Origin: Minisyncoccota bacterium
GTDB lineage: Bacteria > Patescibacteriota > Minisyncoccia > Phycocordibacterales > UBA2100
NCBI GenBank assembly: GCA_036517335.1
Contig: DATDWX010000027.1
Coordinates: 24,192-88,191 of the forward strand
Reading direction: 5' to 3'
Length of the DNA stretch: 64,000 nucleotides
Numbering within the stretch: the stretch's first letter is position 1; each line of letters begins with the position of its first letter. Below are positions 1 through 64,000 of the stretch, one piece after another. Position numbers and translations under genes: made by a program. The notes beneath the pieces were generated by a model, which saw only the letters and a program-made list of their open reading frames with translations, was not told where the DNA came from and did no database searches.

Positions 1-324
1 GGTGCCCTCTACGTTGGTCTTGATGCACAAACTGGGGTTGCTGATGCTCTGATCCACGTGGCTCTCTGCCGCAAAATGGATTATGTGGGTCGGCTGGTAC
101 TGCTCAAAAATGCTCGTCATGGCTCCCACATCGCAGATATCCGCTTTCTCAAACACATAGTTTTTCTGCTCGTGCACCGTGACATTGTGTACGTCTGCAG
201 CGTAGGTGAGTACATCAACATTGATGAAGAGTTCCCGCGGATATTTCTTGACCGCGTAATTAAGGTAGTTGCTGCCGATGAAGCCTGCCCCGCCAGTCAC
301 AATAATTTTCTTTTTGTGTTCCAT
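1..324 (-). CDS. rfbB: dTDP-glucose 4,6-dehydratase, N-terminal part (gene runs off the window start)
   Basis: Reverse-strand translation from the ATG at 322-324 gives MEHKKKIIVTGGAGFIGSNYLNYAVKKYP...HFAAESHVD. This is the typical Rossmann N-terminus of RmlB-type extended SDR enzymes. Confidence 0.8.
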   Translation of the reverse strand, partial: MEHKKKIIVTGGAGFIGSNYLNYAVKKYPRELFINVDVLTYAADVHNVTVHEQKNYVFEKADICDVGAMTSIFEQYQPTHIIHFAAESHVDQSISNPSLCIKTNVEGT

Positions 325-333
325 ACGCGCCCC

Positions 334-1071
334 TTATCGTTTTGCTCGTTTTTTCATAAACCGTGATGCCTCGTGCAGGCTCTCGATGGTGCCGATGTCA
401 AACCATTCACCACGCAACATATGGGATCGCAGGGTCCCCTCTTCCAGATAGAGTTTATTGACCTCGGTGATCTCGTATTCTCCGCGATCGCTTTTTTGCA
501 CCTTGCGTATTTTATCAAAAACCGAGTTGTCGTAGATGTAGAGACCCGTTGCCGCTAGGTTGCTCCTCGGCTTTTTGGGCTTTTCCTCGAGGTTGGTTAT
601 TTTGCCGCGCTTATTTACCTCAGCGACACCGAAACGCTCCGGATCGTCGACCTTTTTGAGGAAAAGTGTCGCGCCCTGCTTAAATTTTTTTATTGCAGGA
701 GCGATATCGTCGGTAATAATGTTGTCGCCGAGGAATAGCACGCAATCATCGTCGCCGATGTAATCCTCTGCAATATAGAGACCATAGGCGATACCATTCG
801 GCTCATTTTGGATACCATAGACGATCTGGATCTGTCGCGCGCTCGACTGTGTGGGTACAAAGTGTTGCCCGGAGCCGAGCAGCCGCACGAAGGAGTCAAT
901 ATGGGCGGGGGAGGTGACGATCATCACTTTGCCTATGCCGGCGTCCACGAGCTTCTCGATCGCATAGTAGATGACCGGCTTATTGAAAACCGGCAATAAG
1001 TGCTTGTTGGTGACAAGCGTCAAGGGGTGGAGCCGGGTGCCCGACCCCCCTGCAAGTATGACTGCTTTCAT
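334..1071 (-). CDS. rfbA: glucose-1-phosphate thymidylyltransferase
   Basis: 245-aa ORF MKAVILAGGSGTRLHPLT...NKPVIYY...EKPKKPRSNLAATGLY. It carries the canonical nucleotidyltransferase G-loop and the RmlA motifs, and lies directly upstream of rfbB. Confidence 0.85.
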   Translation of the reverse strand: MKAVILAGGSGTRLHPLTLVTNKHLLPVFNKPVIYYAIEKLVDAGIGKVMIVTSPAHIDSFVRLLGSGQHFVPTQSSARQIQIVYGIQNEPNGIAYGLYIAEDYIGDDDCVLFLGDNIITDDIAPAIKKFKQGATLFLKKVDDPERFGVAEVNKRGKITNLEEKPKKPRSNLAATGLYIYDNSVFDKIRKVQKSDRGEYEITEVNKLYLEEGTLRSHMLRGEWFDIGTIESLHEASRFMKKRAKR

Positions 1072-1113
1072 GGTGCGCTTATACTACCCCTCCCGTGGTA
1101 TAGTGTCGAATCT

Positions 1114-1845
1114 ATGGAAAAAAGGGCGATCTGCGCCATCCTTGCCTACAATTGTGCCGGCGTGCTCGAAGATACCTTCCGGCGGATACCCACCGATGCG
1201 GTCGAGCGGATCATTCTCGTCGACGATGCATCGACCGACAACACACTCGAAGTTGCGCGTCGCCTCGGTATCGAATCGTACACACATCCGCACACCGGCT
1301 ACGGCGGCAACGTAAAATATCTGATACGCAAGGGGCTCGAGCTCGGTGCGGAATATGTGGTCGATCTGCACGGCGATGGGCAATACGATCCGGCGGTCAT
1401 TCCGACGGCGCTCGCGAAGGCTCGAGAAGGATACGATCTGGTTCTGGGATCTCGATTTACCGAAGCGGGGCAGCCGCTCAAGGATGGCATGTCGTGGGCG
1501 CGCTATCTTGCCAACATTGGATTGAGCACTATCCAGCGCGTCGTACTTGGATTGCCGCTCACGGAATTTCACACGGGATTTCGCGTGTACTCGCGGCATT
1601 TGGCGGAAGTGGTGAGCTTCGACCACTCGTCCAACAACCACCTTTTTAGTTTTCAGATCATCGTTCAGGCGCACTACGCCGGCCTCAAGGTAGGCGAAGT
1701 GCCGATACGATGCGATTATAGTGGCGAACACACATCCATTTCCATACGCAATTCAACCATTTACGCATTCCAAACCTTTGGGACACTCGCCCTCTACGTG
1801 CTCGCCAAAATGGGATTTAAGGTAAAATTATTCGCGAGCAAATGA
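1114..1845 (+). CDS. family 2 glycosyltransferase
   Basis: Start is the internal Met (MEKRAICAILAYNCAG) of ORF 1000..1845. It shows the GT-A fold signatures (DDASTDNT, DLHGDGQYDP). Confidence 0.7.
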   Translation: MEKRAICAILAYNCAGVLEDTFRRIPTDAVERIILVDDASTDNTLEVARRLGIESYTHPHTGYGGNVKYLIRKGLELGAEYVVDLHGDGQYDPAVIPTALAKAREGYDLVLGSRFTEAGQPLKDGMSWARYLANIGLSTIQRVVLGLPLTEFHTGFRVYSRHLAEVVSFDHSSNNHLFSFQIIVQAHYAGLKVGEVPIRCDYSGEHTSISIRNSTIYAFQTFGTLALYVLAKMGFKVKLFASK

Positions 1846-1861
1846 GCATAACGTTTCAAAC

Positions 1862-3574
1862 ATGAAGAGCATCGTCAAAACACACTGGCTTGCGATCGTC
1901 GTCTCGGTGTTCGTGGGCCTTTTCCATGTATTGCCGAGTGTTTTTTTCACATTTACGCCAGATTATGCGGGCGTGATGATGGTGGGACCAGCAGACGAAG
2001 AGCACTATGTGGCTCGCACGCAGCAAGCCTACATAGGTCACCCGCTCACCACGAACACCTTTTTGCAGAACAAAGACCAGCCGTATTTTCAGCCAGGACT
2101 TGGCGAGTCGATCGTGGCCGGACTTGCACGAATCACCGGTTTGAGTGCGACGCAGATGATCGTTGTATCAAAGTTCCTGTTTCCTTTTTTGGTGGCGCTG
2201 ATCATATACGCATTTGTCTACGCGCTCTTCGCATCAGTGCCGGTAGCGCTTATGGCGGTCTTGTGCGTCTTTTTCGCGGACAATTTGACGAGCAGTGGGG
2301 CGTCGACATGGCTGCGTCTCTTGCAAGGTCAATCCCCAGAGGGCTGGCTGCCCTATGCTCGGCCGGTCAATCCACAAATCAGCGGCCTGCTCTTCTTTGG
2401 CACGCTCTATCTGCTATACCGCACATTTTGGAACCGTGATATCTGGCGTACGGGAGCAGTCATCGGCATTGGCCTCCTTATCGGCGCGGCTTCGTATTTA
2501 AATCCCTACAACTGGACTTTCTTCATCGTATTCTTTGGACTTTTCTTCCTGTGGTGCTTGTATCGCAAGGAGTACAAAGATGCACTCAACACTGTGTACA
2601 TCGGCGCAATCAGCTTATTGGTCTCCATCCCGTTTTTCTTTAATTATTGGCAGCTTCTCGCGCACCCTGATTATGTGGAGAGTGCCGCGCGGTTCGGTAT
2701 TATCGCTACCCACGCGCCGATCATCGGAGCGTGGGTGATCTTGCTCTTCCTTTGCCCACTTCTTTTGTGGCCCAAAGAATATGCCAGAGCCAAATCATTC
2801 TTCATTATATCGGCTATCGCGATCTTTCTTCTGCTCAATCAGCAAGTAATCACCGGCCACTTGATGCAGCAGAATCACTATCATTTCTACGATACGAAAC
2901 CGCTCGCCGAGATCATGTTTGCCATGTACATAATTGTGATCGGAGCGCTGCTGGTGCGGCACGAGAAATTACGTATCTCTCTGTATGCCGCTATCGCGCT
3001 TTTCTTTTTCTACAATGGCGCACTCATTCAGTACCATTCGTACCTATCTTCGTATCCGCTAGCCGCCGCCGCGCAGAAGTACGCGCCATTGCTCAGCTAC
3101 CTGGAGGCCTTACCCCAAAACGAAACAATCTGGGCAGACAGAAATCTCTCGACGTATATCCCGATGTATACCGCGCATAGCGTACCCAACAATTTCTATG
3201 CGTTTGCCTATCTGACAAGTAATAAGTATCTCGAAAAGAGAATTCTTCTAGAATATCGTCTACGCGGCGTGCCACCTTCACAGGCCTACGACACCCTGGT
3301 GCAAGATCGCGCAGATGTGTCAAGTCGGATCTTTCAGTTGTATTGGCGTGAGAAGACGGGGAGTTATGCCGGCATACCGGATTCGTTACTCCGAGACTAC
3401 GCAAAAGATTACGCAACCTTTGTCCGGGCGCCATACCCGACATTGTTCCGTGATATGGGGATCACGATGATAGCGTGGGATAAAAACGCCGAACCCGCCT
3501 GGAATATAAATGCAATGCCGTTCGTGAGCAAAATATTTGAGATTGGAGATATCGTTGTGTTCCGCCTGCAGTAA
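1862..3574 (+). CDS. polytopic integral membrane protein, likely a membrane glycosyltransferase or polysaccharide-processing protein
   Basis: 570 aa with about 12 or more hydrophobic segments and no recognisable soluble catalytic domain. It sits among glycan genes. Confidence 0.45.
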   Translation: MKSIVKTHWLAIVVSVFVGLFHVLPSVFFTFTPDYAGVMMVGPADEEHYVARTQQAYIGHPLTTNTFLQNKDQPYFQPGLGESIVAGLARITGLSATQMIVVSKFLFPFLVALIIYAFVYALFASVPVALMAVLCVFFADNLTSSGASTWLRLLQGQSPEGWLPYARPVNPQISGLLFFGTLYLLYRTFWNRDIWRTGAVIGIGLLIGAASYLNPYNWTFFIVFFGLFFLWCLYRKEYKDALNTVYIGAISLLVSIPFFFNYWQLLAHPDYVESAARFGIIATHAPIIGAWVILLFLCPLLLWPKEYARAKSFFIISAIAIFLLLNQQVITGHLMQQNHYHFYDTKPLAEIMFAMYIIVIGALLVRHEKLRISLYAAIALFFFYNGALIQYHSYLSSYPLAAAAQKYAPLLSYLEALPQNETIWADRNLSTYIPMYTAHSVPNNFYAFAYLTSNKYLEKRILLEYRLRGVPPSQAYDTLVQDRADVSSRIFQLYWREKTGSYAGIPDSLLRDYAKDYATFVRAPYPTLFRDMGITMIAWDKNAEPAWNINAMPFVSKIFEIGDIVVFRLQ

Positions 3575-3637
3575 AACAGAACGAGCGATCGAATTCCTAT
3601 CGTTCCAGCGCAGACAAATTTAATTCAGAGAGGGTGG

Positions 3638-4351
3638 TCATAGTTTTTCGCCTACATAGATCCAATCTCCCCGGATATTTTTGCATGTGTGCTTTGGCAT
3701 GTTAATCACCCGCTCGACATCCGACTTGAGAGGGAAAAAGTGTATGTGCATATCGAGCGTGTAGTAGTAATATCGCTGGCAGGGGACGGCGATGATAACT
3801 TGCTTGCGTGCAACACGCTTCAACTCTTGTACGGCTTTCTCTATATCGACCACATGTTCAAGTATGCAGGTAGCCATGACTATGTCGAATGACCCGTCCG
3901 CAAATGGCAAGTCGGTTATATTGCCCTGTTTGTAATCGGCTCCCTGTATATCTACGTGGTCGTAGACGTCGCACCCGGTGAGCGCTGTCCGCGGCTTGGA
4001 TTCTCCAATACGCCCGAGCACATACCCTCTCCCACATCCAACATCAAGAAGAGAGGTGGTGGATGTATCAATGCTCTCTTGTATCGCACGTATCGCCAAC
4101 TCGCTGATGTCGGTCGGCCGGTCCGTTGCGCGGCTATCGAGCGTTCTGTAGGCGTTGGCGTATTCCTCTGGTGTCATTTCGTGGACCAAAGACTTGAAAT
4201 CCATATACAACTTCAAGTTTTTACCTTTGAACCAAAAATAGAATGCCGGATACATGAACCACCGATTATCACGGATGATGGGAGGGAGACATTCATCCAT
4301 AATGAAGCGGATGACGTTCGTGACTGATCTGTTCATATCCTTAAGCGGCAA
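3638..4351 (-). CDS. class I SAM-dependent methyltransferase
   Basis: LLDVGCGRGY motif I, followed by the acidic loop and the FDIVMATCILEHV motif. Confidence 0.7.
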   Translation of the reverse strand: MPLKDMNRSVTNVIRFIMDECLPPIIRDNRWFMYPAFYFWFKGKNLKLYMDFKSLVHEMTPEEYANAYRTLDSRATDRPTDISELAIRAIQESIDTSTTSLLDVGCGRGYVLGRIGESKPRTALTGCDVYDHVDIQGADYKQGNITDLPFADGSFDIVMATCILEHVVDIEKAVQELKRVARKQVIIAVPCQRYYYYTLDMHIHFFPLKSDVERVINMPKHTCKNIRGDWIYVGEKL

Positions 4352-6212
4352 ACCAATTCTGATACCATAGCTGAAATACCATGAGTGTCCAGAGTTTTTT
4401 GCGGTTGTCGCGCGCCCCTTGCTCGTGCTCGCTCTTTACCTTTGCCACCTTCTCTGCATCAAAGAAGCCACTCTTTTCTATCGCCCTGCGGCCGAGCAGC
4501 TCATCTGAAAGCGGTTTGAGCTCTTTTTTGAGCCAGCGGCCGAGCGGGACGGCGAAGCCCTGTTTTTTGCGGTACACAATATTGCGCGACAACTTATCTT
4601 CCATCAGCCTTTTCAGAATGTATTTTCCTGTGCCGCGATGAAATTTGTAATGGTAGGGGAGACTTTGGAGGAATTCCACAAGAGTATAGTCCAAAAAAGG
4701 CGCGCGTACTTCCAGCCCGTGCGCCATACTTGCTCGGTCCACCTTGACCAGCACCTCGTCCATAAGATAGGTGCGCGCGTAGGACCAGAGTAGATCATTC
4801 AGAAATTCTTCTCGACTCGATTGGGTGGGGAAGAACGCATTGAGATGTTCATACGGTGATGGTTGGGTGCCGCCGCGGTCGAGGAGCTCGCGCGCTTCGA
4901 TGTCGCTAAAAGCGCCGAGCCATCTCTGGTGGCGGTGCCGGGGATCTGTTTCGACGCCCTCCAAAAACCGCTTCAATTTGAAATCAAAGCTAAAGTATGA
5001 ATGCCGCACCGGCAGCGCTTGAATGATCGGTTCGATGAGTTGGCGTCGCAGTGTTTCAGGAATATGTTTGTAATAATTCACGAGTGCCTCTGCCTTAAAT
5101 GTGGGATAGCCTGCCAGAAGTTCGTCGCTGCCGTCGCCGGCGAGTGCTACAGTCACATGCTTGCGGGTAAATTGCGAGAGGAGGTAGGTGGGCATGAGCG
5201 AAGAATCCGCGATTGGTTCGTCAAGATATGAAAACACTTCTGGAATCAAATCCATGCAACGCTCTGGGGAAAAGTGCTCGGTCGTGTGAGATACGCCGAG
5301 CGCGCGCGCGACTTCAGTCGCGTATGCAGACTCATCGAAGTCACTATTGGTAAATCCTATGGAAAACGTTTTTACCTGTTCCTTACTCACGCGTCCCGCG
5401 TAATAGGCGATCGTCGAGCTATCAAGGCCACCACTCAAGAAGACACCGAGTGGTACATCGCTCACGAGCCGCCGAGCCACACTCGCCTCCAGCAGATGAT
5501 CGAGCTGCCGGAGCGCTTCATCAAAGGATAGATTCGATTGAGAGCGGGTGATATTCCAAAAGCATTTCTCTGCAGGCTTCGCGCCCCTCTTGTATACGAG
5601 ATAGCTGCCGGGCGAGAGCTTCCGCACGCCCTTAAAAATGGAAAGAGGAGTGGGGACGTATTCGTAGGTAAGGTAGAGCTGCACCGCCCAAGGATCGATC
5701 TCTTTTTTAAAATCCGGGTGGCACATGAGGGATTTGAGCTCCGAGCCGAAAATGAGCGTGTCCCCAAACACACCCCAATAGAGAGGTTTTTTGCCAAGCC
5801 GGTCGCGCACCAGTATCAGCGACTTTTCTCGTGCGTCCCAGAGAGCAAAGGCGAACATACCATTGAGTCTTGAAAATGCTTCCACGCCGTACCTTTCGTA
5901 TAGCGCGAGTATGACTTCGGTGTCGGTGTTGCTCTTGAAGCGGTAGCCACCGTGCGCTTCGATATCGCGGCGAAGCTCCCCAAAATTGTAGATCTCTCCA
6001 TTGAACGTGATGATCGTATGCCCTGTCGTGCTCTCCATCGGCTGATGTCCGGATGCAGAGAGGTCAATAATAGAGAGTCTCGTGTGTGCAAGCCCAACGC
6101 TGCCCTTGAGATAGCTACCGTGATCATCGGGACCGCGCCGTGCGAGCGCCGCAGTCATCTTGCCGAGCGTCCCCTCGTCTCCCGCTCCGACAAATCCGCC
6201 GATGCCGCACAT
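4341..6212 (-). CDS. asnB: asparagine synthase (glutamine-hydrolysing)-like amidotransferase
   Basis: N-terminal MCGIGG class-II glutamine amidotransferase nucleophile, followed by the SGGLDSS PP-loop of the synthetase domain. 623 aa. Confidence 0.8.
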   Translation of the reverse strand: MCGIGGFVGAGDEGTLGKMTAALARRGPDDHGSYLKGSVGLAHTRLSIIDLSASGHQPMESTTGHTIITFNGEIYNFGELRRDIEAHGGYRFKSNTDTEVILALYERYGVEAFSRLNGMFAFALWDAREKSLILVRDRLGKKPLYWGVFGDTLIFGSELKSLMCHPDFKKEIDPWAVQLYLTYEYVPTPLSIFKGVRKLSPGSYLVYKRGAKPAEKCFWNITRSQSNLSFDEALRQLDHLLEASVARRLVSDVPLGVFLSGGLDSSTIAYYAGRVSKEQVKTFSIGFTNSDFDESAYATEVARALGVSHTTEHFSPERCMDLIPEVFSYLDEPIADSSLMPTYLLSQFTRKHVTVALAGDGSDELLAGYPTFKAEALVNYYKHIPETLRRQLIEPIIQALPVRHSYFSFDFKLKRFLEGVETDPRHRHQRWLGAFSDIEARELLDRGGTQPSPYEHLNAFFPTQSSREEFLNDLLWSYARTYLMDEVLVKVDRASMAHGLEVRAPFLDYTLVEFLQSLPYHYKFHRGTGKYILKRLMEDKLSRNIVYRKKQGFAVPLGRWLKKELKPLSDELLGRRAIEKSGFFDAEKVAKVKSEHEQGARDNRKKLWTLMVFQLWYQNWFAA

Positions 6213-6217
6213 GGTGG

Positions 6218-7156
6218 CTAATAGTGGATCTTTTCGGCGATTCGGAAAGTCGGCTTGTCTTGCATCTCGTGGTACGTACGTGTGAGCATCTCTGCGATGA
6301 GACCGAGGAGGATGAATTGAATACCAATGACTATCAGAAATACCGTGACGAGGGGAAGCGGCGTATTCACGAAATGGACGCTAAAGCCAAACTTGAGAAC
6401 AAGCATCCACAGACCAGTGATACAGCCAAACACGATGCTAACGAATCCAAAACTGCCGAAGAAATGCATGGGCCGAGCGAGGTAGGTCGTCAAAAAAAGC
6501 ACCGAGACAAAATCCAAGAGACCGCGGATCGTTCTCCCCATGCCGTATTTCGACACGCCGGCGTGGCGCTTGTGATGCTCGACCGCGAGCTCGGCAACCA
6601 TAAACCCTCGTTTTGCGGCCAGTAGCGGGAGCAGACGGTGCATGTCACTGTACAGGGGAATATCTTCCAAGACCGCGCGGCGGTAGACCTTGAAGCCGCA
6701 GTTGAAATCATGGAGCGGCACGCCGCTCCACTTGGACACCACGCTGTTGAAGATCTTGGATGGCCAGGTCTTATCGATGGGGTCGTGCCTGATCTTGCGC
6801 CAGCCAATGACGAAATCAAATCCCTCATGCAACTTCGCAACCATGCGTGGGATCTCCGTGGGGTCGTCTTGCAGATCGGCGTCGAGATTGATAAGTATCT
6901 TACCCGTACTCGCTTTAAATCCCGCCGTCATGGCGGCGCTTTTGCCAAAATTGCGACCAAAGCGGATCACCGTGATCCGCTTGTCTGCCTTGGCGAGCCG
7001 CGTGAGATCGGCAAAGCTCGAGTCGCTCGAGCCGTCGTCGACGAAGAGTATCTCCGCGTCTCCTTTCAGCTGCCGAAGGCCCCCCAACAATTTCTCATAC
7101 AGGAGGTCAAGATTGCCCTCCTCGTTGTAGACCGGAATAATGACCGAGTATTCCAT
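6218..7156 (-). CDS. polyprenyl-phosphate glycosyltransferase (GT2, GtrB/ArnC/DPM1-like) with C-terminal transmembrane helices
   Basis: SVIIPVYNEEGNL, DDGSSDSS and the DADLQDDP motifs, plus two C-terminal hydrophobic helices. Start taken at the internal Met MEYSVIIP. Confidence 0.75.
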   Translation of the reverse strand: MEYSVIIPVYNEEGNLDLLYEKLLGGLRQLKGDAEILFVDDGSSDSSFADLTRLAKADKRITVIRFGRNFGKSAAMTAGFKASTGKILINLDADLQDDPTEIPRMVAKLHEGFDFVIGWRKIRHDPIDKTWPSKIFNSVVSKWSGVPLHDFNCGFKVYRRAVLEDIPLYSDMHRLLPLLAAKRGFMVAELAVEHHKRHAGVSKYGMGRTIRGLLDFVSVLFLTTYLARPMHFFGSFGFVSIVFGCITGLWMLVLKFGFSVHFVNTPLPLVTVFLIVIGIQFILLGLIAEMLTRTYHEMQDKPTFRIAEKIHY

Positions 7157-7225
7157 ATATGAGCGCATTCTAGTAGAGTCTTGCCCTCCACACAATCTTT
7201 ATATATTGGTCGACTGCCGAAGGCA

Positions 7226-7295
7226 GGGTACACCCCGTTAGAGGCCTCGCGAAATGTGCACGCGTTTTGCCATGAAGGCCTCTAACGGGGTACAC
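7226..7295. repeat. palindromic element: inverted copies of GGTACACCCCGTTAGAGGCC separated by a 24-bp spacer
   Basis: Arms at 7226-7248 and 7274-7295 are reverse complements. The CCCGTTAGAGGC core recurs at 20678, 35632/35899 and 53515/53619. Confidence 0.7.
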
Positions 7296-7303
7296 TGCTG
7301 CCC

Positions 7304-7726
7304 ATGCCGGACATAGTGATACAACATGCGAAAAAACATCAGCAACTCGGGCGATTCCTGATCGCTGGTGGATCGGCATTCGCCGTCAATATCGTCGTGC
7401 TCTATACGCTCACGGACATTTTGCACGTCTACTACCTCATCTCTACAGTGATCGCCTTCATGGTCTCATTCTGTGTGAGTTTCATTCTCCAAAAATTCTG
7501 GACTTTCAGAGACCATTCGCGCGACCAGATGCATGTGCAAATGTCTCTTTACCTGGGCATGCAGCTCGGCAATCTCGTATTGAACGCCGCGCTCATGTAT
7601 GCGTTCGTGGAGTATCTCCACCTCTGGTACATTCTCTCGCAAGCGATCATTTCGATCGGACTCGCCATCACGAGCTTCTTTATCAACAGAGCCTATATCT
7701 TCAAGCAGCAAGATAGTGAACTCTAA
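7304..7726 (+). CDS. GtrA-family small membrane protein (polysaccharide synthesis, flippase-associated)
   Basis: 140 aa with four hydrophobic helices. FLIAGGSAFAVNIVVLY is typical of GtrA-like proteins. Confidence 0.65.
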   Translation: MPDIVIQHAKKHQQLGRFLIAGGSAFAVNIVVLYTLTDILHVYYLISTVIAFMVSFCVSFILQKFWTFRDHSRDQMHVQMSLYLGMQLGNLVLNAALMYAFVEYLHLWYILSQAIISIGLAITSFFINRAYIFKQQDSEL

Positions 7727-9405
7727 CGTACTTTGCGTACGATGTATGAATAGCCGAGTTGGTCGGAAGCGAGGAAAACGGGCAGCGTATTTACTTCTTG
7801 TGGCGAGAGTCCGCAAGCTTTGGTATTGATCTCAAAACATCTCCCCGTCGATGCCTCCGACTCTGCGCAGCGTGCAGTGCAATCCCTCGAAATGACCCAG
7901 ACGGCGTTGGTAGAGGTGGCAAAACGCGCCAAGGCCGCAGTCATTTGCTCATCTCGGTAGGCGGTGATAGTGAGCGGTTTGAAAGACGTGTCTGCGGCCA
8001 GCTGTTCGCGATTTTGCAGTAGGAACGCAAAACGACTCATCGCTTGTCGTTCTTCGTCAAGCAGCGCGAGTGACGCATAATTGACTGGAAGTGTCATGCG
8101 GCGTGCGGAATGGTCCGTGATGAAGATCGTATCCGGTGAATTAAAGCGCGCCTTGATAGTATCGAGCAACACCGACTCTGATGAGGGTTGCCAATAGAGC
8201 GAGATCGCGTGGACGCCGATGAGAGCGAAAAGCGCTAGAGCGATGACCAGTACACCTCGTGCCACCCCCTTTCCGATCTCACCCAACAGTATGGCTACAG
8301 AGAACGCACCGGCGAGTGTGAGGGGGATGCCGTAGCGCGCAGCGACATCAAAACCGACGATCAGGTGAAAGAATAGATAGGTAAAGACTGGGTAGAGAGC
8401 AATAAGTATGAGGAAGCTGCGTTTGCGTTTTCCGGAGAAGAATTGCTTGTTGCGTGCAGCAATAATGATCAATGCCACGATCACGATTGGAAACAGCAGA
8501 AAGAGCGGGTGCCCTTCAATGGCGTAGATCAAGGGCTTTACGAGGCGTGGAAACCAGTCGATGCTGCCGTCTAAGGTTTTTGCCGATTCGTCTGCAATGC
8601 TCTCGCGTATCATATACAGACGGTAGAGGAACGACACTTGCGTGGCGCACACGAGAGCAATCAGGTACCAATATTTTGCAACGTGTTGCCACACATCGCG
8701 GATCGTGAAGTGTCCGAGCAGGTAGCTATAGAGCATGAGAAGGCCGACCGAGAATGCACCAACGAAGCTCTGGAAAAAAGTCAGAATCACGCTCCACACC
8801 ATAAGCGCCACATACGTGCGTCTCTTGAAGAATTCTTCATTGCGCTCCGCGAGGTAGTATTCTTGCGCGATGAAAAACGCGCTCGTCAGTGCCACGAAGA
8901 TGATGTAGTAAGCCCACATTTTTGCGGTATGCAAGAATTCGATCACGAGTACGTTGCTAAGGAGCAAGAATAGGAAGAGTGTCAAGGTGAGCGCAAGCGG
9001 CTGCGGGACCTTTCTTTTTTTAAAAAGGAAGAAACAAAAGAGAATCGCGCCGAGCGCCGTTGCGCCGCTCACCAGGCGAAGTATGTGGAGCAGCTCTCCC
9101 GTATTGATCGCGACCCAGAGCTTCGCCGCGGAGAGGGAAAAGTGCTCCACGATTACCACGCTTGCCACCACCGGTATCAAAACGGCGGTGTCCACGTATG
9201 TCTGAATGCCGCCGTAGTACGCGCCCGAGGGAGAGAATTCCCAGCCTGGCAGCGTGTGTTTTTCTATCGAAGCAAGCGAGCTCGTGAGGAAGTAGCTCTC
9301 GTCCAAGATAATATCCGGATTATTGCCGAACGGATTGGGGTAGAGAATCACTACTGCAATGAAGAGAAAAAGTGCAGGCGGCAGCGCTTTTTTCACCATT
9401 GCCAT
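7723..9405 (-). CDS. large polytopic membrane protein, candidate lipid-linked-sugar glycosyltransferase (Gtr type-specific or GT-C-like)
   Basis: 560 aa with more than 12 transmembrane segments and a C-terminal soluble region. It is adjacent to the GtrA-like and GtrB-like genes. Confidence 0.45.
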   Translation of the reverse strand: MAMVKKALPPALFLFIAVVILYPNPFGNNPDIILDESYFLTSSLASIEKHTLPGWEFSPSGAYYGGIQTYVDTAVLIPVVASVVIVEHFSLSAAKLWVAINTGELLHILRLVSGATALGAILFCFFLFKKRKVPQPLALTLTLFLFLLLSNVLVIEFLHTAKMWAYYIIFVALTSAFFIAQEYYLAERNEEFFKRRTYVALMVWSVILTFFQSFVGAFSVGLLMLYSYLLGHFTIRDVWQHVAKYWYLIALVCATQVSFLYRLYMIRESIADESAKTLDGSIDWFPRLVKPLIYAIEGHPLFLLFPIVIVALIIIAARNKQFFSGKRKRSFLILIALYPVFTYLFFHLIVGFDVAARYGIPLTLAGAFSVAILLGEIGKGVARGVLVIALALFALIGVHAISLYWQPSSESVLLDTIKARFNSPDTIFITDHSARRMTLPVNYASLALLDEERQAMSRFAFLLQNREQLAADTSFKPLTITAYRDEQMTAALARFATSTNAVWVISRDCTARCAESEASTGRCFEINTKACGLSPQEVNTLPVFLASDQLGYSYIVRKVR

Positions 9406-9435
9406 GCTGGGCAGTATACTGCATACTCTTCGTCA

Positions 9436-10518
9436 ATGAAGCGCAGGGCGTTTATCACCGGTATCACGGGCCAAGATGGCTCGTATTTGGCTGAATACCT
9501 CATCGGAAAAGGCTATGAGGTGTATGGTTTGATGCGGCGCACGAGCCTGGATCCCATGATGCGGCTCGAGAGCGTAATGAAGAGCGGCAAACTCAAATTG
9601 CTCTACGGCAATCTACGCGACGCTGCCTCACTTGCCCGCGCGCTCCAAGAGAGCAAGCCCGATGAGATCTACAATCTCGGCGCGCAATCCGATGTGGGCA
9701 TCTCCTTCAAAATTCCTGAAGAGACGATGGACGTCAATTATCATGGCCTCGGGCGCCTCATCAATGAAGCGACGCGTATCAGCGGGGCGGTGAAGATATT
9801 CCACGCCTCTACCGGTGATTTCTTTCTGCGCGCACATCCGCCGCAAAACGAAGTGGCGGTACGTCACGCCTCGTCTCCCTACGGAGAATCCAAATTGCGC
9901 GCGTATGAAGATTTTGTAAAAGACTACCGCGATCGCCGCCACGTCTTCATTAGTTCGGGTTTCATGTTCAATCACGAATCACCGCGGCGCGGTGAGCATT
10001 TTGTGACCCGTAAAATATCGCGGGCGATGGCAAAAATAAAGCTCGGACTCTCGAAGGATTTTTCGCTCGGCAATTTGGATGCACACCGCGACTGGGGATA
10101 CGCTGGCGATTATGTGAAAGCAATGCATCTGATGTTGCAGGCTAAGACACCCAGCGATTACGTGATCGGCACGGGCGAGGTCAACAGTGTGCGTACATTT
10201 GTGGAGGCATCTGCTCGCGAGCTCGGCATGTCTCTTACGTGGAAGGGCAGTGGGATGAAAGAAGTGGGTCAGGTGAAGGGGAAGACGATCCTCACCATCA
10301 ATAAGGAATTTTATCGCCCACCGGAAGCTGATTACCTCCTCGCGGATATCTCAAAAGTGCGCCGCGAGCTCGGATGGAAACCAGAAGTTGATTTTCAAGG
10401 ACTCGTCAGCATGATGGTGCGAGCGGATGTGGAGTCGCTTCGGCATCTCGCCCGCCCCGCTAGGGGCAAGGCTTCTAAGGGCTCTTCCACTAATAACCTG
10501 AAAGGTATTAGGGGTTAG
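9436..10518 (+). CDS. gmd: GDP-mannose 4,6-dehydratase
   Basis: MKRRAFITGITGQDGSYLAEYLIGKGYEVYGLMRRTS and NHESPRRGEHFVTRKISRA are GMD hallmarks. The start is the internal Met of ORF 9085..10518. The C-terminal 25 aa look like read-through, so the true end may be nearer 10440. Confidence 0.8.
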   Translation: MKRRAFITGITGQDGSYLAEYLIGKGYEVYGLMRRTSLDPMMRLESVMKSGKLKLLYGNLRDAASLARALQESKPDEIYNLGAQSDVGISFKIPEETMDVNYHGLGRLINEATRISGAVKIFHASTGDFFLRAHPPQNEVAVRHASSPYGESKLRAYEDFVKDYRDRRHVFISSGFMFNHESPRRGEHFVTRKISRAMAKIKLGLSKDFSLGNLDAHRDWGYAGDYVKAMHLMLQAKTPSDYVIGTGEVNSVRTFVEASARELGMSLTWKGSGMKEVGQVKGKTILTINKEFYRPPEADYLLADISKVRRELGWKPEVDFQGLVSMMVRADVESLRHLARPARGKASKGSSTNNLKGIRG

Positions 10519-10579
10519 AGCCCTTTGTGCATCGTCCATATACTGTCAATTTATTTATGGACGAGGCCTAAGGGGGCAA

Positions 10580-11272
10580 GTGCCTAGCGCCCTTCCGCAG
10601 CCGCAGTCCTATACAATAGATGCCATGCATGTAGCCATGAGCTCACTAGTGAAAGGAGCGCTATCGGGTAAGACGATCGGACGCACACTTTTCAACGCGA
10701 CCTTGGCGCATCGTGCGAGGGCCCTGCACGGGCGCGTACTCGACATCGCCGGAGGCGCCTCTTCGAGCTATTTGCCCCTGCTGCCGAAAGGAATCGAGCT
10801 TGTGCGTACCGACTTTGCCGCCTCTCCCGGCGTTATTGCCGTCGATATGAATAAGCCACTTCCTTTTGAGGATGGATCATTTGATGCGGTACTCCTCTTC
10901 AATGCGCTTTACGCGGCCGAAGAGCCGCTCGCGCTCGCTCGTGAGATCCATCGAGTGCTCAAGGAGGGTGGCACGTGGTACCTCGCTTCGCCTTTTATCG
11001 CCAACGAAATGCCGGAGCCGCACGATTATCTACGCTTCACGGGAGAAGGACTCGAGCGATTGTGCAGTCGCGCGGGATTTACGGCAGTATCTATAGAACG
11101 CCTCGGCGATCGAGCGAGCGCCGCCGTGCAGCTCATGCACCCCTTTTATCTGTTCAACGCGGTCCGCGCACTCGTGTATCCACTCGCGATTTTCTTCGAT
11201 GGTCTCATCCCAAGGCGAGCGCGGCGAGCGCACCCGGCGCCTCTATCGTATTTTGTCTGCGCGCAAAAGTAA
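10580..11272 (+). CDS. class I SAM-dependent methyltransferase
   Basis: VLDIAGG motif, DGSFDAVLLFNALY, VLKEGG. The start could instead be the Met at 10625. Confidence 0.6.
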   Translation: MPSALPQPQSYTIDAMHVAMSSLVKGALSGKTIGRTLFNATLAHRARALHGRVLDIAGGASSSYLPLLPKGIELVRTDFAASPGVIAVDMNKPLPFEDGSFDAVLLFNALYAAEEPLALAREIHRVLKEGGTWYLASPFIANEMPEPHDYLRFTGEGLERLCSRAGFTAVSIERLGDRASAAVQLMHPFYLFNAVRALVYPLAIFFDGLIPRRARRAHPAPLSYFVCAQK

Positions 11273-11291
11273 TACCGTATACATACTGTGT

Positions 11292-12428
11292 ATGAATACG
11301 CCGAAGCAAAAAATCAAACTCGTCATTGGCACCAATGACTTCACGCTCGGTGGGGTGCAGCGGCTTATCCTCGACATCCTGGATCATCTTGATAGAGAGC
11401 GGTTTGATATCTACCTCATCACACTCATTCAATTTCAGAGCTCCAAGGCGACATTCTACGATCGTGTGCCACCTCATGTGAAAGTAATCAAACATCATTT
11501 CAGGAGATTTCGGGATATACGTGAGTGGATTCGACTCTGGCGCACGCTGCGTGAGATCCGCCCCGATGTCGTTGACGCGAGCCTCTTTTTCAGCAACACG
11601 ATCTTCACCCTCCTGAAGCCTTTTTTTGGGTACGCGGTAATCGCGGGCGAGCACAATTCGGGAGATGCCAAGCCGTTTCTCATGCGTCTCACTGATCGCT
11701 TGCTTGCGCCGCTGCGGTATTCCACCGTGGCCGACTCACAGATGGTCGCGAGTTTTGTGTCTGAAACGGAACACATCCCGCTCAAGCGCTTCACTGTGAT
11801 CTATAATGGCGTGGATCTGAAGACGATTGAAAAGGAGCGGGAAGAGTATATGCGAAAGCGTTCCACCTTGCGTGAGGGGCTCGGCATTCGGTCGCATGAA
11901 TTTGTCTTTTTGAACGTCTCTCGCATGGTCAAGCAAAAAAGGCAAGAGCTCGCGGTCGACGGATTCAATCGCTTCAATGAGCGGCATCCCGGCTACCGCC
12001 TCGTCTTGGTGGGAGACGGGCCTCGAAAGGCGGCCGTGGAAGAAAAAGTGCGCGCGTATGGGCTAGAAGACCAGATCGTACTCTTGGGGGAGAGTAGCGA
12101 TGTGCACCGCTTTTACGGGATCGCCGATGCATTTCTGCTCACCTCGCAGCGCGAAGGATTTTGCATCGCTGCGATGGAGGGACTCGCATTTGGCCTCCCA
12201 CTCATCGCGACCAAAGTGGGTGGCGTAGTGGAATACCTGAAAAACGGCAAAAATGGATATATGATCATGGCACCGACGCCGGGAGCGGTAGCAGAGGCAA
12301 TGGAAAAATTGATTTCCTCCGATATTCACCAGCTGCGGCGCGGCGCCATTGAATCGGCACAGCCGTACACGAGCGAGCGGGCAGCTGCCGCTTACGAAAA
12401 ACTCTTTCTCGCCAGTATCGGGCAGTGA
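11292..12428 (+). CDS. GT4-family glycosyltransferase
   Basis: C-terminal EGFCIAAMEGLAFGLPLIATKVGG retaining-GT4 motif. Start at the internal Met MNTPKQKIKLVIGT. Confidence 0.75.
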   Translation: MNTPKQKIKLVIGTNDFTLGGVQRLILDILDHLDRERFDIYLITLIQFQSSKATFYDRVPPHVKVIKHHFRRFRDIREWIRLWRTLREIRPDVVDASLFFSNTIFTLLKPFFGYAVIAGEHNSGDAKPFLMRLTDRLLAPLRYSTVADSQMVASFVSETEHIPLKRFTVIYNGVDLKTIEKEREEYMRKRSTLREGLGIRSHEFVFLNVSRMVKQKRQELAVDGFNRFNERHPGYRLVLVGDGPRKAAVEEKVRAYGLEDQIVLLGESSDVHRFYGIADAFLLTSQREGFCIAAMEGLAFGLPLIATKVGGVVEYLKNGKNGYMIMAPTPGAVAEAMEKLISSDIHQLRRGAIESAQPYTSERAAAAYEKLFLASIGQ

Positions 12429-12443
12429 TAGACTAACTCTGCC

Positions 12444-13232
12444 ATGGATGAAAAAGATGCAATCATGCGCGCTCGCGCACGGGCCGAAGAATATCTTGCC
12501 ACGTGCACCGAGTACACCGATCCATACGAGCGGGAGAAATTGATCGGCGATTGGGGGAAAAAAGGCAAGGCAGCGCGGGAAGCGATGGATGATTTCAAAC
12601 TCCGCGCGGGCACTGTAGCTGGCGCGCGTATGCTGGATATCGGATTTGGCGGAGGTGAGTACTCACTTGCTTTTGCCAAGGCGGGCGCGGATGTGTACGG
12701 GCTTGAAGTCAATCCGGTCTTGCACCGAATAGCGGAAGCGCACCTGAAAGAGGAGGGCGCGAAAGCGCATCTGCGCGTCTATGATGGCACCCAGTTTCCA
12801 TTCGAGAATGATTTTTTTGACCACGCTTTTTCCGTGAGCGTACTTGAACACGTATCGGATGCGAGGCTCTTACTTCGCGAAGTGAGCCGCGTACTGAAAC
12901 CAGCCGGAAAGTTTTATCTCGCCTTTCCAAATCGCTGGAGGGTGCGTGAGGCCCACACAGGGATTTTCTTTTTGAGCTACCTGCCACGGGCAGTAGCCGA
13001 GCGGCTCACAAAGCGCTTGTGGAAGCGCAATGCGATCGAAGAATTGAATCTGCACTTCTTGAGCTATTGGTCGCTGAAGCGCCTTTTGCGCGGTACGTCG
13101 CTCCACGTGGTGTTTGAATACGGCGGACGGTCCCTACCACGCAGAGTCCTTAAGAGAGTGCTGGGGTTTTTTGGCATGCATCACAGCGCGATACTGGGTA
13201 CGGTCATGGTGATCCTCGAAAAGAAGTTATGA
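12444..13232 (+). CDS. class I SAM-dependent methyltransferase
   Basis: MLDIGFGGGEY motif I and VLKPAGKFYL. Confidence 0.65.
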   Translation: MDEKDAIMRARARAEEYLATCTEYTDPYEREKLIGDWGKKGKAAREAMDDFKLRAGTVAGARMLDIGFGGGEYSLAFAKAGADVYGLEVNPVLHRIAEAHLKEEGAKAHLRVYDGTQFPFENDFFDHAFSVSVLEHVSDARLLLREVSRVLKPAGKFYLAFPNRWRVREAHTGIFFLSYLPRAVAERLTKRLWKRNAIEELNLHFLSYWSLKRLLRGTSLHVVFEYGGRSLPRRVLKRVLGFFGMHHSAILGTVMVILEKKL

Positions 13233-14383
13233 ATCATGGAGGAAAGATCAAAGTGGGGTTGATGTCGTATGCGATGGATGGGCGAGTGGCCAAAGGAGCG
13301 GTCATCTCGACGCACCGTATGATCGAGCGGGTAGTGCGTGATCCGGGGCTAGACGTAACGCTCATTCACTTCGACAAATCGGACGATCCGCTCTACAAAG
13401 AGACACGCGAAATCGTAATGCCCGCGCTCCCCTCTATATTAAATCGTCGGTTTTTTCGCATGCTCTACTTTTTTTGGAAGTATCGCAAAGAGAATTTCGA
13501 CATCATCCAATGGTTTCAGCCGCGGCTCTACCCATTTTTCTGGCTCGCTCCCGCGCGGCACATCATTCTCACCGCGCACGGCGCGGGTGACATCACCGCG
13601 CCGGGAGCTTTCCCACCCTCTCGCCGGATGTTTAATTTCGTGCTCAAGTACTTTAATCACCGCATTACTGCGATCATTGCTGTATCCGAGTTTGGAAGGC
13701 AGGAGATCGTGCAGTATTACGGAGCTTCCCCCGAGCGTGTGATAGGCATGCTGCACTACAACGGCGGTGCCGAAGAGTATACGGCGATGGATCGCACGCT
13801 TGCACAAAAAATTGTTGCAGAGAAATATAAGATCACGGCGCCGTACATTCTCGACGTGTCGCGCCTCGATCCGCAGAAAAACGTGGACACGCTCATTCGC
13901 GCCTACGAGCAACTCCGCGAAGGGCATCCGGAGCGAAGAGAGGGGCTAGTCATCGTCGGCTCGCCTTCGTATCGTGCGGAAGAAACATATGCGCTTGCAG
14001 CTGCCTCACGCCACAAAGACGATATCCAATTTGTACGGTACGTGGCACAAGAGGACATGAACGCACTGTATTCAGGTGCAAGGCTTTTCGCCTTTCCTTC
14101 GCTCAACGAATCATTCGGTATGCCCGTCATCGAAGCCATGGCGAGTGGCACCCCGACCATCACGTCCAACGTAACCTCGCTGCCGGAAGTAGCGGGAGGT
14201 GCCGCGATCCTCATAGATCCCACAGACGTTCATGCACTCGCCGAGGCCATACAGCGCGTGCTTTCGGATAAGGCCCTGCAGCAAACCCTCATCGAAAAAG
14301 GCCTCGAGCGAGCGAGGCCGTTCACGTGGGATCGCGGCGCAGATGAGGTCAAAAAGCTGTATCGCAGCGTTGTGAGAGTGTAG
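13229..14383 (+). CDS. GT4-family glycosyltransferase
   Basis: FAFPSLNESFGMPVIEAMASGTPTITSNVTSLPEV. Confidence 0.75.
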   Translation: MNHGGKIKVGLMSYAMDGRVAKGAVISTHRMIERVVRDPGLDVTLIHFDKSDDPLYKETREIVMPALPSILNRRFFRMLYFFWKYRKENFDIIQWFQPRLYPFFWLAPARHIILTAHGAGDITAPGAFPPSRRMFNFVLKYFNHRITAIIAVSEFGRQEIVQYYGASPERVIGMLHYNGGAEEYTAMDRTLAQKIVAEKYKITAPYILDVSRLDPQKNVDTLIRAYEQLREGHPERREGLVIVGSPSYRAEETYALAAASRHKDDIQFVRYVAQEDMNALYSGARLFAFPSLNESFGMPVIEAMASGTPTITSNVTSLPEVAGGAAILIDPTDVHALAEAIQRVLSDKALQQTLIEKGLERARPFTWDRGADEVKKLYRSVVRV

Positions 14384-14416
14384 ACGACCGTAGAGGTACC
14401 GAATATACTGCCATGT

Positions 14417-14791
14417 ATGGAAATGCCGCTCTCCGACATGCTGGATCGCTATAGTATTTTGCTTTTAAAAAAGGAGCGACTGCCGGAGAATCCCGAGGTG
14501 CAGGCGGAGTGCGCTCGATTTGAAGCCGACCTTCAGGGCAGGAGTGATCAGGAGTATATCACAAAGCATGTCGCGTTACTCAAAGAAGTAAACGCCAAGA
14601 TATGGGACTTGGAGTCCGACATTCGGAAGGGAAAAGAGGGCGCGCTCGGGCTCGAAGAGGTGGGGCGGCGCGCGCTCGCGATCCGCGATCTGAATGCCGA
14701 GCGTGTAGCACTCAAGAATGTAGTTGCAAAAGAGCGGGGAGAATTTGAAGAAATCAAAGTAGACCACGCGAGCGCTGCAGCACAGCCATGA
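14417..14791 (+). CDS. hypothetical protein
   Basis: 124-aa ORF, charged and helical, with no recognisable motif. Its frame is contiguous with the hldD start. Confidence 0.35.
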   Translation: MEMPLSDMLDRYSILLLKKERLPENPEVQAECARFEADLQGRSDQEYITKHVALLKEVNAKIWDLESDIRKGKEGALGLEEVGRRALAIRDLNAERVALKNVVAKERGEFEEIKVDHASAAAQP

Positions 14792-15684
14792 AGGTCTTGG
14801 TGACGGGAGGCACGGGATTTATCGGCTCCAACATCGTGGAGGCGCTTCTCGGACGAGGCGACGAGGTTGTCATCACCGGTCACGACGCCGAGCAGTCGCT
14901 GCCGAATTTCAAAGGGACGCTCTTGTTGCCGAGTTTGATCGGTATTGATTGGAGCGCACTCCCGCCGGTAGATATTCTTTTCCACGAGGCAGCCTACAAC
15001 GACACACGCTCACAAGACCTGCGCGAAATGCTTCATGCCAACGTCGCTGCATCACTCGAACTTTTTAAGCGGGTTGTAGAAAAAGGCTGCAAGCACATCG
15101 TCTATGCCTCCTCGACGGCTGTGTATGGTAACGGCCCTGCGCCCTACAAGGAGGATCAGCCGCTACACCCCCTCAATCCTTACGCGCAGTCGAAGCAGCG
15201 TCTCGAAGAGGAGATTGCTCGGTTTGCCCGGGCGCACCCCGACGTCGTGATTGTGGGACTGCGTTACTGCAATGTCTACGGACCCGGCGAATCCCACAAA
15301 GGTACGCGCGCGAGCATGATCTACCAACTCGCCCAGCAAATGCGTAAGGGAAATCCGAGGCTCTTTAAGAGCGGCGAACAGCGGAGGGACTACATTTACG
15401 TGAAAGACGTGGTGGAGGTCAATTTGCGTGCTGCAGAGGCGCGCTCGAGCGGCGTCCTCAATTGCGGCTCCGGCCGCGCCACCGCATTCAACGACGTAGT
15501 GAAGTTATTGAACAACGCGCTCGGCACTTCTCGCACGCCGGAGTACATTGACAACCCATTCACCAACGCATACCAAGATTACACCGAATGTGATATGTCC
15601 CGAGCCGAAGAAGTTCTCGGGTTCGTCCCTCAATACAGCATTGAAGCAGGTATTGAAGAATACAAAAAAACGGGATCTCTATAA
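14788..15684 (+). CDS. hldD: ADP-L-glycero-D-manno-heptose 6-epimerase-like NAD-dependent epimerase
   Basis: MKVLVTGGTGFIGSNIV, NPYAQSK and GEQRRDYIYVKDVVEVNL match the HldD/RfaD pattern. Confidence 0.7.
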   Translation: MKVLVTGGTGFIGSNIVEALLGRGDEVVITGHDAEQSLPNFKGTLLLPSLIGIDWSALPPVDILFHEAAYNDTRSQDLREMLHANVAASLELFKRVVEKGCKHIVYASSTAVYGNGPAPYKEDQPLHPLNPYAQSKQRLEEEIARFARAHPDVVIVGLRYCNVYGPGESHKGTRASMIYQLAQQMRKGNPRLFKSGEQRRDYIYVKDVVEVNLRAAEARSSGVLNCGSGRATAFNDVVKLLNNALGTSRTPEYIDNPFTNAYQDYTECDMSRAEEVLGFVPQYSIEAGIEEYKKTGSL

Positions 15685-16160
15685 CCTGCCGAGCCGTATT
15701 TTTGCGATGATGCCTGTCGTTGATTTGTTCTTGAGGTAAGGAGCGCGCACCACTTTCCCCCCAGCAGACTCGACCGCCTCTTTCTCCACGATTTGGTCCA
15801 TTGTCCTGTCGGCACCTTTTACATGGATGTGTGGCTTGAGAAGTTTGATCCATGCAATGGGCGTGAGCTCGTCATACATGAATACCGCATCAACTGATCT
15901 AAGCGCGGCGACGATCTCTGCGCGCTCCCGCGCCGGTGTAAGCGGACGCCCCGGGCCTTTATTGCGGCGTACCGAACCATCTGAATTAATGCCGACGATC
16001 AACAGGTCGCCTTGCCCTCTTGCGAACGCGAGGTTGCTCACGTGCCCGGTGTGCAGGATGTCGAAACTGCCGTTGGTGGTCACCACGCGCCGCCCCGCAG
16101 TCTTCGCCTTTTGTACGAGCCTCTGAACGTTCGCAAATGAGAGGACACCTTCCAATCTAA
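15679..16160 (-). CDS. hldC: D-glycero-beta-D-manno-heptose 1-phosphate adenylyltransferase (stand-alone HldE domain II, cytidylyltransferase-like)
   Basis: VVTTNGSFDILHTGHVSNL (the HxGH motif) and the ...AWIKLLKPHIHVKGAD region. The start is uncertain: probably a non-ATG start near 16160, because the long ORF to 16383 overlaps gmhA. Confidence 0.6.
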
Positions 16161-16182
16161 GGCTTTTTGGGGTACTCTGCCG

Positions 16183-16767
16183 TTGAACACTTCGACCCGT
16201 ATGATGCTTAGAAATCCTATTCTTTTTGGGGCGTTTCAGCGTCATAGCGATACGATTGGTAAGAGTATGCAACATATCCTGCCCTCTGTCGAGGAAGGGG
16301 CGCGCCTCATAACGACAGCGATCAAGTCGCGCCGCACGGTTTTTATGTGCGGCAATGGCGGATCCGCCGCAGACAGCCAGCATTTTGCCACGGAATTAGT
16401 GGCCCGCTACAAGAAAAACAGAACGGCGCTGCGCGCAATCGCACTCACCACCGACTCCTCGGCGCTTACAGCGATCGGCAACGATTATGGATTTGAGAAT
16501 ATTTTTAAGCGACAGATCGAAGCGCTCGGGCGCCCTGGGGACGTGCTCGTCGCGTTTTCAACGAGTGGATCCTCACCCAATGTCCTGCACGCGATCCAGC
16601 AGGCAAAAAAACAAAAAATGAAGATCGTCGCGCTCACGGGAGAAAAAGGAGTGAGTCTAAAGAAGATCTCCGACGTGTGTGTCATTGTACCGACAGCAGA
16701 AACAGCGCGCATTCAGGAAGTGCACCAACTCATCTATCATGCGTGGTGCGAGTATATTGACTCATGA
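16183..16767 (+). CDS. gmhA: phosphoheptose isomerase (SIS domain)
   Basis: RRTVFMCGNGGSAADSQHFATELV, DVLVAFSTSGSSPNVL. The true start may be the Met at 16201. Confidence 0.8.
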   Translation: MNTSTRMMLRNPILFGAFQRHSDTIGKSMQHILPSVEEGARLITTAIKSRRTVFMCGNGGSAADSQHFATELVARYKKNRTALRAIALTTDSSALTAIGNDYGFENIFKRQIEALGRPGDVLVAFSTSGSSPNVLHAIQQAKKQKMKIVALTGEKGVSLKKISDVCVIVPTAETARIQEVHQLIYHAWCEYIDS

Positions 16768-17750
16768 ATCCCGCTGAAATTAAAAAAGCGATAGCACGCT
16801 TTCCAAAAAGGCGCATTCTTGTTGTCGGGGACGCCATGATCGACATGTACGTCGAGGGAGATGCTGATCACATATCGGCGGAAGCCCCCGTGCCGGTCCT
16901 TCGCCAACACTCTGTCAACTATATATTGGGCGGATCTGGCAATGTGGCTAATAACGTGGCGGCGCTTGGGGGCGTGGCGACCCTCGTCGCTGTCGCGGGG
17001 CGCGATGATAATGCCGAAATCTTACGGGCCCTGTGCCGGCAAGCGCGCATCCGCCTGAAGTGTTTCGTAGATGCCACGCGGCCGACGACCACGAAGTTGC
17101 GCATCGTGTCGCGCTTACACCAACACCAGCTTGCGCGCGTGGACTCTGAATTGGCGACACCAATTGCAAAAGCGCTTGAGAAGCGGCTTATTGCCGCGAT
17201 ACGAGCTCTCCCGCCGCAGGACATGGTCATTGTGTCCGATTACGCAAAGGGGTGCATCACGAAAAATGTCGTGAGCGCTTTGAAAAAGAAATTCGGCGGA
17301 GAGAAGATCGTGGCCGACATGAAGCCCCCGCATGCCGCCTTCTACAAGGGTATCTACGCGATCACGCCCAATATGAAAGAAGCGCTTGAGCTAACCGGAC
17401 TACACACCACGACCGATGCACTCGCCACGCGCGCGGCGAAGGTGATGGGAAAGCGGCTTTCGACGGCGGTCATTCTGACACGCGCGGAGCATGGCGTGAC
17501 CTTGCGAGAGAGACGGGGCGCGATCTCCCATTTTCGATCTAATATTCTCTCCGTAAAAGACGTGACAGGGGCGGGCGATACATTGATCGCCGCGCTCGCG
17601 CTCGCCTGCGCAGTTGGCACCCCTTTGCCCCATGCTGTCGAGCTCGCGAACTTTTCTGCCGGTATTGTTGTGAGCCAGCGCGGGACGTTTGCACTCTCGC
17701 GCAAAGATCTTGAACAACATATTGATTCACTTGCTGCGCGCACCCTGTAA
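16764..17750 (+). CDS. hldA: D-glycero-beta-D-manno-heptose-7-phosphate kinase (stand-alone HldE domain I, PfkB family)
   Basis: ILVVGDAMIDMYVEG, DVTGAGDT (the PfkB anion hole). 328 aa. Confidence 0.75.
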   Translation: MNPAEIKKAIARFPKRRILVVGDAMIDMYVEGDADHISAEAPVPVLRQHSVNYILGGSGNVANNVAALGGVATLVAVAGRDDNAEILRALCRQARIRLKCFVDATRPTTTKLRIVSRLHQHQLARVDSELATPIAKALEKRLIAAIRALPPQDMVIVSDYAKGCITKNVVSALKKKFGGEKIVADMKPPHAAFYKGIYAITPNMKEALELTGLHTTTDALATRAAKVMGKRLSTAVILTRAEHGVTLRERRGAISHFRSNILSVKDVTGAGDTLIAALALACAVGTPLPHAVELANFSAGIVVSQRGTFALSRKDLEQHIDSLAARTL

Positions 17751-17758
17751 GGGCAGAT

Positions 17759-18316
17759 ATGCCTGAAGCTGTCTTCATTGATCGCGACGGGACCATTGTG
17801 GAAGAGGTAGGGTACGGATCCTCGTTTGACGAGACAAGCCTTATTCCAGGCGCTGCGGGAGCGATTGCGCGCCTCAATGAGCGCGCGATCCCGGTCATCG
17901 TTATTTCTAATCAGGCGGGTGTGGCACGTGGGTATTTCCCGGAATCAAATATTCCGCGCATGCATGAGGGAATCGCTCGCGCGCTCCGAAAAAGCAGCGC
18001 GCACGTTGATGCATGGTACTGGTGCCCGCATCTTCCGGAGGGACAGGTGGATGAATACGCGATCGACTGCGACTGCCGCAAACCAAAGCCGGGCATGTTG
18101 AAAAAAGCTGCGCATGACCTCCATCTCGATCTTTCGAACTGCGCTATGATCGGTGACAAGGCAAGCGACATTGAGGCGGGGGAGCGCGCCCTATGCCGCA
18201 CTGTTCTGGTTCTTACCGGCCATGGTGCGGAAGAGTGGTCATCGTGGAAGCTTCCCATGAAGCCCTCGCACGTCGCTCCCGATCTCGCAGGCGCCGTCGA
18301 TTGGTTGATAAACTAA
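17759..18316 (+). CDS. gmhB: D,D-heptose 1,7-bisphosphate phosphatase (HAD-IIIA)
   Basis: FIDRDGTI (the DxD motif), the Zn-binding CPHLPEG...CDCRKPKPGM, and GDKASD. Confidence 0.8.
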   Translation: MPEAVFIDRDGTIVEEVGYGSSFDETSLIPGAAGAIARLNERAIPVIVISNQAGVARGYFPESNIPRMHEGIARALRKSSAHVDAWYWCPHLPEGQVDEYAIDCDCRKPKPGMLKKAAHDLHLDLSNCAMIGDKASDIEAGERALCRTVLVLTGHGAEEWSSWKLPMKPSHVAPDLAGAVDWLIN

Positions 18317-18334
18317 TGCGATGAGCGCTCGCGT

Positions 18335-19768
18335 ATGATCAAGGATATTGTCGAGACGACAGATTCGCAGCGGGAGGCCGATGTGTGCATTGTAGGAGCG
18401 GGAGCTGCAGGCATCCTCCTTGCGCTCGAATTGATGGAGGCGAGCCGCTCCGTCATCCTCCTTGAAGGGGGCGGTCTCACGCAAGATCTGCACGCCCAGG
18501 CGCTATACGACCTCGAATCACCGCTTCTTCCCGTGGGTAAGGATTCACGCGTGCGCGTATTTGGCGGCACCACAAGCGTATGGACAGGCGGATGGAAGCT
18601 GCTTGAGCGAGACGACCTCACGGTGCGCGATTGGATGCCGCTCTCCGGGTGGCCCGTGTCGTACGCCGAAATGGAGTTGCTTTACGACCGCGCGGCGAGG
18701 CGCGTGTGCGGACCCTCCACCGTCGACATTGCCGCCGTTACCCATGCGCAAGCCGCAGTGGATTTTTCGAAGCGCATTACCGAGAGCGGCGCGCTCGAGA
18801 CGACCGTGCTGTGGGAGCTGCCGGAGCGAGCGCGAGATTTCGGCAAGGTATTTCGGGCTGCGCTCGAAGCATCGCCTGCCGTACGGATCTTTCTCAACGC
18901 CAATGTGACGCGCATAGAGCGAGATGTCTCTCGTGTACGCTCCCTGCATATCAAGACATTGGAGGGCAGGGATTTCAATGTCAAAGCTTCCAAGTATGTG
19001 ATCGCCTGCGGTGGGATCGAGAACGCCCGTCTTCTCCTTGCTTCCGGCATTGGAAATGAACATGATCAGGTGGGGCGTTACTACATGGATCATCCGAAGG
19101 GCACGGTGGGCGCTATTGCCGCCGACGACTACTCTCTCTACAGCCACGTCATCACGCAGCAGCGGCGCGAGGCGGGCACGCTTATCACCGGCTTTCAGCT
19201 CTCCCCCGCTTTTCGCAGTGCGCGTAAGCTTCCTAATTGCTACGTGCAGATGCGTCCCATCTACGGGAAGCAATCCTTACCGAGTCGTGCAATGCACAAA
19301 TTCTTCGGCGTGCCGTACCCTGTCCGCGGCGTGCGTTTGCGTACCTTTATGGAGCAGGTGCCCTCGCCGCGCAGCAGGGTGGTACTCGGGGATGCGAGGG
19401 ATGCATTTGGTAATCCGCTTGCGAGAGTGGAGTGGTCGCTTTCGGAGCTCGACAAAGAAGGCGCGCGTGCGCTGCACCTTGTGGTGCAAGGCGAACTTGC
19501 GCGCGCGGGGCTCGGCACCCTCACCTCTGAAATCGTGGACCACCCCGAGCCGTGGCCCATTACCAAGGACGCATCGCACCATATGGGCACGACGCGCATG
19601 GGCGCTGATCCGCACACGTCGGTAGTCGACCCCGACTGCCGTGTACACGGAGTGAACAACCTCTTCATCGCCGGAAGCTCGGTATTTCCGACAGGAGGAA
19701 ATGCGAATCCCACGGCCACTATTCTTGCGCTCGCCGTGCGCTTGGCCGATCACATTAAAACAATATGA
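18335..19768 (+). CDS. GMC-family FAD-dependent oxidoreductase
   Basis: DVCIVGAGAAGILLALEL at the N-terminus and the C-terminal HHMGTTRMGADP...NLFIAGSSVFPTGGNANPT GMC signature. Confidence 0.75.
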   Translation: MIKDIVETTDSQREADVCIVGAGAAGILLALELMEASRSVILLEGGGLTQDLHAQALYDLESPLLPVGKDSRVRVFGGTTSVWTGGWKLLERDDLTVRDWMPLSGWPVSYAEMELLYDRAARRVCGPSTVDIAAVTHAQAAVDFSKRITESGALETTVLWELPERARDFGKVFRAALEASPAVRIFLNANVTRIERDVSRVRSLHIKTLEGRDFNVKASKYVIACGGIENARLLLASGIGNEHDQVGRYYMDHPKGTVGAIAADDYSLYSHVITQQRREAGTLITGFQLSPAFRSARKLPNCYVQMRPIYGKQSLPSRAMHKFFGVPYPVRGVRLRTFMEQVPSPRSRVVLGDARDAFGNPLARVEWSLSELDKEGARALHLVVQGELARAGLGTLTSEIVDHPEPWPITKDASHHMGTTRMGADPHTSVVDPDCRVHGVNNLFIAGSSVFPTGGNANPTATILALAVRLADHIKTI

Positions 19769-20874
19769 TGGAAAAACTACGCCGATCTCGCGTGCTCGTT
19801 TTTACCGCAGGCGATCACATCACCGCGAGCTCAAAATATCGAGCATTTCTTCTTGGCTCATACCTCACCGAAACGCGTCCGGATATAGAGTGGAAGCTAG
19901 TCGAGCCCTCCACGAAGATCCTGTCGTCGCTGGGCTATCTCACGCAAATGTGCGCTGTATTCTCTCAAGCGCGGCGGCTGTTTTGGCGACCGGAGCACGA
20001 TGTCGTCTTTATACAACGCGCCATCTACAACAAATTCGTTTTCGCCTTGCTTATCTTGCAAAATATTCTCCGCATCCGCCCAAGTATTTTTGATTTTGAT
20101 GATGCCATATTCCGACATTCGGGCTTCAAGACGCGCCTCTTGTGTAAGACGTCCAGTGCCGTGATCGTGGGGAGCCACTTTCTGCAGGAATATGCGCAGC
20201 GCTACAGCAAGCGTGTCATCCTCGTCCCAACGTGCATCAGATTTTCCGACTACGCGTCAATACCCAAGATGGGAGATAGATCTACATTCACAATCGGTTG
20301 GATCGGGAATGGGCCAGCGTCGCTGCCCGAGCTGCGCTTCATGGCCGAGGCGCTGAAGGAGCTGAATACTCGCACCCAGGCGTTCCGCCTTCTCCTCATT
20401 GGTCATCAGGGGCATCCGGAGATCCCGGGACTCTTCGAGTTTCTTCCTGCCGAGCGCAAAGAGCTCATAGATTATGTGAATGCAAAGACAGACGCTGATC
20501 TGATTCCGTATCTCGCGAAGATGGATATTGGTCTCATGCCACTCGAAGAAAGCGAGTGGAACAGGGGCAAGTGCGCATTCAAGGCTATTCAATATATGGC
20601 TACTGGCGCGGCGGTTGTGGCGAGCCCAGTGGGTGAGAATCCTGTTCTCATCACGCATCGCGTTACGGGAATGCTTGCCCCGTTAGAGGCTTCGCCTCTA
20701 ACGGGGCTTGCCGCGACCAAAGAGGAGTGGGCGTCGTGCATACAAGAGCTCATGCAAGATCCCGCGCTCCGGCAGCGCATCACTGTAGCCGCCCGCGACC
20801 ACGTCCGGGCGCACTATTCTTTCGAATCCCAGATCCCGAAACTGACCGAAGTCATCGACTCGCTTATCCATTGA
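19765..20874 (+). CDS. glycosyltransferase (GT1/GT4-like, GT-B fold)
   Basis: C-terminal AIQYMATGAAVVASPVGE motif. It contains an in-frame 29-bp palindromic insertion (see the repeat at 20678). Confidence 0.6.
   Translation: MMEKLRRSRVLVFTAGDHITASSKYRAFLLGSYLTETRPDIEWKLVEPSTKILSSLGYLTQMCAVFSQARRLFWRPEHDVVFIQRAIYNKFVFALLILQNILRIRPSIFDFDDAIFRHSGFKTRLLCKTSSAVIVGSHFLQEYAQRYSKRVILVPTCIRFSDYASIPKMGDRSTFTIGWIGNGPASLPELRFMAEALKELNTRTQAFRLLLIGHQGHPEIPGLFEFLPAERKELIDYVNAKTDADLIPYLAKMDIGLMPLEESEWNRGKCAFKAIQYMATGAAVVASPVGENPVLITHRVTGMLAPLEASPLTGLAATKEEWASCIQELMQDPALRQRITVAARDHVRAHYSFESQIPKLTEVIDSLIH
20678..20706. repeat. 29-bp perfect palindrome CCCCGTTAGAGGC-TTC-GCCTCTAACGGGG inside the glycosyltransferase coding sequence, flanked by the direct repeat GCTTG/CTTGCC
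   Basis: Read directly from the sequence. It has the same core as the other CCCGTTAGAGGC elements and encodes PLEASPLTG in frame. Confidence 0.75.
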
Positions 20875-20943
20875 ACGACTAGCCTGTTGATAACCACAGA
20901 GTGCCACCAGCGATAGTGCTATCGTGCAGCTATAAGCCAGTTC

Positions 20944-23900
20944 ATGAATAGAGTCCCTAAGCGGGCTTTCGTTGTCGTCCTTGCTACGGCTGTTATTGTT
21001 GGTAATGCGGTGTCGGCGTATGCGGTGGTTATTCCTCCCACTGCACCCGGCCAATCCGTTTTCACCATCGGCAATCAAACGCCAAGAGTTGACGGCTCCA
21101 CGGGCGCACTTACAAGGCACATTTCTCTCGATATTCCGCCGGGGCGAAGCGGATTGCAACCTGATATTTCGCTCGATTACAACAGTCAGAACACCGAGCA
21201 AGAAAGCCTGGTCGGGTATGGTTGGACGCTATCGATCCCGTATATCCAAAGGCTCAACAAGACCGGTTCGCAGAACATGTATGGTCCAAATGCGTACTTC
21301 ACGTCCTCCTTCGACGGTGAGCTCGCAATTTCAGATACAGGGACTTCCACCTCTATGACCGTTTTGGTGGTGGCCGGTGGCGGAGGCGGCGGTAGTGATG
21401 GCGGAGGTGGAGGTGGGGGTGGAGTCAAAACAGTCACTATTCCTATTACAACGCCCCAAGCATATTCAGTCACTGTCGGAAGTGGGGGCACTGCCGGATC
21501 TGCCGGTGCCGGAACGCACGGTGGTCAGGGCGGGGATTCAGTTTTCGACAGTACCACTGCGCACGGGGGCGGATATGGCGCTGCACCAAATGGCGACACA
21601 AACCATCCGGCTGCTGGTGGGAGTGGCGGGGGTGCGGGGTATGGCAACAGCACCTCCGTCCCTACAGCAGGTGGTGCGGGTACTGCTGGCGAGGGAAATA
21701 ATGGCGGTGGCGGTTTGAATGGAGTGTCATCGTATGGTGCCAGCGGAGGCGGTGGTGGGGCAGGTGCTGCGGGCGCTGATTCTCCAGGGGGTGACACAGG
21801 GGCAGGTGCGGGAGGCACCGGTACTTCATCATCAATAAATGGCACTGCGACGTATTATGGAGGTGGAGGGGGAGGCGGTGGATTGCAAGGTGCCTACGGT
21901 GGAAATGGAGGCAACGGCGGCGGAGGCGGTGGCGCAAGTGGAAGTGGCACGCAGGGCACCGGCGGTAGCAACGGGGGCGCAAATGGCACGAACAGTTCAA
22001 ATGGTACCGGTGGAGCCGGCGGTACAAACTCCGGCGGAGGCGGAGGCGGAGGAGGTTTTCAATCAGACTACGGACCGGGCGGCGCGGGTGGTTCGGGCAT
22101 CGTCATTATCTCGGCTCCTGTCGGAGCGATCACATCCGCAACGGGCGGAACTCATACGACCGCGGGAGACAATGATGTATGGACGTTCACCGCTAGTGGC
22201 ACATTTACCATTGTCAGTGTTGCCGACGGCGCTTCAGATTCGCCAGCTTCATCAACCTATCGCGCCCGGGTAGACGACGGATCATTTCGCTCATACTCAT
22301 ATGCCACCTCGAGCAATTCATGGACGATGTACGATAAGAAGGGGACTCGATACCTTTTTGGTGCGAGCAGTCAGGGTCAGCAGAGCGCCACCACAAGTCC
22401 GAGCAGTGTATATAAATGGATGCTCGAAGAAGTACGCGACACCAACGACAATTATATTTCCTATACATACTTGAAAGATGAGAATCAGATATATCCGTAC
22501 CAAATCAAGTACACGGGCAATGGCGTTTCCGACGGTCCGAGTACTATTACAATTGCCACATCCACCAGAAGCGACCAGGCGGTAAGCTATAAATCCGGAT
22601 TCAAGGTCTTGACCGCGTATCGCATCTCCCAAATTACCGCGACTTTCAATAGTACAAACGTGCGCCAGTGGGCACTTGGATACGGTACCGGCAACAATGG
22701 CTCGCGCTCACTTCTCACAAGCATTCAAGAAACCGGCTGGAATGACGCAGGCACTCAAACCACGCTCCCTGCCGCGACCTTCGAGTATGTCAGCACCACC
22801 ACGCCGTTCTACGGGCCCAATCTTGGTACCAATGTTGTAGGTTCTGCGTACGTCGTTGCTGATTCCGAGGGGGACGGCATAAATGGCATCAGCATATTGT
22901 ATCTGGACGGGGGGAGTAATAAAGGAAAGATCATAAGTCCTGACGGCAACACCACAACAAATTTGACATCCCCAGCGCCACCTGAAGAGTGGTCGAATAG
23001 TGGGGGAGGGGCCCCGCTACCCACCTATTTGGCTGATGAGCGCGGCGTGCGCTATCTCGACGTTAACGCTGACGGGAAGCCAGACGTGGTGCGCGGCATC
23101 AAAGATGATTATGCGGCCACGACCACCAAGCAAATATATGAAAATACGTATGCCGCAACATCAACCTACGGCTGGACCAATGGGATCTCATGGAGTGGAA
23201 CCATTCCGGAATTCGCATACAAAAGCGATTCCACGCATAGTTGGACGACGGGTATTTTCGGGGATATCAATGGCGATGGCTTGCCCGATTATGAAGAGTC
23301 GCTCAACAACACCGGCGGCGCCATTACCAACGGCGCATATTTGGGCAATGGTACTGCATGGGATGCTGCTACCACCACCATATTCGCAGCCATGAATGTC
23401 ATGCCGGATTCTGTAAGCGGCCCGACAGTCTACAATCCACAACTGATCGATATCAACGGCGACAGTCTCGCCGATTGGGTGTCTTCGGACAGTTCTAATA
23501 CCTACGTACAGCTCAACACCGGGACGGGCTGGGTATACGACACCCGCTGGATCATCGCCACTTCCACGCTCTATCATTCCACTTCACCAGGCAACACCTA
23601 CTACGACCGTGGCATTCGGTTTATGGATATGAACGGCGATGGGCTGCCCGATTTTGTGCGTGCTTATGCCAACGCCCCCTTTACCGGTAGTGTCACCGAG
23701 CCAGAAATTGAGGTGGCAACGATAAGCTTGGTGCTTCTCAATACCGGGTCCGGATGGGCTACCAGTACTGCATACACTCTCGCCCCGATCGCATCCCCGT
23801 ATCATGATTCCGGCACGTCGTGGACAAGCGGGGTGATCGTCTACAACGAATATGCAAATTGGATAGGCAATGGCCAGATGCAACAAGACGTGCTTGCGAC

Positions 23901-26900
23901 CACGACCTCATCCAAGGGGGGTAGTACGACGGTTTCCTACGGATTGACGACGCAAACGAGCGCGAATACACAGCTGCCCTATGCACTGCTGACGGTCAAT
24001 TCAATTACAGATCACGATGGTCGCGGGAGCAATGAACGAACCGATTACGCATATTCGGGTGGGTTGCAATACCTTCCTTCCAATGTGTACGACCGCAAAT
24101 TTGCAGGCTTTGCAAGCACCACCGAAACGCGCCCCGACAAAACGACTGTCCGGTATTACCATCAAGGCACTCTTATGCAAACCGCGCTCGGCGAGCAGAG
24201 CAACGGATACGCCCACATCAATCATCCGTTCCGCGAAGATGTGTTTACTCCCAGCGGTACATCGGTACAAAAGACCTTCTATCGGTGGGACCCGTATACC
24301 AATGCGAGCAGCACACTCATTCTTCTCGGTAGGAAGTTGGAGCAAAACTATGCGAGCAATGGCACGCACCGCGATAAGGATACGGATTATGCATACGCGA
24401 CCAGTACGGGAGATATAATACGCATCAACGATTTCGGCGAAGTGAGCGGCAATTCCAACGGCACATTCAGCGACATTTCAGGCGATTCCCGCACTACGCG
24501 CTTTACCTATGCCGCGAGCAGCTCGGTATTCATGAGTGTCCCTATCCAAAAGACATTGCTCGACAACAGTTCCGCTACGAGTACTGATACGAAACTCTAT
24601 TACGACTCGCTTGCATTTGGGTCGGTGGGGCGTGGGAATCAGACAATGCAGAAAGATTGGATCTCGGGTGATACCTACGCTTCTACCACAAGAGCCTACA
24701 ACACATACGGCCTCGCGAGCAGCTCGACGGATAGGGGTGGCAACCTCACTTCCTACGTGTACGACAGCTTCAACCTATATCCCGCCACGAGCACCAATGC
24801 GTCTTCGCAATCCACACGCTTCACCTACAATTATTCAAACGGCAAGACAGCCACGACGACAGATCCAAATACCGCAATAGCCAAAAATATGTACGATGGC
24901 GTCGGACGACTAACAGAAATGTATCAATCCGACACCTCTAATCCGAGCACACTCGTTACCAAGGCCACCTACACGTTCACCGACAGCACGTCCACACCCT
25001 CTTTGATACGAGTTACGCAATACCTCAACTCCGCGACGACGACCGATACCTACACCTTTTATGACGGTCTGAACCGCCCCATTCAGGAGCGCAAATCCAC
25101 AGAGACCGCCGGCACCTACGCGACCACTGATCGCATCTACCACAGGGTGGGCAACCTGGCCTCGACAACGCTTCCGTATTTCTCATCGGGCACCTCGCTT
25201 ACGACAGCCACGAGTACCACCGCCCTCTATACCGAATTTCTCTACGATCCACTCGGTCGTCCCACGAAGGTCTCCAACTCTGTGGGCAGCACCACGAATA
25301 CATACGGGAAGTGGACGACCACTACGGTTGATCCAAACGGCAGTATCAAAGAGTATCTACTTGATGCGTACGGCAATCTCTCGCAGGTCGTGGAGCACGC
25401 TACCTCCACTGCGACCACGACGTATACATACGACGCTGCGGGCAACCTAGCATTGATCACCGATGCAGCATCGAGCACACGCGCTTTCACCTACGATGGA
25501 TTGGGGAGACGCACGGGCGCGCAGGATCTCCACGCGAGCGGCGATGCAACCTTCGGATCATGGTCGTACAGCTACGACGATGTAGGCAACCTTACGTCGC
25601 AGACCGATCCCAAGGCCCAGGTCATCACGCACACATTCGACGCGCTCAATCGCATGGTAACGGAAGCTTTGAGCGGCTCCGGAGTGCAGATCACCAACAC
25701 CTATGATTCATGTACCTACGGCGTCGGGCGACTCTGCAGCGCATCGAGTACTGCTGCACTCAATGCCTATGAATACGATGTGCTCGGCCGCACCAGCATT
25801 GCCACCAGTACCGTCAACGGTACTGGATATGCGACGGTGTATGGATATGATCGCCAGGGCAACCAAACATCCATTACATACCCGGACAAACGAGAAGTGA
25901 GCTACGTCTACAACGCCGCGGGTCTGATGAACTCGGTCAGTACCAAGCCGGTGGGCGGCGCATACTCGTCCGTTCTATCTGCCACGACGTACGCACCGGA
26001 TGGTAAACCTCTTACGAAACTCTTCGGCAACGGCGTCGAAACCACCTATACCTACGATCCCCTTCTGCAGTATCGTCTAACCCGGATGTTGACGGGCACC
26101 AATGCGGGCACGTCCACGGAAATCGTGCCGCTGGTGAGCGACCCGGTGGCGTACTGGAATCTGGATGAATCAAACGGGGTTGCCTACGATGCCATTGCCT
26201 CCAACGACCTCACCAACAACAATAGTGTTTCCTACGCGACCGGTACGATAAGCAATGCCGCTACCTTCGTAGCTGCCAATTCGCAATCGCTCCAGAAACT
26301 CACCGCTTCTGGCTTACCCACAGGTAGTGAGTCCATCGCCGCGTGGGTGAAATTCACGTCGCTTCCTGTAAGTACATGGTATGGCATCGTGGAGCAGGGC
26401 AACGCCGCGACGTCTTCAAAATTTGGCCTCACGATCACCGATGATCCGGTAGGGGCAGACAACCTCTACTCGTTGGCCATTGATCACTTCGGCGGCACCA
26501 ATGTGTATAGCGATGCCTGGTCTGGCGTGGCGACCGGCACATGGTATCACGTGGCCGCTACCTATGATGGGACCAATTTTCGCTGGTATGTAAACGGATC
26601 GCAGCTCGGCGCGGCAAAGGGCGCAGGCACGCAGACGACCAGCGGCGCGCAGATCGTGGTGGGAGCCATGATAGACAGCTCCTTGGAAAACTTCCTCAAC
26701 GGTTCCGTGGATGAGGTCGGGGTGTGGGACAACGTCTTGACGCAAAGCGAACTCACGGCGCTCTACAACGCGGGCGCGGGAGAGGCATATCCCTTCGGCA
26801 CTACCACGGTCAGCACGTATGGCTACGCCAACCTCATTCAGGATTTGAATTACACGTATGATGCGGTGGGCAACATTACGAATGTCACGAATAATTCCAC

Positions 26901-33888: not shown

Positions 33889-35631
33889 ATGCAGCGCGTT
33901 CGTCATCTTTGGGGTCTGTACCAGAAGGCCTTCGGGGCCTATACCTGGCAAATAGTGCTTATCATGGTGCTCGCGTTTGTCTCGAGCATTGTGGAGGGTA
34001 TCGGGATAAGCGCCATTATTCCGATATTTAGCTTCGTCGGCGGCACGCCGGGCGCTGCGGGCGACACCATCTCGCACATCATCGCGGGGATGTTCTCTTT
34101 TTTCCACATTACCTACACTTTCCGGATGCTGCTCATCTTCATCGGAGTCCTCTTCGTGCTCCGGATCTTCTTTATATTCGGCATCCAGTATGTGACGGGC
34201 TACATCATTTACAACTACGAGCGTGATCTGCGTCTGCGACTTTTCGGCGGGACGCTGGAGAGCCGTTGGTCGTACCTCTCGCAGCAGAAGGTCGGCAATT
34301 TGGAGCAGCTCCTCACTACGAATACCAGCAATGCCTCACAATTCTTCGGCAATATTTCCGCCTCCGCTCTCATATGCACGAAAGTCTTGATCTACATTGT
34401 GATCGCGATCAACATTTCGTGGTGGATCGCGCTGTTTAGTTTGCTCGCCGGATTCTTGATGGTCTTCGTGTTGCGCCCGATCTTCTATAGAGATCGCGCG
34501 ATAGCGACCGACGCGGAGCGCACCAATCGCTCGCTCGCACATTTCGTCAGCGAGCATGTCATCGGCATGAAGGCGATCAAGGCGATGGCGCTTGAAGAGC
34601 CGGTCAAAGCGCGCGGACGTGAGTTCTTCGACCTGACGCGTACGCTGAATCTGCGCGCCCGAGTGATGGGCGGCTATGTACAGGTACTAGTGCAAAGCGC
34701 GGGCATCGTTTTCGTCGCCATCACCTTCGCTATCATGTATCGTTCGCCGGGCTTCACGCTCGCTTCCTTTGCGGTCATCGTGTACGCCATCAATCAGATA
34801 TTCGCGCAGATACAGTCCGGCCAAAATCAGCTCCACACCATTGTGCGGCTCCTTCCCTATATTGGCGAAGCGTTTGCATATGGCGATCGCACGAAGGCGA
34901 ATGCAGAGGCGCGTGGCGGGGGCGCTCCGTTTGCTCTCCAGCAGAGCATTGAATTTCGCCACGTATCGTTTACATACCCAGAGCGCGGGAGTGTCTTGTC
35001 TGATGCGGATTTCCAGATCCACAAGGGTGAGCTACTTGGTATAGTGGGTCCCTCCGGCGCGGGCAAATCCACGCTTGCCGATTTGCTCCTGCGGCTTATC
35101 GAACCCACGAGTGGCATGATCGTCGTCGATGGGCGCGATGTGCAAGAAATATCAGTCGAGGCGTGGAGGTCGCATGTAGGCTATGTGGCGCAGGATGCGG
35201 TCTTGCTCAATGATACGATCGAGCAGAATATTCGCTTCTACAATGCGAAGGTGGGAATGGCGGATGTGGTCGCGGCGGCAAAGCTCGCGAATATTCACGA
35301 ATTCATCGAGACGCTGCCGCGGGGATACGAGACGGTGATCGGGGATCGTGGCATCCTCCTCTCCGGAGGCCAGCGTCAGCGGGTGGCGCTTGCGCGCGTC
35401 TTGGCGCGCAAGCCAGAGCTTCTCGTTTTGGACGAAGCCACCAGCTCGCTCGACCAAGAATCCGAACGCGCCATCCAAGCGGCGGTCGAAGGACTGCGCG
35501 GCGGCATCACGATCGTCGTCATCGCGCACCGGCTCTCGACCATCGAAGGAGCTGATCGTTTCATCGGGATCAAAGATGGAGTTGTTTCCGAATTGTCTCG
35601 CGACGAGGTGTTTGCAACCCGTTCCGTATGA
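33889..35631 (+). CDS. ABC exporter, fused permease and ATPase
   Basis: Six N-terminal TM helices, then Walker A GPSGAGKST, signature LSGGQRQRVALARVL, and Walker B LLVLDEATSSLD. Start taken at the internal Met MQRVRHLWGLY. Confidence 0.8.
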   Translation: MQRVRHLWGLYQKAFGAYTWQIVLIMVLAFVSSIVEGIGISAIIPIFSFVGGTPGAAGDTISHIIAGMFSFFHITYTFRMLLIFIGVLFVLRIFFIFGIQYVTGYIIYNYERDLRLRLFGGTLESRWSYLSQQKVGNLEQLLTTNTSNASQFFGNISASALICTKVLIYIVIAINISWWIALFSLLAGFLMVFVLRPIFYRDRAIATDAERTNRSLAHFVSEHVIGMKAIKAMALEEPVKARGREFFDLTRTLNLRARVMGGYVQVLVQSAGIVFVAITFAIMYRSPGFTLASFAVIVYAINQIFAQIQSGQNQLHTIVRLLPYIGEAFAYGDRTKANAEARGGGAPFALQQSIEFRHVSFTYPERGSVLSDADFQIHKGELLGIVGPSGAGKSTLADLLLRLIEPTSGMIVVDGRDVQEISVEAWRSHVGYVAQDAVLLNDTIEQNIRFYNAKVGMADVVAAAKLANIHEFIETLPRGYETVIGDRGILLSGGQRQRVALARVLARKPELLVLDEATSSLDQESERAIQAAVEGLRGGITIVVIAHRLSTIEGADRFIGIKDGVVSELSRDEVFATRSV

Positions 35632-35912
35632 ATCCCGTTAGAGATGACAAAAGTTGGTATACCTACGTACTTCGGAGTTTGAAGGACGGTAATTGGTACA
35701 CCGGTTTTACGAACGATCTACGGAAGCGCTTCAAGCAGCACAACGACGGGCTTACGTTCTCGACCAAAGGACGTCGTCCGTTAGAGGTGATATATTACGA
35801 AATGTGTAGAAATGAGCATGATGCTCGGTCGAGGGAATTATTTCTTAAATCTGGTATGGGAAAGCGTTATTTGCAAAACCGCTTGAAGCGCTTCCTATCT
35901 CTAACGGGATGA
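35628..35912 (+). CDS. GIY-YIG nuclease-domain protein (94 aa)
   Basis: SWYTYVLRSLKDGNWYTGFTNDLRKRFKQHN is the GIY-x10-YIG motif with the conserved R and N. The ATG overlaps the ABC transporter's TGA, and its own TGA overlaps the next gene's ATG. Confidence 0.75.
   Translation: MNPVRDDKSWYTYVLRSLKDGNWYTGFTNDLRKRFKQHNDGLTFSTKGRRPLEVIYYEMCRNEHDARSRELFLKSGMGKRYLQNRLKRFLSLTG
35632..35910 (+). mobile_element. small element bounded by 12-bp terminal inverted repeats ATCCCGTTAGAG / CTCTAACGGGAT, carrying the GIY-YIG gene and inserted at an ATGA gene junction
   Basis: TIRs at 35632-35643 and 35899-35910. The same termini and the same flanking ATGA...GAAATT context recur at 53515-53631. Confidence 0.6.
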
Positions 35913-37312
35913 AATTATTCTTGATCCAACTCGGGGAGATGGTGCCGGCGCAAGTAGATGTGGCGCGCATGCTCAAGAAAAATCACGAGATCCAATACTG
36001 GGTGCGGATGGAAAATCATTTCGCGGTCTACAGAGAGGAATTCGAGGGGACGTTCTTCCAGGATTATCTCGATGCGATTCAAGGGATTCCGGCTCGTGGG
36101 ATCGATCTGTACAAGTACGAGCCGTGGAGCGCGCACGATATCGCCGCATACGGGGATATCGAATCCGAGTACATGACCATGGCCGACAAATTGCATCCTC
36201 ATTGGTCTGTGAATCAGCGGAAGGATTTGTATTTCGATCTGCTTCGATACTGGGGCGGCATATTGGATGAATTCAAGCCCGATTGCATCGTTATCCTTGG
36301 GGTTCCGCATCACGAGTATGATTTCGTTTTGTACAAAATTGCGAAGCGCCGAGGTATACGTACGATCATCCTAGAGAACACGTTCAGAGGAGGTCGCTAC
36401 GTGTTGTATGAGGACTATACGGTTGGAAGCGAAAAATTTCTGATAGGGAATGGAGCGCGGGAGACAACACTTGAACAGCTCTCCCCTGAAATGCGTGCCT
36501 ATTTTGAACGCGTATCGCTGGGAGAGAACCCGGCGCCGCCCTACGTACAGGCATTCCACGAACGTCGTACGACCATTAACGCTATTCGCCGTTGGAATCA
36601 CGCCATCGTGCGATTCATTAAAGATCGCTCGCTCTTCGAACGTGCGATCTTGAAGGTGCTCAAGATGATGAAGCCATCTCTTAAGGATGAGCACCATGCA
36701 AACGAAAAAGCACCCAATTTCGATAATTCCTACGCGTATTTTCCCCTGCACTACCAGCCAGAATTTACTACGAGTCCCGCCGGAGGGCTCTATGTAGATC
36801 AAATGCACGCCATTAAAACGATTGCCGCGGCACTTCCAGAGGGATGGGAGTTGTATGTTAAAGAACACCCCGGCCAACTCGCCGTGCACGGCGGCAATTT
36901 TACGCCTGCACGCTACAGCGGCTTCTATTCAGCAATTGTCGCTATCCCGCATGTGCGACTTGTTCCGCTTGAGACAAATACGTACAAACTCATTGATCGA
37001 GCTCGGACGACCGCAACGATTGCGGGCACTGCCGGATGGGAGAGTATCTTGCGCGGCAAAACTGCACTCGTTTTGGGTTATCCGTGGTATTTGCAAGCGC
37101 CGGGCGTGCTTCGCGTATCGAGCGTCCCCGAATGTCGTAATGCTTTTGAAAAAATCACAGGTGGGTTTGTACCGCGGCAATCCGATATTCTCAGCTACCT
37201 CGATCGCGTCGACCAGGCGAGTTTGTACGGGGACTTACTTTATATAAAGACCGACACTCCGCAGTATGCGCAGGATATGTACACGGCTATCGAGGAGATG
37301 CTTGCATCTTGA
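35909..37312 (+). CDS. capsule polysaccharide biosynthesis protein (Capsule_synth / KpsS-KpsC-LipA family-like)
   Basis: YFPLHYQPEFTTSPAGGLYVDQMHAIKTIAAALPEGWELYVKEHPGQL is the family hallmark. Confidence 0.6.
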   Translation: MKLFLIQLGEMVPAQVDVARMLKKNHEIQYWVRMENHFAVYREEFEGTFFQDYLDAIQGIPARGIDLYKYEPWSAHDIAAYGDIESEYMTMADKLHPHWSVNQRKDLYFDLLRYWGGILDEFKPDCIVILGVPHHEYDFVLYKIAKRRGIRTIILENTFRGGRYVLYEDYTVGSEKFLIGNGARETTLEQLSPEMRAYFERVSLGENPAPPYVQAFHERRTTINAIRRWNHAIVRFIKDRSLFERAILKVLKMMKPSLKDEHHANEKAPNFDNSYAYFPLHYQPEFTTSPAGGLYVDQMHAIKTIAAALPEGWELYVKEHPGQLAVHGGNFTPARYSGFYSAIVAIPHVRLVPLETNTYKLIDRARTTATIAGTAGWESILRGKTALVLGYPWYLQAPGVLRVSSVPECRNAFEKITGGFVPRQSDILSYLDRVDQASLYGDLLYIKTDTPQYAQDMYTAIEEMLAS

Positions 37313-37313
37313 T

Positions 37314-38318
37314 ATGTATACCATTCCCTTTAATCCTCGGGCGACATCATTGGCGGAGCCGCACGCGGTGGATACAGCGGTCTTCGGCAGTTTGGAAAAA
37401 GACATCACCTACACGTTCGCGGGCAAATCGGCCTTAGCGCTGCTCCTGCGCTATTACCGCGCGAAGGGGTCGCTCCGCGACAGGAGCGACCAGGTCCTTG
37501 TGCCGCAATGGCTCGGCGGACCGGTGTACAACATCATGCAGTATTCGTGTTTTCCAAATGCGTCCTACAACGAGAAAGTGCGCGGGCTTCTGCTCTACCA
37601 TCAGTGGGGATTCCCGCAGGATGTCGACGCTGTGCGCGATTTTTGCGAGCAAAAGAAATTATTCTTGATCGAAGATTGCGCGCACGCGCTCGAAAGCTAC
37701 TACAAAGGGCAACGTGTCGGCACATTCGGCGAGGTCGCTTTCTTCAGTTTGCAGAAATTCTTCCCGAGCGTCGTCGGGGGTGCGGTGTACTCAACGCAGC
37801 GCGACGTACACGATTTCCTCGAAGGAGAATTCAAGAAAGACGACGAAGAGCTAGCCAAAGAAATATTCGCGAACTGTTTTGCCGTCGACACAAATTCCAC
37901 AAAGCGCAACGGGATCAACCTTGAGCGCAACTATATCGTGTATGACAGAATACTGAAGTGTCCGTCCTATGCGCTTGCGGTGGCGCGAGCGCAGATGCAT
38001 GCGGGGGCGCTCGACAAGCGACGAGCCCACTATGAGCTCTATAAGCAGGCATTCGGCGCCGAAAAATATCTTTCGCAATTCATACAGGAGAATGTCGTGC
38101 CGTGGGTGGTTCCGCTTTTCTTCGATGAGGATCGCTGCGCGAGGGTTGCTGCAATGCTAAAGCGCGCGAGCATTGAATCGGGTGTCTACCATTTTGATGT
38201 CAACCGCAACATGCTTGAACCGGACTTCAAATTGTGCGTTCCGGTGCCTTGTCATCAAGGTATGAGCGAAGAGGACGTCGGTCGCGTAATTGGTATTGTA
38301 AAAGAAGCAGTACGCTAA
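37314..38318 (+). CDS. DegT/DnrJ/EryC1/StrS-family (aminotransferase fold) protein
   Basis: LIEDCAHALESYYKGQRVGTFGEVAFFSLQKFFPSVVGGAV carries the PLP-lysine context. It is shorter than typical, at 334 aa. Confidence 0.55.
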   Translation: MYTIPFNPRATSLAEPHAVDTAVFGSLEKDITYTFAGKSALALLLRYYRAKGSLRDRSDQVLVPQWLGGPVYNIMQYSCFPNASYNEKVRGLLLYHQWGFPQDVDAVRDFCEQKKLFLIEDCAHALESYYKGQRVGTFGEVAFFSLQKFFPSVVGGAVYSTQRDVHDFLEGEFKKDDEELAKEIFANCFAVDTNSTKRNGINLERNYIVYDRILKCPSYALAVARAQMHAGALDKRRAHYELYKQAFGAEKYLSQFIQENVVPWVVPLFFDEDRCARVAAMLKRASIESGVYHFDVNRNMLEPDFKLCVPVPCHQGMSEEDVGRVIGIVKEAVR

Positions 38319-38323
38319 TACGT

Positions 38324-39430
38324 ATGGATACTCGTTCATTCGAAGAGATAGAAAAAGCTGGGTGGGACGCTTTCTGCACAAATTCACCAGATGCGTGGTT
38401 TCGGCACACGAGCGACTTTATAAAGCTCGCGCTCGTGCTTGAGGAGGGAAATGAGAACCATTCATTTGCCATTACAAACGGTGAGCAGTTGCTTGCTGTA
38501 GTGCCGCTTGTGAGTCAGACGATCAGCGACACGCAAAGGCGCGAGTATGCTCTCGGAGGTATGACGCCCGCGCCGTACCCGGCGCTCTTGGCCGATCTAT
38601 CTCCTAAAGAACGGGAGAGCGTCAGTAAGTATATTTTTGAGGAGATCGACCGGCGGGCGAAAGAGGATGACATCTCCTGCGCGCGGATGTTCGTCGATCC
38701 GCTTAGTGATCCGATCATCGAGGGTGGCGTACGCTTTAATACGCTGGCAACATACGGATTCCACGACACATCGATGGCAACCGTTTGTATCCAACTCTCC
38801 AGGAGCCATGAGCAGATATTGAGTGGAATGTCCGAGCGCCGGCAGCGTTACATTGCGGCGGCAGAGCGCAAGAGAAACTGTCGGGTTGATATCTTTGATA
38901 GCGATTCCATTACGGATGGCATGTACAAGGAATATCAAACATTATTTTTCGAGGCGGCCGGAATGACCGTCGGCTCTAAAGAACGCTGGCAGACGACGCT
39001 AGAATGGATAAAAAATGGTTTTGCGCTGCTCGCGATAGTGCGAGCATCAGGGACAAATGAATTACTCGCCGGGCATTTAGTGATGTTCTATAAGAAGCGG
39101 GGGTACGACGTGAACTCCGCGATACATCCATCCCAAAGGAATAATCACGAAGTGGGCATGTACATGCAATGGAAGACGATGCTTTATATGAAAGAGCACG
39201 GCTGCACGCACTACGAGATCGGTTGGTTGTGGCCTCCGACCATTTCCGAATCCGTCTACTCACAAAAAGAATTGGCCATAGCGCACTCCAAGTCGCTTTT
39301 TGGGAAATACATTCTACCCGTCTTTCGGGGAGAAAAGTATTATGATATGGAATACTTGCGGGAGCGAAGAGCGGCATTGACCGAACAGTTTATAGCCCAC
39401 TATGGCAATAAGAAAAATATCACTGAATGA
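38324..39430 (+). CDS. FemAB/GNAT-like acyl or aminoacyl transferase (Acetyltransf_6-like)
   Basis: About 370 aa. The C-terminal GHLVMFYKKRGYDVNSAIHPSQRNNHEVGMYMQWKTMLYMKEHGCTHYEIGW resembles FemX/CelD-type GNAT folds. Confidence 0.4.
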   Translation: MDTRSFEEIEKAGWDAFCTNSPDAWFRHTSDFIKLALVLEEGNENHSFAITNGEQLLAVVPLVSQTISDTQRREYALGGMTPAPYPALLADLSPKERESVSKYIFEEIDRRAKEDDISCARMFVDPLSDPIIEGGVRFNTLATYGFHDTSMATVCIQLSRSHEQILSGMSERRQRYIAAAERKRNCRVDIFDSDSITDGMYKEYQTLFFEAAGMTVGSKERWQTTLEWIKNGFALLAIVRASGTNELLAGHLVMFYKKRGYDVNSAIHPSQRNNHEVGMYMQWKTMLYMKEHGCTHYEIGWLWPPTISESVYSQKELAIAHSKSLFGKYILPVFRGEKYYDMEYLRERRAALTEQFIAHYGNKKNITE

Positions 39431-40199
39431 GCTTGGGGCGTATTCGCCATGGATCAGGCGGCTCAAAGAAGGAAAGAAGCTCTTCGAAAAAACACCCGCA
39501 AGTCTGATGCGGGAGTACAATGAAGACAAATACGCGCCGCTTATGGCGTGCAAAACATTTGTTGATGCGATCCAAGCATATCGTGGTCCAAAAGAAGAAA
39601 CTGCATACTCTCGGCACGGTGAGCTTTTTGTAGACGATAAGGATGCCGTATATGAATTGCGCCAAAAAATCATGCTTGAAGCACTTCGCCCGACTCTTGA
39701 AATGGTCGAGATGGTGATCGAACTCGGCGCCGGATTTGGTCAGACCGTTCGGTCCATTCAAGAAGCGTATCCCGCGCTCGCGTATCGTGCTGGAGAATAC
39801 ACGCCCAACGGCGTCGCGCTTGGTCAGAAACTGCTTCCCGGTGTTCAATTCTATCCTTTCAACTTTTACAAAGCGGGCGACTGGGATCGCATATTCGATG
39901 GAGTAGAGAACGCGCTCGTTTTCACCGTGCATGCGGTGGAGATGATCCCGGACGCTACACTCTTTGTGCGGGAAGTACAAAGGCAAAAAAACAAGATACA
40001 CAGCGTTGTCAACTTCGAGCCGATTTATCGCGACGACGGCACTGAATTATCGCGCTATCGTATGAAATACATTGAGATCAATAGCTACTGCCAGAACATC
40101 CTGCAATCAATCCTGAACCCTCGGAAGATCGAAGAAGATTTTTTTGGCGTGAACCCCCTTTTTCCGAAGACGTTTATCGAGTGGGATCTTCATTCATGA
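39402..40199 (+). CDS. putative methyltransferase-fold protein
   Basis: VIELGAGFGQ glycine-rich loop. The frame is otherwise unrecognised. Confidence 0.4.
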   Translation: MAIRKISLNELGAYSPWIRRLKEGKKLFEKTPASLMREYNEDKYAPLMACKTFVDAIQAYRGPKEETAYSRHGELFVDDKDAVYELRQKIMLEALRPTLEMVEMVIELGAGFGQTVRSIQEAYPALAYRAGEYTPNGVALGQKLLPGVQFYPFNFYKAGDWDRIFDGVENALVFTVHAVEMIPDATLFVREVQRQKNKIHSVVNFEPIYRDDGTELSRYRMKYIEINSYCQNILQSILNPRKIEEDFFGVNPLFPKTFIEWDLHS

Positions 40200-40834
40200 T
40201 ACATATTCATCAACTGAAACGACTTCTGCTCGGTCTTGAGGATCGCTATTTTGACTGGGTCAACAACATCGACACGAGCCCGATTGTGAGCGGCGACGAG
40301 CTATATTCACAATTGCAGGATAACGCTCGCGTGTACCATGGAGCGTGGTGTCGCGCCATGCGCCAACTCTTTGCCGAGGCTCGACGATTGGGTGTCTACC
40401 CCCGGATTTTCGTCGACATTGGCTGCGGCAAGGGCAAGGCCTGCTTTTATGCGGCGCGATATAGCGGGTTTGAGCGGATAATTGGGATTGATTTCGATTC
40501 ATTCCTGATCAAAATCGCACAACGCAATTTGGAGAAGTTTGGCATGCCTGCGCATGCAGGAAACGCACAGATAACGTTTGAACACAAGGATGCCACAGAG
40601 TATTTGTTGCCCGAGGAGCAGTCGTTCGTTTTTCTTTTTAATCCATTCGACGATCAAGCGCTGCGCCTGTTCTTGAAGAACAACCTTGAGTCTTTTCAAA
40701 AGAACGCTCATGTCATTGGATATTCCAATGATGTTCACCGTATTGTGATTGAACAGATGGGGTTCCGGAAATTGTACCGCGATGATGCGCGAAAAATGTC
40801 GCTCTGGCAATGGGGCCGCCCGTCACTTTCATAG
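40196..40834 (+). CDS. class I SAM-dependent methyltransferase
   Basis: FVDIGCGKGKACFY motif I, and GIDFDSFLIKIAQRN. Confidence 0.6.
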   Translation: MIHIHQLKRLLLGLEDRYFDWVNNIDTSPIVSGDELYSQLQDNARVYHGAWCRAMRQLFAEARRLGVYPRIFVDIGCGKGKACFYAARYSGFERIIGIDFDSFLIKIAQRNLEKFGMPAHAGNAQITFEHKDATEYLLPEEQSFVFLFNPFDDQALRLFLKNNLESFQKNAHVIGYSNDVHRIVIEQMGFRKLYRDDARKMSLWQWGRPSLS

Positions 40835-40864
40835 AACTACCTGATTTGGTACAGTGCGTTTGGC

Positions 40865-42298
40865 ATGACTCGTACACGAATATCTAGCCGCATCCTTTCC
40901 GAATTCAAGGCATGGCGGAAACAGCCTCCCATTCAGAAAGATTGTGGGATCATTTGGGTATTGAGTGGACAAGACACTGGCTGGGAAAAGGGCTCCGACA
41001 CGAGGCGGCGGCTTGAGGAGGGGATGCGGCTCGCCAAAAAAGTGGCCCGCATGAACCGTGGGAAATTACCCGCCGTATACATCAGCGGTTGGGATGAACA
41101 CAATACCAATCTAAAAAAATGGCGCGCGGAAGGCTTGTTTGAGAAAATATATGGATTTCCGCGTAGGAAAATGCTCATCGGCCCGCAAGAGCGCATCATC
41201 CACACGGGCGATCAATTTCGCCTCTTTCCGAAGAAGTTCTTGCGCGGCAATAAAAAGATCATCGTTCTGACCGACCTCTACCATCTACCGCGCGCAAGGC
41301 GGCATATGGCGCGGTATTTCCCACTGCAGCGTGATCGATTTATTTTTTATCCCGCGGCGCCGGTCTCAATAAGTTCTGCCGAAGTTGCCCGGCAGACGCG
41401 AAAGATCATCGAATATGCGAAGCGAGGCTTCATCCCTCTGTTCCCTGATGTAAAGAAAGTTGTCGTCTCGGGTGCTAGCGGCTTTCTCGGGTCGCGACTC
41501 ATTGCGGAACTATCCAAACGCGATGATGCATCGTCAGTGCCCTTGCCGCGAGAAGCATTTAGAAATCAAAAGCTGCTGCGCTCTAAGGTCCGCGGGGCCG
41601 ATGTCGTGTTCCATCTTGCGGGTGTGAATCGTGCGAATAGTCCCGAGGAATATCAGTTCAACATGAGCTCGACGAAGATGCTCCTTGCAGCGATGAAAAG
41701 TGTCGCGCCGAGCGCCCTCTTGGTCTACACCTCTTCGTTTGCCGTGTATCGGCCACCGCGCAAAGGTCAGACCGTAGACGAGAGATTTCCTCTTCAGCCG
41801 AGAAATGCTTACGGCGCATCAAAATTGGCAGCGGAGAAATTGCTGCGTACAGCTTTGCAGCGCTACGGCATTTCCTCGCTTGCTCTGCGCATTTCAAATA
41901 TGTACGGCCCGCATGCCAAGACCTCACGGGCGATCGTGGACCAGATTCGCCATGCGATAGAAACCGGAAAGCCGATCACGGTACACACCGACATGTCCGC
42001 GACACGCGACTTTGTGTACGTGGATGACGTGGTCTCCGCGCTGATCAGGGTCATGGGGCGCAGGGGTAAAAAAAAGCGTTTTGAAGTATTCAATATTTGC
42101 ACCGGCGATGAAGTCAGCATTGCCGCGATCATACAGATGGCAGAAAAAGTGGCCGGAAAAAAGCTGGATATCGTGAAGCGTCCGGACGCGAACGAACGAG
42201 CGGCCTATTGGCAGGGGAGTTTTCAAAAGGCGAAAAAAGGACTACAATGGCAGCCTAAAGTCAAGATTCACCAAGGACTCCGTAAAACCCTTGTATAA
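40865..42298 (+). CDS. fusion of a DUF218/YdcF(ElyC)-like domain with an NAD-dependent epimerase/dehydratase
   Basis: The N-terminal 160 aa (IWVLSGQD...KIIVLTDLYHLPRARRHMARYF) are YdcF-like. The C-terminal domain has VVVSGASGFLGSRLIAEL, and YGASKLAAEK with the Tyr-x3-Lys. Confidence 0.55.
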   Translation: MTRTRISSRILSEFKAWRKQPPIQKDCGIIWVLSGQDTGWEKGSDTRRRLEEGMRLAKKVARMNRGKLPAVYISGWDEHNTNLKKWRAEGLFEKIYGFPRRKMLIGPQERIIHTGDQFRLFPKKFLRGNKKIIVLTDLYHLPRARRHMARYFPLQRDRFIFYPAAPVSISSAEVARQTRKIIEYAKRGFIPLFPDVKKVVVSGASGFLGSRLIAELSKRDDASSVPLPREAFRNQKLLRSKVRGADVVFHLAGVNRANSPEEYQFNMSSTKMLLAAMKSVAPSALLVYTSSFAVYRPPRKGQTVDERFPLQPRNAYGASKLAAEKLLRTALQRYGISSLALRISNMYGPHAKTSRAIVDQIRHAIETGKPITVHTDMSATRDFVYVDDVVSALIRVMGRRGKKKRFEVFNICTGDEVSIAAIIQMAEKVAGKKLDIVKRPDANERAAYWQGSFQKAKKGLQWQPKVKIHQGLRKTLV

Positions 42299-43346
42299 GG
42301 CCATGGATTATAAGAAACTCTTCACCGGCAAACGTATCCTCGTCTTGGGCGGTACCGGATCTATCGGTTCGGTTATTGTGCACGAACTTTTGAAATACGA
42401 TCCAAAACAAGTCCGCGTCTACTCGCGCGACGAATCCAAGCACCAGGAACTCCTCTTCACCATTCCGGAAAAACAACATGCAAAGATCCGCTCATTGATC
42501 GGCGATGTGCGCGATCGAGAGCGGCTGCACTTCGCCATGCGCGATATTGATATCGTGTTTAATGCTGCGGCGATGAAGCACGTACCGTTCTGCGAATACA
42601 ATCCCTTTGAAGCCGTGAAAACCAACGTGTATGGCACGCAAAATGTACTCGACTCCGCGCGAGAGCACAACGTGGAAAAGGTGATCACCATCTCGACCGA
42701 CAAGGCGGCGGATCCCAACAGTACGCTCGGCGCGACGAAATTGCTTGCCGAAAAATTGACCTCTGCCGCCAACGCCTATCAAGGCAAGGGGCGCACGGTG
42801 TTTGCCTCGGTGCGTTTTGGCAACGTGCTCGGAAGCAGCAACTCTCTTCTGCCGATCATCAAGCGACAATTCCTCGCTGGCAAGCCGATCACCATCACCG
42901 ATTACCGGATGACACGCTTCATTATGCCGACCGAATCTGCCGTCGAGCTCGTCTTCGAAGCAACAGCGCGCATGGAAGGCGGCGAAATATTCGTACTCAA
43001 AATGCCGTCGGTCTCGATAGAAGAGCTCATCCGCGCCTATGTGGAGCTGCTCCAGCAGCACTACCACATCAAGAAAAAGATTACCTATACATTCATAGGC
43101 GCGCGGCCGGGAGAAAAAATACATGAGAAGTTGCTGACCGAGCATGAAGCAAGCTTTGCGGTAGAGAAGGAAAAACTCTTTGTCGTGATGCCGGGTATCA
43201 CGGCGCAAGTGCTGAAGAAAAACGGTCGTTTCAAGGCTACGAGCAAAGCACGAGAGCACACGGGGTATCACTCGGGTACCGCTCCCAAATTAAGCAAGGC
43301 TGAAATTCAAAAAATTATTCTTAATCTCAAAGACACGGCACTATGA
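42291..43346 (+). CDS. pseB: UDP-GlcNAc 4,6-dehydratase-like (PseB/FlaA1/CapD family)
   Basis: GKRILVLGGTGSIGSVIVHELLKYDPKQVRVYSRDESKHQ...IGDVRD...FNAAAMKHVPFCEYNPFEAVKTNVYGTQNVL...STDKAADPNSTLGATKLLAEK matches the PseB-type pattern. Confidence 0.7.
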   Translation: MYKAMDYKKLFTGKRILVLGGTGSIGSVIVHELLKYDPKQVRVYSRDESKHQELLFTIPEKQHAKIRSLIGDVRDRERLHFAMRDIDIVFNAAAMKHVPFCEYNPFEAVKTNVYGTQNVLDSAREHNVEKVITISTDKAADPNSTLGATKLLAEKLTSAANAYQGKGRTVFASVRFGNVLGSSNSLLPIIKRQFLAGKPITITDYRMTRFIMPTESAVELVFEATARMEGGEIFVLKMPSVSIEELIRAYVELLQQHYHIKKKITYTFIGARPGEKIHEKLLTEHEASFAVEKEKLFVVMPGITAQVLKKNGRFKATSKAREHTGYHSGTAPKLSKAEIQKIILNLKDTAL

Positions 43347-44392
43347 CGAATACGATTTCCATCGCTGGCAAAAAAATCGGTCCGGGACAACCCGTCTACA
43401 TCATGGCCGAGGCGGGGGTGAATCACAACGGCTCTCTGGAGCGTGCGTACCAGCATATCCGCGAGGCCAAAAAAGCGGGCTGCGACGCGATCAAATTTCA
43501 GACGTACAAGGCCGAACACCTCACGACGAAAAAAGCTCCGAAGTATTGGAACGTGGGCGATGACGACCTTTCGCAATACGAGACCTTCTCGAAGCTCGAT
43601 GCGTTCCCGATCGAGTACTATCGCAAATGTATGGTGTACGCCAAAAAACAGGGCATCATGTTTTTCTCCACCCCATTTGATCTCGATTCGGTCGACTTGT
43701 TGGAAAAGATAGGCGTCCCCGCATACAAGATCGCCTCGGCCGATATCACCTTCTTCCCCCTCCTCAAAAAAGTGGCGAAGACCAAAAAACCGATGATCAT
43801 GTCCACGGGCGCTTCCACACTCGGTGAGATGGAAGAGGCAGTGGAATACGTGCGATCTTTTGGCAACAAAAAAATTATCCTCCTCCACTGCATCTTGAGC
43901 TATCCCACGGATGCGGAGGATGCAAATCTCCTGATGATCGATGATATTCAGCGCGCCTTCCCCGATATCCCGATCGGATTTTCCGACCACACCTTCGACC
44001 CCCTTACACCCGCCTTCGCGGTGATGCGTGGCGCGCGCATCATTGAGAAACACTACACGGTAGATAAATCACTGCCAGACAGCCCCGACCACAAGCTCGG
44101 TGTGGATCCCGATGAACTGAAGCAACTGTGTACTGCCGTGCGATTGGCCGAAAAAAGCCTGGGACAAACACATCGCAGCCCGCTCAAATCTGAAATGGCA
44201 GCGCGCAAGCTCGCCCGTCGCTCTCTCACCTCTGCCGTGGTTATTCCGAGGGGGGCCGTGATCACGCAGAAGATGCTCATGGGTAAACGGCCCGGCACAG
44301 GCATTCCCACGAAATTCATGGATGCGGTCGTCGGCCGCACGGCCCGTAAGAACATTCCTGAAGACACGACCCTTACCTGGGCGCATGTATAA
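43343..44392 (+). CDS. neuB: nonulosonic acid synthase (NeuB/PseI/LegI family) with C-terminal SAF domain
   Basis: PVYIMAEAGVNHNGSLERAYQHIREAKKAGCDAIKFQTY...PAYKIASADITFFPLLKKVAKTKKPMIMSTG, and the C-terminal antifreeze-like domain. Confidence 0.8.
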   Translation: MTNTISIAGKKIGPGQPVYIMAEAGVNHNGSLERAYQHIREAKKAGCDAIKFQTYKAEHLTTKKAPKYWNVGDDDLSQYETFSKLDAFPIEYYRKCMVYAKKQGIMFFSTPFDLDSVDLLEKIGVPAYKIASADITFFPLLKKVAKTKKPMIMSTGASTLGEMEEAVEYVRSFGNKKIILLHCILSYPTDAEDANLLMIDDIQRAFPDIPIGFSDHTFDPLTPAFAVMRGARIIEKHYTVDKSLPDSPDHKLGVDPDELKQLCTAVRLAEKSLGQTHRSPLKSEMAARKLARRSLTSAVVIPRGAVITQKMLMGKRPGTGIPTKFMDAVVGRTARKNIPEDTTLTWAHV

Positions 44393-45359
44393 AGGAATTG
44401 TCATCGGGTGCGGCAAGATCGGAGCATTGCTCGAAGCCAATGAAAAACGACCGAGGCCTCGCACACACGCGAGCGCGCTCACAGTGAATCCAAAAACCTC
44501 ACTCGCAGCTCTCGTTGACACCAACCCCGAGAATCTTAAACAAGCGAGTGCATTATTTCCTGGCGTTCCAACCCTTAGCGATCTCAAAGAGGTGCTCGCA
44601 CGAGTGAGGCCCGATATTGCAATCGTCGCAACCAATCCTGCAAGCCACGCCTTGATCGTGGAGCAGTGTGTGAAGAGTGGCGTGCCGATTATCATCGGTG
44701 AAAAGCCGCTCGCAGATTCTCTCGAAAATGCGCAGCGAATTCGACAGGCGATAAGGAAAAGCGGCGCGACCTTTGCACTCAACTATCAGCGGCGCTATTT
44801 CCCTCTTTTTGCGCATGCGAAGAAGCGCCTTGCAGCAGATGAGATTGGACGCATCCACACGATCGAGTGCCGCTATGATAATGGGCTTTTCAACAACGGC
44901 GGCCACGCGATCGACAGCATGCAATTTCTCATTGGGAATCGCATAGCCCATGTCTCGGGTACGGTGAATGCCCGCAACCCGACCTATCCGGAGAGCGATC
45001 CGAATATCGACGGTGAGGGAATGATGCAGAACGGCGTGCAGATTTTCTTCAAAAGTTTCGATCAAAAGATTTCACCGATCCATGAGCTGCACGTTTCGGG
45101 CGAAAATGGATCGCTTCACGTACTCGATTACGGGTATAGCTTTGAGTGGAGCGACACATCGGGCAAAACAACCCGCTCTGAACGAGACGAGGTCAGCATG
45201 ACTGCGGGCGCCTTGGAGGACGCCCTCGACGCATATGAGAAGAAACGATCTCCACTAAGCGGCACTCCCAACGGGATCGAAACACTCACGGTTCTTGAGG
45301 CGTTTTCCGAGAGCGCGAAACACAATGGCAAGCGAGTTGAAGTTGCGTATACTGGGTAA
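44385..45359 (+). CDS. Gfo/Idh/MocA-family oxidoreductase
   Basis: MYKGIVIGCGKIGA Rossmann N-terminus, and EKPLADSLENAQ. Start at the internal Met overlapping the neuB stop. Confidence 0.65.
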   Translation: MYKGIVIGCGKIGALLEANEKRPRPRTHASALTVNPKTSLAALVDTNPENLKQASALFPGVPTLSDLKEVLARVRPDIAIVATNPASHALIVEQCVKSGVPIIIGEKPLADSLENAQRIRQAIRKSGATFALNYQRRYFPLFAHAKKRLAADEIGRIHTIECRYDNGLFNNGGHAIDSMQFLIGNRIAHVSGTVNARNPTYPESDPNIDGEGMMQNGVQIFFKSFDQKISPIHELHVSGENGSLHVLDYGYSFEWSDTSGKTTRSERDEVSMTAGALEDALDAYEKKRSPLSGTPNGIETLTVLEAFSESAKHNGKRVEVAYTG

Positions 45360-45360
45360 T

Positions 45361-46647
45361 ATGCAAACACGGAGGGCAGTTCTTGCGATCAACGGCGGCA
45401 AACCCGTTTTCAACGGGAAGCTTCCGGAGATACACAATCATGACCGAAAGGAAGTGGCCGCTGCTACACGCGTCATTATGCACGGTCCGCTCTCGGGATT
45501 CGTCGGGGTGGCGGGGAAGCGTTTCCTTGGCGGAAGGGAGGTGCGCGCGCTTGAAGCGTCATTCGCAAAAAAGTTCAAAGTGAAGCATGCGGTGTCCTTC
45601 AATTCGGCGACCACTGCGCTGCATGCCGCCATTGTCGCGCTCGAGATCGGACCGGGCGATGAGGTGATCGTGCCGCCATATTCGATGTCGGCTTCTGCTA
45701 CCGCAATTCTTGCGAATGGCGCCGTGCCGATATTTGCGGATATCGACGAGCGCACGTTTTGTATCGACCCCAAGTCCGTTCGGCGGCGCATCACAAAAAA
45801 CACGAAGGCGATCATGGTCGTTAATCTCTATGGGCAAGCCGCGGATTTCACCGAGCTTTTGCAAATAGCCAAACAACGCAAACTCAAGCTCATTGAAGAC
45901 AACGCGCAATCGCCCGGCGCGAAATGGAAGGGGAAATTTGCGGGCACCATCGGCGACGTAGGTGTTTTTAGCTTCAACGTCCACAAGACAATGCAGACAG
46001 GCGAGGGCGGCATGCTCGTGACCAACAGCGCGCGCGCAGCACAGCGCGCGCAGCTCTGTCGCAATCACGGGGAAGCGGTCGTAGATCAGATGCCCCAGTA
46101 CGATGCTGGCCCGATTTTTGGTAGCAACTATCGCATGACAGAGCTCATCGCGGCGATCGCTCGTATCCAGATCACCCGCCTCGATCACCTGACCAGAAAG
46201 CGCCAGGCACTCGCCGCGCATCTCACAAAGAGGCTCGCAAAAATTCCGGGTATTACGCCGCCTTTCGTCCATCCAGGCAACACACATGTCTACTACCGCT
46301 ACACAATCAAAGTAAATCCAAAGATCCTCGGTATTTCACGCGATACACTCGCAGAGGCGATGGCAGCCGAGGGATTCCCCATTTCTAAGGGCTACGTGAG
46401 GCCAATCCATCTCCTACCGGTCTTCCAATCCCGCCGAGCGTTCAACAATACTGAATTTCCGTTCAAGAATAGCTACTACGACGGCAACCCTGATTATTCC
46501 AAAGGGACATGCCCGGTGGTGGAGCGATTGGAAGAGCAAGAGATCACACTCACTGACATCTGTCAGCACCCAAATACAAAAAAGCATACTGATCTCTTTG
46601 TACAAGCGCTCCTGAAAGTGCTCGCACACAAAGATGAACTCCGCTAA
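45361..46647 (+). CDS. DegT/DnrJ/EryC1-family sugar aminotransferase (PseC/LegC-like)
   Basis: FSFNVHKTMQTGEGGML, the PLP-Lys motif. Start at MQTRRAVLAINGGKPVF, immediately after the preceding stop. Confidence 0.7.
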   Translation: MQTRRAVLAINGGKPVFNGKLPEIHNHDRKEVAAATRVIMHGPLSGFVGVAGKRFLGGREVRALEASFAKKFKVKHAVSFNSATTALHAAIVALEIGPGDEVIVPPYSMSASATAILANGAVPIFADIDERTFCIDPKSVRRRITKNTKAIMVVNLYGQAADFTELLQIAKQRKLKLIEDNAQSPGAKWKGKFAGTIGDVGVFSFNVHKTMQTGEGGMLVTNSARAAQRAQLCRNHGEAVVDQMPQYDAGPIFGSNYRMTELIAAIARIQITRLDHLTRKRQALAAHLTKRLAKIPGITPPFVHPGNTHVYYRYTIKVNPKILGISRDTLAEAMAAEGFPISKGYVRPIHLLPVFQSRRAFNNTEFPFKNSYYDGNPDYSKGTCPVVERLEEQEITLTDICQHPNTKKHTDLFVQALLKVLAHKDELR

Positions 46648-47695
46648 AAAGATCTTGTTCAGCGCCAACGACCCGGGCGGGTGGAATGCCATCCTACCGG
46701 TCGTGCGCGCACTCGTTGAAAGAGGCGACGTCGCGCAAGGTATTCTAACCGGCCCCGCCCTCGATCAATTTCGTTCTCTTGACTCCTCATCCCAATACTT
46801 CGTTATAAAACGAAGTATTGGGATCATCGATGGCGCGCAATTTTCTGACAATGATCTTGCGCGAGAGATTGCAGCATTCAAACCGGATGTGTATCTCGCC
46901 GCTTCCTCTATTGGAAATTCTATAGACAAACGGATATTCAAATTATTGAGAAATATCACATCCGTGTACGTGGTGGATTTTTGGTCGCACTACGCGCACC
47001 GATTCGTAGAGAAGCAGCAAGACTTACGTCACATGCCCACGCGCATCTGCGTCATCGATGAGCGGATGAAAAAGATGATGCTCGAAGAGAGATTTCCGGA
47101 AGAGCGCATCACGATTACGGGCAATCCACATTTTGATCATTTTGCCGATGCCATCACAAGCGACCACGAAGATAACACCCGCGCCGTATTTATTTCGCAA
47201 CCCATCAAGCAGGATAAAAAGCACGCAGGGTATGCCGACCGAGGGTTCGACGAGTTTGGAACATTCGAAAGCGTCATCCGCTGCCTGCCCGATGATCTGC
47301 ATCTTTCAATACGCCTTCATCCGCGCGAGAAGCGAGCAAAGTTCAACGCATACCTGAATGATCGGATCACGGTGGGAGACGAAGCAACATTGGAAGAAGC
47401 GCTCTCGAAAGCCGGACTCGTCATCGGCATGTTCAGCCCTGTTCTCATGCAATCCGCGCTCGCGGGCAAACCAACCATCAGCTACCAGCCGGGCAATGCC
47501 GAAGATCCCTTGCCGACCAACCCAGTCGGTATCACCAAGCTTGCGAGGAACGAGAGCGAATTGCGAGCACTCATAAAAAAATATCAAGACTGGCAATTTC
47601 CAAAATCGAAGGAAAAAGTCGAGAATATCTGGCCCAAAGGCGCGACAGAGCGCGTTGTCGCCGTCATTGATGAGATAATCACAGGCAAGGTATGA
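46634..47695 (+). CDS. GT28-C/PseG-like UDP-sugar hydrolase or glycosyltransferase
   Basis: Weak resemblance of the C-terminal GLVIGMFSPVLMQSALAGKPTISYQP to MurG/PseG C-domains. Placement inside the nonulosonic acid cassette supports the call. Confidence 0.35.
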   Translation: MNSAKKILFSANDPGGWNAILPVVRALVERGDVAQGILTGPALDQFRSLDSSSQYFVIKRSIGIIDGAQFSDNDLAREIAAFKPDVYLAASSIGNSIDKRIFKLLRNITSVYVVDFWSHYAHRFVEKQQDLRHMPTRICVIDERMKKMMLEERFPEERITITGNPHFDHFADAITSDHEDNTRAVFISQPIKQDKKHAGYADRGFDEFGTFESVIRCLPDDLHLSIRLHPREKRAKFNAYLNDRITVGDEATLEEALSKAGLVIGMFSPVLMQSALAGKPTISYQPGNAEDPLPTNPVGITKLARNESELRALIKKYQDWQFPKSKEKVENIWPKGATERVVAVIDEIITGKV

Positions 47696-48450
47696 TTGAC
47701 GGAAAGAAAGTAGTGGCGACGATTGAGGGGCGGATGACTTCTTCTCGCTTGCCGGGGAAGATACTGCTGCCCCTCTCGGGGAGGCCGGTGATGGCTCATA
47801 TGATCGAACGGCATCGGAGAAGCAAACTTGTTGATGCAGTGGTGGTGGCGACGACTACGAATGCAAGCGATGACCCTGTCGTTGCTTTGTGCGAGGAAAT
47901 GAAGTGCGCCTACTTTCGCGGCAGCGAGAACGATGTGTTTGCGCGCGTGGCGGGGGCAGGGGAGAAATACGGCGCGGAATTTTTGCTGCAAGGCATGGCT
48001 GACTGTCCGCTGGTGGATCATCGGCATATGGATATATGCCTTACGTTGCTCGCAAGCTCGGGCGCCGATGTGGCTGGCAACGAATATCCTGTGACGTTCC
48101 CGCTCGGCTTCAACGTGCGTGCATACAAATTTTCTACATTCAGAAAAGCCGAGCAAGAAGACACCGACCCCGCCTATCGTGAACACGCGGGCTACTCCAT
48201 CCGCTCACAACCGGAGAAATTCAGAGTGGTAAATTGGGAAGCGCAAGGGAGGATGCGCTGGCCCTCTCTTCGTCTCACGCTCGATACTCCAGAGGATTAC
48301 ACACTTATTTCGGCTGTATACGATGCGCTATATCCGAAGAACTCTGACTTCTCCGCAGAAGACGTCGTACAGTTTTTACGGGGACGGCCTGACTTGGTCG
48401 CACTCAACAGCGAGATCAAACAAAAAGTACCGAAGCTCGAACGGGGCTAG
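47692..48450 (+). CDS. neuA: acylneuraminate (nonulosonate) cytidylyltransferase, NeuA/PseF/LegF-like
   Basis: VVATIEGRMTSSRLPGKILLPLSGRPVMAHMIER is the CMP-sugar synthetase N-terminus, with SpsF-like CTP_transf_3 architecture. Confidence 0.7.
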   Translation: MIDGKKVVATIEGRMTSSRLPGKILLPLSGRPVMAHMIERHRRSKLVDAVVVATTTNASDDPVVALCEEMKCAYFRGSENDVFARVAGAGEKYGAEFLLQGMADCPLVDHRHMDICLTLLASSGADVAGNEYPVTFPLGFNVRAYKFSTFRKAEQEDTDPAYREHAGYSIRSQPEKFRVVNWEAQGRMRWPSLRLTLDTPEDYTLISAVYDALYPKNSDFSAEDVVQFLRGRPDLVALNSEIKQKVPKLERG

Positions 48451-49451
48451 ACAATTTCTGAAAGCGCGACGAACCGCTTTTCGGCATGCGAGAGCCGCGC
48501 AGCATCGAGAATGCGCGCCTGCACCAGCAGATCTGCCCCGTACTTTTTGGTGCTCCGAGCGCCGAGCATGATCTCTTTGCAAAAATCATCGATCATTAGG
48601 CGGAAGTGATCCGCTGGCTCGATAGGAATTTCGGTGATCGTGTCATCTTTGTTCAAAAATATTTTTACCGCCCTGTCTTTCGGCACCGCATACGCGCGCT
48701 CCAGCGCCACCTGCGCCTGCGTGCCCAGCACGCGGTAGGTAGATTGAAAGTACGAGCCGAAAATGCTCGACACAAAAGCCGACTTGCCGCCGGGATACGT
48801 GAGCAACATGTCCACTTTTGTATCAATGCCCGTTTGCGCATCAAGAGCGAGCGTGCACGCCACGCTGACGGGCTCCGCATTGAATACAATTCTACTGGCG
48901 GCAATGGGGTAGACGGCCGCATCATTCAATACGCCACCGCCGAGATCGCGCTTCAGAATATTGGCTTCCTTCCCCGGCATGGGCACGGCGAAGCATCCGT
49001 CGAAGGTCAAAAGCTCCCCGAGGGTTCCGCCATCAATGAGTTGCCGTACTTTCGCGTGCTGCGGGTGTGAGAGGAACATAAAGCCCTCCATAAGGCGCAC
49101 GCTATTCCTTTTTGCGGCCTCCACCATGCGCTTGGCTGAAGGGTAGGTAAGTGCCGCGGGCTTCTCGCACCACACGTGCTTGCCCGCCCCCGCCGCCTTG
49201 ACCGCCCATTCTTCGTGCAATGAGTTGGGGAGAGAAATATAGACCGCGTCTATATCGCTTTTTAGCACGTCATCATACGTACCGGTGCTGCAGCCGTATT
49301 CCACTGCAACGCTTTTGACTTGCTCGGGCACTCTACTGCCGATCATCGAGAGGTGCGCGACTGGTGATTCAGCAAGTGCGGGCAACACAGATCTCTTCGC
49401 GATGCGCGAACACCCGAGCACACCAAAGCGGATTTTTTGGTTGTCGTTCAT
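48447..49451 (-). CDS. Gfo/Idh/MocA-family oxidoreductase
   Basis: IRFGVLGCSRIAKRSVLPAL, and EKPAALTYPSAKRMVEAAKRNSV. Confidence 0.7.
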   Translation of the reverse strand: MNDNQKIRFGVLGCSRIAKRSVLPALAESPVAHLSMIGSRVPEQVKSVAVEYGCSTGTYDDVLKSDIDAVYISLPNSLHEEWAVKAAGAGKHVWCEKPAALTYPSAKRMVEAAKRNSVRLMEGFMFLSHPQHAKVRQLIDGGTLGELLTFDGCFAVPMPGKEANILKRDLGGGVLNDAAVYPIAASRIVFNAEPVSVACTLALDAQTGIDTKVDMLLTYPGGKSAFVSSIFGSYFQSTYRVLGTQAQVALERAYAVPKDRAVKIFLNKDDTITEIPIEPADHFRLMIDDFCKEIMLGARSTKKYGADLLVQARILDAARLSHAEKRFVALSEIV

Positions 49452-49460
49452 TACAAAAAC

Positions 49461-49883
49461 TTACTGACTGGGCATCTTGAAATTGGGGTCCCCATGATCG
49501 CCCCTGCCCATCCCAAGGTTCTCGTGCACGATGGGTTTCTCACAATCGTCCCATTTTTTCGTGAGCATGCTCACGAGATTTACGTCGGTGATGCCATACA
49601 ATACGTGCACTGCGCCGGCGGGGATGTGGATGCAATCGCCCTTGCTCACATAGAGAAACGACTCTTTATCTTTCTCTTTCGTCACGATTACGCCCGTGCC
49701 GTCGGTAATGACGTAGTATTCGTCGAATTCCGGATGGTAGTGATTGCCTCGCACCTTCCCCTTGTTGAGAAAGAGGAAGTTGAACTCCACGATGGGCTTA
49801 TCGGGGTAAAAGGTAAAAATACCACCCCTTCCGTCCCGAACGGTGTCGAGATTGCACGCAGGATCAATTTTCCGTATTTTCAT
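49461..49883 (-). CDS. cupin-fold protein, WxcM/FdtA-like sugar ketoisomerase candidate
   Basis: 140 aa; RGNHYHPEFDEYYVITDGTGVIV...GDCIHIPAGAVH is the cupin two-His motif. Confidence 0.45.
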   Translation of the reverse strand: MKIRKIDPACNLDTVRDGRGGIFTFYPDKPIVEFNFLFLNKGKVRGNHYHPEFDEYYVITDGTGVIVTKEKDKESFLYVSKGDCIHIPAGAVHVLYGITDVNLVSMLTKKWDDCEKPIVHENLGMGRGDHGDPNFKMPSQ

Positions 49884-49943
49884 GGCGAGATTCCGATACC
49901 ATCATCCTAACAAAGTATCCCACCCGTGCAATCCGAATGTGGC

Positions 49944-50201
49944 CTATCCATACAATTCGCTGTGAGTCCCTATGCGCATGAACAATACGTCAAAGTTCCG
50001 TTCCTTGAAAATCGCCCTGTAATCTCCTGTCACATTGATGCTGCGACAACCGGGGAAACGTTTGTCCACGGAGTGGTTGTTGAGGAGCGGATGAAATATA
50101 TCGGTACGGAACAAATCAGCACGTTCAAAAAATTTCCGCTGGATCCCCTGCGACAGTTTGTCGAATTCCTTCTCGAACCGACGATGGAAACGAATGATCA
50201 T
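49944..50201 (-). CDS. relE: RelE/ParE-superfamily type II toxin
   Basis: MIIRFHRRFEKEFDKL...HPLLNNHSV...GCRSINVTGDYRAIFK...IGTHSELY matches the RelE/StbE pattern. Confidence 0.65.
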   Translation of the reverse strand: MIIRFHRRFEKEFDKLSQGIQRKFFERADLFRTDIFHPLLNNHSVDKRFPGCRSINVTGDYRAIFKERNFDVLFMRIGTHSELYG

Positions 50202-50482
50202 GTCCTGCTGCGCTTGAGGTATGCCTCCATTTCTTCGACAGTAGAAAAGGCGGGAGAAATGTTCTTCCCCCGCTCGGCATCGCGCAATATTGTGCGAATG
50301 CTACGTGCTGTTTGTGCGTTGAATCTCTCCTCGTTGACGATGCCGACGTCGAATTTGCCCTCCGCGAAGGCTTTTGTGGCAAGTTTCAAAACTGCGGCAA
50401 AAGGCACGCCCTCTCGCTTGGCGCGGCGCATCGCCTGCGCCTTGATCTTGGAATCAACTTTGAATACAACCTGTGAAGTCAT
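50198..50482 (-). CDS. relB: RelB/DinJ-family antitoxin
   Basis: 94 aa with an N-terminal RHH-like segment (VVFKVDSKIKAQAMRRAKREGVPFAAVLKLA). It lies upstream of the toxin and overlaps it by 4 bp. Confidence 0.55.
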   Translation of the reverse strand: MTSQVVFKVDSKIKAQAMRRAKREGVPFAAVLKLATKAFAEGKFDVGIVNEERFNAQTARSIRTILRDAERGKNISPAFSTVEEMEAYLKRSRT

Positions 50483-50572
50483 TTGTATATCTTATAGATA
50501 GCTTAAAGATATGTCAACGCTATAGGCATAGGAAGGGTATCTCTGCGATTTTCGCTATGGTATCGTGGGTGA

Positions 50573-52015
50573 ATGAAATGGTCTGAGCGTGTCTCCACTG
50601 ATTACGCTGTCGTCGCAATTCTTGTTGCGATCGCGCTCTGCGCTCGTTTCTTGTCGTTTGGCTACCTCTCCTCACTTGCGGATATACGTCCGGCAGCATA
50701 TCCCTACCCGATCATTCAGGGGGACTCCATGCGTTATGCGGAGTGGGCGGACAACCTTATCACCTACCATGCGTATCAAGACAATGCGGGGTTGCCGCTA
50801 CGCTCGGTACCACCGGCGTACCCGGGACTGCTCGCTGTGTCAAAGGCGCTCACCGGAAGTTTTGCGCCGCTTGTCTTCATGCAAATACTTTTTGCCGCGC
50901 TAGCGGTCGCTCTCATATACAAAATGGCGCGCACGCTCCTCCCCGTACCGTACGCGGTGGTACCCGCGATCGTTTACGCCCTAGACCCTATGGCCGTTTT
51001 TACCGATTCGGCCGCGCTGACTGACGGGTTATTTAGCGCACTTCTTGTATGCGTCGTCTATCTCACGTTTTTTCAATTGTTCACGCGCGGAAGGGAATTG
51101 GTGCGGTGGGGCTTGATTGGCCTCTTGCTTGGCGTCCTCACTATGATCCGGCCTATCGCGCAATTCCTCGTTGTAGTGTTTCCAGCTATGTACCTGGTGC
51201 GCACATGGATGGATGGACATCAGAGCGACAGCTCTCGCTTGAAGATGATTGCTGTCTGCGCTCTGGCGTTTGCACTCGTTGTTGTCCCGTGGATGGTGCG
51301 CAACAAAATCGTCCACGACTCATTCGAAATATCCATCATCGGCACGCATAATCTCCTGACCAACAACGTAAAAGGTTTTCTCGGGTGGCGAGCGTTTGCA
51401 GAAAGTGGGCACCCTATGCCAGCGATTCTCGCCATGCGGCATTTTGGGGACCCCGTCTTCGAAGCAGTCGAGGAGCGTATTGCGGGGGATTTGGCACGGG
51501 CGACGCCTCCGGGCAAAAGCTACGTGAGCTACGAAGGCGGCCTCGCTATCAATTACATCTTCCACGATCCGATACGATACGCGTATTTTCATGGCGTAAA
51601 TACAATACCGTTCTTCCTCTCAAGTAGCATCGCGTCCTACGGACAGATCGTGCGGCAACTGCGCGACAACGAGGGTTTCTCTGAGTCTGTAACGCTCTCA
51701 CTCCTAGGTACGCTCGGAGAACTTAGGCATCCTTCAAACTTCCATGCGTGGGCCCTCGCCCTGTGGTCGCTCGCGCCCAAGGCGCTCGAGATCTCATGGT
51801 GGTTGCTGGTCGCGCTCTTGGCGCTAATCGCGCTCGTGCTGCGACGCCGTGATAGCACAATACTGTTGTGTGCGGTACTGGTGCTTTATTTCGCCGTGCT
51901 GACGGGCCCAATGTCGAATTCGCGATACCGTATTCCAGCAGAGCCGTATTTGGTGATGCTCGCTGCGGCCGGTGCTCACACTCTCATCGAGCGGCTGAAG
52001 AAACGATCGTCATGA
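50573..52015 (+). CDS. GT-C-fold polytopic membrane glycosyltransferase (GT39/GT83, ArnT/PMT-like)
   Basis: 480 aa with about 11 TM helices. The N-terminal loop carries the acidic/aromatic motif (QGDSMRYAEWADN). It is followed by a DPM1-like GT2. Confidence 0.5.
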   Translation: MKWSERVSTDYAVVAILVAIALCARFLSFGYLSSLADIRPAAYPYPIIQGDSMRYAEWADNLITYHAYQDNAGLPLRSVPPAYPGLLAVSKALTGSFAPLVFMQILFAALAVALIYKMARTLLPVPYAVVPAIVYALDPMAVFTDSAALTDGLFSALLVCVVYLTFFQLFTRGRELVRWGLIGLLLGVLTMIRPIAQFLVVVFPAMYLVRTWMDGHQSDSSRLKMIAVCALAFALVVVPWMVRNKIVHDSFEISIIGTHNLLTNNVKGFLGWRAFAESGHPMPAILAMRHFGDPVFEAVEERIAGDLARATPPGKSYVSYEGGLAINYIFHDPIRYAYFHGVNTIPFFLSSSIASYGQIVRQLRDNEGFSESVTLSLLGTLGELRHPSNFHAWALALWSLAPKALEISWWLLVALLALIALVLRRRDSTILLCAVLVLYFAVLTGPMSNSRYRIPAEPYLVMLAAAGAHTLIERLKKRSS

Positions 52016-52018
52016 AAA

Positions 52019-52726
52019 TTGACCATGAAAATTGAACTGTGCATTCCCGCGTTCAATGAAGAGAGAGTCATTGCAGAGTCCGCTATGCGGGTGCGGGACG
52101 CGCTCCGAACGATCTCATCTGATTCCCGCGTGACCGTTGTCTCCAACGCCTCGACCGACGTGACGGCGGCGCGCGCTGGCAGTGTGGAAGGTATACATGT
52201 CCTCCAGATCAAGGAACGCGGTAAAGGCGCGGCGATTGTTGCCGCAGCGCGAGAATCTCACACTGATTTTTTTGGCTTTATTGATGCCGATCTTTCCGCC
52301 GACCCATCTGATATCACCGTTCTTTTCCGCGCACTTGAGCGGGGAGAATGTGATATTGCGATCGGATCACGACTGATGGACACTGGTATGGTCGAGCGCA
52401 CTTGGATGCGCACCATGAGCTCGCGTGCTTTCAACATGCTTCGGAAATTGCTGCTCGGCATCTCCGCCCAAGACTCTCAATGCGGCCTCAAGCTGATGAA
52501 TGAGAGAGGGCGGAGCATTCTTGCTTCATGCCAAGAGACCGGATGGTTTTTGGATATGGAGCTGCTTTTTTGCGCGGAGCGCGCGGGATTGCGCGTCCAC
52601 GAAATACCGATCCATTGGAACGAGCAGCGATATGAAGGTCGGGCGAGCAAATTGCGCGTCATGAGAGATGGTATCGGCGCGCTCACGGCTATGATGCGGA
52701 TACGTCGGCGATATATGGGACAATAG
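52019..52726 (+). CDS. family 2 glycosyltransferase (polyprenyl-phosphate sugar synthase-like, soluble)
   Basis: LCIPAFNEERVI, FIDADLSADP, QCGLKLM. Confidence 0.7.
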   Translation: MTMKIELCIPAFNEERVIAESAMRVRDALRTISSDSRVTVVSNASTDVTAARAGSVEGIHVLQIKERGKGAAIVAAARESHTDFFGFIDADLSADPSDITVLFRALERGECDIAIGSRLMDTGMVERTWMRTMSSRAFNMLRKLLLGISAQDSQCGLKLMNERGRSILASCQETGWFLDMELLFCAERAGLRVHEIPIHWNEQRYEGRASKLRVMRDGIGALTAMMRIRRRYMGQ

Positions 52727-52731
52727 CATCT

Positions 52732-53436
52732 ATGATGGACCGCGGAGCGTTTGATTTACTCGATAAATTAGAGCGTACCTGGTGGTACCGTGGACGCAGC
52801 GAATCCGTGAGATCGGCACTTCTTCGTACGCACAGCGTACAGACAGAGGCGGTGCTTGATTTTGGCGCCGGGTTTGGCGGAATGTACGATACACTTGCCC
52901 GCTTCGGTACGCATATAGATGCGCTTGAGCCGGATGACGAAGCGAGGGTTGCAGCGAAGGCGCGGGGATATAGGCGCGTCTTTGCCTCAGACGCTGAAGT
53001 ATTCGCCACGCACTACGATCTCATAGGACTCTTCGATGTCGTGGAACACATCGAGCGAGATGGCGATTTCCTCGTGCGCATGCGCGAAGCGCTCAAAGAA
53101 GGAGGACGTCTCGCAATTACAGTACCGGCATTTCCATTTCTCTGGAGTATCCACGATGTTTCCCACGGTCATTTTAGAAGATATACAAAAGCTTCCCTGC
53201 GCGCTGTTGTGGAGGCATCAGGATATACCGTTGAATACATGAGCTACTGGAATATGAGCCTTTTTTTTCCCGCCGCCGCGCTGCGGCTACTTGGAAGGAG
53301 CGGAGAGAGTGCCGCATCTCTACCACGATGGCTCGATAACCTCTTTTTTGCAATTGTCAAAATAGAATCGAGCATCATGCGATTTGTACCGTTTCCTTTC
53401 GGAACGGGTCTTGTGGTGATCGCTCGGAGAAAATAG
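52732..53436 (+). CDS. class I SAM-dependent methyltransferase
   Basis: VLDFGAGFGGM motif I, and LKEGGRLAITVP. Confidence 0.65.
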   Translation: MMDRGAFDLLDKLERTWWYRGRSESVRSALLRTHSVQTEAVLDFGAGFGGMYDTLARFGTHIDALEPDDEARVAAKARGYRRVFASDAEVFATHYDLIGLFDVVEHIERDGDFLVRMREALKEGGRLAITVPAFPFLWSIHDVSHGHFRRYTKASLRAVVEASGYTVEYMSYWNMSLFFPAAALRLLGRSGESAASLPRWLDNLFFAIVKIESSIMRFVPFPFGTGLVVIARRK

Positions 53437-53514
53437 CATGATTTTCATGCCAAGCGGCTACCGATCTAGGGCGTTTGCTTCATACAAATGCTAGTGCTAG
53501 CATTGCAACAATGA

Positions 53515-53631
53515 ATCCCGTTAGAGGCCGCGGTCGCTCAGCGAATATCATTTACATGCATGTGGTCGAAATTACAAGAACGTCTAATCGCAGCTTGCGG
53601 GTAGCAGACCGCGACCTGCCTCTAACGGGAT
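53515..53631 (+). repeat. MITE-like, gene-less derivative of the GIY-YIG element (TIRs ATCCCGTTAGAGGC / GCCTCTAACGGGAT), encoding only a 40-aa ORF MNPVR...LPLTG
   Basis: It has the same 12-bp termini and the same ATGA / GGGATGAAATT junction context as 35632-35910. Its stop TGA overlaps the ATG of the downstream gene. Confidence 0.6.
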
Positions 53632-55909
53632 GAAATTTCTTGAGCAGACATTGCGCTCTATCGTCTTGTGTGGCGTTTTTGCCCTCCCAGTGGTCGCGCT
53701 TATCGTCGCCAACGAGCTTTTCTTCCCTTACATTACGGGCAAAAATTTTGCCTTCCGGATCATTGTCGAGATCATCACGGGCGCGTGGCTCGCCCTTGCG
53801 CTCGTCGTACCGAAGTGGCGCCCACGGCGCAGCTGGATTTTGGCGAGCTTTGCACTCTTTATATTCATAATGGCGCTGGCGGATGCGCTGGGCGCGTACC
53901 CGTTTAAGAGTTTTTGGAGCAACTACGAACGCATGGACGGCTTCATAACGATCGCGCATACGTTTGTGTACCTCGTGGTTCTGACCGCCGTGATGCAAAG
54001 CGAAAATCTTTGGCGCCGTTTGTTCCAATGGTCGCTCGTGGTTTCGGTATTTTTGAGCGTGCTCGGATTGCTGCAAGTAGCAGGTGTGCTCGCGCTTGGC
54101 TCCGGCGGCACGGGGCTCACGGGTCGTGTTGATGCGACGTTCGGCAATCCAATCTATTTTGCCGCCTACATGCTCTTCCATGTCTTCATCGGTATTCTGC
54201 TTTGGTATCAGATGTGGCAAGTACGCGGCAAAGGAAATAGACTCACCCCCTCTATATTTTACGGTTTTGTGATCGCGCTTGATACTGTGGCGCTCCTCCT
54301 CACCGGCACACGCGGCACGATGCTCGGCCTCATCGGCGGCGCATTTCTCACGCTCGTACTGCTCTCGATTGTCCCCGAGGCGCGTCGCTTGCGGCAGGTG
54401 ACTGCGATCGCTCTTGTAGCCCTGATCATCGGAGGCGGGGTGTTGTGGTCTGTGCGTGAAAGCGCGTTCATTCAGCGCATCGCTTTTTTGAACCGTCTCG
54501 CCTCGATCTCTCTGACTGACAACACGACGAAAGCACGCTTTTTCAACATGGGTATGGCTTGGCAGGGGGTAAAGGAGCGACCGCTCCTCGGCTGGGGGCA
54601 GGAGAACTACGCGGTCGTTTTCGACAAGTATTACGATCCACGAATGTACGGGCAAGAGCAGTGGTTTGATCGTGTGCACAATATCATCTTTGACTGGTGG
54701 GTTGCAGGAGGTTTTCTCGGACTTCTCGCCTACATCTCTATCTTTGTCGCAGCACTCTGGGCACTGTGGCGACCGAGCGTCGAGCGAGGAAGTACTGAAG
54801 CAAGCATGCTGAATGTGCGCAGAAGTCCTTCGGGTGTGGCGACCTTCACACACCCCGAGCGTAGCATTTTGACCGGACTGCTCGCCGCCTACACGGTGCA
54901 CAACATGACCGTCTTCGACAATGTGACGAGCTACATCCTCTTCGGAACGATTTTGGGCTACATTGCATACCGCGAGGCAGTGGCGCAAAGCGCGCACTCG
55001 ATTTTTGAGAAAGAATTTTTACCACGCGGCGCGCTCTCGATCGTGGCTGCCCTCGCAGCACTCGTCGTGTGGGGAGCAGCGTGGAGTATCAATACACACG
55101 CCTTCGCGGAGAACGAAAAAATCCTTGCCGCGTTGCAGCAGCGATCAGGTGGTCCCGCACAGAATCTCGCACTTTTCAAAGAGGCCATTAGCTACGGTAC
55201 CTATGGCGATCAAGAGGCACGTGAGCAACTCGCGCAGGTAGCAGCGCAGATCGCGGGAGCAGATGTGCCCGCCGACCTCAAAGCGCAATTTCGGGAGACC
55301 GCGGTACACGAACTTGATCTTCAGGCCGCGCAATCGCCCCTCGACGCACGCTTCCCGCTCTTTGCCGCGATGGTGCTTGGCGCGCACGGTGATTACGCCG
55401 CTGCAGCGACAAAATTGGAGCGCGCTCACGAGCTTTCGCCAAAGAAGCAAACGATACTGTTTGAGTTGGCCCAAAATGCAGGGCTGCGCGGCGATGTAAA
55501 CGCATCTCTCCAATATTTCAAGACGGCCTTTGAGCTCGAACCCGAGTATCTAAACGCGCGCATCTACTATGCCTCGGCATTGATCCGTGCGGGCAAAGAT
55601 GCCGACGCAGACGCCGTGCTTGCACCCATCATCCCCACGGGGGAGGCGGCGGACACACACATCACCGGCGCGTACGTTGCTCGCAAACAATTTGGTAAAC
55701 TGATCCCCATCTGGCAGGCGCGCATCGCCGTGTCTCCATCCGACGCGCAGGCGTATTTCACCCTAGCCGCTGCCTACTTCGAGTCTGGTGATACTGCGCA
55801 TGCGATTGCGACACTGGAGAAAGCAGGATCCCTCGACCCGGCCGTGAAAGAGCAGGCAGACAAGTATATTTTGGATATTCGGAGCGGGGTACTTAAGCCG
55901 GGGCAGTAA
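53630..55909 (+). CDS. Wzy_C-family (O-antigen ligase / O-oligosaccharyltransferase-like) membrane protein with C-terminal TPR repeats
   Basis: About 400-aa polytopic N-terminal region with ...GTRGTMLGLIGG... and the periplasmic loop typical of Wzy_C. The C-terminal 300 aa are Ala-rich TPR-like helices. Confidence 0.6.
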   Translation: MKFLEQTLRSIVLCGVFALPVVALIVANELFFPYITGKNFAFRIIVEIITGAWLALALVVPKWRPRRSWILASFALFIFIMALADALGAYPFKSFWSNYERMDGFITIAHTFVYLVVLTAVMQSENLWRRLFQWSLVVSVFLSVLGLLQVAGVLALGSGGTGLTGRVDATFGNPIYFAAYMLFHVFIGILLWYQMWQVRGKGNRLTPSIFYGFVIALDTVALLLTGTRGTMLGLIGGAFLTLVLLSIVPEARRLRQVTAIALVALIIGGGVLWSVRESAFIQRIAFLNRLASISLTDNTTKARFFNMGMAWQGVKERPLLGWGQENYAVVFDKYYDPRMYGQEQWFDRVHNIIFDWWVAGGFLGLLAYISIFVAALWALWRPSVERGSTEASMLNVRRSPSGVATFTHPERSILTGLLAAYTVHNMTVFDNVTSYILFGTILGYIAYREAVAQSAHSIFEKEFLPRGALSIVAALAALVVWGAAWSINTHAFAENEKILAALQQRSGGPAQNLALFKEAISYGTYGDQEAREQLAQVAAQIAGADVPADLKAQFRETAVHELDLQAAQSPLDARFPLFAAMVLGAHGDYAAAATKLERAHELSPKKQTILFELAQNAGLRGDVNASLQYFKTAFELEPEYLNARIYYASALIRAGKDADADAVLAPIIPTGEAADTHITGAYVARKQFGKLIPIWQARIAVSPSDAQAYFTLAAAYFESGDTAHAIATLEKAGSLDPAVKEQADKYILDIRSGVLKPGQ

Positions 55910-56358
55910 ACGTCCCTGTCAAAAAAGGCGCAATGCGGAGGACGGGTGCGAGCTCCAAAGTGAAAGTCATTGTGAGTGCCGCCGCCCTCCGCGCTGCGCC
56001 CTTCGTAGTCTCGACGAAGTAGGGCTGCGCCCTGCAGTCCAGAGTAGCATACAAACTGAGTGCCGCCCGTAAGGGCGGCACTTCAGCGACTTTCTTCGAG
56101 AGCCACACATTAGTGACACTCACACTAAGATTATAAACCCCGTGCGTTTCTACGCAAGCGTGCGTCGTGTATGGGTGCAAGAAAAATAAAATCAATGGTT
56201 AAAAAATAATTTCAAAATAAAAGATTGCGCGCGAAGAAAAGTTATCCCCATATTCAATGTCGATTCACACAATTCTAGCGCAGCGATGCAATAATTATGA
56301 AAACGCATCACTGACTTGTGCGTGCGGGTCGAGATTACCACCAACAATTTTTTTATCG

Positions 56359-56403
56359 TATGGCAAAAAAGAAAAAGGCGAAGAAGGCAAAAAAGCGCCG
56401 CTA
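56359..56403 (+). other. tiny 14-codon Lys-rich ORF (MAKKKKAKKAKKRR) followed by an intrinsic-terminator-like hairpin
   Basis: ATG...TAG read directly from the sequence. Coding status is unknown. Confidence 0.15.
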
Positions 56404-56432
56404 GTGGTTTTTCCGACTCGGAAAACGAAATG

Positions 56433-56458
56433 ATCCCCCATGAGGGGGATTGTTTCTT
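56433..56458 (+). terminator. putative Rho-independent terminator
   Basis: ATCCCCC-ATGA-GGGGGAT stem-loop followed by TGTTTCTT. Confidence 0.4.
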
Positions 56459-56496
56459 AGCACACATCTGAATAACATCGATGGTATGATGGGATC

Positions 56497-57654
56497 ATGC
56501 CAGTGCAAGGGAGCGATCCAGCACCACATAGCCGAGACATACTTATTGGCAGCACATCTATAGTGGTTCTACTTTTCGTGCTCATCGGAGGCCTATTCCT
56601 TTTGAGAGGAACAACGTTCGTGATAGATGAGCCCGCGCCACCAGCAGAAGATGTATACGAAGCGGCGCTGAACACAGGAGAAGACCTGCGCCCTGATTCG
56701 AACACCCTACAGGTCAGTGCCGACCTAAACTCGAAGCTCGTAAGACAAGAGACGGTCAGACTCCATTGGGGAGATGTAGAAAGGATCAGTTGGTATCAAC
56801 TCGAACGATTGATGGAAGGGAAATTCAAGGATAAGAATCTCACACTCATCATTTTTCATACCCAAGAAGCTTCTATGTTTGTTATTACGGATGACACAGA
56901 AAAAATCGTCGCCTGGGATAAGTCAATGATATTCAACTGCGCGGTAATGGGGGAGTGCGTCTATGAAGATCCAGCAGTTGAAAAGGTACTTGACCTGTCG
57001 AATGCTGAGGAAATGGTCATTACCGATGTTCCGCCTGAATTGCACTTTTGGAAATATTTTCAGTCGCGAGAAAATAAAGCGGACTTTATAACGCTAAGCA
57101 TCTACTACTCTTTAGATGAGTTTCCAACGTTAACAACGAAAATTGACACATCGCCGAGTGGTTTTGGTATTTTTCGGATCCCCTCTGAGATATCAGCTGG
57201 CCACTTCATGGAAGGTAATGGGTATGTAGTCTACCTGCCATTTGGTGCAATTGGAGATTTGCATTTAAATCCATATTTTATATCAAAGAAATATCCATAC
57301 CCATTGAGTATTTCCTGGTTGACAGGAAGCTCCACCGTAGCTTCATACTTGGACCTCGACCAACAGTATTTTGCTTGCGGCAAAGTGACATTCTCACAAA
57401 TCAAAGCATTTCTTGTGAAAACTGGCGAGACGCAATCCGGAGATCCGCTTTATGAAGTGAGTCCATCGCAGAGGGATTTTTATCAATGCCTGTACAAACA
57501 CGCCACTTCATATGCGTCGTGGAACCGTAGCGCGGCATATACCTACGATGAGCTATTGCAGATTCATCCCGTCTTTTTCTGGCAAAATCGCTATGGAGAT
57601 TGGTCCGGATTTGGCAGGGATGACGTGATTTCTTCTACTCTCGGTCATGACTAA
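56497..57654 (+). CDS. hypothetical membrane-anchored protein, compositionally AT-shifted
   Basis: 385 aa with an N-terminal TM helix (IGSTSIVVLLFVLIGGLFLL). No recognisable domain. GC is clearly lower than in neighbouring genes. Confidence 0.4.
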   Translation: MPVQGSDPAPHSRDILIGSTSIVVLLFVLIGGLFLLRGTTFVIDEPAPPAEDVYEAALNTGEDLRPDSNTLQVSADLNSKLVRQETVRLHWGDVERISWYQLERLMEGKFKDKNLTLIIFHTQEASMFVITDDTEKIVAWDKSMIFNCAVMGECVYEDPAVEKVLDLSNAEEMVITDVPPELHFWKYFQSRENKADFITLSIYYSLDEFPTLTTKIDTSPSGFGIFRIPSEISAGHFMEGNGYVVYLPFGAIGDLHLNPYFISKKYPYPLSISWLTGSSTVASYLDLDQQYFACGKVTFSQIKAFLVKTGETQSGDPLYEVSPSQRDFYQCLYKHATSYASWNRSAAYTYDELLQIHPVFFWQNRYGDWSGFGRDDVISSTLGHD

Positions 57655-57706
57655 CTCCTCAGAGTTTTTATCGCAAAGAGGGGCAATTTAGGGTAGGATT
57701 GGCGGA

Positions 57707-60202
57707 ATGAGTTTCTGGAGCGGACTTTTTGGGAACGATAATAGTGGTGCCTTGAAGCGGGCGGAGCCTATTATTGCTGCCACAAATGTGCTTGGGGAGG
57801 AGATGCGCGCGCTGTCCGATGAAGCGCTGAAGGCAAAGACTGCTGATTTTAAAGCGCGGTTAGCGACCGGAGAAGGGCTGGACGCGCTCGCACCGGAGGC
57901 CTTCGCTGCCGTACGCGAAGCCTCGCGCCGTACGCTCGGGCAGCGGCACTTCGACGTACAACTCCTTGGCGGCCTCGTGCTTCACCAAGGCAATATCGCC
58001 GAGATGCGCACCGGTGAGGGGAAAACGCTCGTCGCCACCCTCCCGGCATACCTCAACGCGCTCACTGGCGAGGGTGTACACGTGGTGACGGTCAACGACT
58101 ACCTCTCGCGCCGCGATGCGGTGTGGATGGGGCAGATCTACCACGCGCTCGGTATGAGCGTGGGCGTATTGAATCACGAGTCGTCATTTCTTTACGATCC
58201 TTCGCACGTCTCTACCGAATCCCTGGCGCAGGAGGAAGCTTCGGTGGACATCACGGGAAGTTTCAAGGTGATGCACGATTTCTTGCGGCCAGTTTCGCGC
58301 TCTGAAGCCTACGCCGCCGACATTACGTATGGCACCAACAACGAGTTCGGTTTCGACTACCTTCGCGACAATCTAGAATACGAAAGCTCCAGTCTTCGCC
58401 AAGCCCGCGGGTATCATTTTGCTATCGTAGACGAGATCGACTCTATTTTGATAGATGAGGCACGAACGCCTCTCATTATCTCTGCGCCGGTTTCCGACGC
58501 GGGGGCGCTCTACGGCCAATTCGTGCAGATCGCAAACACACTTACGCCAGAAGAGGACTACACGGTTGATGAGAAGCATAAGCAAATATCCCTGACAGAT
58601 GCGGGCATCGAAAAAGCGGAAAAAGCGCTTGGAGTGGAAAATATTTACACCGATGCCGGTATCAAATACGTCCATCATCTCGAAACGGCTGTGCGCGCCA
58701 AGGCGCTCTATGAGCGCGATAAGGCATATGTAGTACGTGACGGGCAGGTGGTGATCGTGGATGAGTTTACCGGTCGCATGCAACCGGGGAGGCGCTGGAG
58801 TGAAGGCCTGCATCAGGCGATCGAGGCCAAAGAAGGTGTAGCCGTGCAGCAGGAATCGCGCACGTTTGCTTCGATTACATTTCAAAATTACTTTCGCCTC
58901 TATGGCAAGCTCGCTGGTATGACGGGCACCGCGGCCACCTCATCGGAAGAGTTTTACAAAGTGTATGGTCTTAATACCGTCATCATTCCCACCAACAAGT
59001 CCCAGGCGCGTGCCGATCGAGATGATCTGATATTTCAGACAGAAGATGGAAAAATGCGCGCTATCGCGAGGAGAGTGAAGGAACTTCACGACAAAGGGCA
59101 ACCAGCACTCGTTGGTACTGCATCAGTTGAGCGCAACGAACTTCTCTCGTCGTACTTTAGACAAGAGGGGATTCCGCATGAAATATTGAATGCCAAGAAT
59201 CACGAACGAGAAGGGGAGATCATCGCACAGGCAGGTCGCAAGAGTGCAGTCACGATCGCGACCAATATGGCAGGCCGTGGCGTCGATATTAAGCTCGGTG
59301 GCAATCCTGGGAGCGATGCGGAGTATGAGGAAGTAAAGAAATTTGGCGGCCTCTTCGTGCTCGGGACGGAGCGGCATGAGGCACGTCGCATAGACAACCA
59401 GCTTCGTGGCCGCTCCGGCCGCCAGGGCGATCCCGGGGAGACGCAATTCTTCGTGTCGCTGGAAGATTCACTCATGCGCGTCTTTGCATCCGACGTCATC
59501 AAGCGCGTGATGGGCACGTTCAAGATCCCAGAAGACGAGCCCATTCACAATTCGATGATCACGCGTGCTCTTGAAAAGGCACAAACTCGCATTGAGGAAT
59601 TAAATTTCGATGCGCGCAAACACGTACTTTCGTACGATGATGTGTTGAACATCCAGCGTCAGAGTATCTATAGTCGACGGCGAACGTTGCTAACGGGTGG
59701 TACTGCCGATATTGACGCCGAGCTTGATCGGATTTTCGCGGAGAAGGGAATAATGGGCGAAATGGGGGAAAGGGGAGAGCAATTCTATGCCGCGACACGT
59801 CGATTTCTTCTGCAAACGATTGATTCACTCTGGGTCGAGCATCTTGAGGCGATGGAATATTTAAGGAGCAGCGTGAATTTGCGTGCGTATGGCCAACGCG
59901 ATCCATTGGTCGAATACAAAAAAGAAGGCCTCAAGTTGTTCCAAGGAATGGAGGAGACATATAAGCTGCATGTGGTGCAAATGCTCCCCAATGTCCTCTC
60001 GGGGGGTATCTCCATGCCACAGGAGAATAGGGTTATCAACAAGGCCGTACAAGTCATCACCGCCGTGAACTCGCCAGCCGCGAAAAGGGAATATGGGCGA
60101 AATGACCGAGTGCGAATTACCAACGGGATCGAGGAGCAGGAGATGAAATACAAAAAAGCCGAATCACTCCTCAAGAGTGGACAATGGCGCATTGTCGTTT
60201 AG
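57707..60202 (+). CDS. secA: preprotein translocase ATPase SecA
   Basis: LHQGNIAEMRTGEGKTLVATLPAYLNALTGEGVHVVTVNDYLSRRDA, and the DEAD-like motor motifs (DEIDSILIDEARTPLIIS). 831 aa. Confidence 0.9.
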   Translation: MSFWSGLFGNDNSGALKRAEPIIAATNVLGEEMRALSDEALKAKTADFKARLATGEGLDALAPEAFAAVREASRRTLGQRHFDVQLLGGLVLHQGNIAEMRTGEGKTLVATLPAYLNALTGEGVHVVTVNDYLSRRDAVWMGQIYHALGMSVGVLNHESSFLYDPSHVSTESLAQEEASVDITGSFKVMHDFLRPVSRSEAYAADITYGTNNEFGFDYLRDNLEYESSSLRQARGYHFAIVDEIDSILIDEARTPLIISAPVSDAGALYGQFVQIANTLTPEEDYTVDEKHKQISLTDAGIEKAEKALGVENIYTDAGIKYVHHLETAVRAKALYERDKAYVVRDGQVVIVDEFTGRMQPGRRWSEGLHQAIEAKEGVAVQQESRTFASITFQNYFRLYGKLAGMTGTAATSSEEFYKVYGLNTVIIPTNKSQARADRDDLIFQTEDGKMRAIARRVKELHDKGQPALVGTASVERNELLSSYFRQEGIPHEILNAKNHEREGEIIAQAGRKSAVTIATNMAGRGVDIKLGGNPGSDAEYEEVKKFGGLFVLGTERHEARRIDNQLRGRSGRQGDPGETQFFVSLEDSLMRVFASDVIKRVMGTFKIPEDEPIHNSMITRALEKAQTRIEELNFDARKHVLSYDDVLNIQRQSIYSRRRTLLTGGTADIDAELDRIFAEKGIMGEMGERGEQFYAATRRFLLQTIDSLWVEHLEAMEYLRSSVNLRAYGQRDPLVEYKKEGLKLFQGMEETYKLHVVQMLPNVLSGGISMPQENRVINKAVQVITAVNSPAAKREYGRNDRVRITNGIEEQEMKYKKAESLLKSGQWRIVV

Positions 60203-63200
60203 AGGATCCGCTGTTGTACTCGTACTCGTGCTATCCTCTGGCGTCGTGGTCGTCTCGGGCTCCGTTGAGCCGCTTGTGGCGGGCGTAGTCGAACTAGTCG
60301 AATCCGTCGTGGTACTCGTGTCCGTCGGTGTGGGATCGAGGGTTGGATCGGTCTGCGGTAAGCTCGTCGAATCCGGTGCCGGGGCGGGGTTTGGGTCTAC
60401 CACTTCCACTGTACGGGTCGTGGTGCCCACATTTCCCGCAGCATCGGTCGCACTGTATTCAATAGTATGTGTGCCTGCCACAGATGTGTCAATCGTTATC
60501 TGGTCGAGCGTGATCGAAGCTCCTCCATCCACCGAAGCGTGGATGCCGAGGTTTTGGTCTATATCGTCGGAAACGCTCGCGCCCAGATCTACATACGAGT
60601 CGCCGACATTAATGGTGGCTGGGTTGTTGCCGTTGACGGAAAGTACCGGTGGGCTGCTTGCACTGTCGCTTGCGGAGCTCGTCACGCTTGTCGGCGTCGT
60701 GGATGCGGAATCGGCGCTGCTCGAGCTGGCAGCCGAGAGCATCGCCTGCAGTTGGGACTTGGTCACGCAGACGTCATCCAAACAGAGTTTTTTGGCAGTA
60801 ATCGTATCAGCGCTGACGTTAACGGCGGTTATATTCTTCGCGAAAAGATCCTCGATGCCATTGGCCGCACTGGCCAACCATTCTGTGATTCGCGAGAAGA
60901 GGCTCTGGATGAAACCTTGCGCGTACAGATCCGCTGTCGAAGTCGCGGAGGTCGAGGTGGCGTCCGTCGTTGTTGCGTTATAACTTAGGGTGTCGGCCAG
61001 GGAGCCGAGGCGCGACGCGATCGCATTCATCATCCCACCGACAAAGTCTAGCGGACCAGCCTGGTTGGTGGACGTGGCGGAAGTCGCGCTGGTGCCAGAT
61101 AGTCCGACAAAGGCATTCGGCCCTAGGAGGACAAACGCGATAGCATTGATATCGGTCCCTTTTTGCAAATTCATAAAGATCATGACCGTCCCTCCGTCTG
61201 CCTGTGGTGAGCCAGTTGAATCCGTCGAACCAGCGTAATTATCTATTGCAATACCCACGGAATCATCGAATGGCCCTGCCTTCTTGCCCACTCCGGGTAC
61301 GCTCGAGACAGCGATCCGATCGCCGATCGCGATCGGCCCGTTCTCCAGGTTGACCTTCACCGGCACACGGCCGGAGAGTGCTATAGGTCGCTCACCTGTC
61401 GCATTTTGATCGCCGAGTACCTGTCCTGGAAGAGTGGAGATGACACCCGCAAGCGGCGCGCCGTCACTTGCGATAGCCAGCTTCATCGAGACGGGGATTC
61501 CCCTGTCAACTGCCACAATATCTCCCGCGCCCATTAGGGGATTGGAAACGGGGAACATTTCCGCATAGTCATTGCCCGCAGCACTCGGGCTCGAGGTCGC
61601 GTAAATAGTGATGACGATGCCGCCGACTGCACCCGCGCCTCCGGCCAATGTGCCAGCCGCACCACCCGCACCACCCGCACCGACGGCAAGTTTACTCGCC
61701 GTAAGAACGGAAGTACTCGCGACGTTTTGCGAATACGCACCACCACCACCAGAGCCTGCAGAATTGCCATTAGCGGCTCTTGGGCCACTACCACCACCGC
61801 CTGGTGATCCCCCTGTGACACCCGCAGTCCCGGGAACGGTCGGCAGTCCAGCGCCGGCACCACCTCTAGGAGAGTCTCCTCCGCCCCGGACAGCGACGCC
61901 GGGGGTGCCGCCCGTTTCGCCCGCCTGACCGTTTAGGTTCACAGAACCTAAGGATGCAGTTCCCCCAGCGCCCCCTGCTCCGACGCCATCACCCAATGTA
62001 CCACCACCACCACCACCTGCCTTAATAAGCGCGCTTGCACACGCGACCGTACCCTGGGCATAACAGCTGGCAGCTCCGGTCGCGCCATTGTTTGTCGCCT
62101 GTGCGCCCCCGCCCCCGCCCCCGCCCCACCCCTCCACCACATAGTACGCGACGTTGCCCTGAAGGGTGAGTGTGCCTGCACTGAAGCTCGGGTTGCTGTT
62201 CCCTGCACCCGTGAACTGCACGGTAGTGGTACCCGCGGTAGATGTCGCATAGATCGCGGAGAGCTTCGTGATGTACCCGATACAGGCGTTGTTGATAGCA
62301 AAGCACCCCTTTGTGATATTTATGCCACCGCTGAATGTCGTCGTAGCCGCAGCGCCAAATGTGATCGCGCCGTTGGGATCGATCGCTATTGCTGCAGTCG
62401 TGGAGGTGGCGGAGTACGAGGAAGTGGCAACATAGAGAGTATTTCCGATATTACGCAGCGTCCATGCATTTGATGACGCAGTGGTATCAACGAGCGCGAG
62501 CTGCGGACCGGTACTTGAAGCGATGGTAAGGGTCCACTTAGGGGTTGTGGTGCCGATGCCGACATTGCCGGAGGAGTCGATAACAAGACGAGTCGCATTT
62601 GTTCCGGCCGTACGATCAGCGATGGCGAACTTGCCGGCTCCGATAGCAGTATTGCCCGATCCTGTACTCAAAATGCTCCAATCACGGCCGTCGTAACTTG
62701 TATTGCCCGTAAAGAGAAGCTGTGGTCCGTTTGTATCTGTGCTTGCGATCACCGCATGGATCGCGTTGCTGTTGTAGCTCACTCCAGCGCTTTGCACGGC
62801 GAATGTCGCGATTGGACTCGTCGTCCCGATGCCGACATTGCCCCCGCTCGTTATGCGGAATTTTTCCGCATCGCTTCCCGCCGAATCTGTTCGTACGACA
62901 AAATCGCCCGTTGTATTGCCGCCGTTGCGGGCGAATCCGATGCCACCAAGACCGAAGCCATCGACGCTGGGGTCAGAGACGTAAAAACGCAGGAGCGGTG
63001 TGAGTCCGTCCGCATTTGCGCCGGTGCTCTTGGCGTAAAGTTCCTGCGAGCGGACGGTACTGTTGGTAATGGTCGTATTGGTCACGAATTGCGCGGCCGT
63101 CACGTCGGTGGCGCTGCTCACGACCAGGGCACGATTCGGCGTCGTCGTGCCGATGCCGACTCTTTTAAGATAGTCAATGCGCATTGCTTCAGATAATGCC

Positions 63201-64000
63201 CCTGCATTTCCCGTTTGGAAATATAAGGTGCCTTGTTCAGAGCCATCTACTACGTAACTTAGTTGTCCGTTGATGGACGCGGTATTTTTTATGGTGCCAG
63301 CACTATTTTGTGCCTGGAAAAGCATTTGAGCTCCGATACCATTCTCTGCTGTGCCAGTGGTACCGCGCGTGTACACGAGGCTTGGCAGAACGCCTGAAGT
63401 ATCAGCGCTATTGATGAAAACTTGGAAAAGAGAACTCGGTGCCGCCGTACCAATCCCCACATTCCCACTCCCCTGCTGCACCACGAACTGCGAGGAGCCG
63501 ATGGTGAATCCTTGGCCTGTGGCGATGGTGGAGGTGCCGGTGGTAGAAGTAGCAGTAAAGTAAGCGAATGTGGGTCCACTCGTTGCGGTGAGTGTGCTTG
63601 CACTTGCCCACGCGGTGAGCATGCCTGTGGTTCCTCCTGAAAGTGTGGCACTGCTTGAGAGACAAGTGCCCGAGATCGCAAAGCAGCCTGCCGCAAGATT
63701 GAAGCCGTTGGCAGCAGTTGATGTTGCTGCTGCTCCGGAGAGCGCGAGGTACGTCCCCGTCAATCCCCCCGTGAACGTCGTGGTGCCGGTTGCGCCGAAG
63801 GTGGCAGCGCCGGAGATGCCGTTGAAAGCGAGCGCCGCGGTGGTGGAGGTGGCGAGGGCAGAGCTGGTCGCGAGATAGAAGGTGGAGGAAGCGACGCGGA
63901 AGGTCCAAGCGTTGGTGCCGTTGGTGTCAACGAGGGCGAGCTGGGGGCCGGTGGTGGAAGCAGAGGCTCCCACGGTGAGCGCCCAGAAGGGTGTGGTGGT
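60164..64000 (-). CDS. giant secreted Thr/Ala/Ser/Gly-rich surface protein (C-terminal 1269 aa; the N-terminus lies beyond the window) with a glycine-rich module and an Ig-like (DUF5011-type) domain
   Basis: Periodic repeats containing GNVGIGTTSP / TGPQLALVDT. A Gly-rich block at about 61576-62140 (YYVVEGWGGGGGGG...GGIVITIY). An Ig-like segment (VLSVNGNNPATINVGDSYVDLGASVSDDIDQ...TRTVEVVD) near the C-terminus. A Pro/Thr-rich tail. Confidence 0.6.
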   Translation of the reverse strand, partial: TTTPFWALTVGASASTTGPQLALVDTNGTNAWTFRVASSTFYLATSSALATSTTAALAFNGISGAATFGATGTTTFTGGLTGTYLALSGAAATSTAANGFNLAAGCFAISGTCLSSSATLSGGTTGMLTAWASASTLTATSGPTFAYFTATSTTGTSTIATGQGFTIGSSQFVVQQGSGNVGIGTAAPSSLFQVFINSADTSGVLPSLVYTRGTTGTAENGIGAQMLFQAQNSAGTIKNTASINGQLSYVVDGSEQGTLYFQTGNAGALSEAMRIDYLKRVGIGTTTPNRALVVSSATDVTAAQFVTNTTITNSTVRSQELYAKSTGANADGLTPLLRFYVSDPSVDGFGLGGIGFARNGGNTTGDFVVRTDSAGSDAEKFRITSGGNVGIGTTSPIATFAVQSAGVSYNSNAIHAVIASTDTNGPQLLFTGNTSYDGRDWSILSTGSGNTAIGAGKFAIADRTAGTNATRLVIDSSGNVGIGTTTPKWTLTIASSTGPQLALVDTTASSNAWTLRNIGNTLYVATSSYSATSTTAAIAIDPNGAITFGAAATTTFSGGINITKGCFAINNACIGYITKLSAIYATSTAGTTTVQFTGAGNSNPSFSAGTLTLQGNVAYYVVEGWGGGGGGGAQATNNGATGAASCYAQGTVACASALIKAGGGGGGTLGDGVGAGGAGGTASLGSVNLNGQAGETGGTPGVAVRGGGDSPRGGAGAGLPTVPGTAGVTGGSPGGGGSGPRAANGNSAGSGGGGAYSQNVASTSVLTASKLAVGAGGAGGAAGTLAGGAGAVGGIVITIYATSSPSAAGNDYAEMFPVSNPLMGAGDIVAVDRGIPVSMKLAIASDGAPLAGVISTLPGQVLGDQNATGERPIALSGRVPVKVNLENGPIAIGDRIAVSSVPGVGKKAGPFDDSVGIAIDNYAGSTDSTGSPQADGGTVMIFMNLQKGTDINAIAFVLLGPNAFVGLSGTSATSATSTNQAGPLDFVGGMMNAIASRLGSLADTLSYNATTTDATSTSATSTADLYAQGFIQSLFSRITEWLASAANGIEDLFAKNITAVNVSADTITAKKLCLDDVCVTKSQLQAMLSAASSSSADSASTTPTSVTSSASDSASSPPVLSVNGNNPATINVGDSYVDLGASVSDDIDQNLGIHASVDGGASITLDQITIDTSVAGTHTIEYSATDAAGNVGTTTRTVEVVDPNPAPAPDSTSLPQTDPTLDPTPTDTSTTTDSTSSTTPATSGSTEPETTTTPEDSTSTSTTADPLNDNAPLSTLEE

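Follow-up and report, generated by a model that had tools for sequence, protein, structure and literature searches.

A 29-bp palindrome inserted in frame in a glycosyltransferase gene of Patescibacteria, likely the miniature form of a transposable-element family

A glycosyltransferase gene at 19765..20874 (+ strand) of the 64,000-nucleotide stretch of Candidatus Paceibacterota metagenome-assembled DNA analysed here (the window) contains a short perfect palindrome at 20678..20706 (no strand assigned), and its reading frame nevertheless remains open. This raises the question of whether the palindrome is an insertion or an old part of the protein, where such a sequence would have come from, and what allows it to reside within a gene.

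The palindrome was defined from the window sequence, an arm search and folding, and its sequence, CCCCGTTAGAGGC-TTC-GCCTCTAACGGGG, is as described in the earlier note. It is a hairpin-only mini-element of 29 bp with 13-bp arms, each made up of a terminal C:G pair, the invariant core CCCGTTAGAG and then GC, and a 3-nt loop, TTC. A palindrome search returned this unit with 14-nt arms, 100% complementary around the 3-nt loop, the perfect inverted arms being 13–14 nt long and spanning 20677/8–20706/7. As single-stranded DNA the palindrome folds with −21 kcal/mol (z = −5.8). With up to two mismatches allowed, the window contains 8 occurrences of the 13-mer arm (1.17 expected), a count reached in none of 100 shuffles, and an Rfam scan of the whole window at the gathering threshold returned no family. 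Direct repeats of the sequence GCTTGCC lie on either side, at 20673–79 and 20706–12, confirming as sequence the GCTTG...CTTGCC repeats that had been noticed earlier. Family-wide flank statistics, combined with the window sequence, indicate that only the 4 bp CTTG is a true target-site duplication (left copy 20674..20677, right copy 20707..20710, neither assigned to a strand), the outer C/G being assigned to the arms. A 6-bp duplication model was dropped, since the per-position statistics favour a duplication of 4 bp and place one further pair, the 11th, in the arms. The insert is seen in independent ENA, NCBI and JGI assemblies, which excludes an assembly artefact.

The host gene encodes a group-1 (GT4, GT-B) glycosyltransferase, identified by its PF13692 match (E=4.5e-13), by alignment and by a structure model. 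The net addition to the gene is exactly 33 bp, or 11 codons, so that the earlier estimate of about 10 codons (PLEASPLTGL) was correct in that the frame is intact and slightly wrong in size. The inserted residues, approximately 305–315, read APLEASPLTGL and lie between a strand (302–304) and a helix (319–331). Two checks proposed together with the original observation, a comparison of orthologues and modelling of the protein, were both carried out. In the alignment, all 20 other homologues (65–34% identity) lack the segment and show a single clean 11-column gap, which identifies the loop as inserted rather than ancestral. In the AlphaFold model the insert is the sole internal stretch with pLDDT below 50 and is located in a surface loop, an outcome that fits this reading too. 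Absence of the insert is documented in homologues of at most 65% identity; no strain-level empty site was found among the data searched, an exact 31-nt search of the metagenome collection for the predicted junction GGAATGCTTGCCGCGACC giving 0 matches, and the insert is present in all site-spanning members of the 90% protein cluster. Relative to all homologues, the 29-bp palindrome is an insertion.

The window contains three short copies and one full copy of this palindrome family, and the arm of the glycosyltransferase copy is identical to the arms of the three other elements. The full-length element, 277 bp at 35633..35909 (+ strand), was recognized by the arm motif, Pfam and its relatives; it has the same arms with a T:A terminal pair and is flanked by a TGAA duplication at 35629–32 and 35910–13. 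A 115-bp non-autonomous derivative found by the arm search at 53516..53630 (+ strand; TGAA duplication at 53512–15 and 53631–34) sits right on the start codon of an O-antigen-ligase/TPR gene, whose ATG is at 53630. The third, a 58-bp derivative at 7233..7290 (no strand assigned), has perfect 16–17-nt arms, a 28-nt interior and a TACA duplication at 7229–32 and 7291–94. It lies between divergent genes and is crossed only by short spurious ORFs, so the claim that the insert's peptide signature recurs at this copy (given as 7226) fails as a protein feature and is a mere consequence of the shared DNA sequence. At arm positions 12–13 the resident full copy has AT/AT whereas the glycosyltransferase copy has GC/GC, so the latter is not a direct deletion product of the former.

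Within the full-length element, an ORF at 35628–35912 encodes a protein of 94 aa, its ATG and TGA both supplied by the duplicated host ATGA. This ORF was located via the arm motif, an initial pattern search for GIY-YIG ORFs having given nothing relevant. The protein matches PF01541 over residues 10–76 (E=7.7e-16) and is modelled as a single domain with the GIY-YIG fold (pLDDT 85). The nearest solved folds in a Foldseek search of the PDB are UPF0213 and Slx1 only, and among characterised proteins it is closest to UPF0213 1zg2 (5e-8) and B. subtilis yazA. A tblastn search against plasmids found only YazA-type Firmicutes proteins, and NCBIfam gave only a sub-threshold match to group I intron endonucleases.

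The same organization recurs across genomes of the Patescibacteria (CPR). Among 80 loci, 73 elements have CCCGTTAGAG...CTCTAACGGG arms surrounding the GIY-YIG gene, which bears out the earlier statement that the palindrome has the same core as the termini of the GIY-YIG element: the arms are shared at the DNA level by the element at 35633–35909 and these 73 relatives. The unit common to the family is a terminal inverted repeat of 13 bp, Y-CCCGTTAGAG-NN ... NN-CTCTAACGGG-R. Arm statistics for 43–73 members, drawn from diverse CPR genomes, show complementarity of at least 98% over 13 positions, and positions 1, 12 and 13 covary. Codons within the arms are fixed at synonymous sites (entropy about 0, versus 0.8–2.4 bits at equally conserved residues elsewhere) in genes of 35–50% GC; the arms are under constraint at the level of DNA. 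Of 212 copies, 72–83% match at flank positions −5 to −2 (background about 25%), corresponding to a 4-bp YNNR duplication of variable sequence whose signal is present alike in the mini, mid-size and full classes. The glycosyltransferase copy and the nuclease element thus share both arms and duplication.

The two forms differ in where they are found. Among perfect duplications of full-length copies, 32/44 are TGAA at gene starts, whereas those of the minis cover a broad YNNR spectrum. In most full-length copies the insertion point is a host ATGA start codon, from which the element obtains its start codon as well as its stop; a long ORF beginning at the regenerated ATG or GTG comes next in 53/71, and the exact start-to-TGA(+1) layout is present in 39/71 (37 with ATG and 2 with GTG starts). 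At least one mid-size copy, L058_3043, keeps N-terminal codons of the GIY-YIG gene, showing that internal deletion does happen.

A metagenome census of the hairpin-only form yielded at least 120 copies, on contigs that are short. These minis measure 26–53 bp and have one invariant 10-nt core in common. Two of the 120 loci are phage terminator-type hairpins; separately, 27 of 28 matches on viral contigs were rejected as members, being a terminator-like hairpin of one phage group with inverted GG/CC flanks, a T-run and no direct repeat. The in-ORF criterion is heuristic, and one of ten inspected ORFs (L137) resembles a shadow frame in high-GC DNA and was set aside as an example.

Lengths divisible by three (3n) are found in 80/120 minis (p=9e-14) and, after clustering, in 33/53 (p=1.5e-5). 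This applies to 35/38 minis inside long ORFs versus 45/82 outside (Fisher p=2.8e-5). In-gene copies are read only in the two stop-free frames, PVR..SNG in 21 cases and PLE..LTG in 18; the frame with a TAG is not seen at all. Across the family, in-gene copies are filtered for frame. Their hosts include Mfd, TsaD, PurL, PIF1, UvrD, SecA and a P-type ATPase; the Mfd host protein shows an exact 11-residue gap against E. coli Mfd (6x26), and this Mfd gene, unrelated to the glycosyltransferase gene, carries an insert nearly identical to that of the latter in both peptide and DNA. Minis nevertheless lie inside ORFs less often than random positions on the same contigs do (32% vs 61%), indicating tolerance after purifying selection and not attraction to genes. 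The in-gene pattern therefore reflects such tolerance together with the success of 3n-length subfamilies, and the earlier suggestion that the palindrome tolerates, or is selected for, in-frame residence has to be refined accordingly. Near-identical or identical subfamilies of 36 bp (18 copies), 48 bp (14) and 27 bp (14) recur at unrelated loci, each copy with its own duplication, which shows that minis propagate as such; loops of the 27-bp class differ from locus to locus.

The behaviour described here was called unusual in the earlier note, and it is, but it is not unprecedented. Rickettsia palindromic elements (RPEs) are palindromic repeats residing in frame inside unrelated housekeeping genes (Ogata et al. 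2000, cited in PMC10969869). Like the CPR palindromes, which are found in unrelated genes (the glycosyltransferase and those listed above), RPEs are MITE-like, add a peptide segment compatible with fold and function, and occur in host-dependent bacteria with reduced genomes. However, RPEs are about 100–150 bp long, form about ten families, are confined to Rickettsia and have no identified mobilising enzyme, whereas the CPR palindromes of 26–53 bp have one 10-nt core, a 4-bp YNNR duplication and a GIY-YIG autonomous partner. Size and host do not fit the RPE sequence families, although no comparison of consensus sequences was made.

The second close parallel is provided by the characterised Ssn nucleases, which cut single-stranded DNA next to the hairpins of their NTS/SRM repeats (Chenal et al. 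2025, PMC11893778) and whose IS-like architecture was remarked upon by those authors themselves. Both systems have a single-domain GIY-YIG protein of about 94 aa and a hairpin-forming repeat dispersed through the genome, with GC-rich stems and 3-nt loops. The gene is bracketed by repeat sequence in both, but in different forms: Ssn genes have a complete hairpin on each side, whereas the CPR gene is enclosed by the two halves of a single palindrome. NTS seldom fall within genes (2%) and, unlike the CPR palindromes, are not reported to have target duplications or to reside in frame. The published SRM pattern, HGTCWYN(0-2)YYVSBRHN(0-5)WNVSBRGN(0-2)RNCYNB, gives a single match in the window (115–144), no more than chance would produce (0.57 expected), and does not overlap the palindromes. 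Membership of the 94-aa protein in cd10448 is unproven and membership of the Ssn system is not shown, UPF0213/YazA and Slx1 remaining the closest characterised relatives. RPEs and the Ssn/NTS GIY-YIG hairpin system are the closest known systems, without membership of either having been demonstrated.

Other systems share fewer features. REP/RAYT (REPtron) and IS200-IS605 elements also have a lone small nuclease gene bracketed by short hairpins found genome-wide, with the single-stranded hairpin as the likely substrate, but RAYTs and TnpA are HUH/Y1 enzymes, REPs are extragenic, and IS200/IS605 insertion produces no target duplication. Classical bacterial MITEs such as Correia elements resemble the CPR minis in being noncoding and multicopy, with terminal inverted repeats shared with an autonomous element and a short duplication; they are typically far larger than the minimal CPR form of a 13-bp stem and 3-nt loop, whose presumed parent has no DDE transposase, only the 94-aa nuclease. 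Free-standing GIY-YIG homing endonuclease genes have an added DNA-binding domain and enter a cleaved site by recombination without target duplication, in contrast to the single 94-aa domain and the 4-bp duplications of the CPR element. The MIRU intercistronic repeats are reportedly small ORFs whose start and stop overlap flanking genes, with translational coupling kept (Supply et al. 1997). This overlap with neighbours in operons is similar, but MIRUs are tandem direct repeats of 46–101 bp in mycobacteria and have no inverted repeats, nuclease gene or target duplication. In the literature searched there was no account of GIY-YIG-associated in-frame palindromes in CPR, the relevant items being confined to the Ssn paper and reviews of RPEs.

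Taken together, the 29-bp palindrome is likely a hairpin-only, MITE-like miniature of a transposable-element family widespread in Patescibacteria. The minis have several hallmarks of MITEs, being small, noncoding and multicopy, with terminal inverted repeats, a duplication of fixed length and variable sequence, and ends shared with a full element; for a further one, presence/absence polymorphism at orthologous sites, the evidence is limited to the absence of the insert from homologues of at most 65% identity. In this view the autonomous form, represented here by the 277-bp element, carries the lone GIY-YIG nuclease between its arms and would usually insert at A|TGAA where a host gene begins; translation of the nuclease would then start from the host ATG and end at a TGA overlapping the host ATG that the insertion restores. 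The glycosyltransferase copy, arms and a 3-nt loop only, would have landed at ATG-CTTG-CC within codons 303–305 and be read in the stop-free PLE...LTG frame, placing 11 residues in a surface loop. We infer that in-frame copies persist because insertions in genes that shift the frame or contain stops are removed by selection. The GIY-YIG protein may mobilise both forms by recognizing a hairpin or cruciform formed by the arms, an inference by analogy with the Ssn nucleases and with structure-specific GIY-YIG enzymes of the Slx1 type, there being no cleavage or mobility data. Nothing in our data shows the protein cutting or moving palindromes, and its role as a transposase remains an inference. 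Known GIY-YIG enzymes leave 2-nt 3' overhangs or nick single-stranded DNA, and a 4-bp duplication is not an obvious outcome of either.

Of the alternatives, the one that survives best, although we consider it unlikely, reverses the relationship in the manner of homing: the hairpin would be the primary dispersed unit and nuclease site, the ORF a cargo that enters its loops, and the glycosyltransferase copy an unoccupied site. In its favour, the ORF lies exactly between two half-sites, covariation of arm positions 12–13 in full-length copies would be natural if pre-existing hairpins repeatedly captured ORFs, and the duplication rule is common to both forms. Against it, full-length copies are concentrated on TGAA at gene starts and minis are not (selection for expression could explain this), no occupied and unoccupied pair of orthologous sites was found, and the 4-bp duplications around both forms mean that the hairpin itself still needs a transposition-like step. 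It is very unlikely that the palindrome is an in-situ footprint, that is, a full or mid-size element that entered the glycosyltransferase gene and later lost its interior with restoration of the frame, so that the 29-bp unit never transposed. Internal deletion does occur, as in L058_3043, and the differing loops of the 27-bp class are what independent collapses would give. However, the mini subfamilies recur at unrelated loci with their own duplications, a 277-bp insert carrying a stop codon in the middle of the gene would need to last until trimmed exactly to arms plus 3 nt, and the arm extensions of the glycosyltransferase and resident full copies differ.

There is similarly little to recommend the view that the palindromes are marks kept for a cellular function of the nuclease, such as restricting or modulating incoming single-stranded DNA as NTS and SsnA do in Neisseria, the glycosyltransferase copy being one such mark. 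The Ssn precedent (PMC11893778) and the extreme conservation of the core sequence and the 94-aa protein over distant CPR lineages speak for it, but a copy within a coding loop is explicable without such a role, depletion of minis in ORFs and the frame filter on the remainder are as for neutral or slightly harmful insertions, and the target duplications identify the palindromes as insertions. An ancestral loop of the glycosyltransferase subfamily or an accidental palindrome, for which no supporting evidence was found, is all but excluded by the clean gap in 20/20 homologues, the arm identity with three other window elements at a count no shuffle reached, the flanking duplication and the nearly identical insert in the Mfd gene.

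The preferred reading, a mobile hairpin with an autonomous nuclease-encoding partner, can be extended to a bolder one, namely that the family represents a class of prokaryotic transposable element not yet described, one whose sole protein is a 94-aa Ssn/UPF0213-like GIY-YIG nuclease, whose 13-bp ends form hairpins and whose insertion duplicates 4 bp of the YNNR type; that it lacks start and stop codons of its own and borrows them from the host ATGA on which it lands, with the host gene kept intact and in translational coupling; and that its hairpin-only derivatives colonise essential CPR genes in frame. As a single joint claim we regard this as slightly more doubtful than credible. In-frame selfish palindromes have been regarded as nearly a peculiarity of Rickettsia, with the mobilising enzyme unknown for 25 years; the CPR case presents RPE-like behaviour in another radiation of reduced genomes, where there is a clear candidate for the enzyme and the insertion signature is simple and can be counted. 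If the bolder reading is true, the RPE phenomenon would gain an identifiable mobilising enzyme for the first time. Three questions become testable: whether a bare GIY-YIG domain can drive hairpin transposition, how essential proteins, among them Mfd, SecA and UvrD, acquire peptides of 11–19 residues in their loops, and how an element can be expressed from the start codons of its host while sparing the gene concerned. The nuclease–hairpin pair may also offer a new specificity for Ssn-type single-stranded DNA tools. CPR gene calls and alignments will contain palindrome inserts of this kind, for which the invariant 10-nt core is a handy marker.

The palindromic region of the GT4 glycosyltransferase gene (20673-20712) reads GCTTG-CCCCGTTAGAGGC-TTC-GCCTCTAACGGGG-CTTGCC, letter for letter as claimed in an earlier note made from the sequence alone. 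The repeat finder returned arms of 14 nt with 100% complementarity around a 3-nt loop. Folded as ssDNA, the region forms a single hairpin with an energy of -21 kcal/mol (z = -5.8). Allowing up to two mismatches, we counted 8 occurrences of the 13-mer arm in the window where 1.17 would be expected, a number that no shuffle out of 100 reached. The host ORF (19765..20874, 369 aa) encodes a group-1/GT4 glycosyltransferase (PF13692, E=4.5e-13). Independent assemblies of a Candidatus Paceibacterota MAG from ENA, NCBI and JGI all encode an identical protein that has the insert, so an assembly artefact is ruled out. Immediately 3' of the gene, 20944-29733 is occupied by an ORF of 2929 aa that contains YD/RHS-like repeats and a pair of long, near-duplicate glycine-rich segments.

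From a search of a large protein collection, one sequence 100% identical to the glycosyltransferase and 20 other homologues (65-34% identity) were aligned with it, the nearest named homologue being from Candidatus Peribacteria. All 20 further homologues lack the segment, showing one clean 11-column gap between conserved flanks (...G-M-L-A before it, A-T-x-E-E-W... after it), and the segment is therefore derived rather than ancestral, an insertion of exactly 33 bp or 11 codons. The reconstructed pre-insertion gene reads ATG CTT GCC GCG (M L A A), which is the homologue consensus. No strain-level empty site was found among the protein clusters and metagenome contigs searched. In an AlphaFold2 model built on the homologue alignment (mean pLDDT 89.4), residues 308-315, inside the insert, are the only internal stretch with pLDDT below 50, and because they fall between strand 302-304 and helix 319-331 the insert is predicted to occupy a surface loop. 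The earlier note had read the segment as an insertion of about 10 codons, to be refuted if orthologues universally carried it, and had proposed modelling to see whether it sits in a surface loop; the refuting outcome was not met, the insertion reading is supported with the codon number corrected to 11, and the loop position held in the model.

Among 212 distinct copies covering the whole size range, left flank positions -5 to -2 are repeated on the right in 72-83%, compared with ~20-28% at neighbouring positions, and the base adjoining each arm forms a complementary Y:R pair. In the minis, which are hairpin-only copies without a nuclease gene, this pair is C:G in 95/123 and T:A in 19/123, and in full copies it is T:A in 57/71. 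These statistics define the element unit as an 11+2-nt inverted repeat with a flanking 4-bp duplication of variable sequence (TAAA, TTTA, TTCA, TGAA, CTCG, CTTG and others) that follows YNNR. The 29-bp mini in the glycosyltransferase gene (20678-20706) is flanked by CTTG at 20674-77 and 20707-10; the direct repeats GCTTG...CTTGCC reported earlier thus held in part, the true duplication being 4 bp and the remainder overlap with the terminal C/G. Three further pairs of arms of this type are present in the window: around 7233-7290 (58 bp, duplication TACA), 53516-53630 (mid-size, 115 bp, TGAA) and 35633-35909 (full-length, 277 bp, TGAA). The first of these, previously noted near 7226 for a peptide signature on the minus strand, is intergenic.

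Several side observations concern the sites and arrangement of copies. A 56/58-bp copy in a Kaiserbacteria genome (L009, 9877-9932) has the flanking repeat GCTTGC, as at the glycosyltransferase copy, and several further copies lie at GCTTGC or GCAAGC sites, a suggestion of some target preference beyond YNNR. Weak arm-like matches with 2 mismatches each at 9805-9817 (-) and 10455-10467 (+), the latter CCCCGCTAGGGGC at the 3' end of ORF 9085-10518, may be degenerate copies or chance. Tandem or nested copies also occur: in nuclease locus L058 (2763-3161) a full-length element is followed directly by a mid-size one, and at L146 (1003-1050), L149 (1137-1248) and L167 (10167-10235) minis lie within or adjoin other minis.

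We rejected 27 of 28 viral hits and two census loci as members. The loci concerned (L201-L228 from IMG/VR, with L179 and L183) are related phage contigs of GC ~0.44 in which the same 10-nt core lies inside AAAAGG-hairpin-CCTTTT; since these palindromes have inverted flanks and a T-run and lack a direct repeat, they look like unrelated terminators. L215 is the only viral locus with the duplication and the in-frame signature.

The ORF enclosed by the arms at 35633-35909 (35628-35912, 94 aa) encodes a GIY-YIG domain protein (PF01541, E=7.7e-16). The family of this protein comprises 2473 clusters at E<1e-5; nearly every one is exactly 94 aa long, and they come from Kaiserbacteria, Paceibacterota and other Patescibacteria. 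Catalytic-type residues are conserved, and conservation is among the highest at the termini encoded by the arms, MNPVRD and RFLSLTG. In 80 genomic loci fetched with peptide patterns that excluded the N-terminal arm, we found 73 elements in which CCCGTTAGAG ... CTCTAACGGG bracket the nuclease gene. Codons were compared in 43 in-register genes of 35-50% GC. Each arm residue uses essentially one codon (P3 CCC 43/43, V4 GTT 42/43, R5 AGA 42/43; at the right end S91 TCT 39/39, L92 CTA 43/43, T93 ACG 43/43), and residues of equal conservation outside the arms use 2-6 codons (entropy 0.8-2.4 bits). The element ends are at least 98% complementary over exactly 13 positions and then fall to background, and covariation is seen at arm positions 1, 12 and 13, the last being T:A in 20, C:G in 19 and A:T in 4 genes. 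The single codons, the 13-position complementarity and the covariation show that what is constrained in the arms is the nucleic acid and its pairing, beyond the codons alone. Two non-arm codons are also near-fixed (R32 CGG 42/43, F89 TTC 42/42), possibly marking an internal nucleic-acid site. An arm-like motif, TCCGTTAGAGG, lies within the nuclease ORF at 35777-35787 (codons RPLE); among the loci examined only the window copy has it.

Most full copies sit on gene starts. Of the 44 whose duplication is perfect, 32 have an A before TGAA, which makes a host gene's ATGAAN start their target. After insertion the left end reads ATG-AAT followed by CCC GTT AGA (M-N-P-V-R), and the right end ACG GGA TGA, with TGA overlapping a regenerated ATG. 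This exact start-to-TGA layout is found in 39 of 71 full elements (37 with ATG, 2 with GTG); a long ORF runs from the regenerated ATG or GTG after 53/71, and a same-strand upstream ORF ends within 60 nt of 45/71. At 35628-35913 in the window, the nuclease takes its ATG from the host, the TGAA that overlaps this codon being the sequence duplicated; the stop codon of an upstream ABC-transporter gene (35629-31) overlaps the same ATG, and the nuclease stop in turn overlaps the start codon (ATG, 35909) of a downstream capsule-synthesis gene. The 115-bp copy likewise lies on the start of an O-antigen-ligase/TPR gene (53630). With its ATG and TGA both overlapping host codons, the full element itself contains no start or stop codon and leaves the host gene intact. 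Target preference and survival of expressed copies are both possible reasons for this layout, and the data do not decide between them.

Copies of ~107-124 bp form a class with the same arms and duplication (window 53511-53634 and loci L007, L011, L013, L041, L043, L058, L060, L061, L063, L080, L082 and L090), 7/18 being at the start of a gene. Copies from different genomes have unrelated interiors, a second GC-rich hairpin often adjoins the right arm, and the window copy can be read as a 40-codon ORF from ATG 53511.

To assess residence within genes, metagenomes were scanned for the two 10-nt arms at a spacing of 3-33 nt, which gave at least 120 loci with 120 distinct minis, drawn from short contigs. 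Lengths between arm ends peak at 27, 36, 48 and 51 nt, the net insertion being 6 nt longer in each case, and 80/120 are multiples of three (binomial p=9e-14; 73/108 by distinct sequence and 33/53 by sequence cluster, p=1.5e-5). Among minis that have an ORF running through them, by a heuristic criterion of at least 40 codons to either side, the proportion is 35/38 versus 45/82 for the rest (Fisher p=2.8e-5); of 10 cases inspected, 1 had the look of a shadow frame. The TAG-containing frame is never used; the two open frames occur with similar frequency, PVR...SNG 21 times and PLE...LTG 18 times, the latter including the glycosyltransferase peptide APLEASPLTGL. By Pfam, the ORFs that run through minis are genuine housekeeping genes, their domains lying either side of or across the insert (Mfd/TRCF, TsaD, PurL, PIF1-type helicase, UvrD, SecA, P-type ATPase). 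The Mfd/TRCF gene of census locus L153 carries a 27-nt mini (1987-2013) encoding PLEASPLTGRA, near-identical to the glycosyltransferase insert, and in an alignment with E. coli Mfd (6x26) it shows up as a gap of exactly 11 residues after helicase motif II and before SATPIPRT; in the helicase of census locus L125 the insert falls in a variable linker (PcrA alignment). A preference for coding sequence is unsupported, as only 32% of minis lie in ORFs versus 61% of random 27-bp windows from the same contigs. The data instead support insertion without regard to frame, with purifying selection acting afterwards, and the spread of subfamilies that by chance have a length divisible by three. The earlier suggestion that in-frame residence is tolerated or selected for therefore held in part, "selected for" being better read as "filtered for".

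The insertion status, the common inverted-repeat and duplication signature and the pairing constraint on the arms are established. In the mechanism we infer, without biochemical data, the 94-aa nuclease would mobilise full and mini forms, reading the arms as a hairpin or cruciform; this rests on its being the sole gene of the autonomous unit, on its conserved catalytic-type residues and on two precedents. The Ssn nucleases, single-domain GIY-YIG proteins of 94 aa, bind their hairpin repeat in ssDNA and cleave next to it, and the repeat brackets their genes "like an IS" (PMC11893778). The nearest solved folds are UPF0213 and Slx1, a set that includes a structure-specific nuclease. The route from such a putative nuclease to a 4-bp duplication has no explanation. 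Minis may have arisen by deletion or, alternatively, full copies by capture of an ORF into a hairpin loop, and neither origin is settled. Deletion does happen, since one mid-size copy (L058, 3043-3161) retains GIY-YIG N-terminal codons; arm covariation in full copies is compatible with ORF capture and also with end-pairing in a single-stranded intermediate.

Among known systems, REP/RAYT was rejected for its enzyme class, and a classical homing endonuclease gene because of the single domain and the flanking target duplication. The family resembles Rickettsia palindromic elements in its in-frame insertion into unrelated genes (PMC10969869), but it is much smaller, belongs to another phylum and has a candidate enzyme. 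With the Ssn/SRM systems it shares protein size, a hairpin repeat and the association of gene and repeat; however, the nuclease gene here splits a single palindrome, with one half on each side, instead of being flanked by complete hairpins, the Ssn hairpin repeat NTS is rarely intragenic, and the published SRM pattern does not match the window palindromes. The family meets the structural definition of a MITE. GIY-YIG genes are listed among those apparently donated horizontally by Patescibacteria (PMC12455944). The literature searched contained no description of the element family, its duplication, its start-codon layout or in-frame copies in Patescibacteria, and the palindrome in the glycosyltransferase gene leads to a coherent, apparently undescribed element family.

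Follow-up and report, generated by a model that had tools for sequence, protein, structure and literature searches.

Polyglycine-rich and LamG domains as candidate exchangeable receptor-binding decorations on a putative Sec-exported RHS toxin of Candidatus Paceibacterota (CPR)

Analysis of the whole 64,000-nucleotide stretch of DNA (the window) showed an open reading frame on the plus strand (20944..29733, 2929 aa) coding for a putative secreted BC-type polymorphic toxin, composed of SpvB, propeller, RHS shell, core and payload. Two polyglycine-rich domains (PGD1 and PGD2, in modules 1 and 2, respectively) and one LamG domain interrupt this order, and on balance they are probably swappable receptor-binding decorations on a TcA-less, Sec-exported BC-type RHS polymorphic toxin of an ultra-small bacterium of Candidatus Paceibacterota (CPR). 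By comparison with known systems, the family appears to graft receptor-binding-type domains straight onto the RHS shell. To our knowledge, solved RHS and Tc cocoons are plain shells that rely on a partner (TcA or the T6SS) for targeting, and we know of no solved Rhs cocoon with inserted PGD or LamG domains. The literature searched gave no account of an RHS cocoon with Gly_rich_2 or LamG loop insertions. The exact full-length protein was absent from public collections, where only a 1790-aa fragment (P0001) was present.

Domain organisation of the RHS protein

All features of the protein are on the plus strand. A probable Sec signal peptide (aa 1-26; 20944..21021) was recognised in the translation by a basic n-region, a hydrophobic core and the SAYA/V junction. 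The SpvB profile (PF03534) scored 51.5 bits (cut-off 22), and its match was split by module 1 into an N-terminal piece (aa 51-108, profile positions 2-57; 21094..21267) and a C-terminal piece (aa 439-515, profile positions 103-183; 22258..22488), with PGD1 (aa 131-422; 21334..22209) between them at site A. An FG-GAP/VCBS-type beta-propeller region followed (aa ~706-905; 23059..23658), assigned on scores under the Pfam cut-off (FG-GAP_3, 24.9 bits against 26.9) and on the presence of PF13517 in most relatives. The main YD/RHS-repeat shell has the approximate limits aa ~1000-1721 (23941..26106) and includes a match to Tse5 at aa 1432-1713; PF05593 (RHS_repeat) scored 81.6 bits in 6 stretches of the protein, and TIGR01643 scored 51.3 bits.

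Shell loop site F1 holds a Laminin_G_3 / ConA-like lectin domain (aa 1785-1937; 26296..26754) that covered profile positions 8-150 of 151 with 73.5 bits (E 2.6e-20, cut-off 27.6), and pentraxin was also among the PDB sequence matches of this region. Site F2 holds PGD2 (aa 2011-2300; 26974..27843). A YD hairpin (aa 1959-2010; 26818..26973; LNYTYDAVGNITNV...FLYDDLHRLTSV) stands between these two domains, so they are read as two separate insertions. As judged from the profile alignments, module 1 is an insertion inside SpvB, while LamG and module 2 are placed in separate shell loops. The Rhs-associated core (aa 2476-2561; 28369..28626) was identified by TIGR03696 with 52.9 bits (cut-off 32.5) and carries the DPTG/R motif, with DPTGR at the end of the match.

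The domain matches back the preliminary description of an RHS protein resembling a TcB/TcC fusion, with a LamG domain and a pair of paralogous glycine-rich modules. Its order needed correction, as module 1 splits SpvB and had been wrongly placed between SpvB and FG-GAP. The position that it gave as the end, 28626, closes the Rhs core, and the reading frame continues for 368 aa more, through the payload and a 2-TM tail, to 29733.

Payload, tail and downstream region

The payload (aa 2562-2778; 28627..29277) is Gly/Ala-rich and hydrophobic, has no Pfam family and also occurs on RHS cores of other CPR proteins, and GC falls over it. A basic linker and 2-TM tail (aa 2779-2929; 29278..29733) follow in frame. 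Downstream, an orphan Rhs core fragment of 178 aa (29767..30303, plus strand) showed 89% identity to aa ~2349-2508 of the main protein. The orphan fragment and the GC drop are classic marks of Rhs tip-swapping, and such toxin-tip replacement scars, along with an Imm33-like gene found 3 nt downstream of one relative (P0040), are features in common with Rhs polymorphic toxins.

The 2-TM tail showed 49% identity to a separately called ORF downstream of relative P0135 in locus L005, where the toxin has a frameshift and internal stops; in P0133 the payload and tail are fused in frame as in the main protein. No separate gene lies right after the stop codon of the 2929-aa ORF, the tail being read in frame instead; the lack of a separate immunity gene after that stop codon in the window counts against the favoured reading.

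Sequence, selection and assembly of the glycine-rich modules

The two modules shared 81% protein identity and 72% DNA identity (BLASTP with compositional correction, E 1e-33), which agrees with their earlier description as diverged duplicates. Two modules were rightly counted, but the 250 aa then given to each is too short, the iterated profile extending each to ~290 aa. A two-sequence module HMM missed many of the relatives' modules and three iterations recovered these; the resulting limits (aa 131-422 and 2011-2300) take in the C-terminal 'TGGxxTTSGxxTIHTFTSSGTFT' strands. In the Pfam search both modules exceeded the PF21722 (Gly_rich_2) cut-off of 24.3 bits, module 1 with 39.9 bits (profile 15-217 of 226) and module 2 with 48.7 bits. 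The modules belong to this already curated family, which has ~42,000 cluster representatives, and so are not new as a domain.

The 28% nucleotide difference between the two copies was mostly synonymous, with a dN/dS of 0.094, a dS of about 1.5 and differing codons at 63 of the 104 Gly-Gly codon pairs. Both copies are under strong purifying selection. Recent gene conversion between module 1 and module 2 was ruled out by the dS of about 1.5.

Glycine makes up 42% of module 1 and 41% of module 2, short imperfect GGN repeats exist, and a contig of an independent ENA assembly ends within module 1, all of which would be expected if the glycine-rich blocks were low-complexity artefacts, whether assembly errors or disordered linkers. 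This explanation is already refuted and deserves practically no credence, as the same ENA assembly matched the window at 22039-37699 with 99.955% identity and zero gaps and reproduced module 2 with one substitution and zero gaps; the longest tandem array was at most 58 nt; and the mostly synonymous divergence, the Pfam scores and the confident fold prediction given below all stand against it. An ENA variant has a stop codon within module 2, which counts against the favoured reading, as some members of the population may be losing the gene through decay.

Predicted fold and likeness to phage fibres

The AF2 model of module 2 had a pLDDT of 92.8 and a pTM of 0.92. Beta-strands stood at both ends, DSSP assigned no helix or strand to 78% of the residues, and the module has 14 Gly-rich motifs. 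A disordered linker was thus excluded by structure prediction, and the modules, going by this model, are folded domains and neither linkers nor artefacts. The best Foldseek match in the PDB was the Bxb1 tail tip (9d93_Qa, E 8e-5), followed by the Pam3 fibre gp24 (7ypx_A, E 9e-3, probability 0.99) and then, weakly, by the glycine-rich domain (GRD) of ALK/LTK (E 0.2-3). Superposition on these solved structures gave TM scores of only 0.32-0.40 with an rmsd of 8-9 A, and glycine composition may help the amino-acid term of Foldseek. In BFVD, 145 phage or viral proteins were matched at E<=1e-3; the top matches, which are themselves predicted structures, had TM scores of 0.83-0.85 and 40-45% identity to the module. 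They include phage 'glycine-rich domain-containing proteins', and in several of them ConA-like lectin domains are present as well.

Pam3 gp24 is a receptor-binding tip made of TNF-like and glycine-rich parts, and such units form trimers in phage fibres (PMC9608196). Polyglycine-rich domains of phages have been proposed as host-binding elements (PMC13252515, PMC13243795, bioRxiv 10.64898/2026.07.24.740622). The phage polyglycine-rich ('brush') receptor-binding domains include cyanophage Pam3 fibre gp24 (7YPX), the tail-tip PGD chains of mycobacteriophage Bxb1 (9D93) and Salmonella phage S16 gp38. The module is predicted to share with them a beta-sandwich scaffold and the many GGGGxGG-type motifs that extend from it, and the 'GGxGxxGiviIxY' motif at its C-terminal end can be aligned to Pam3 gp24. 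It differs in being a single-chain insertion in RHS shell loops, whereas the phage domain sits at the far end of a trimeric fibre, and, unlike in phage fibre loci, no chaperone gene was found near this RHS gene. Phage polyglycine domains act in trimeric fibres and those of the RHS protein are single insertions, a difference that counts against the binding reading.

The likeness to the TNF-like plus glycine-rich (TG) ligand-binding supradomain of ALK/LTK (PF12810) is one of general class, a polyglycine lattice on a TNF-like sandwich, and PF12810 adjoins PF21722 or RHS repeats in some relatives (P0095 and P0103). ALK/LTK is a eukaryotic, cytokine-binding receptor, and the module showed no significant sequence match to it. 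The earlier suggestion of a polyglycine-type binding element is compatible with this evidence, in that the module is predicted to fold and the solved structures closest to it are fibre and tip proteins with which phages bind receptors, along with the ligand-binding domain of ALK/LTK.

Insertion sites among relatives

Of the 57 RHS proteins most closely related to this one, from CPR bacteria and Bradyrhizobium, 37 contained PF21722. The preliminary remark that such modules are foreign to canonical Rhs and Tc architectures is true only of experimentally characterised proteins. In these relatives Gly_rich_2 occupied about seven different loop sites in none to three copies. Site A held LamG instead of PGD in four relatives (P0004, P0005, P0008 and P0013), and site F1, where this protein has LamG, held PGD in P0010 and P0040. 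The YD hairpin at aa 1959-2010 aligned with the module flanks in P0010, P0040 and P0051. Since PGD and LamG can each fill the same permissive loops, with one to three copies present, the decorations most likely behave as exchangeable specificity cassettes.

An unlikely alternative is that PGD and LamG serve to attach the cocoon to the envelope of the producer itself (cell-wall or S-layer glycans), or to oligomerise it there, for WapA-like contact-dependent inhibition, with no target recognition. The gene does stand amid sugar-metabolism and surface-polysaccharide genes, including a glycosyltransferase, an epimerase and an O-antigen ligase; glycan binding is common for LamG and ConA-like domains; the Pfam search detected no other anchoring domain in the 2929-aa protein; and the trimerisation of TNF-like plus glycine-rich units in phage fibres (PMC9608196) would suit oligomerisation. 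However, anchoring predicts a constant number and position of modules, which the variable copy number, the many sites and the PGD/LamG swaps contradict. The modules also diverge faster than the shell flanks among relatives (about 51% against 65-74% identity), and the phage homologues bind the target cell and not the producer.

Even less probable is a purely structural role, in which the insertions would make the cocoon more stable, gate it or act as its chaperone, for instance as a brace for the shell or a substitute for the missing TcA interface, and would bind no ligand. Strong purifying selection on both modules fits such a role, as does the insertion in SpvB, the domain that closes one end of BC cocoons in TcB structures. 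Against it, relative P0017 spans query aa 1721-2279, the region of LamG and PGD2, in just 13 residues and has no F1/F2 insert, and other close relatives lack PF21722, so the shell does not need the modules; giant surface proteins other than RHS proteins and phage fibre-like proteins also contain the domain, in their thousands.

Toxin class and proposed mode of action

The order of SpvB N-terminal domain, propeller, RHS shell, Rhs core with aspartyl-protease motif and variable payload is that of the TcB-TcC cocoon (TcdB2-TccC3, YenB-YenC2). Here the protein is a single fused chain with a putative Sec signal peptide, and the receptor-binding-type domains are grafted on the cocoon itself and not on TcA. 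Unlike in TcB, no match to TcdB mid-N or mid-C (PF12256 / PF12255) was found in this protein at E<=0.01, though PF12256 is present in some relatives. Unlike in the Tc complex, no TcA-size ORF was found in the 64 kb window, whose largest other ORF has 1269 aa and no TcA domain, nor in the loci of three relatives (L002-L004). The best PDB sequence matches of the YD shell and Rhs core were RhsP of V. parahaemolyticus (8H8A) and Tse5 of P. aeruginosa (8CP6); in contrast to these, the present protein lacks a PAAR or VgrG-binding N-terminus and has PGD and LamG domains inserted in shell loops. WapA of Bacillus is exported in a Sec-dependent manner, as is proposed here.

Under the favoured reading of receptor-binding decorations, the ORF product would be exported by Sec as a self-contained unit, in which SpvB, propeller and YD shell would enclose the C-terminal payload as a cocoon and the Rhs core would free the payload by autoproteolysis. 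Three autonomous ligand-binding domains, two PGD and one LamG, would be spliced into the cocoon loops. Each PGD would consist of a beta-sandwich scaffold bearing about 14 Gly-rich motifs, whose predicted packing is like that of the polyglycine lattices in phage tail-fibre tips and ALK/LTK. PGD and LamG most likely point outwards from the cocoon surface and, by analogy with these systems, attach to structures on the surface of the target cell, and the payload would be released and delivered. The TcA-less cocoon would thereby gain its own receptor-binding function.

A broader and doubtful extension is that such proteins of CPR and Bradyrhizobium form a distinct class of stand-alone, TcA-independent capsules. 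Their specificity would come from phage-tail-fibre-derived PGDs and LamG domains in fixed permissive loops, the cassettes being duplicated inside a gene and traded among genes, and also with phages, so that the toxin acquires other targets. The RHS cocoon would then have a natural plug-and-play system for receptor binding, possibly for use by episymbiotic CPR against their hosts.

If the binding reading is true, it shows how Sec-exported RHS toxins, such as those of CPR with no TcA or T6SS partner gene found near the loci, could find their targets. It would also supply about seven naturally permissive loops usable for engineering Tc/RHS capsules, and a shared mobile polyglycine domain would tie phage tail-fibre tips to bacterial toxins. 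The idea is open to experiment, as Bradyrhizobium, which can be cultivated, has homologues (P0021 and P0023).

Third glycine-rich stretch

A further glycine-rich stretch lies on the minus strand (61601..62146), at aa 610-791 of a 1269-aa surface protein (ORF 60164..63973), and had been described as a third relative of the modules. Every direct comparison failed to show this: BLASTP against module 2 gave E 8; the Pfam search gave nothing at E<=10, leaving the stretch short of the PF21722 cut-off; the iterated profile HMM of 139 modules (hmmsearch --max, filters off) gave negative bit scores; and hhalign against the modules aligned 19 columns only, with a probability of 43%. An AF2 model from a 5-sequence alignment was weak (pLDDT 48.9), and Foldseek with this weak model returned the Bxb1, Pam3 and ALK set again with probabilities of at most 0.47. 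The remaining link is transitive: the closest homologue of the 1269-aa protein (P0126; 40% identity, 99% coverage) carries Gly_rich_2 at the aligned position with 44.9 bits, and by this homology the stretch is possibly a degenerate PGD.

Domain content of the RHS protein

The RHS protein was encoded by a single uninterrupted ORF at 20944..29733 on the forward strand (2929 aa). The end first given for it, 28626, is where the Rhs core stops; the ORF extends 368 aa beyond that point. Searches against Pfam and NCBIfam showed SpvB (51.5 bits), six stretches of RHS repeats (81.6 bits), the Rhs-associated core (aa 2476-2561, 52.9 bits), the lectin-like domain Laminin_G_3 (LamG; E 2.6e-20) and two matches to Gly_rich_2 (PF21722). 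FG-GAP_3 scored 24.9 bits, under the cut-off of 26.9 bits. Membership tests placed the protein in the Gly_rich_2, LamG and Rhs families, and by sequence comparison all of its domains are members of known families.

Duplication and assembly of the Gly-rich modules

The view that module 1 (aa 131-422) and module 2 (aa 2011-2300) are paralogues was borne out by a protein identity of 81% (223 of 276 residues; compositionally corrected E 1e-33). DNA identity was only 72%, 63 of the 104 aligned Gly-Gly codon pairs used differing codons, and Nei-Gojobori estimates were dS ~1.54, dN 0.145 and dN/dS 0.094. Tandem Repeats Finder detected only short imperfect GGN arrays (≤58 nt). An independent ENA MEGAHIT contig agreed with window positions 22039-37699 at 99.955% identity without gaps, and it begins within module 1, which marks an assembly break. 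The explanations that the Gly-rich blocks are an assembly artefact or a recent repeat were therefore excluded by the matching contig, the short arrays, the DNA divergence and the substitution rates. By these sequence measures the modules are real, old duplicates under selection. The sole module 2 difference in the ENA contig was a C>T at 27697 (codon 2252, CAA to TAA); this stop variant, seen in an assembly of the same population, points to a truncated allele unless it stems from an error in the reads.

Family and fold of the modules

Both modules scored above the threshold of the curated Pfam family Gly_rich_2. A profile from 48 diverse modules, searched against 1.84 billion cluster representatives, gave 42,028 matches at E≤1e-3, 28,768 at ≤1e-10 and 8,374 at ≤1e-30, the typical match being a giant protein with up to 18 copies. 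Glycine occupied 20 of the 22 invariant columns of the 48-sequence alignment. In database relatives, Gly_rich_2 was accompanied by LamG, fibrinogen-C, Big_2 and FN3 domains.

The AlphaFold2 model of module 2, built with an alignment, was compact and confident (pLDDT 92.8, pTM 0.92), with beta-strands at each end and neither helix nor strand for 78% of residues; the sequence holds 14 Gly-rich motifs, and the model suggests a polyglycine-II geometry. Foldseek against the PDB returned the Bxb1 tail tip first (9d93_Qa/Qb, E 8e-5), followed by the Pam3 fibre gp24 (E 9e-3, probability 0.99) and, further down, many ALK/LTK glycine-rich-domain entries, with TM scores to solved structures of only 0.32-0.40. 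Predicted viral structures gave 145 matches at E≤1e-3. The best, some of them fused to ConA-like lectin domains, reached TM 0.83-0.85 with an rmsd of 2.3-2.8 A at 40-45% identity, prediction being compared with prediction. Pam3 gp24 consists of a TNF-like sandwich and a glycine-rich domain, a four-layer lattice of 12 Gly-rich motifs that forms the receptor-binding tip, and has been likened to S16 gp38 and ALK (PMC9608196). Phage literature names such domains polyglycine-rich or "brush" domains and proposes host binding (PMC13252515, PMC13243795, bioRxiv 10.64898/2026.07.24.740622).

Insertion sites and turnover of the domains

Module 1 did not follow SpvB, as first proposed, but splits it: profile positions 2-57 aligned to aa 51-108 and 103-183 to aa 439-515. 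Between LamG (aa ~1785-1937) and module 2 lies a YD hairpin (aa 1959-2010). In the Kaiserbacteria relative P0017, 13 residues bridge query aa 1721 to 2279, and therefore the whole stretch from LamG through module 2 is an insertion into the shell. Placing the flanks of Gly_rich_2 modules from 56 RHS relatives on the query gave about seven insertion sites, at 130/433 (the SpvB site, holding module 1), ~1115/1134, ~1205/1215, ~1383/1392, ~1413/1432, 1717/1958 (holding LamG) and 2010/2300 (holding module 2). Four relatives (P0004, P0005, P0008 and P0013) carried LamG in place of the Gly-rich module at the SpvB site, and two (P0010 and P0040) carried a Gly_rich_2 module at the LamG site. Sequence and model together show a BC-type RHS protein whose loops carry inserted Gly_rich_2 and LamG domains, confidently folded and under selection, and the aligned relatives show that these domains differ across the family in number, site and kind.

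PF21722 was found in 37 of the 57 closest RHS-type matches and LamG in 10 of the remaining 20, the hosts being Kaiserbacteria, Parcubacteria, Taylorbacteria and Bradyrhizobium (on 9-Mb chromosomes). Modules within one protein were about 80% identical in the window protein, 73% in P0003, 85% in P0009 and 79% in P0057; same-site modules between relatives were 50-60% identical and their shell flanks 65-74%. Modules of one protein were thus often far more alike than same-site modules of relatives, and the shell changes more slowly than its decorations, which are copied anew within genes. This within-protein likeness, taken with the dS of ~1.5 between modules 1 and 2, points to repeated lineage-specific intragenic copying over ongoing gene conversion. 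Database entries with this combination are common and bear the automatic names "glycine-rich domain-containing protein" or "RHS repeat-associated protein"; no description of the RHS and Gly_rich_2/LamG architecture was found in the literature searched.

Genomic neighbourhood and proposed role

Genes around the RHS gene encode sugar and polysaccharide enzymes; SecA and a GMC oxidoreductase encoded in the window matched proteins of a Candidatus Paceibacterota MAG exactly, which identifies the organism as a member of the CPR/Patescibacteria. Mobile-element genes occurred in two of the three relatives' loci, and an Imm33-like gene begins 3 nt downstream of P0040. RHS+Gly_rich_2 homologues on Bradyrhizobium chromosomes and one metagenome contig were ~47% identical to the CPR protein. 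The homologue in Bradyrhizobium sp. LCT2 (CP034432.1) is adjoined by TrwB-like coupling-protein and restriction-modification genes, and that at locus L003 by integrase and TrwB-like coupling-protein genes. Such neighbours suggest that integrative elements have carried these genes horizontally from one phylum to another, very distant one.

The RHS protein resembles TcB-TcC but is without a TcA partner in the available sequence, with no TcA-sized gene in the 64-kb window and no TcA in the loci of three relatives. In TcB-TcC structures the BC cocoon lumen has room for roughly one unfolded payload. The Gly_rich_2 and LamG domains (~80 kDa combined, estimated from lengths) would point outward, because a lumen with one unfolded payload has no space left for three folded domains. 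By analogy with their phage counterparts they probably bind surface ligands of the target cell, and would provide the receptor-binding role held elsewhere by TcA or a secretion machine. That they are instead self-anchoring or oligomerisation elements is unlikely, and a purely structural function is less probable still.

Payload and toxin-tip replacement

The payload (aa 2562-~2778) was also found on other CPR RHS cores, mostly ending near residue 217. In the RHS protein and its relative P0133, the reading frame stays open after the payload, and a basic linker (KRIRKRRER... in the RHS protein) and then a 2-TM domain follow (linker and tail at 29278-29733, forward strand). This tail was 49% identical (E 2e-36) to a separately called ORF (L005:3880-4400) downstream of a degenerate, frameshifted orphan toxin, and P0133 has an internal Met at the point matching the start of that ORF. 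On these alignments, the tail may be an immunity protein fused to the toxin, an immunity protein made from an internal start, or a portion of the payload.

GC was 0.46-0.49 over payload and tail (28600-29800) against 0.54-0.67 in the remaining gene, a drop typical of horizontally exchanged Rhs tips. Directly 3' of the RHS gene, a 178-aa ORF (29767-30303, forward strand) matched aa ~2349-2508 (27993-28454) at 89% amino acid and 85% nucleotide identity and ends within the Rhs core. Replacement of an Rhs tip usually leaves an orphan core fragment downstream, and on its sequence this ORF is such a scar. Just 3' of the Rhs locus (30438-30993, forward strand) lie a ParD-like small ORF and a ParE toxin (PF05016, E 3e-18).

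The Gly-rich stretch of the 1269-aa surface protein

A third module relative had been placed at aa 610-791 of the 1269-aa surface protein (60164-63973, reverse strand), and none of the direct tests confirmed it. Its closest homologue, P0126, could be aligned along 99% of the segment, the flanks being strongly conserved, and carries a Gly_rich_2 domain (E 1.9e-11) at the aligned position; compared with P0126, the segment is without the first strand unit. AF2 on the segment was uninformative (pLDDT 48.9). Judged by this alignment, the segment may be a degenerate module relative.

After the Gly-rich stretch, the motif "NDYAEMFPVSNPL...GDIVAVD" was conserved with P0126 and P0127, and P0126 gave a weak Peptidase_G2 intramolecular-chaperone match (E 0.15). 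The 1269-aa protein has a Bact_surface_Ig-like domain close to its C-terminus (E 7e-13), and its layout is similar to that of phage tail fibres that carry an autoproteolytic chaperone.

Follow-up and report, generated by a model that had tools for sequence, protein, structure and literature searches.

The window analysed here, the whole 64,000-nucleotide stretch of Minisyncoccota DNA, contains a short open reading frame (ORF) lying between two much longer genes, all three on the plus strand. The upstream gene (33736–35631) encodes a 631-residue ABC transporter with Pfam ABC_tran (E = 6.6e-35) and ABC_membrane domains, and the downstream gene (35909–37312) encodes a 467-residue capsule-polysaccharide-synthesis-like protein whose homologs begin at the same ATG (MKLF[LV]IG...). 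The ORF between them (35628–35912) starts with ATG, stops with TGA, and encodes a 94-residue GIY-YIG nuclease of the minimal UPF0213/SLX1-like type. An ATGA overlap is present at both junctions, as the initial annotation had described and the ORF coordinates bear out: the transporter TGA (35629–35631) overlaps the nuclease ATG (35628–35630), and the nuclease TGA (35910–35912) overlaps the ATG (35909–35911) of the downstream gene. Genes for tRNA and tmRNA are absent from the window.

The nuclease ORF is bounded by inverted repeats. The sequence ATCCCGTTAGAG at 35632–35643 recurs as its exact reverse complement CTCTAACGGGAT at 35899–35910, matching the 12 bp inverted termini that had been reported, and the perfect repeat amounts to 14 bp when counted over 35632–35645 and 35897–35910. 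Refinement of the ends places a 277 bp mobile element at 35633–35909, with terminal repeats of its own that are 13 bp long and a direct repeat, TGAA, immediately outside them at 35629–35632 and 35910–35913. The organization is as follows. First, the element is coding throughout (one nucleotide plus 92 codons) and has neither a start nor a stop codon of its own; the left terminal repeat TCCCGTTAGAGAT (35633–35645) encodes residues 2–6 (NPVRD) and the right terminal repeat ATCTCTAACGGGA (35897–35909) encodes SLTG. Second, the nuclease ORF begins with a codon made up of the host A at 35628 and bases from the left copy of the 4 bp target-site duplication, and the transporter stop codon falls within the same copy. 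Third, the right copy provides the nuclease TGA stop and the TG of the downstream host ATG, whose first base is the last A of the element. Finally, there is an inner inverted repeat, the left arm of which, GGAAGCGCTTCAAGC at 35722–35736 (codons R32–Q37), is paired in the predicted RNA fold with GCTTGAAGCGCTTCC at 35881–35895, just 1 nt from the right terminal repeat; the arms of this inner hairpin covary at synonymous sites among 64 distinct elements.

Scanning the window with the 12-mer and permitting a single mismatch identifies 6 matches where 0.22 are expected, a number reached in none of 100 shuffled sequences, and the inverted termini are thus not a chance occurrence. The six matches correspond to three inverted pairs, and a fourth pair, of the 9 bp core, is located at 20680 and 20696. 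One further CCGTTAGAG at 35778, a third copy of the core within the nuclease ORF where it codes for PLE, is probably coincidental; many homologs have CCGTTTGAG.

The junction without the element is present in relatives. Orthologs of the ABC transporter gene at two loci in other genomes (L086 and L087) are 80–83% identical and lie in the same gene order, and in the ortholog with the 80%-identical transporter gene the empty site is CCGTATGAAATTATTC. The L087 gene (80% identical) reaches the junction and reads ...GCCGTATGAAATTATTC..., which is the window sequence minus the element and one TGAA, with 16 nt identical; the ABC/capsule junction is empty in both L087 and L093. Insertion into a pre-existing ATGA junction, as initially proposed, is therefore supported by this comparison of empty and filled sites, but the target suggested at that time, ATGA^AATT, gives way to a 4 bp TGAA duplication and a cut at A^TGAA.

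Profile and structure searches confirm that the 94-residue protein is a GIY-YIG nuclease. The Pfam GIY-YIG model (PF01541) matches residues 10–76 as the sole domain, with a score of 58.6 bits (cut-off 22.6; E = 7.7e-16), and the AlphaFold2 model (mean pLDDT 88.8) consists of a three-stranded sheet and helices. Foldseek comparison of this model places UPF0213 and Slx1 at the top and also retrieves the catalytic domains of I-TevI and UvrC, and matches in the PDB are 1zg2, 1ywl, and SLX1. By comparison, the NCBIfam grpIintron_endo model scores only 16 bits (cut-off 56). In an alignment of 38 sequences, two of the catalytic residues (Y24 and R32) never vary and conservation reaches at least 90% at Y11, Y13, H38, and E58, and nearly all of the homologs listed (120) are 94 residues long. 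The nuclease ORF is intact in 68 of 71 elements of the family, whose usual length is 277 or 280 bp, and its dN/dS ratio is about 0.14, with synonymous sites saturated. Judged from these sequence comparisons the nuclease is under purifying selection, and the intact ORFs, the dN/dS ratio, the conservation of residues, and the fold all suggest that it is functional. A tblastn search of plasmids with the nuclease returns YazA-like genes only, and there is a single match to the nuclease-sized pattern in 2.9 million viral contigs, so that phages are apparently not the usual carrier.

A search for further copies adds three from the window itself and, from 80 loci of other genomes, about 120. The three in the window lack an ORF and are much shorter than the nuclease-bearing element. 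The first (115 bp, 53516–53630, plus strand) is flanked by TGAA at 53512–53515 and 53631–53634, sits on the start codon of a 759-residue ORF (53630–55909), and has fold z-scores of -3.3 (RNA) and -4.0 (DNA). The second (58 bp, 7233–7290, no strand assigned) belongs to a class with C/G ends, is intergenic, and is flanked by TACA at 7229–7232 and 7291–7294. The third is a minimal hairpin of 29 bp (20678–20706, likewise without an assigned strand) flanked by CTTG at 20674–20677 and 20707–20710, and is located within a glycosyltransferase ORF (19765–20874). Together with one copy of the duplication it amounts to 33 bp and is in frame, such that the glycosyltransferase gains the 11 residues APLEASPLTGL, an insert that is absent from all 14 of the more distant homologs aligned (40–65% identity).

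The survey of other genomes covered these 80 loci as 20-kb windows around nuclease genes, 1.17 Mb in total. It contains 127 inverted core pairs; the nuclease gene lies inside 76 of these and about 45 have no ORF, although these family counts are not fully independent because the loci were picked for the nuclease gene and some of the sites are orthologous (e.g. L015/L016). The nuclease is the only protein that the repeats enclose, in 76 of 76 cases of protein-sized cargo. The 13 bp terminal repeats of the family, YCCCGTTAGAGNN and NNCTCTAACGGGR, are perfectly complementary to each other in nearly all of 95 distinct elements. At the two variable arm positions, 1 and 13, Watson-Crick pairing is seen in 66 and 67 of 68 elements, respectively (39 and 30 in shuffled pairings), there are none or one G:T pairs at covarying positions, and pairing stops at position 14. 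The repeats are conserved even where the ORF start lies downstream of the left arm, and the constraint on them is thus at the DNA level.

Identical 4 bp flanks are present in 67 of 105 elements, whereas permuted pairings average 19 and never exceed 30, and alternative offsets give lower scores; the flanks of the remaining 38 are not identical. There are 14 different words among these flanks; most have the form TNNA, with TGAA the predominant one. One metagenome-assembled genome has a pair of elements that share 95% identity but lie in unrelated flanks, pointing to recent copying, and several diverged copies of the nuclease can be present in one genome (L022; L024 and L030). The ORF-less copies are 29–125 bp long and retain the terminal repeats, and many also keep the subterminal hairpin beside the right repeat, recognizable as an 'ACGG-stem-loop-stem-CCTR' module. 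They share about 25 nt at the left end and the right subterminal module with full elements, and copies related to one another are found at several loci. Their sites include start codons, intergenic DNA, and now and then the interior of a gene, where they keep the frame. Their orientation relative to the asymmetric TGAA is the same in all 13 that can be oriented, which fits a strand-specific mechanism. The proposal that the TTRAA within the arm of the inner hairpin might guide the choice of target word, as in IS608, was discarded upon inspection by eye, as L012, L017, L018, and L021 disagree with it.

The borrowing and rebuilding of a start codon that was initially proposed for the single element proves to be a property of the family. 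In the class with T/A ends, a host ORF (80 codons or more) is opened by the element's last A and the duplicated TG in 45 of 51 elements with the nuclease and in 15 of 18 ORF-less ones (60 of 69 in total), whereas the second, C/G-ended class is mostly located away from start codons. Reconstruction of the target gives A (97%), T (100%), G (97%), A (89%), A (85%), and no other position is conserved. Occupied ATGAA sites resemble gene starts in 27 of 38 cases, compared with 8.8% of 3297 unoccupied sites, although this enrichment may merely reflect the loss of disruptive insertions. A frame that would couple the host gene to the left ATG is interrupted by internal stops in 10 of 16 ORF-less copies on start codons, and 6 of 16 have the required length class, which is no bias. 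Because the left-ATG frame stops inside those 10 copies, translational coupling cannot explain the expression of their host genes.

No transposase of the DDE, DEDD, or HUH class and no serine or tyrosine recombinase is encoded within the element, the sole ORF being that of the GIY-YIG protein. Likewise, the 1.17 Mb contains no elements of 1–5 kb with these repeats, only chance pairs with unrelated arms and one nested case in L069.

We consider it likely that the element in the window is one copy of a family of very small transposable elements that is widespread in Patescibacteria (the candidate phyla radiation), with the nuclease as the presumed mobilizer. Members of the T...A subfamily occupy A^TGAA at the start codon of a host gene, where the host ATG and any upstream initiation signals open the nuclease ORF and the duplicated TGA closes it. 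The last A of the element and the duplicated TG form a new host ATG within an ATGA overlap, and the host gene would presumably be translated by termination-reinitiation there, as at ordinary ATGA junctions. The nuclease would mobilize both full elements and ORF-less copies, and its association with the repeats is one of position in the sequence. By analogy with the Ssn nucleases discussed below, it most likely recognizes the folded repeats as a single-stranded DNA hairpin and cuts at the 4-nt flank, with joining completed by host ligation or repair. GIY-YIG nucleases act by hydrolysis, and none is known to join DNA or perform strand transfer; an additional joining activity must therefore be assumed. 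The stronger proposition, that these elements represent a new class of prokaryotic transposon in which a 94-residue hydrolytic GIY-YIG 'transposase' reads its own ends as a single-stranded DNA hairpin and inserts at A^TGAA, seizing the start codon and upstream initiation signals of a host gene and returning translation to that gene by way of an ATGA overlap, is one that we advance tentatively, and it could well prove wrong.

The nuclease could instead be a passenger within a family of miniature elements (MITEs) that depend for movement on a conventional transposase supplied in trans, such as a DDE enzyme from one of the families that make 4 bp duplications (IS5-, IS1380-, or piggyBac-like). 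A 4 bp target duplication is a classic footprint of DDE transposases, and DDE elements typically combine it with terminal repeats that are short and perfect; moreover, the ORF-less copies outnumber what would be expected if each copy needed its own enzyme, and strand transfer, as noted, would be new for GIY-YIG enzymes. A partner acting in trans could also reside elsewhere in these genomes, as only the 20-kb windows around nuclease genes are covered. Several observations make this an unlikely explanation nonetheless. A longer element with the same repeats is not found in the 1.17 Mb, and a passenger would have to be the sole protein enclosed and to stay intact under purifying selection over many lineages. 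In addition, the repeats overlap and constrain the first and last codons of the nuclease, and the covarying hairpin lies within the nuclease coding sequence and is retained in the ORF-less copies.

We regard as similarly improbable a domesticated host system, comparable to Ssn/NTS of Neisseria or to REP/RAYT, in which the hairpins serve the cell, the nuclease acts on them to that end, and new copies arise rarely; possible roles are in limiting single-stranded DNA recombination or uptake, or in shaping mRNA. The age and wide distribution of the family and the strong conservation of the repeat sequence are compatible with such a system. However, several diverged nuclease copies can be found in a genome, whereas REP/RAYT-type enzymes are typically single-copy, presence or absence varies between orthologous loci, and insertions in coding sequence and on start codons resemble a tolerated burden more than a benefit. 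A precedent in favor of such a system is that SsnA/NTS modulates transformation, and domestication has been proposed for it (PMC11893778).

GIY-YIG nucleases are well established as the classic homing enzymes, and full and ORF-less elements have common ends and target sites, as would be seen if a homing-type nuclease gene had invaded pre-existing hairpins, cutting them and being copied into the loop by repair, with the hairpins themselves spread by other means. We think this very unlikely. The ORF-less copies share both the left 25 nt or so and the right subterminal module, and so appear to be deletion derivatives rather than precursors; arms of 13 bp are very short as homology for repair; the 94-residue single domain has no DNA-binding extension for long targets; and at the ABC/capsule junction a full-length element occupies a site that in relatives is empty and not hairpin-bearing.

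That the repeats are an immobile terminator, RNA-processing site, or regulatory stem conserved with the flanking genes has a negligible chance of being correct, since, although the stems are predicted in RNA as well as in DNA, the same repeats are carried to sites beside unrelated genes in dozens of genomes and into coding sequence, the target duplications and the orthologous sites without repeats contradict it, the right arm is followed by TGAAATTATTC with no T run, the stem encloses a 250-nt ORF, and there are almost no G:U-type pairs at covarying positions. Searches of Rfam 15 are negative, both over the entire window with gathering thresholds and around two of the elements at E <= 1.

The interest of these elements lies in the absence of any known type of transposase. 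If the nuclease moves them, GIY-YIG chemistry joins the transposase classes (DDE, DEDD, HUH, and serine and tyrosine recombinases), and the lower size limit for an autonomous element drops below 300 bp; if the tentative new class is real, then 277 bp would be, to our knowledge, the smallest self-sufficient mobile element, and a working model for how the hairpin repeats associated with Ssn spread (NTS/dRS3 and perhaps also the palindromic elements of Rickettsia). Placement on a start codon would give a parasite unusually clean expression with little harm, its own promoter, ribosome binding site, start, and stop all being unneeded. Systems of Ssn nucleases and hairpins gain a concrete mobile-element anatomy (ends, duplications, and empty sites), and multiplication of the hairpins becomes directly testable. 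In automated annotation of candidate-phyla-radiation genomes, gene starts will be mis-called at element sites and repeat-derived 11-residue insertions will be missed. A nuclease of 94 residues that is partnered by a defined DNA hairpin also has appeal as a tool.

The closest described system is that of the Ssn nucleases. Chenal et al. (2025; Nat Commun 16:2388, PMC11893778) describe 94-residue GIY-YIG nucleases flanked by cognate hairpin repeats, which they bind in single-stranded DNA; SsnA cuts single-stranded DNA site-specifically beside its cognate hairpin and does not cut double-stranded DNA or RNA. The same authors point to a likeness with insertion sequences and REP/RAYT and place Rickettsia among the SRM-rich genomes (PMC11893778). 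The SsnA of N. meningitidis belongs to the CDD cd10448 clade. There are two principal similarities. First, in both systems the protein is a single GIY-YIG domain of about 94 residues with no extra DNA-binding domain. Second, a cognate repeat able to form a hairpin flanks the gene and recurs elsewhere in the genome, here with four copies in the 64-kb window and the ORF-less copies in the 80 other loci. There are also clear differences. The gene here lies within one hairpin, with one arm on each side, and not between complete hairpins as in Ssn. The published SRM pattern, HGTCWYN(0-2)YYVSBRHN(0-5)WNVSBRGN(0-2)RNCYNB, matches none of the four window elements and has one unrelated match in the 64 kb, compared with 7 matches in the 1.5-kb gonococcal ssnA locus. 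Furthermore, the window protein is nearer to UPF0213/YazA (46% identity, 55 bits, E = 2e-16) than to the gonococcal SsnA ortholog (33% identity, 35 bits, E = 6e-9; hhalign probability 96%), and with the pattern unmatched we do not file the element under Ssn. The opinion that this combination had not been described holds in part: a 94-residue GIY-YIG nuclease with flanking hairpins is already reported, whereas that paper (PMC11893778) has nothing on Patescibacteria, on duplicated targets or empty sites, on insertion at start codons or ATGA coupling, or on small copies derived by deletion. Full-text literature searches return no description of the element, its repeat sequence, or bacterial GIY-YIG genes with target duplications, and the Ssn paper alone comes close.

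The IS200/IS605 elements, with their PATE derivatives, and REP/RAYT systems are similar in that their nuclease gene is very small, they rely on terminal hairpins, cleavage or insertion takes place at a tetranucleotide, palindromic derivatives without an ORF exist, and the orientation relative to the target is fixed. Their enzymes, however, belong to the HUH Y1 transposases, which work through covalent intermediates, and the elements generate no target duplication, whereas the elements described here have a GIY-YIG enzyme, true terminal inverted repeats, and a flanking 4 bp direct repeat; the enclosed gene is not the HUH Y1 gene by which REP/RAYT is recognized. Classical pairings of insertion sequences with MITEs (IS5, IS1380, and piggyBac-like; Correia and further bacterial MITEs) share the terminal repeats, a 4 bp TNNA-type duplication, an autonomous element with deletion-derived small copies, and insertion near gene starts. 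The features by which such pairs are known, namely terminal repeats, a duplication of fixed length, and unrelated loci with two empty-site cases, are all found here. They differ in that there is no DDE transposase, that the autonomous element would be just 277 bp, and that the arms are perfectly complementary even at variable positions. Homing endonucleases of the I-TevI and Seg types, whether free-standing or intron-borne, carry a C-terminal DNA-binding region and have a single long and specific homing site within a conserved gene. They differ from the nuclease described here, which lacks such a region and is found at many sites sharing only A-TGAA.

Rickettsia palindromic elements (RPEs), which are 100–150 bp long, are palindromes that can lie in frame within protein-coding genes and add a short peptide, as does the copy at 20678–20706; we know of no description of a nuclease gene inside an RPE palindrome, or of RPE placement on start codons. 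The best sequence and fold matches to the nuclease are with UPF0213/YazA/YhbQ and eukaryotic SLX1, the latter being a structure-specific nuclease acting on branched DNA. The yazA gene of B. subtilis differs in its setting: its neighbors are trmNF and rsmI, and neither at the gene nor next to it is a mobile element annotated. Finally, the Slx1-like genes of prokaryotes have been regarded as repair genes passed on by vertical descent (PMC1564403), whereas the family described here is bounded by repeats, present in multiple copies, and apparently mobile.

The 94-codon open reading frame at 35628–35912 encodes a product assigned to the GIY-YIG domain family (Pfam PF01541, E = 7.7e-16), and inspection of the ORF and sequence places it, its inverted termini and both ATGA stop/start overlaps exactly where the initial annotation had put them. 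Family analysis sets the element boundaries at 35633–35909 (277 bp), with terminal inverted repeats TCCCGTTAGAGAT and ATCTCTAACGGGA, and a direct repeat of TGAA on the two sides (35629–35632 and 35910–35913). The element itself provides neither a start nor a stop codon. The nuclease begins at an ATG made up of a host A and TG from the left TGAA and ends at a TGA supplied by the right TGAA, and the last A of the element joins TG from the right TGAA to give the downstream gene its ATG.

With up to one mismatch allowed, the window has six matches to the 12-mer ATCCCGTTAGAG or its complement (0.22 expected), all paired as inverted copies, and a search for the 9-bp core reveals a fourth inverted pair; the window thus contains a repeat family, to which the feature at 35633–35909 belongs. 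The other three copies lack an ORF, and we refer to such copies as minis. The first (53516–53630, 115 bp, TGAA on both sides) lies on the start codon of a 759-aa ORF, the second (7233–7290, 58 bp, TACA on both sides) is intergenic, and the third (20678–20706, CTTG on both sides) is a 29-bp hairpin within a glycosyltransferase ORF. The expected stems form in all four copies (fold z-scores −3.3 to −7.0). Within the nuclease ORF (35778–35786, coding PLE) the core CCGTTAGAG occurs a third time, probably through a coincidence of codons, since many homologs have CCGTTTGAG instead. One mini subtype (window 53527–53540 and 53603–53616, and at L017 9309, L021 4100, L030 11630 and L049 2438 in nuclease loci of other genomes) has a stem lengthened by CGCGGTCGC/GCGACCGCG-like arms, and several of its members contain GCGATCGC, an octamer identical to the cyanobacterial HIP1 palindrome. 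The interrupted glycosyltransferase adjoins a 2929-aa ORF (20944–29733) with two long Gly-rich repeat blocks and one region that is RHS/YD-repeat-like by eye.

The source genome belongs to the Patescibacteria (candidate phyla radiation), and the identical protein carries the label Candidatus Paceibacterota. The nuclease has more than 2400 homologs; among the matches listed, nearly all are exactly 94 aa long, and their ends hardly vary (M[NSI]PVR[DE]... and ...RFLSLTG). A genome scan gave at least 577 matches, from which 80 loci were retained. Across these the termini CCCGTTAGAG and CTCTAACGGG are kept as DNA, even where the left arm is followed by stops and an internal ATG opens the ORF, and rare variants alter both arms jointly (e.g. 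CCCGTACGAAA with TTTCGTACGGG). The window and 80 loci (1.17 Mb) contain 127 inverted pairs, 76 around the searched nuclease gene, three in extra nuclease-sized copies and about 45 in minis of 29–125 bp; further copies, for which the initial annotation had proposed looking, are found both in the window (three) and across the 80 loci. Two nuclease elements of one metagenome-assembled genome are 95% identical, with unrelated flanks. Elements evidently insert into or beside each other, because in one locus (L069, 146–906) an outer pair AATCCCGTTAGACC...GGTCTAACGGGAT surrounds both a nuclease-bearing element (decayed ORF 404–717) and a mini (722–847). The left flank of another nuclease element (L058, about 9990–10006) is cctctaacgggATGAATCCCG, so that the right end of a different element abuts it with ATGA(A) common to both, and a third (L027, about 2806–2850) directly follows an apparent 3′ end of a tRNA gene (GGTTCGAATCC...). 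Nuclease elements are also present on contigs labelled Omnitrophota, Ratteibacteria, Endomicrobia, Desulfobacteraceae, Bdellovibrionales, Thermodesulfovibrionia, Planctomycetota and Proteobacteria (L029, L036, L047, L050, L054, L056, L061, L064, L065, L069, L081 and L084); either the family has spread horizontally outside Patescibacteria or these contigs are mis-binned.

The arms are complementary over exactly 13 positions in 95 distinct elements, with no pairing beyond position 13 and almost no G:T pairs; variable positions 1 and 13 are paired in 66 and 67 of 68, versus 39 and 30 after shuffling. A second inverted repeat lies within the ORF (35722–35736 and 35881–35895; consensus GGAARCGYTTYAA with TTRAARCGYTTCC), where the K33-R34-F35 codons pair with those of K87-R88-F89; a single base separates its right arm from the right terminal repeat. 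Compensatory changes are found here at synonymous positions (64 distinct elements), and these comparisons argue firmly that both the ends and the internal hairpin are under pairing constraint. Many long minis retain an 'ACGG-stem-loop-stem-CCTR-repeat' module together with some 25 nt at the left end, as would be expected if they were deletion derivatives that had kept what is needed in cis.

With the element defined as YCCCG...CGGGR, identical 4-bp flanks are present in 67 of 105 elements (permuted left/right pairings give a mean of 19 and a maximum of 30), and alternative offsets score lower. There are 14 different duplication words, mostly TNNA, with TGAA dominant. A C/G-ended subfamily (L019, L022 (6846), L048, L057, L062, L077 and L080) has non-matching flanks in the arrangement TTCA-CCCCG...CGGGG-TAAA; TGAA reads as TTCA on the complementary strand, and TAA from the right flank serves as the nuclease stop codon.

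Empty sites are found for two insertions. Among homologs of the downstream capsule-synthesis-like gene fetched from metagenomes, one locus (L087) has an upstream ABC-transporter gene 80% identical over 595 residues that reaches the junction itself. Its junction is GCCGTATGAAATTATTC, that of the window CCGTATGAA[element+TGAA]ATTATTC, and removal of the element and one TGAA leaves a 16-nt identity; the ATGA overlap therefore predates the insertion, as had been proposed. In the glycosyltransferase, 11 residues (APLEASPLTGL) are absent from all 14 homologs aligned (40–65% identity) and correspond to the 29-bp hairpin plus one 4-bp duplication copy, a total of 33 bp, so that this insertion is in frame. 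At the level of sequence, defined ends with duplications, many sites and empty sites in relatives are all established.

Elements with T...A ends are almost always at A-TGAA; for 45 of 51 nuclease-bearing elements and 15 of 18 minis in this class, an ORF of 80 codons or more begins at the rebuilt ATG. The borrowing of a host start codon and the rebuilding of a host ATG thus extend from the window element across this class. The reconstructed target has A, T, G, A and A each at 85–100% with no other conserved position, and 27 of 38 occupied ATGAA sites are gene-start-like, versus 8.8% of 3297 unoccupied ones. Elements with C...G ends are mostly away from start codons, and a few rebuild a GTG. The bias may reflect either targeting or loss of harmful insertions. 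The geometry of nuclease-bearing elements yields an ATGA overlap, and the host gene would most naturally still be translated by termination-reinitiation there; this is not a general explanation for minis, because 10 of 16 examined have internal stops.

The ORF is intact in 68 of 71 elements, dN/dS is about 0.14 (synonymous sites saturated) and predicted catalytic residues are conserved; the nuclease is under selection. The predicted structure is confident (mean pLDDT 88.8), and its best matches, UPF0213 proteins and the structure-specific nuclease Slx1, agree with the GIY-YIG identification. We suggest that the nuclease is the mobilising enzyme, which would recognise the folded ends in single-stranded DNA and cut at the 4-nt flank, with joining completed by host functions. 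As the main rival, a conventional but unseen transposase could act in trans instead; no 1–5 kb elements with the same ends are present in the window and 80 loci (1.17 Mb). One tetranucleotide copy may be carried along with the element, the 'duplication' being carry-over and not fill-in, a possibility consistent with TGAA dominance and fixed orientation. Orientation relative to the asymmetric TGAA is the same in 13 of 13 minis where it is readable internally, which fits a strand-specific mechanism, though it could come from inheritance from a decayed full element, or selection. The feature is real, and its initial interpretation correct in essence.

The initial annotation considered the combination undescribed, and the element itself is absent from the searchable literature, but a close system has been reported. 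SsnA of N. meningitidis, a 94-aa single-domain GIY-YIG protein, binds NTS, a hairpin repeat, in ssDNA and cleaves adjacent to it, is inactive on dsDNA and RNA, and has homologs whose genes are often bracketed by such repeats; likeness to insertion sequences and REP/RAYT was remarked (Chenal et al. 2025, PMC11893778). Slx1-like genes of prokaryotes were taken in an older survey to be repair genes passed on vertically (PMC1564403). For comparison we recovered a gonococcal ssnA locus, with 12 NTS/dRS3 hairpins in 1.5 kb. PLSDB lists a 2.17-Mb N. gonorrhoeae chromosome (NZ_CP119140.1) among its plasmids, with annotation for only 12 features and none for its ssnA ortholog. The window protein is 33% identical to gonococcal SsnA (E = 6e-9; hhalign probability 96%) and 46% identical to B. 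subtilis YazA of the UPF0213 family (E = 2e-16), and the published SRM repeat pattern has seven matches in the gonococcal locus and none at the window elements. The element probably acts as Ssn/hairpin pairs do, whether or not it belongs to the Ssn family, and is best filed beside that pairing as a variant of it. Target duplications, start-codon placement and Patescibacteria, none of which feature in the Ssn/NTS report, are all found in the present family; what is new relative to the known pairing is a full transposable-element anatomy and an unusual relation to host start codons.

Follow-up and report, generated by a model that had tools for sequence, protein, structure and literature searches.

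The window, a stretch of 64,000 nucleotides from a groundwater member of Candidatus Paceibacterota (CPR) with a tiny genome, carries a genuine operon for a sialic-acid-like nine-carbon sugar (nonulosonic acid, NulO), from which the textbook amination and release enzymes are absent; in their place is a widespread three-gene module, whose product is probably an undescribed sugar variant. The region 42291–49883 is best read as the biosynthetic heart of a locus of about 20 genes for a surface glycan, making a CMP-activated NulO via a non-canonical route. In the reading we favor, with a probability of roughly 40% as a whole, the 4-keto sugar would be reduced and not aminated, then released and condensed, and MocA and DegT enzymes would aminate the resulting NulO only later.

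The Operon and Its Enzymes

All eight open reading frames given for the core in the preliminary description were found where it placed them (table 1), and the gene calls are identical across 16 independent metagenome contigs. The plus-strand genes between 35909 and 48450 overlap start to stop, which points to a single operon.

Table 1. Features of the NulO locus, with positions in the window.
Position	Strand	Feature	Evidence or remark
33889–35631	+	ABC exporter (MsbA/HepA/PglK-like)	ABC_membrane + ABC_tran
35909–37312	+	Capsule_synth-like GT-B protein	PF05159, E 1.3e-5
37266–38318	+	Short divergent DegT-like PLP protein, 350 aa	DegT 68.5 bits, profile positions 110–308 only
38324–39430	+	FemAB-family (Acetyltransf_6) acyl/aminoacyl-transferase	PF13480, 29.5 bits
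39402–40199	+	265-aa protein, SAM-methyltransferase-like motif VIELGAGFGQ	Sequence reading
40196–40834	+	Class I methyltransferase	Methyltransf_25/31/11
40865–42298	+	DUF218 (residues 1–190) + extended SDR (residues 191–477) fusion	PF02698 31 bits, Epimerase 124 bits
42303–43346	+	PseB/FnlA-like UDP-GlcNAc 4,6-dehydratase	ORF opens at TTG 42291
43343–44392	+	NulO synthase (NeuB + SAF), SpsE-like lineage	NeuB E 1.8e-81 plus SAF
44385–45359	+	MocA1, Gfo/Idh/MocA secondary-alcohol dehydrogenase, triad member 1	PF01408, 63 bits
45325–46647	+	Long-type (~430 aa) DegT aminotransferase, triad member 2	DegT 317 bits
46634–47695	+	Epi2, divergent GT-B protein, UDP-GlcNAc 2-epimerase fold, triad member 3	Profile and fold match
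47692–48450	+	SpsF/Leptospira-type cytidylyltransferase, CMP-NulO synthetase	CTP_transf_3 74 bits
48447–49451	-	MocA2, KijD10-like NDP-sugar 3-ketoreductase-type oxidoreductase, accessory	GFO_IDH_MocA family
49461–49883	-	Small cupin nearest CapF C-terminal (C3-epimerase) domain, accessory	Cupin_1/2
50573–55909	+	Downstream glycan-assembly genes	Four genes
50573–52015	+	PMT_2/ArnT-like transferase	
52019–52726	+	GT2	
52732–53436	+	Methyltransferase	
53630–55909	+	Wzy_C-TPR ligase/O-oligosaccharyltransferase-like protein	

The earlier proposal of a non-canonical nonulosonate cassette was borne out, and most of its family labels stand, except for GT28-C/PseG-like and WxcM/FdtA-like; the PseB–PseC–PseG logic that the labels implied fails, as the GT-B protein is not PseG and the DegT protein is not of the PseC/LegC type. 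The dehydratase is PseB-like as described (Pfam Polysacc_synt_2, E 8.6e-97), though its 317 bits against TIGR03589 PseB fall under the cut-off of 408; FnlA gives 226 bits and LegB 78. The synthase, labeled NeuB/PseI-type with a SAF domain, reaches 340 bits with NeuB_NnaB (cut-off 400) and 306 with PseI (cut-off 340), versus at most 29 bits with DAHP synthase families, which supports a nonulosonate synthase over a DAHP synthase-like enzyme. Its best PDB match is SpsE (1VLI, 224 bits), followed by PseI (194) and NmNeuB (169), and in a neighbor-joining tree it clusters with SpsE, the B. subtilis legionaminic acid (Leg) synthase, outside the PseI clade. The label of CMP-sugar synthetase also holds: the top PDB match is 6OEW, a cytidylyltransferase (104 bits), and PseF scores just 25 bits.

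On the opposite strand, the second MocA oxidoreductase was confirmed and matches the sugar 3-ketoreductase KijD10 (PDB 3RBV, 165 bits). Its neighbor is indeed a cupin, though not a WxcM/FdtA-like one: Pfam FdtA gives E 0.015 (15.6 bits, below the cut-off of 23), versus E 3.4e-5 for residues 247–341 of Cap5F, the best specific solved match. An FdtA-type ketoisomerase feeding a keto-sugar branch is doubtful. The MocA2–cupin pair also adjoins NeuB in a Peribacteria locus (L009).

The ABC exporter (HepA 324 bits, MsbA 306, PglK 214), directly upstream of the contiguous gene run and kept beside the cassette in three further loci (L008, L010, L019), is a probable glycan or lipid-linked-sugar flippase; in one of these, from Kaiserbacteria (L019), the ABC gene adjoins a homolog (456 bits) of the Capsule_synth-like protein, a candidate NulO transferase. 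The short DegT-like protein retains the SLQK lysine motif, and its gene pairs with the FemAB-like gene, both being present in L018, L024, L026, and L032. It had been noted that the cassette lacks an acetyltransferase; this is true for 42291–49883, whereas the same operon encodes the FemAB-family protein (TIGR04421 FemAB_IMCC1989, 51 bits), its sole candidate N-acyltransferase. The 265-aa protein has only faint methyltransferase matches in Pfam, and its homologs lie between the PseB-like and SDR genes in L023 and L028 and 3' of DegT in L048–L050. Genes for GT2 and Wzy_C-TPR proteins also border the cassettes of L007, L009, and L010.

A Conserved MocA1–DegT–Epi2 Triad

The family label of the first MocA oxidoreductase was upheld, but the protein is no incidental extra: of 65 non-redundant related loci, 50 encode MocA1, the long-type DegT, and Epi2 side by side. 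The loci come from CPR bacteria, archaea, and eight or more other phyla, and with few exceptions they are NulO clusters, with NeuB and a PseB-like gene at most 10 kb from the triad in 38 of the 50; the triad often lies directly 3' of the cytidylyltransferase gene, and in many loci it is followed by a GNAT, or by a WbpG-like protein accompanied by HisH and HisF. Chitinimonas, Sulfuricella, and Methanoregula encode the triad on top of complete canonical Pse sets, and L056 has Epi2 and DegT without MocA1 beside Leg-type genes including a true LegG, indicating that the target of the module is shared by all types of NulO.

MocA1 (IolG, 70 bits) has invariant EKP, GGHxxD, and further motifs, and its predicted structure (AF2 pLDDT 97) matches 1,5-anhydrofructose reductase, glucose-fructose oxidoreductase, WlbA (rank 14), and GenD2. 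The long-type DegT, for which NCBI places the start 12 codons downstream (428 aa), always adjoins an IolG-like MocA. Its top NCBIfam match is PseC (229 bits); against PDB, perosamine synthase leads with 203 bits, followed by 8GYH (198), BtrR (171), KdnA (169), and WbpE (139), versus 103 for PseC and 100 for PglE, so that a PseC/PglE-type identity was rejected.

A Proposed Route with Reduction of the 4-Keto Sugar

Among the 38 full loci, that is, triad loci with NeuB and a PseB-like gene within 10 kb, a 4-ketoreductase-type SDR excludes a PseC-type transaminase and vice versa: the SDR is found in 11 of 12 loci without PseC versus 1 of 26 with it (Fisher p = 1e-7, uncorrected for the phylogenetic relatedness of the loci, which inflates the significance). 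Loci with the SDR also have NeuB lineages of their own, separate from PseI. The window has the SDR and no PseC; by this exclusivity, its 4-keto intermediate would be reduced and not transaminated. The top NCBIfam match of its SDR is WbcJ/WbjC, the UDP-2-acetamido-2,6-dideoxy-L-arabino-hexul-4-ose reductase (99 bits), a reductase of exactly the PseB/FnlA product, which supports a role as C4-ketoreductase; PDB matches include Cap5F and Pal. The DUF218–SDR fusion, suggested earlier as a possible member of the cassette, does belong to it, its position being conserved in the closest relatives (L007, L011); in others an RmlD-like SDR (RmlD_sub_bind, 161 bits) takes the place of the fused one. DUF218 may be a UDP-sugar hydrolase.

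Judging from these sequence relationships, the PseB/FnlA-like enzyme would convert UDP-GlcNAc to UDP-4-keto-6-deoxy-L-HexNAc, which the SDR would reduce at the 4-keto group, possibly after C3-epimerization by the CapF-like cupin. Epi2 (NeuC/LegG-like), DUF218, or both would free the 6-deoxy-HexNAc from UDP; the SpsE-like NeuB would condense it with PEP to a 5-acetamido-3,5,9-trideoxy-NulO, and the SpsF-like enzyme would form the CMP-sugar. MocA1 would then oxidize one of the secondary hydroxyls left on the NulO and the long-type DegT transaminate the ketone, installing the second amino group late. Tailoring by the FemAB-like acyltransferase and the methyltransferases may follow, with the Capsule_synth-like, GT2, ABC exporter, and Wzy_C-TPR proteins predicted to attach and export the glycan. 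The late oxidation has a precedent in ElaA, a MocA enzyme that oxidizes the C8-OH of CMP-Leg (PMC13656337). The literature searched yielded no natural NulO with an extra amino group or one installed late.

The position of the amination can only be tentative at the level of sequence, and the best solved relatives of DegT, perosamine synthases, are C4-aminotransferases of 4-keto-6-deoxy sugars, which keeps early amination in play. In a classical legionaminic-type 5,7-diamino route, DegT would act at C4 of the dehydratase product and the upstream acyltransferase on N4, with Epi2 as a LegG-like hydrolyzing 2-epimerase, NeuB as a LegI/SpsE-type synthase, and a LegF/SpsF-like CMP-transferase; MocA1 and the SDR would be an ElaA/ElaC-like oxidize–reduce pair epimerizing a CMP-sugar carbinol (e.g., C8). 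The PseC match of DegT, the homology of Epi2 to LegG/WecB, the affinities of NeuB to SpsE and of the CMP-transferase to SpsF/Leptospira enzymes, and the ElaABC precedent (PMC13656337) all fit. We nevertheless consider this route unlikely: it explains neither the near confinement of the SDR to loci without PseC nor the 25 PseC-encoding loci that have MocA1 without any SDR. In PseC-encoding loci, PseC and DegT would be competitors for the same substrate, and the SDR belongs with the extended NDP-hexose reductases of the WbjC/RmlD type and not with the classical ElaC-type SDRs.

Epi2 and Comparison with Known Systems

The earlier GT28-C/PseG-like label of Epi2 had to be abandoned: the protein has no Pfam match and no GT28 signal, Glyco_tran_28_C matches none of 86 family members, and hhalign against PseG gives 18%, versus 98.9% (E 3e-17, full length, 332 columns) against WecB/LegG. 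The ten top Foldseek matches of the predicted structure (AF2 pLDDT 93.9) are all 2-epimerases (E 1e-13), with the WbpI-type epimerase 8SYD at rank 5. The family comprises 1,421 clusters at E ≤ 1e-30. Epi2 is a candidate for either a UDP-sugar hydrolyzing epimerase or a NulO transferase. In L063, L023, and other compact operons it is the only candidate for the release step, although the replacement of the WecB catalytic residue D95 by Ser, the presence of true PseG or LegG alongside Epi2 in many loci, and matches to NulO-transferase families count against release.

Improbable, and more so than the 5,7-diamino route, is a scheme in which Epi2 has no part in the pathway but is a GT-B transferase specific to the (modified) CMP-NulO, comparable to T. 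forsythia Tanf_01245/BFO_1060 or polysialyltransferases, with MocA1 and DegT modifying the CMP-sugar and DUF218 or an unrecognized protein carrying out the UDP-sugar release. Epi2 does match the NCBIfam BFO_1060 glycosyltransferase family (E 3.9e-10), genetically shown to be necessary for Pse/Leg transfer (PMC5420450); 31 of the 86 members match the Pfam model for polysialyltransferases (E 2e-6 at best), one is named a polysialyltransferase-family GT by NCBI, an HP motif (RLHP) is present, and the Capsule_synth-like family aligns at 97% in hhalign. That alignment (E 1e-10, 252 columns) is weaker than the 2-epimerase one, there is no GT among the top Foldseek matches, and the operon already has its Capsule_synth-like candidate; compact operons without PseG, DUF218, and NeuC would be left without a release enzyme, and in eight SDR-encoding loci the release step would have none.

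About equally improbable is that two sugars are made, the triad forming a WlbA/WlbC/WlbD (WbpB/WbpE/WbpI)-like branch to a UDP-2,3-diamino-2,3-dideoxy-hexose (ManNAc3N type) that would supply another residue for the same glycan, beside a 5-acetamido-3,5,9-trideoxy-NulO from the PseB-like enzyme, SDR, DUF218 (as UDP-sugar hydrolase, fused to the SDR in the window), NeuB, and CMP-transferase. The families fit exactly, down to the WlbA and WbpI-type fold matches, the GNAT or WbpG-like genes 3' of many triads, and the triads alongside complete Pse or Leg sets with PseG or LegG; against this, the triad is nearly always within NulO clusters, often directly after the cytidylyltransferase, WbpE is a more distant match to DegT than Per, BtrR, and KdnA are, phmmer with the window's proteins as queries (no WbpA-type query among them) flagged no UDP-GlcNAc 6-dehydrogenase in the flanks, and the NeuB substrate would have no release enzyme in the eight SDR-encoding loci, including the gap-free operon L063.

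WlbA/WlbC/WlbD is the same MocA/DegT/2-epimerase enzyme set as in the window, which counts against late amination of the NulO. The cupin and SDR, taken together, resemble a split version of CapF/WbjC, with its C3-epimerase and C4-reductase.

Gene content of the operon and its synthase

All reading frames of the preliminary description were found again at the same positions, and its family labels for the dehydratase, NeuB, both MocA proteins, DegT, the CMP-sugar synthetase, the cupin and the DUF218-SDR fusion were borne out by Pfam and NCBIfam. The window belongs to a scaffold of 86-90 kb from Rifle aquifer metagenomes; its cassette proteins recur on 16 contigs and are represented in NCBI by HEY4516877-83 from a Candidatus Paceibacterota (CPR) MAG. 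Throughout 35909-48450 all genes lie on the same strand with overlapping stops and starts; among the further products of this run are two methyltransferase-like proteins, an acyltransferase of the FemAB family, a DegT-like protein of short length and a GT-B protein resembling Capsule_synth. PMT_2, GT2, methyltransferase and Wzy_C-TPR proteins are encoded downstream of the cassette.

Coordinates of the nonulosonic acid (NulO) cassette in the window, with DUF218 examples from two of the loci compared (L numbers)
Feature	Coordinates	Strand	Family support	Remark
ABC exporter	33889-35631			directly upstream of the 35909-48450 gene run
DUF218-SDR fusion	40865-42298	+	Pfam, NCBIfam	upstream of the dehydratase; SDR is the C-terminal part
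DUF218 domain of the fusion	40865-41434			DUF218 example
PseB/FnlA-like Polysacc_synt_2 dehydratase	42303-43346	+	Pfam, NCBIfam	
NeuB with SAF	43343-44392	+	Pfam, NCBIfam	
Gfo/Idh/MocA protein (MocA1)	44385-45359	+	Pfam, NCBIfam	triad
DegT aminotransferase	45325-46647	+	Pfam, NCBIfam	triad
Epimerase-fold GT-B protein (Epi2)	46634-47695	+		triad
CTP_transf_3 cytidylyltransferase	47692-48450	+	Pfam, NCBIfam	
Second MocA (MocA2)	48447-49451	-	Pfam, NCBIfam	
Cupin	49461-49883	-	Pfam, NCBIfam	
DUF218 protein, locus L019	12157-12768			DUF218 example
DUF218 protein, locus L009	13750-14376			DUF218 example

None of the NCBIfam equivalog cut-offs of the Pse, Leg and Neu pathways is reached by a cassette protein (bits/cut-off: PseB 317/408, PseC 229/424, PseI 306/340, NeuB 340/400, PseF 25/206), which marks the cassette as real but divergent. 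PseC, PseH and PseG are all three absent from the operon. Its only full-length DegT protein scores 229 bits on the PseC model, whose cut-off is 423.5. The PseG domain of L060 finds no homologue in the 21 kb of the window locus L001 (window 33343-54392; phmmer, E ≤ 1e-4), and a Pfam scan of the ORFs at 9-21 kb revealed no PseG. The lack of a PseH-type acetyltransferase, described earlier for the cassette, extends to the whole operon, which encodes no Acetyltransf_1/3 protein and whose sole acyltransferase is of the FemAB-family Acetyltransf_6 type (38324-39430). A truncated DegT-like PLP protein occurs repeatedly with one or two FemAB-family proteins (window 37266-39430; L018, L024, L026 and L032), and this pair may constitute an aminoacyl-type N-acylation sub-module of CPR NulO loci.

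On the opposite strand, MocA2 resembles the NDP-sugar 3-ketoreductase KijD10 (165 bits), and the MocA2-cupin pair also adjoins NeuB in a Peribacteria locus, indicating an accessory of such clusters and no chance neighbor. The cupin had been likened to FdtA/WxcM, for which support is faint: PF05523 gives 15.6 bits (E 0.015), below its gathering score of 23. Against the PDB the cupin matches the CapF C-terminal C3-epimerase domain at E 3e-5, and WxcM-like chains at E 0.15-0.5.

The NeuB protein matches PF03102 over its full length (273.6 bits) and SAF with 39 bits. Clustering with KDO8P or DAHP synthases, named beforehand as the result that would overturn its assignment, was not observed; the protein scores 340 bits on NeuB_NnaB versus 22-29 on DAHP synthase families, which at the level of sequence identifies it as a nonulosonate synthase and neither a DAHP nor a KDO8P synthase. 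Its closest solved relative is Bacillus subtilis SpsE (224 bits), followed by PseI (194) and Neisseria meningitidis NeuB (169). The phylogenetic placement called for by the preliminary description was obtained from a neighbor-joining tree of 50 synthases of related loci plus SpsE, PseI and NmNeuB, midpoint-rooted and without bootstrap values. The window synthase and its near kin group with SpsE, apart from NmNeuB and outside the PseI clade, which holds PseI 8H2C and all synthases of PseC- and PseG-containing loci; the synthase lineages of SDR-containing loci likewise differ from PseI. The window protein fails both the PseI equivalog TIGR03586 (306 bits vs 340) and the NeuB/LegI equivalog TIGR03569 (339.7 bits vs 399.65). 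In its own, UDP-linked pathway SpsE synthesizes legionaminic acid (PMC7439481). In the Kaiserbacteria locus L019, a cytidylyltransferase and a HemL-like class III aminotransferase accompany a second NeuB (15316-17244, -), which is 642 amino acids long and has an extra C-terminal region; the group is reminiscent of the second set of NulO genes in Leptospira, whose NeuB likewise bears an additional domain.

Several further genes of the window deserve mention. Divergent from the NulO operon lie an RmlB-like dTDP-glucose 4,6-dehydratase (31919-33022, -; 263 bits, under the cut-off), near which no RmlA was seen, and a Methyltransf_24 protein (33065-33808, -). Between the cupin and PMT_2, 49944-50482 (-) encodes a ParE/YafQ-type toxin of 85 amino acids and an upstream 94-amino-acid partner; a 191-amino-acid plus-strand ORF at 49926-50501 is probably spurious. 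A second glycan locus (9085-20874), which has no DegT, PseG or NeuC, encodes a GDP-mannose 4,6-dehydratase extended at its N-terminus by 120 amino acids and a heptose-like pairing of PfkB kinase and HAD phosphatase. It also comprises three methyltransferase and GT4 genes, one more extended SDR, a GMC oxidoreductase and an additional GT. The 2,929-amino-acid protein at 20944-29733 (+), with SpvB, FG-GAP, RHS-repeat and glycine-rich domains, is a polymorphic-toxin-like or surface protein of a small-genome CPR bacterium. Adjoining SecA, 60164-63973 (-) encodes a 1,269-amino-acid protein with a bacterial surface Ig-like domain, a possible glycosylation target.

Distribution of the triad and affinities of its members

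A scan of one genome per species yielded 64 loci with Epi2 relatives, whose ORFs were searched with the window proteins and with reference proteins from the loci. Of 65 non-redundant loci, 50 have the Epi2 gene contiguous with orthologs of MocA1 and DegT (~430 amino acids). CPR loci show the order MocA1-DegT-Epi2, and those of Proteobacteria, Gemmatimonadota, Verrucomicrobiota, Acidobacteriota, Planctomycetota and Methanoregula the order (CMP-transferase)-MocA1-Epi2-DegT; the cytidylyltransferase precedes MocA1 in more than 15 loci. Of these 50 loci, 38 have NeuB and a PseB-like gene no more than 10 kb away. A full canonical Pse set (PseB, PseC, PseF, PseI and a fusion of PseG with PseH) precedes the triad in Chitinimonas taiwanensis, Sulfuricella denitrificans and Methanoregula, and GNAT or WbpG-like, HisH and HisF genes come after it; in Chitinimonas the entire cluster adjoins flagellin. 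The Latescibacterota locus L056 encodes Epi2 and DegT with no MocA1; their neighbors are of the Leg type, namely NeuB, a true LegG of the Epimerase_2 family, a LegB-like SDR, a PtmE-like nucleotidyltransferase and a PglD-like acetyltransferase. L045 and L046 likewise have true LegG-like genes. This coexistence with full Pse or Leg sets marks the triad as an add-on module, not simply a replacement for absent PseC and PseG. At the triad edge, an unannotated protein of about 400 amino acids without a Pfam match was observed (L010:4025-5245, u406; also L037, L056 and L064), adjoining GNAT, Amidase or acetamidino-forming genes (WbpG-like/HisH/HisF) in both CPR and non-CPR loci.

The nearest solved relatives of DegT are perosamine synthase (203 bits), 8GYH (198), BtrR (171), the Kdo8N transaminase KdnA (169), DesV (167) and WbpE (139), with PseC (2FN6) at 103 and PglE at 100. 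True PseC proteins of the relatives (e.g., in L019) reach 462 bits on the PseC model, and score 105-195 bits against the window DegT versus 326-399 for the triad DegTs. In MocA1 the EKP and GGHxxD motifs are invariant (model pLDDT 97). Its fold neighbors are generic sugar dehydrogenases (1,5-anhydrofructose reductase, glucose-fructose oxidoreductase, WlbA at rank 14, GenD2); WlbA 3Q2K matches with 36 bits in the N-domain alone, ElaA is absent from the PDB sequence and fold matches, and the names returned by a homolog search were uninformative.

Epi2 has no Pfam match, and its homologs are mostly CPR proteins without a name. Its earlier description as GT28-C/PseG-like did not survive: Glyco_tran_28_C matches 0 of 86 family members and hhalign against 13 PseG domains gives 18%, and a PseG identity was rejected. 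Weak Pfam matches among the 86 are to Epimerase_2 (67 members) and a polysialyltransferase model (31). The leading Foldseek matches in the PDB of an AlphaFold model from the 86-sequence alignment (pLDDT 93.9) are 3OT5, 4NEQ, 8SYD, 1F6D, 5XVS and 6VLC (E 1e-13 to 1e-10, TM 0.57-0.68), all UDP-GlcNAc 2-epimerases of the non-hydrolyzing, hydrolyzing (NeuC) or WbpI type. Profile-profile comparison by hhalign, using a 61-sequence alignment from many phyla, gave 98.9% (E 3e-17, 332 columns) against WecB and three LegG-like enzymes and 97% (E 1e-10) against Capsule_synth-like proteins; broad alignments on both sides are required, a single WecB sequence against a CPR-only alignment reaching a probability of 30%. 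The score on PF02350 (Epimerase_2) is 16 bits, with a gathering score of 30.6. VTGNP and RLHP of Epi2 align with the epimerase VTGNT and catalytic His, and WecB D95, E117 and H213 correspond to invariant Ser92, Asp115 and His229. As judged from sequence and model, Epi2 is a divergent 2-epimerase-fold GT-B member that has the fold and full-length homology of the UDP-GlcNAc 2-epimerase superfamily but neither reaches its gathering score nor keeps its full catalytic set (WecB D95, E117, E131 and H213).

A second affinity is to NCBIfam BFO_1060 (NF046086), in the N-domain alone (E 4e-10, 39 bits vs a cut-off of 200); of the D/E-D/E-G and HP motifs of such transferases, HP is present (RLHP), and the window protein reads LEER at the family consensus AEG. 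The BFO_1060 family is genetically needed for Pse/Leg transfer in Tannerella forsythia (PMC5420450). Epi2 may therefore be sugar-releasing or sugar-transferring and is a candidate for both; it is the only candidate release enzyme of compact operons, L063 and L023 among them. At 50% identity the family comprises 1,421 clusters at E ≤ 1e-30 and 4,690 at E ≤ 1e-10.

A possible route with late amination

Among the 38 full loci, a 4-ketoreductase-type SDR is present in 11 of the 12 that lack PseC and in 1 of the 26 that encode it (Fisher p = 1e-7, a value inflated by the relatedness of the loci). Across loci this SDR is either a WbjC/CapF-like domain as in the window or an RmlD-like protein (RmlD_sub_bind 161 bits), and the best NCBIfam match of the window SDR is the reductase of exactly the PseB/FnlA product. 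This exclusivity and match, together with the distinct synthase lineages, suggest that in the window the 4-keto intermediate is reduced, not aminated, to a 6-deoxy-L-HexNAc. Judging by their matches, the cupin and SDR look like a split CapF/WbjC. A role for the SDR as a Pen/Pal-type split PseB was rejected, the match to Pal (66 bits) ranking under other GalE-like matches and the anticorrelation with PseC remaining unexplained by it.

A complementary pattern was found for sugar release. PseG accompanies PseC in 15 of 16 non-CPR loci and is absent from all CPR loci, whereas DUF218 is present in 14 of the 19 CPR loci, among them all 10 with PseC (where it lies between PseC and PseI), and in 0 of 19 non-CPR loci; DUF218 may thus be a CPR functional analog of the UDP-sugar hydrolase PseG.

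From the observed family memberships, operon structure, triad conservation and PseC/SDR exclusivity we infer a route, from dehydration to late amination and tailoring, whose substrates, order of steps and regiochemistry are conditional and to which as a whole we assign a probability of about 0.4. Dehydration would be followed by C4 reduction with or without C3 epimerization, and the free sugar would be released by Epi2, DUF218 or both. Condensation by the SpsE-like NeuB would give a 3,5,9-trideoxy NulO, to be activated with CMP; one leftover carbinol would then be oxidized by MocA1 and transaminated by DegT, and the upstream tailoring enzymes would acylate and methylate the product.

Three difficulties for this route give rise to its rivals. 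Epi2 occurs elsewhere alongside PseG or LegG and has transferase-like affinities, as it would if it were a CMP-NulO transferase; C4 aminotransferases are among the nearest solved relatives of DegT, as in a classical 5,7-diamino route; and the triad equals WlbA/WlbC/WlbD in family composition, as in a locus making two sugars, one by a Wlb-type branch. Amination of the hexose C3 by MocA1 and DegT before NeuB is ruled out on chemical reasoning, because hexose C3 becomes NulO C6, the source of the pyranose ring oxygen.

By analogy, and with considerable doubt, the MocA-DegT pair of the late-amination route may convert a hydroxyl into an amine on the finished (CMP-)NulO, for example at C8 after the manner of ElaA, which would define an undescribed bacterial and archaeal class of sialic-acid-like sugars. 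If so, the window product would be a 5,8-diamino (or late-aminated 5,7-diamino) NulO with the C7 amine replaced by a hydroxyl, Pse-type clusters with the module (Chitinimonas, Sulfuricella, Methanoregula and others) would produce 5,7,8-triamino NulOs, and releasing or transferring the sugar would be the dedicated task of the Epi2 family (>1,400 clusters at 50% identity, without a Pfam model).

Nonulosonic acids occur on flagella, pili, S-layers and capsules and govern host and phage recognition. The biosynthetic scheme known for them is narrow and runs from dehydration through C4 amination, acetylation, release and condensation to activation. The window and about 50 related loci point to a conserved, uncharacterized three-enzyme module atop Pse-type, Leg-type and "7-hydroxy" NulO pathways across many phyla, including CPR bacteria and methanogens. 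Late installation of the amino group would imply a new surface-sugar class and a NulO oxidase/transaminase enzymology, and that CPR bacteria with their reduced genomes devote resources to elaborate surface glycans of a sialic-acid-like kind. Our literature search found no paper tying NulOs to CPR bacteria or the Candidate Phyla Radiation and no extra-aminated or triamino NulO; a SugarBase preprint and papers on Leptospira and on NulO-synthase phylogeny gave context and no match to the triad. The module is testable in the cultured carriers Chitinimonas taiwanensis DSM 18899 and Sulfuricella denitrificans.

Comparison with known systems

The window shares with the Pse pathway of Campylobacter and Helicobacter a PseB-type dehydratase first and a NeuB-family synthase and CTP_transf_3 protein last, and many triad relatives lie within complete Pse clusters; it differs in having a 4-ketoreductase SDR in place of PseC. 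With the CapE/CapF/CapG pathways (FnlA/B/C; WbvB/R/D), which lead to UDP-L-FucNAc, L-QuiNAc and L-RhaNAc, it has in common a PseB/FnlA-like dehydratase, a protein of the 2-epimerase fold, a C4 reductase resembling WbjC/CapF and a cupin resembling that of CapF, and so has the full set for reducing the 4-keto intermediate to a 6-deoxy-L-HexNAc. However, CapF is split in the window into the DUF218-fused SDR and a stand-alone cupin on the opposite strand, and the product would be released to NeuB, not used as a UDP-sugar.

The WlbA/WlbB/WlbC/WlbD system (WbpB/D/E/I; UDP-ManNAc3NAcA) likewise combines MocA, DegT, N-acyltransferase and Epimerase_2-fold proteins contiguously in an operon. The triad differs in that it lies almost always within NulO clusters, its epimerase-fold protein is highly divergent, its DegT is nearer Per, BtrR and KdnA than WbpE, and a hexose aminated at C3 would be unable to serve as a cyclizing NeuB substrate. 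KdnB/KdnA (Kdo8N), NtdC/NtdA, GenD2/GenS2 and StrI/StsC are oxidize-then-transaminate pairs that, like the proposed one, join a dehydrogenase to a DegT-family transaminase on a substrate other than an NDP-hexose; KdnA is among the top PDB matches of DegT and GenD2 among the fold matches of MocA1. The substrate of the triad would differ in being a NulO, for which we know of no such pair described.

The UDP-linked Leg pathway of B. subtilis (SpsM, C, D, G, E, F; PMC7439481) is similar in that the window NeuB is nearest SpsE and its cytidylyltransferase is SpsF/Leptospira-like. As in the B. subtilis and C. jejuni Leg pathways, a 2-epimerase-superfamily GT-B protein occupies the LegG position and a Capsule_synth-like gene is in the operon. 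Unlike these, the window is without a LegC/PglE-type transaminase or a PglD/LegH hexapeptide acetyltransferase, and Epi2, in contrast to LegG, is far under the Epimerase_2 gathering score and has no acid equivalent to D95.

A precedent for the proposed oxidation of an activated NulO is the C8 epimerization module of CMP-Leg5,7Ac2, ElaA-ElaB-ElaC (the C. jejuni PtmF-PtmB-PtmA arrangement), in which ElaA, a MocA enzyme adjoining the cytidylyltransferase, oxidizes the C8 hydroxyl (PMC13656337). In both, a Gfo/Idh/MocA gene adjoins the cytidylyltransferase in a NulO cluster, and a carbinol of the activated NulO is the proposed target. MocA1, however, is partnered by an aminotransferase and a GT-B protein in place of a reductase of the classical SDR type, so that amination of the ketone would replace the re-reduction of ElaABC.
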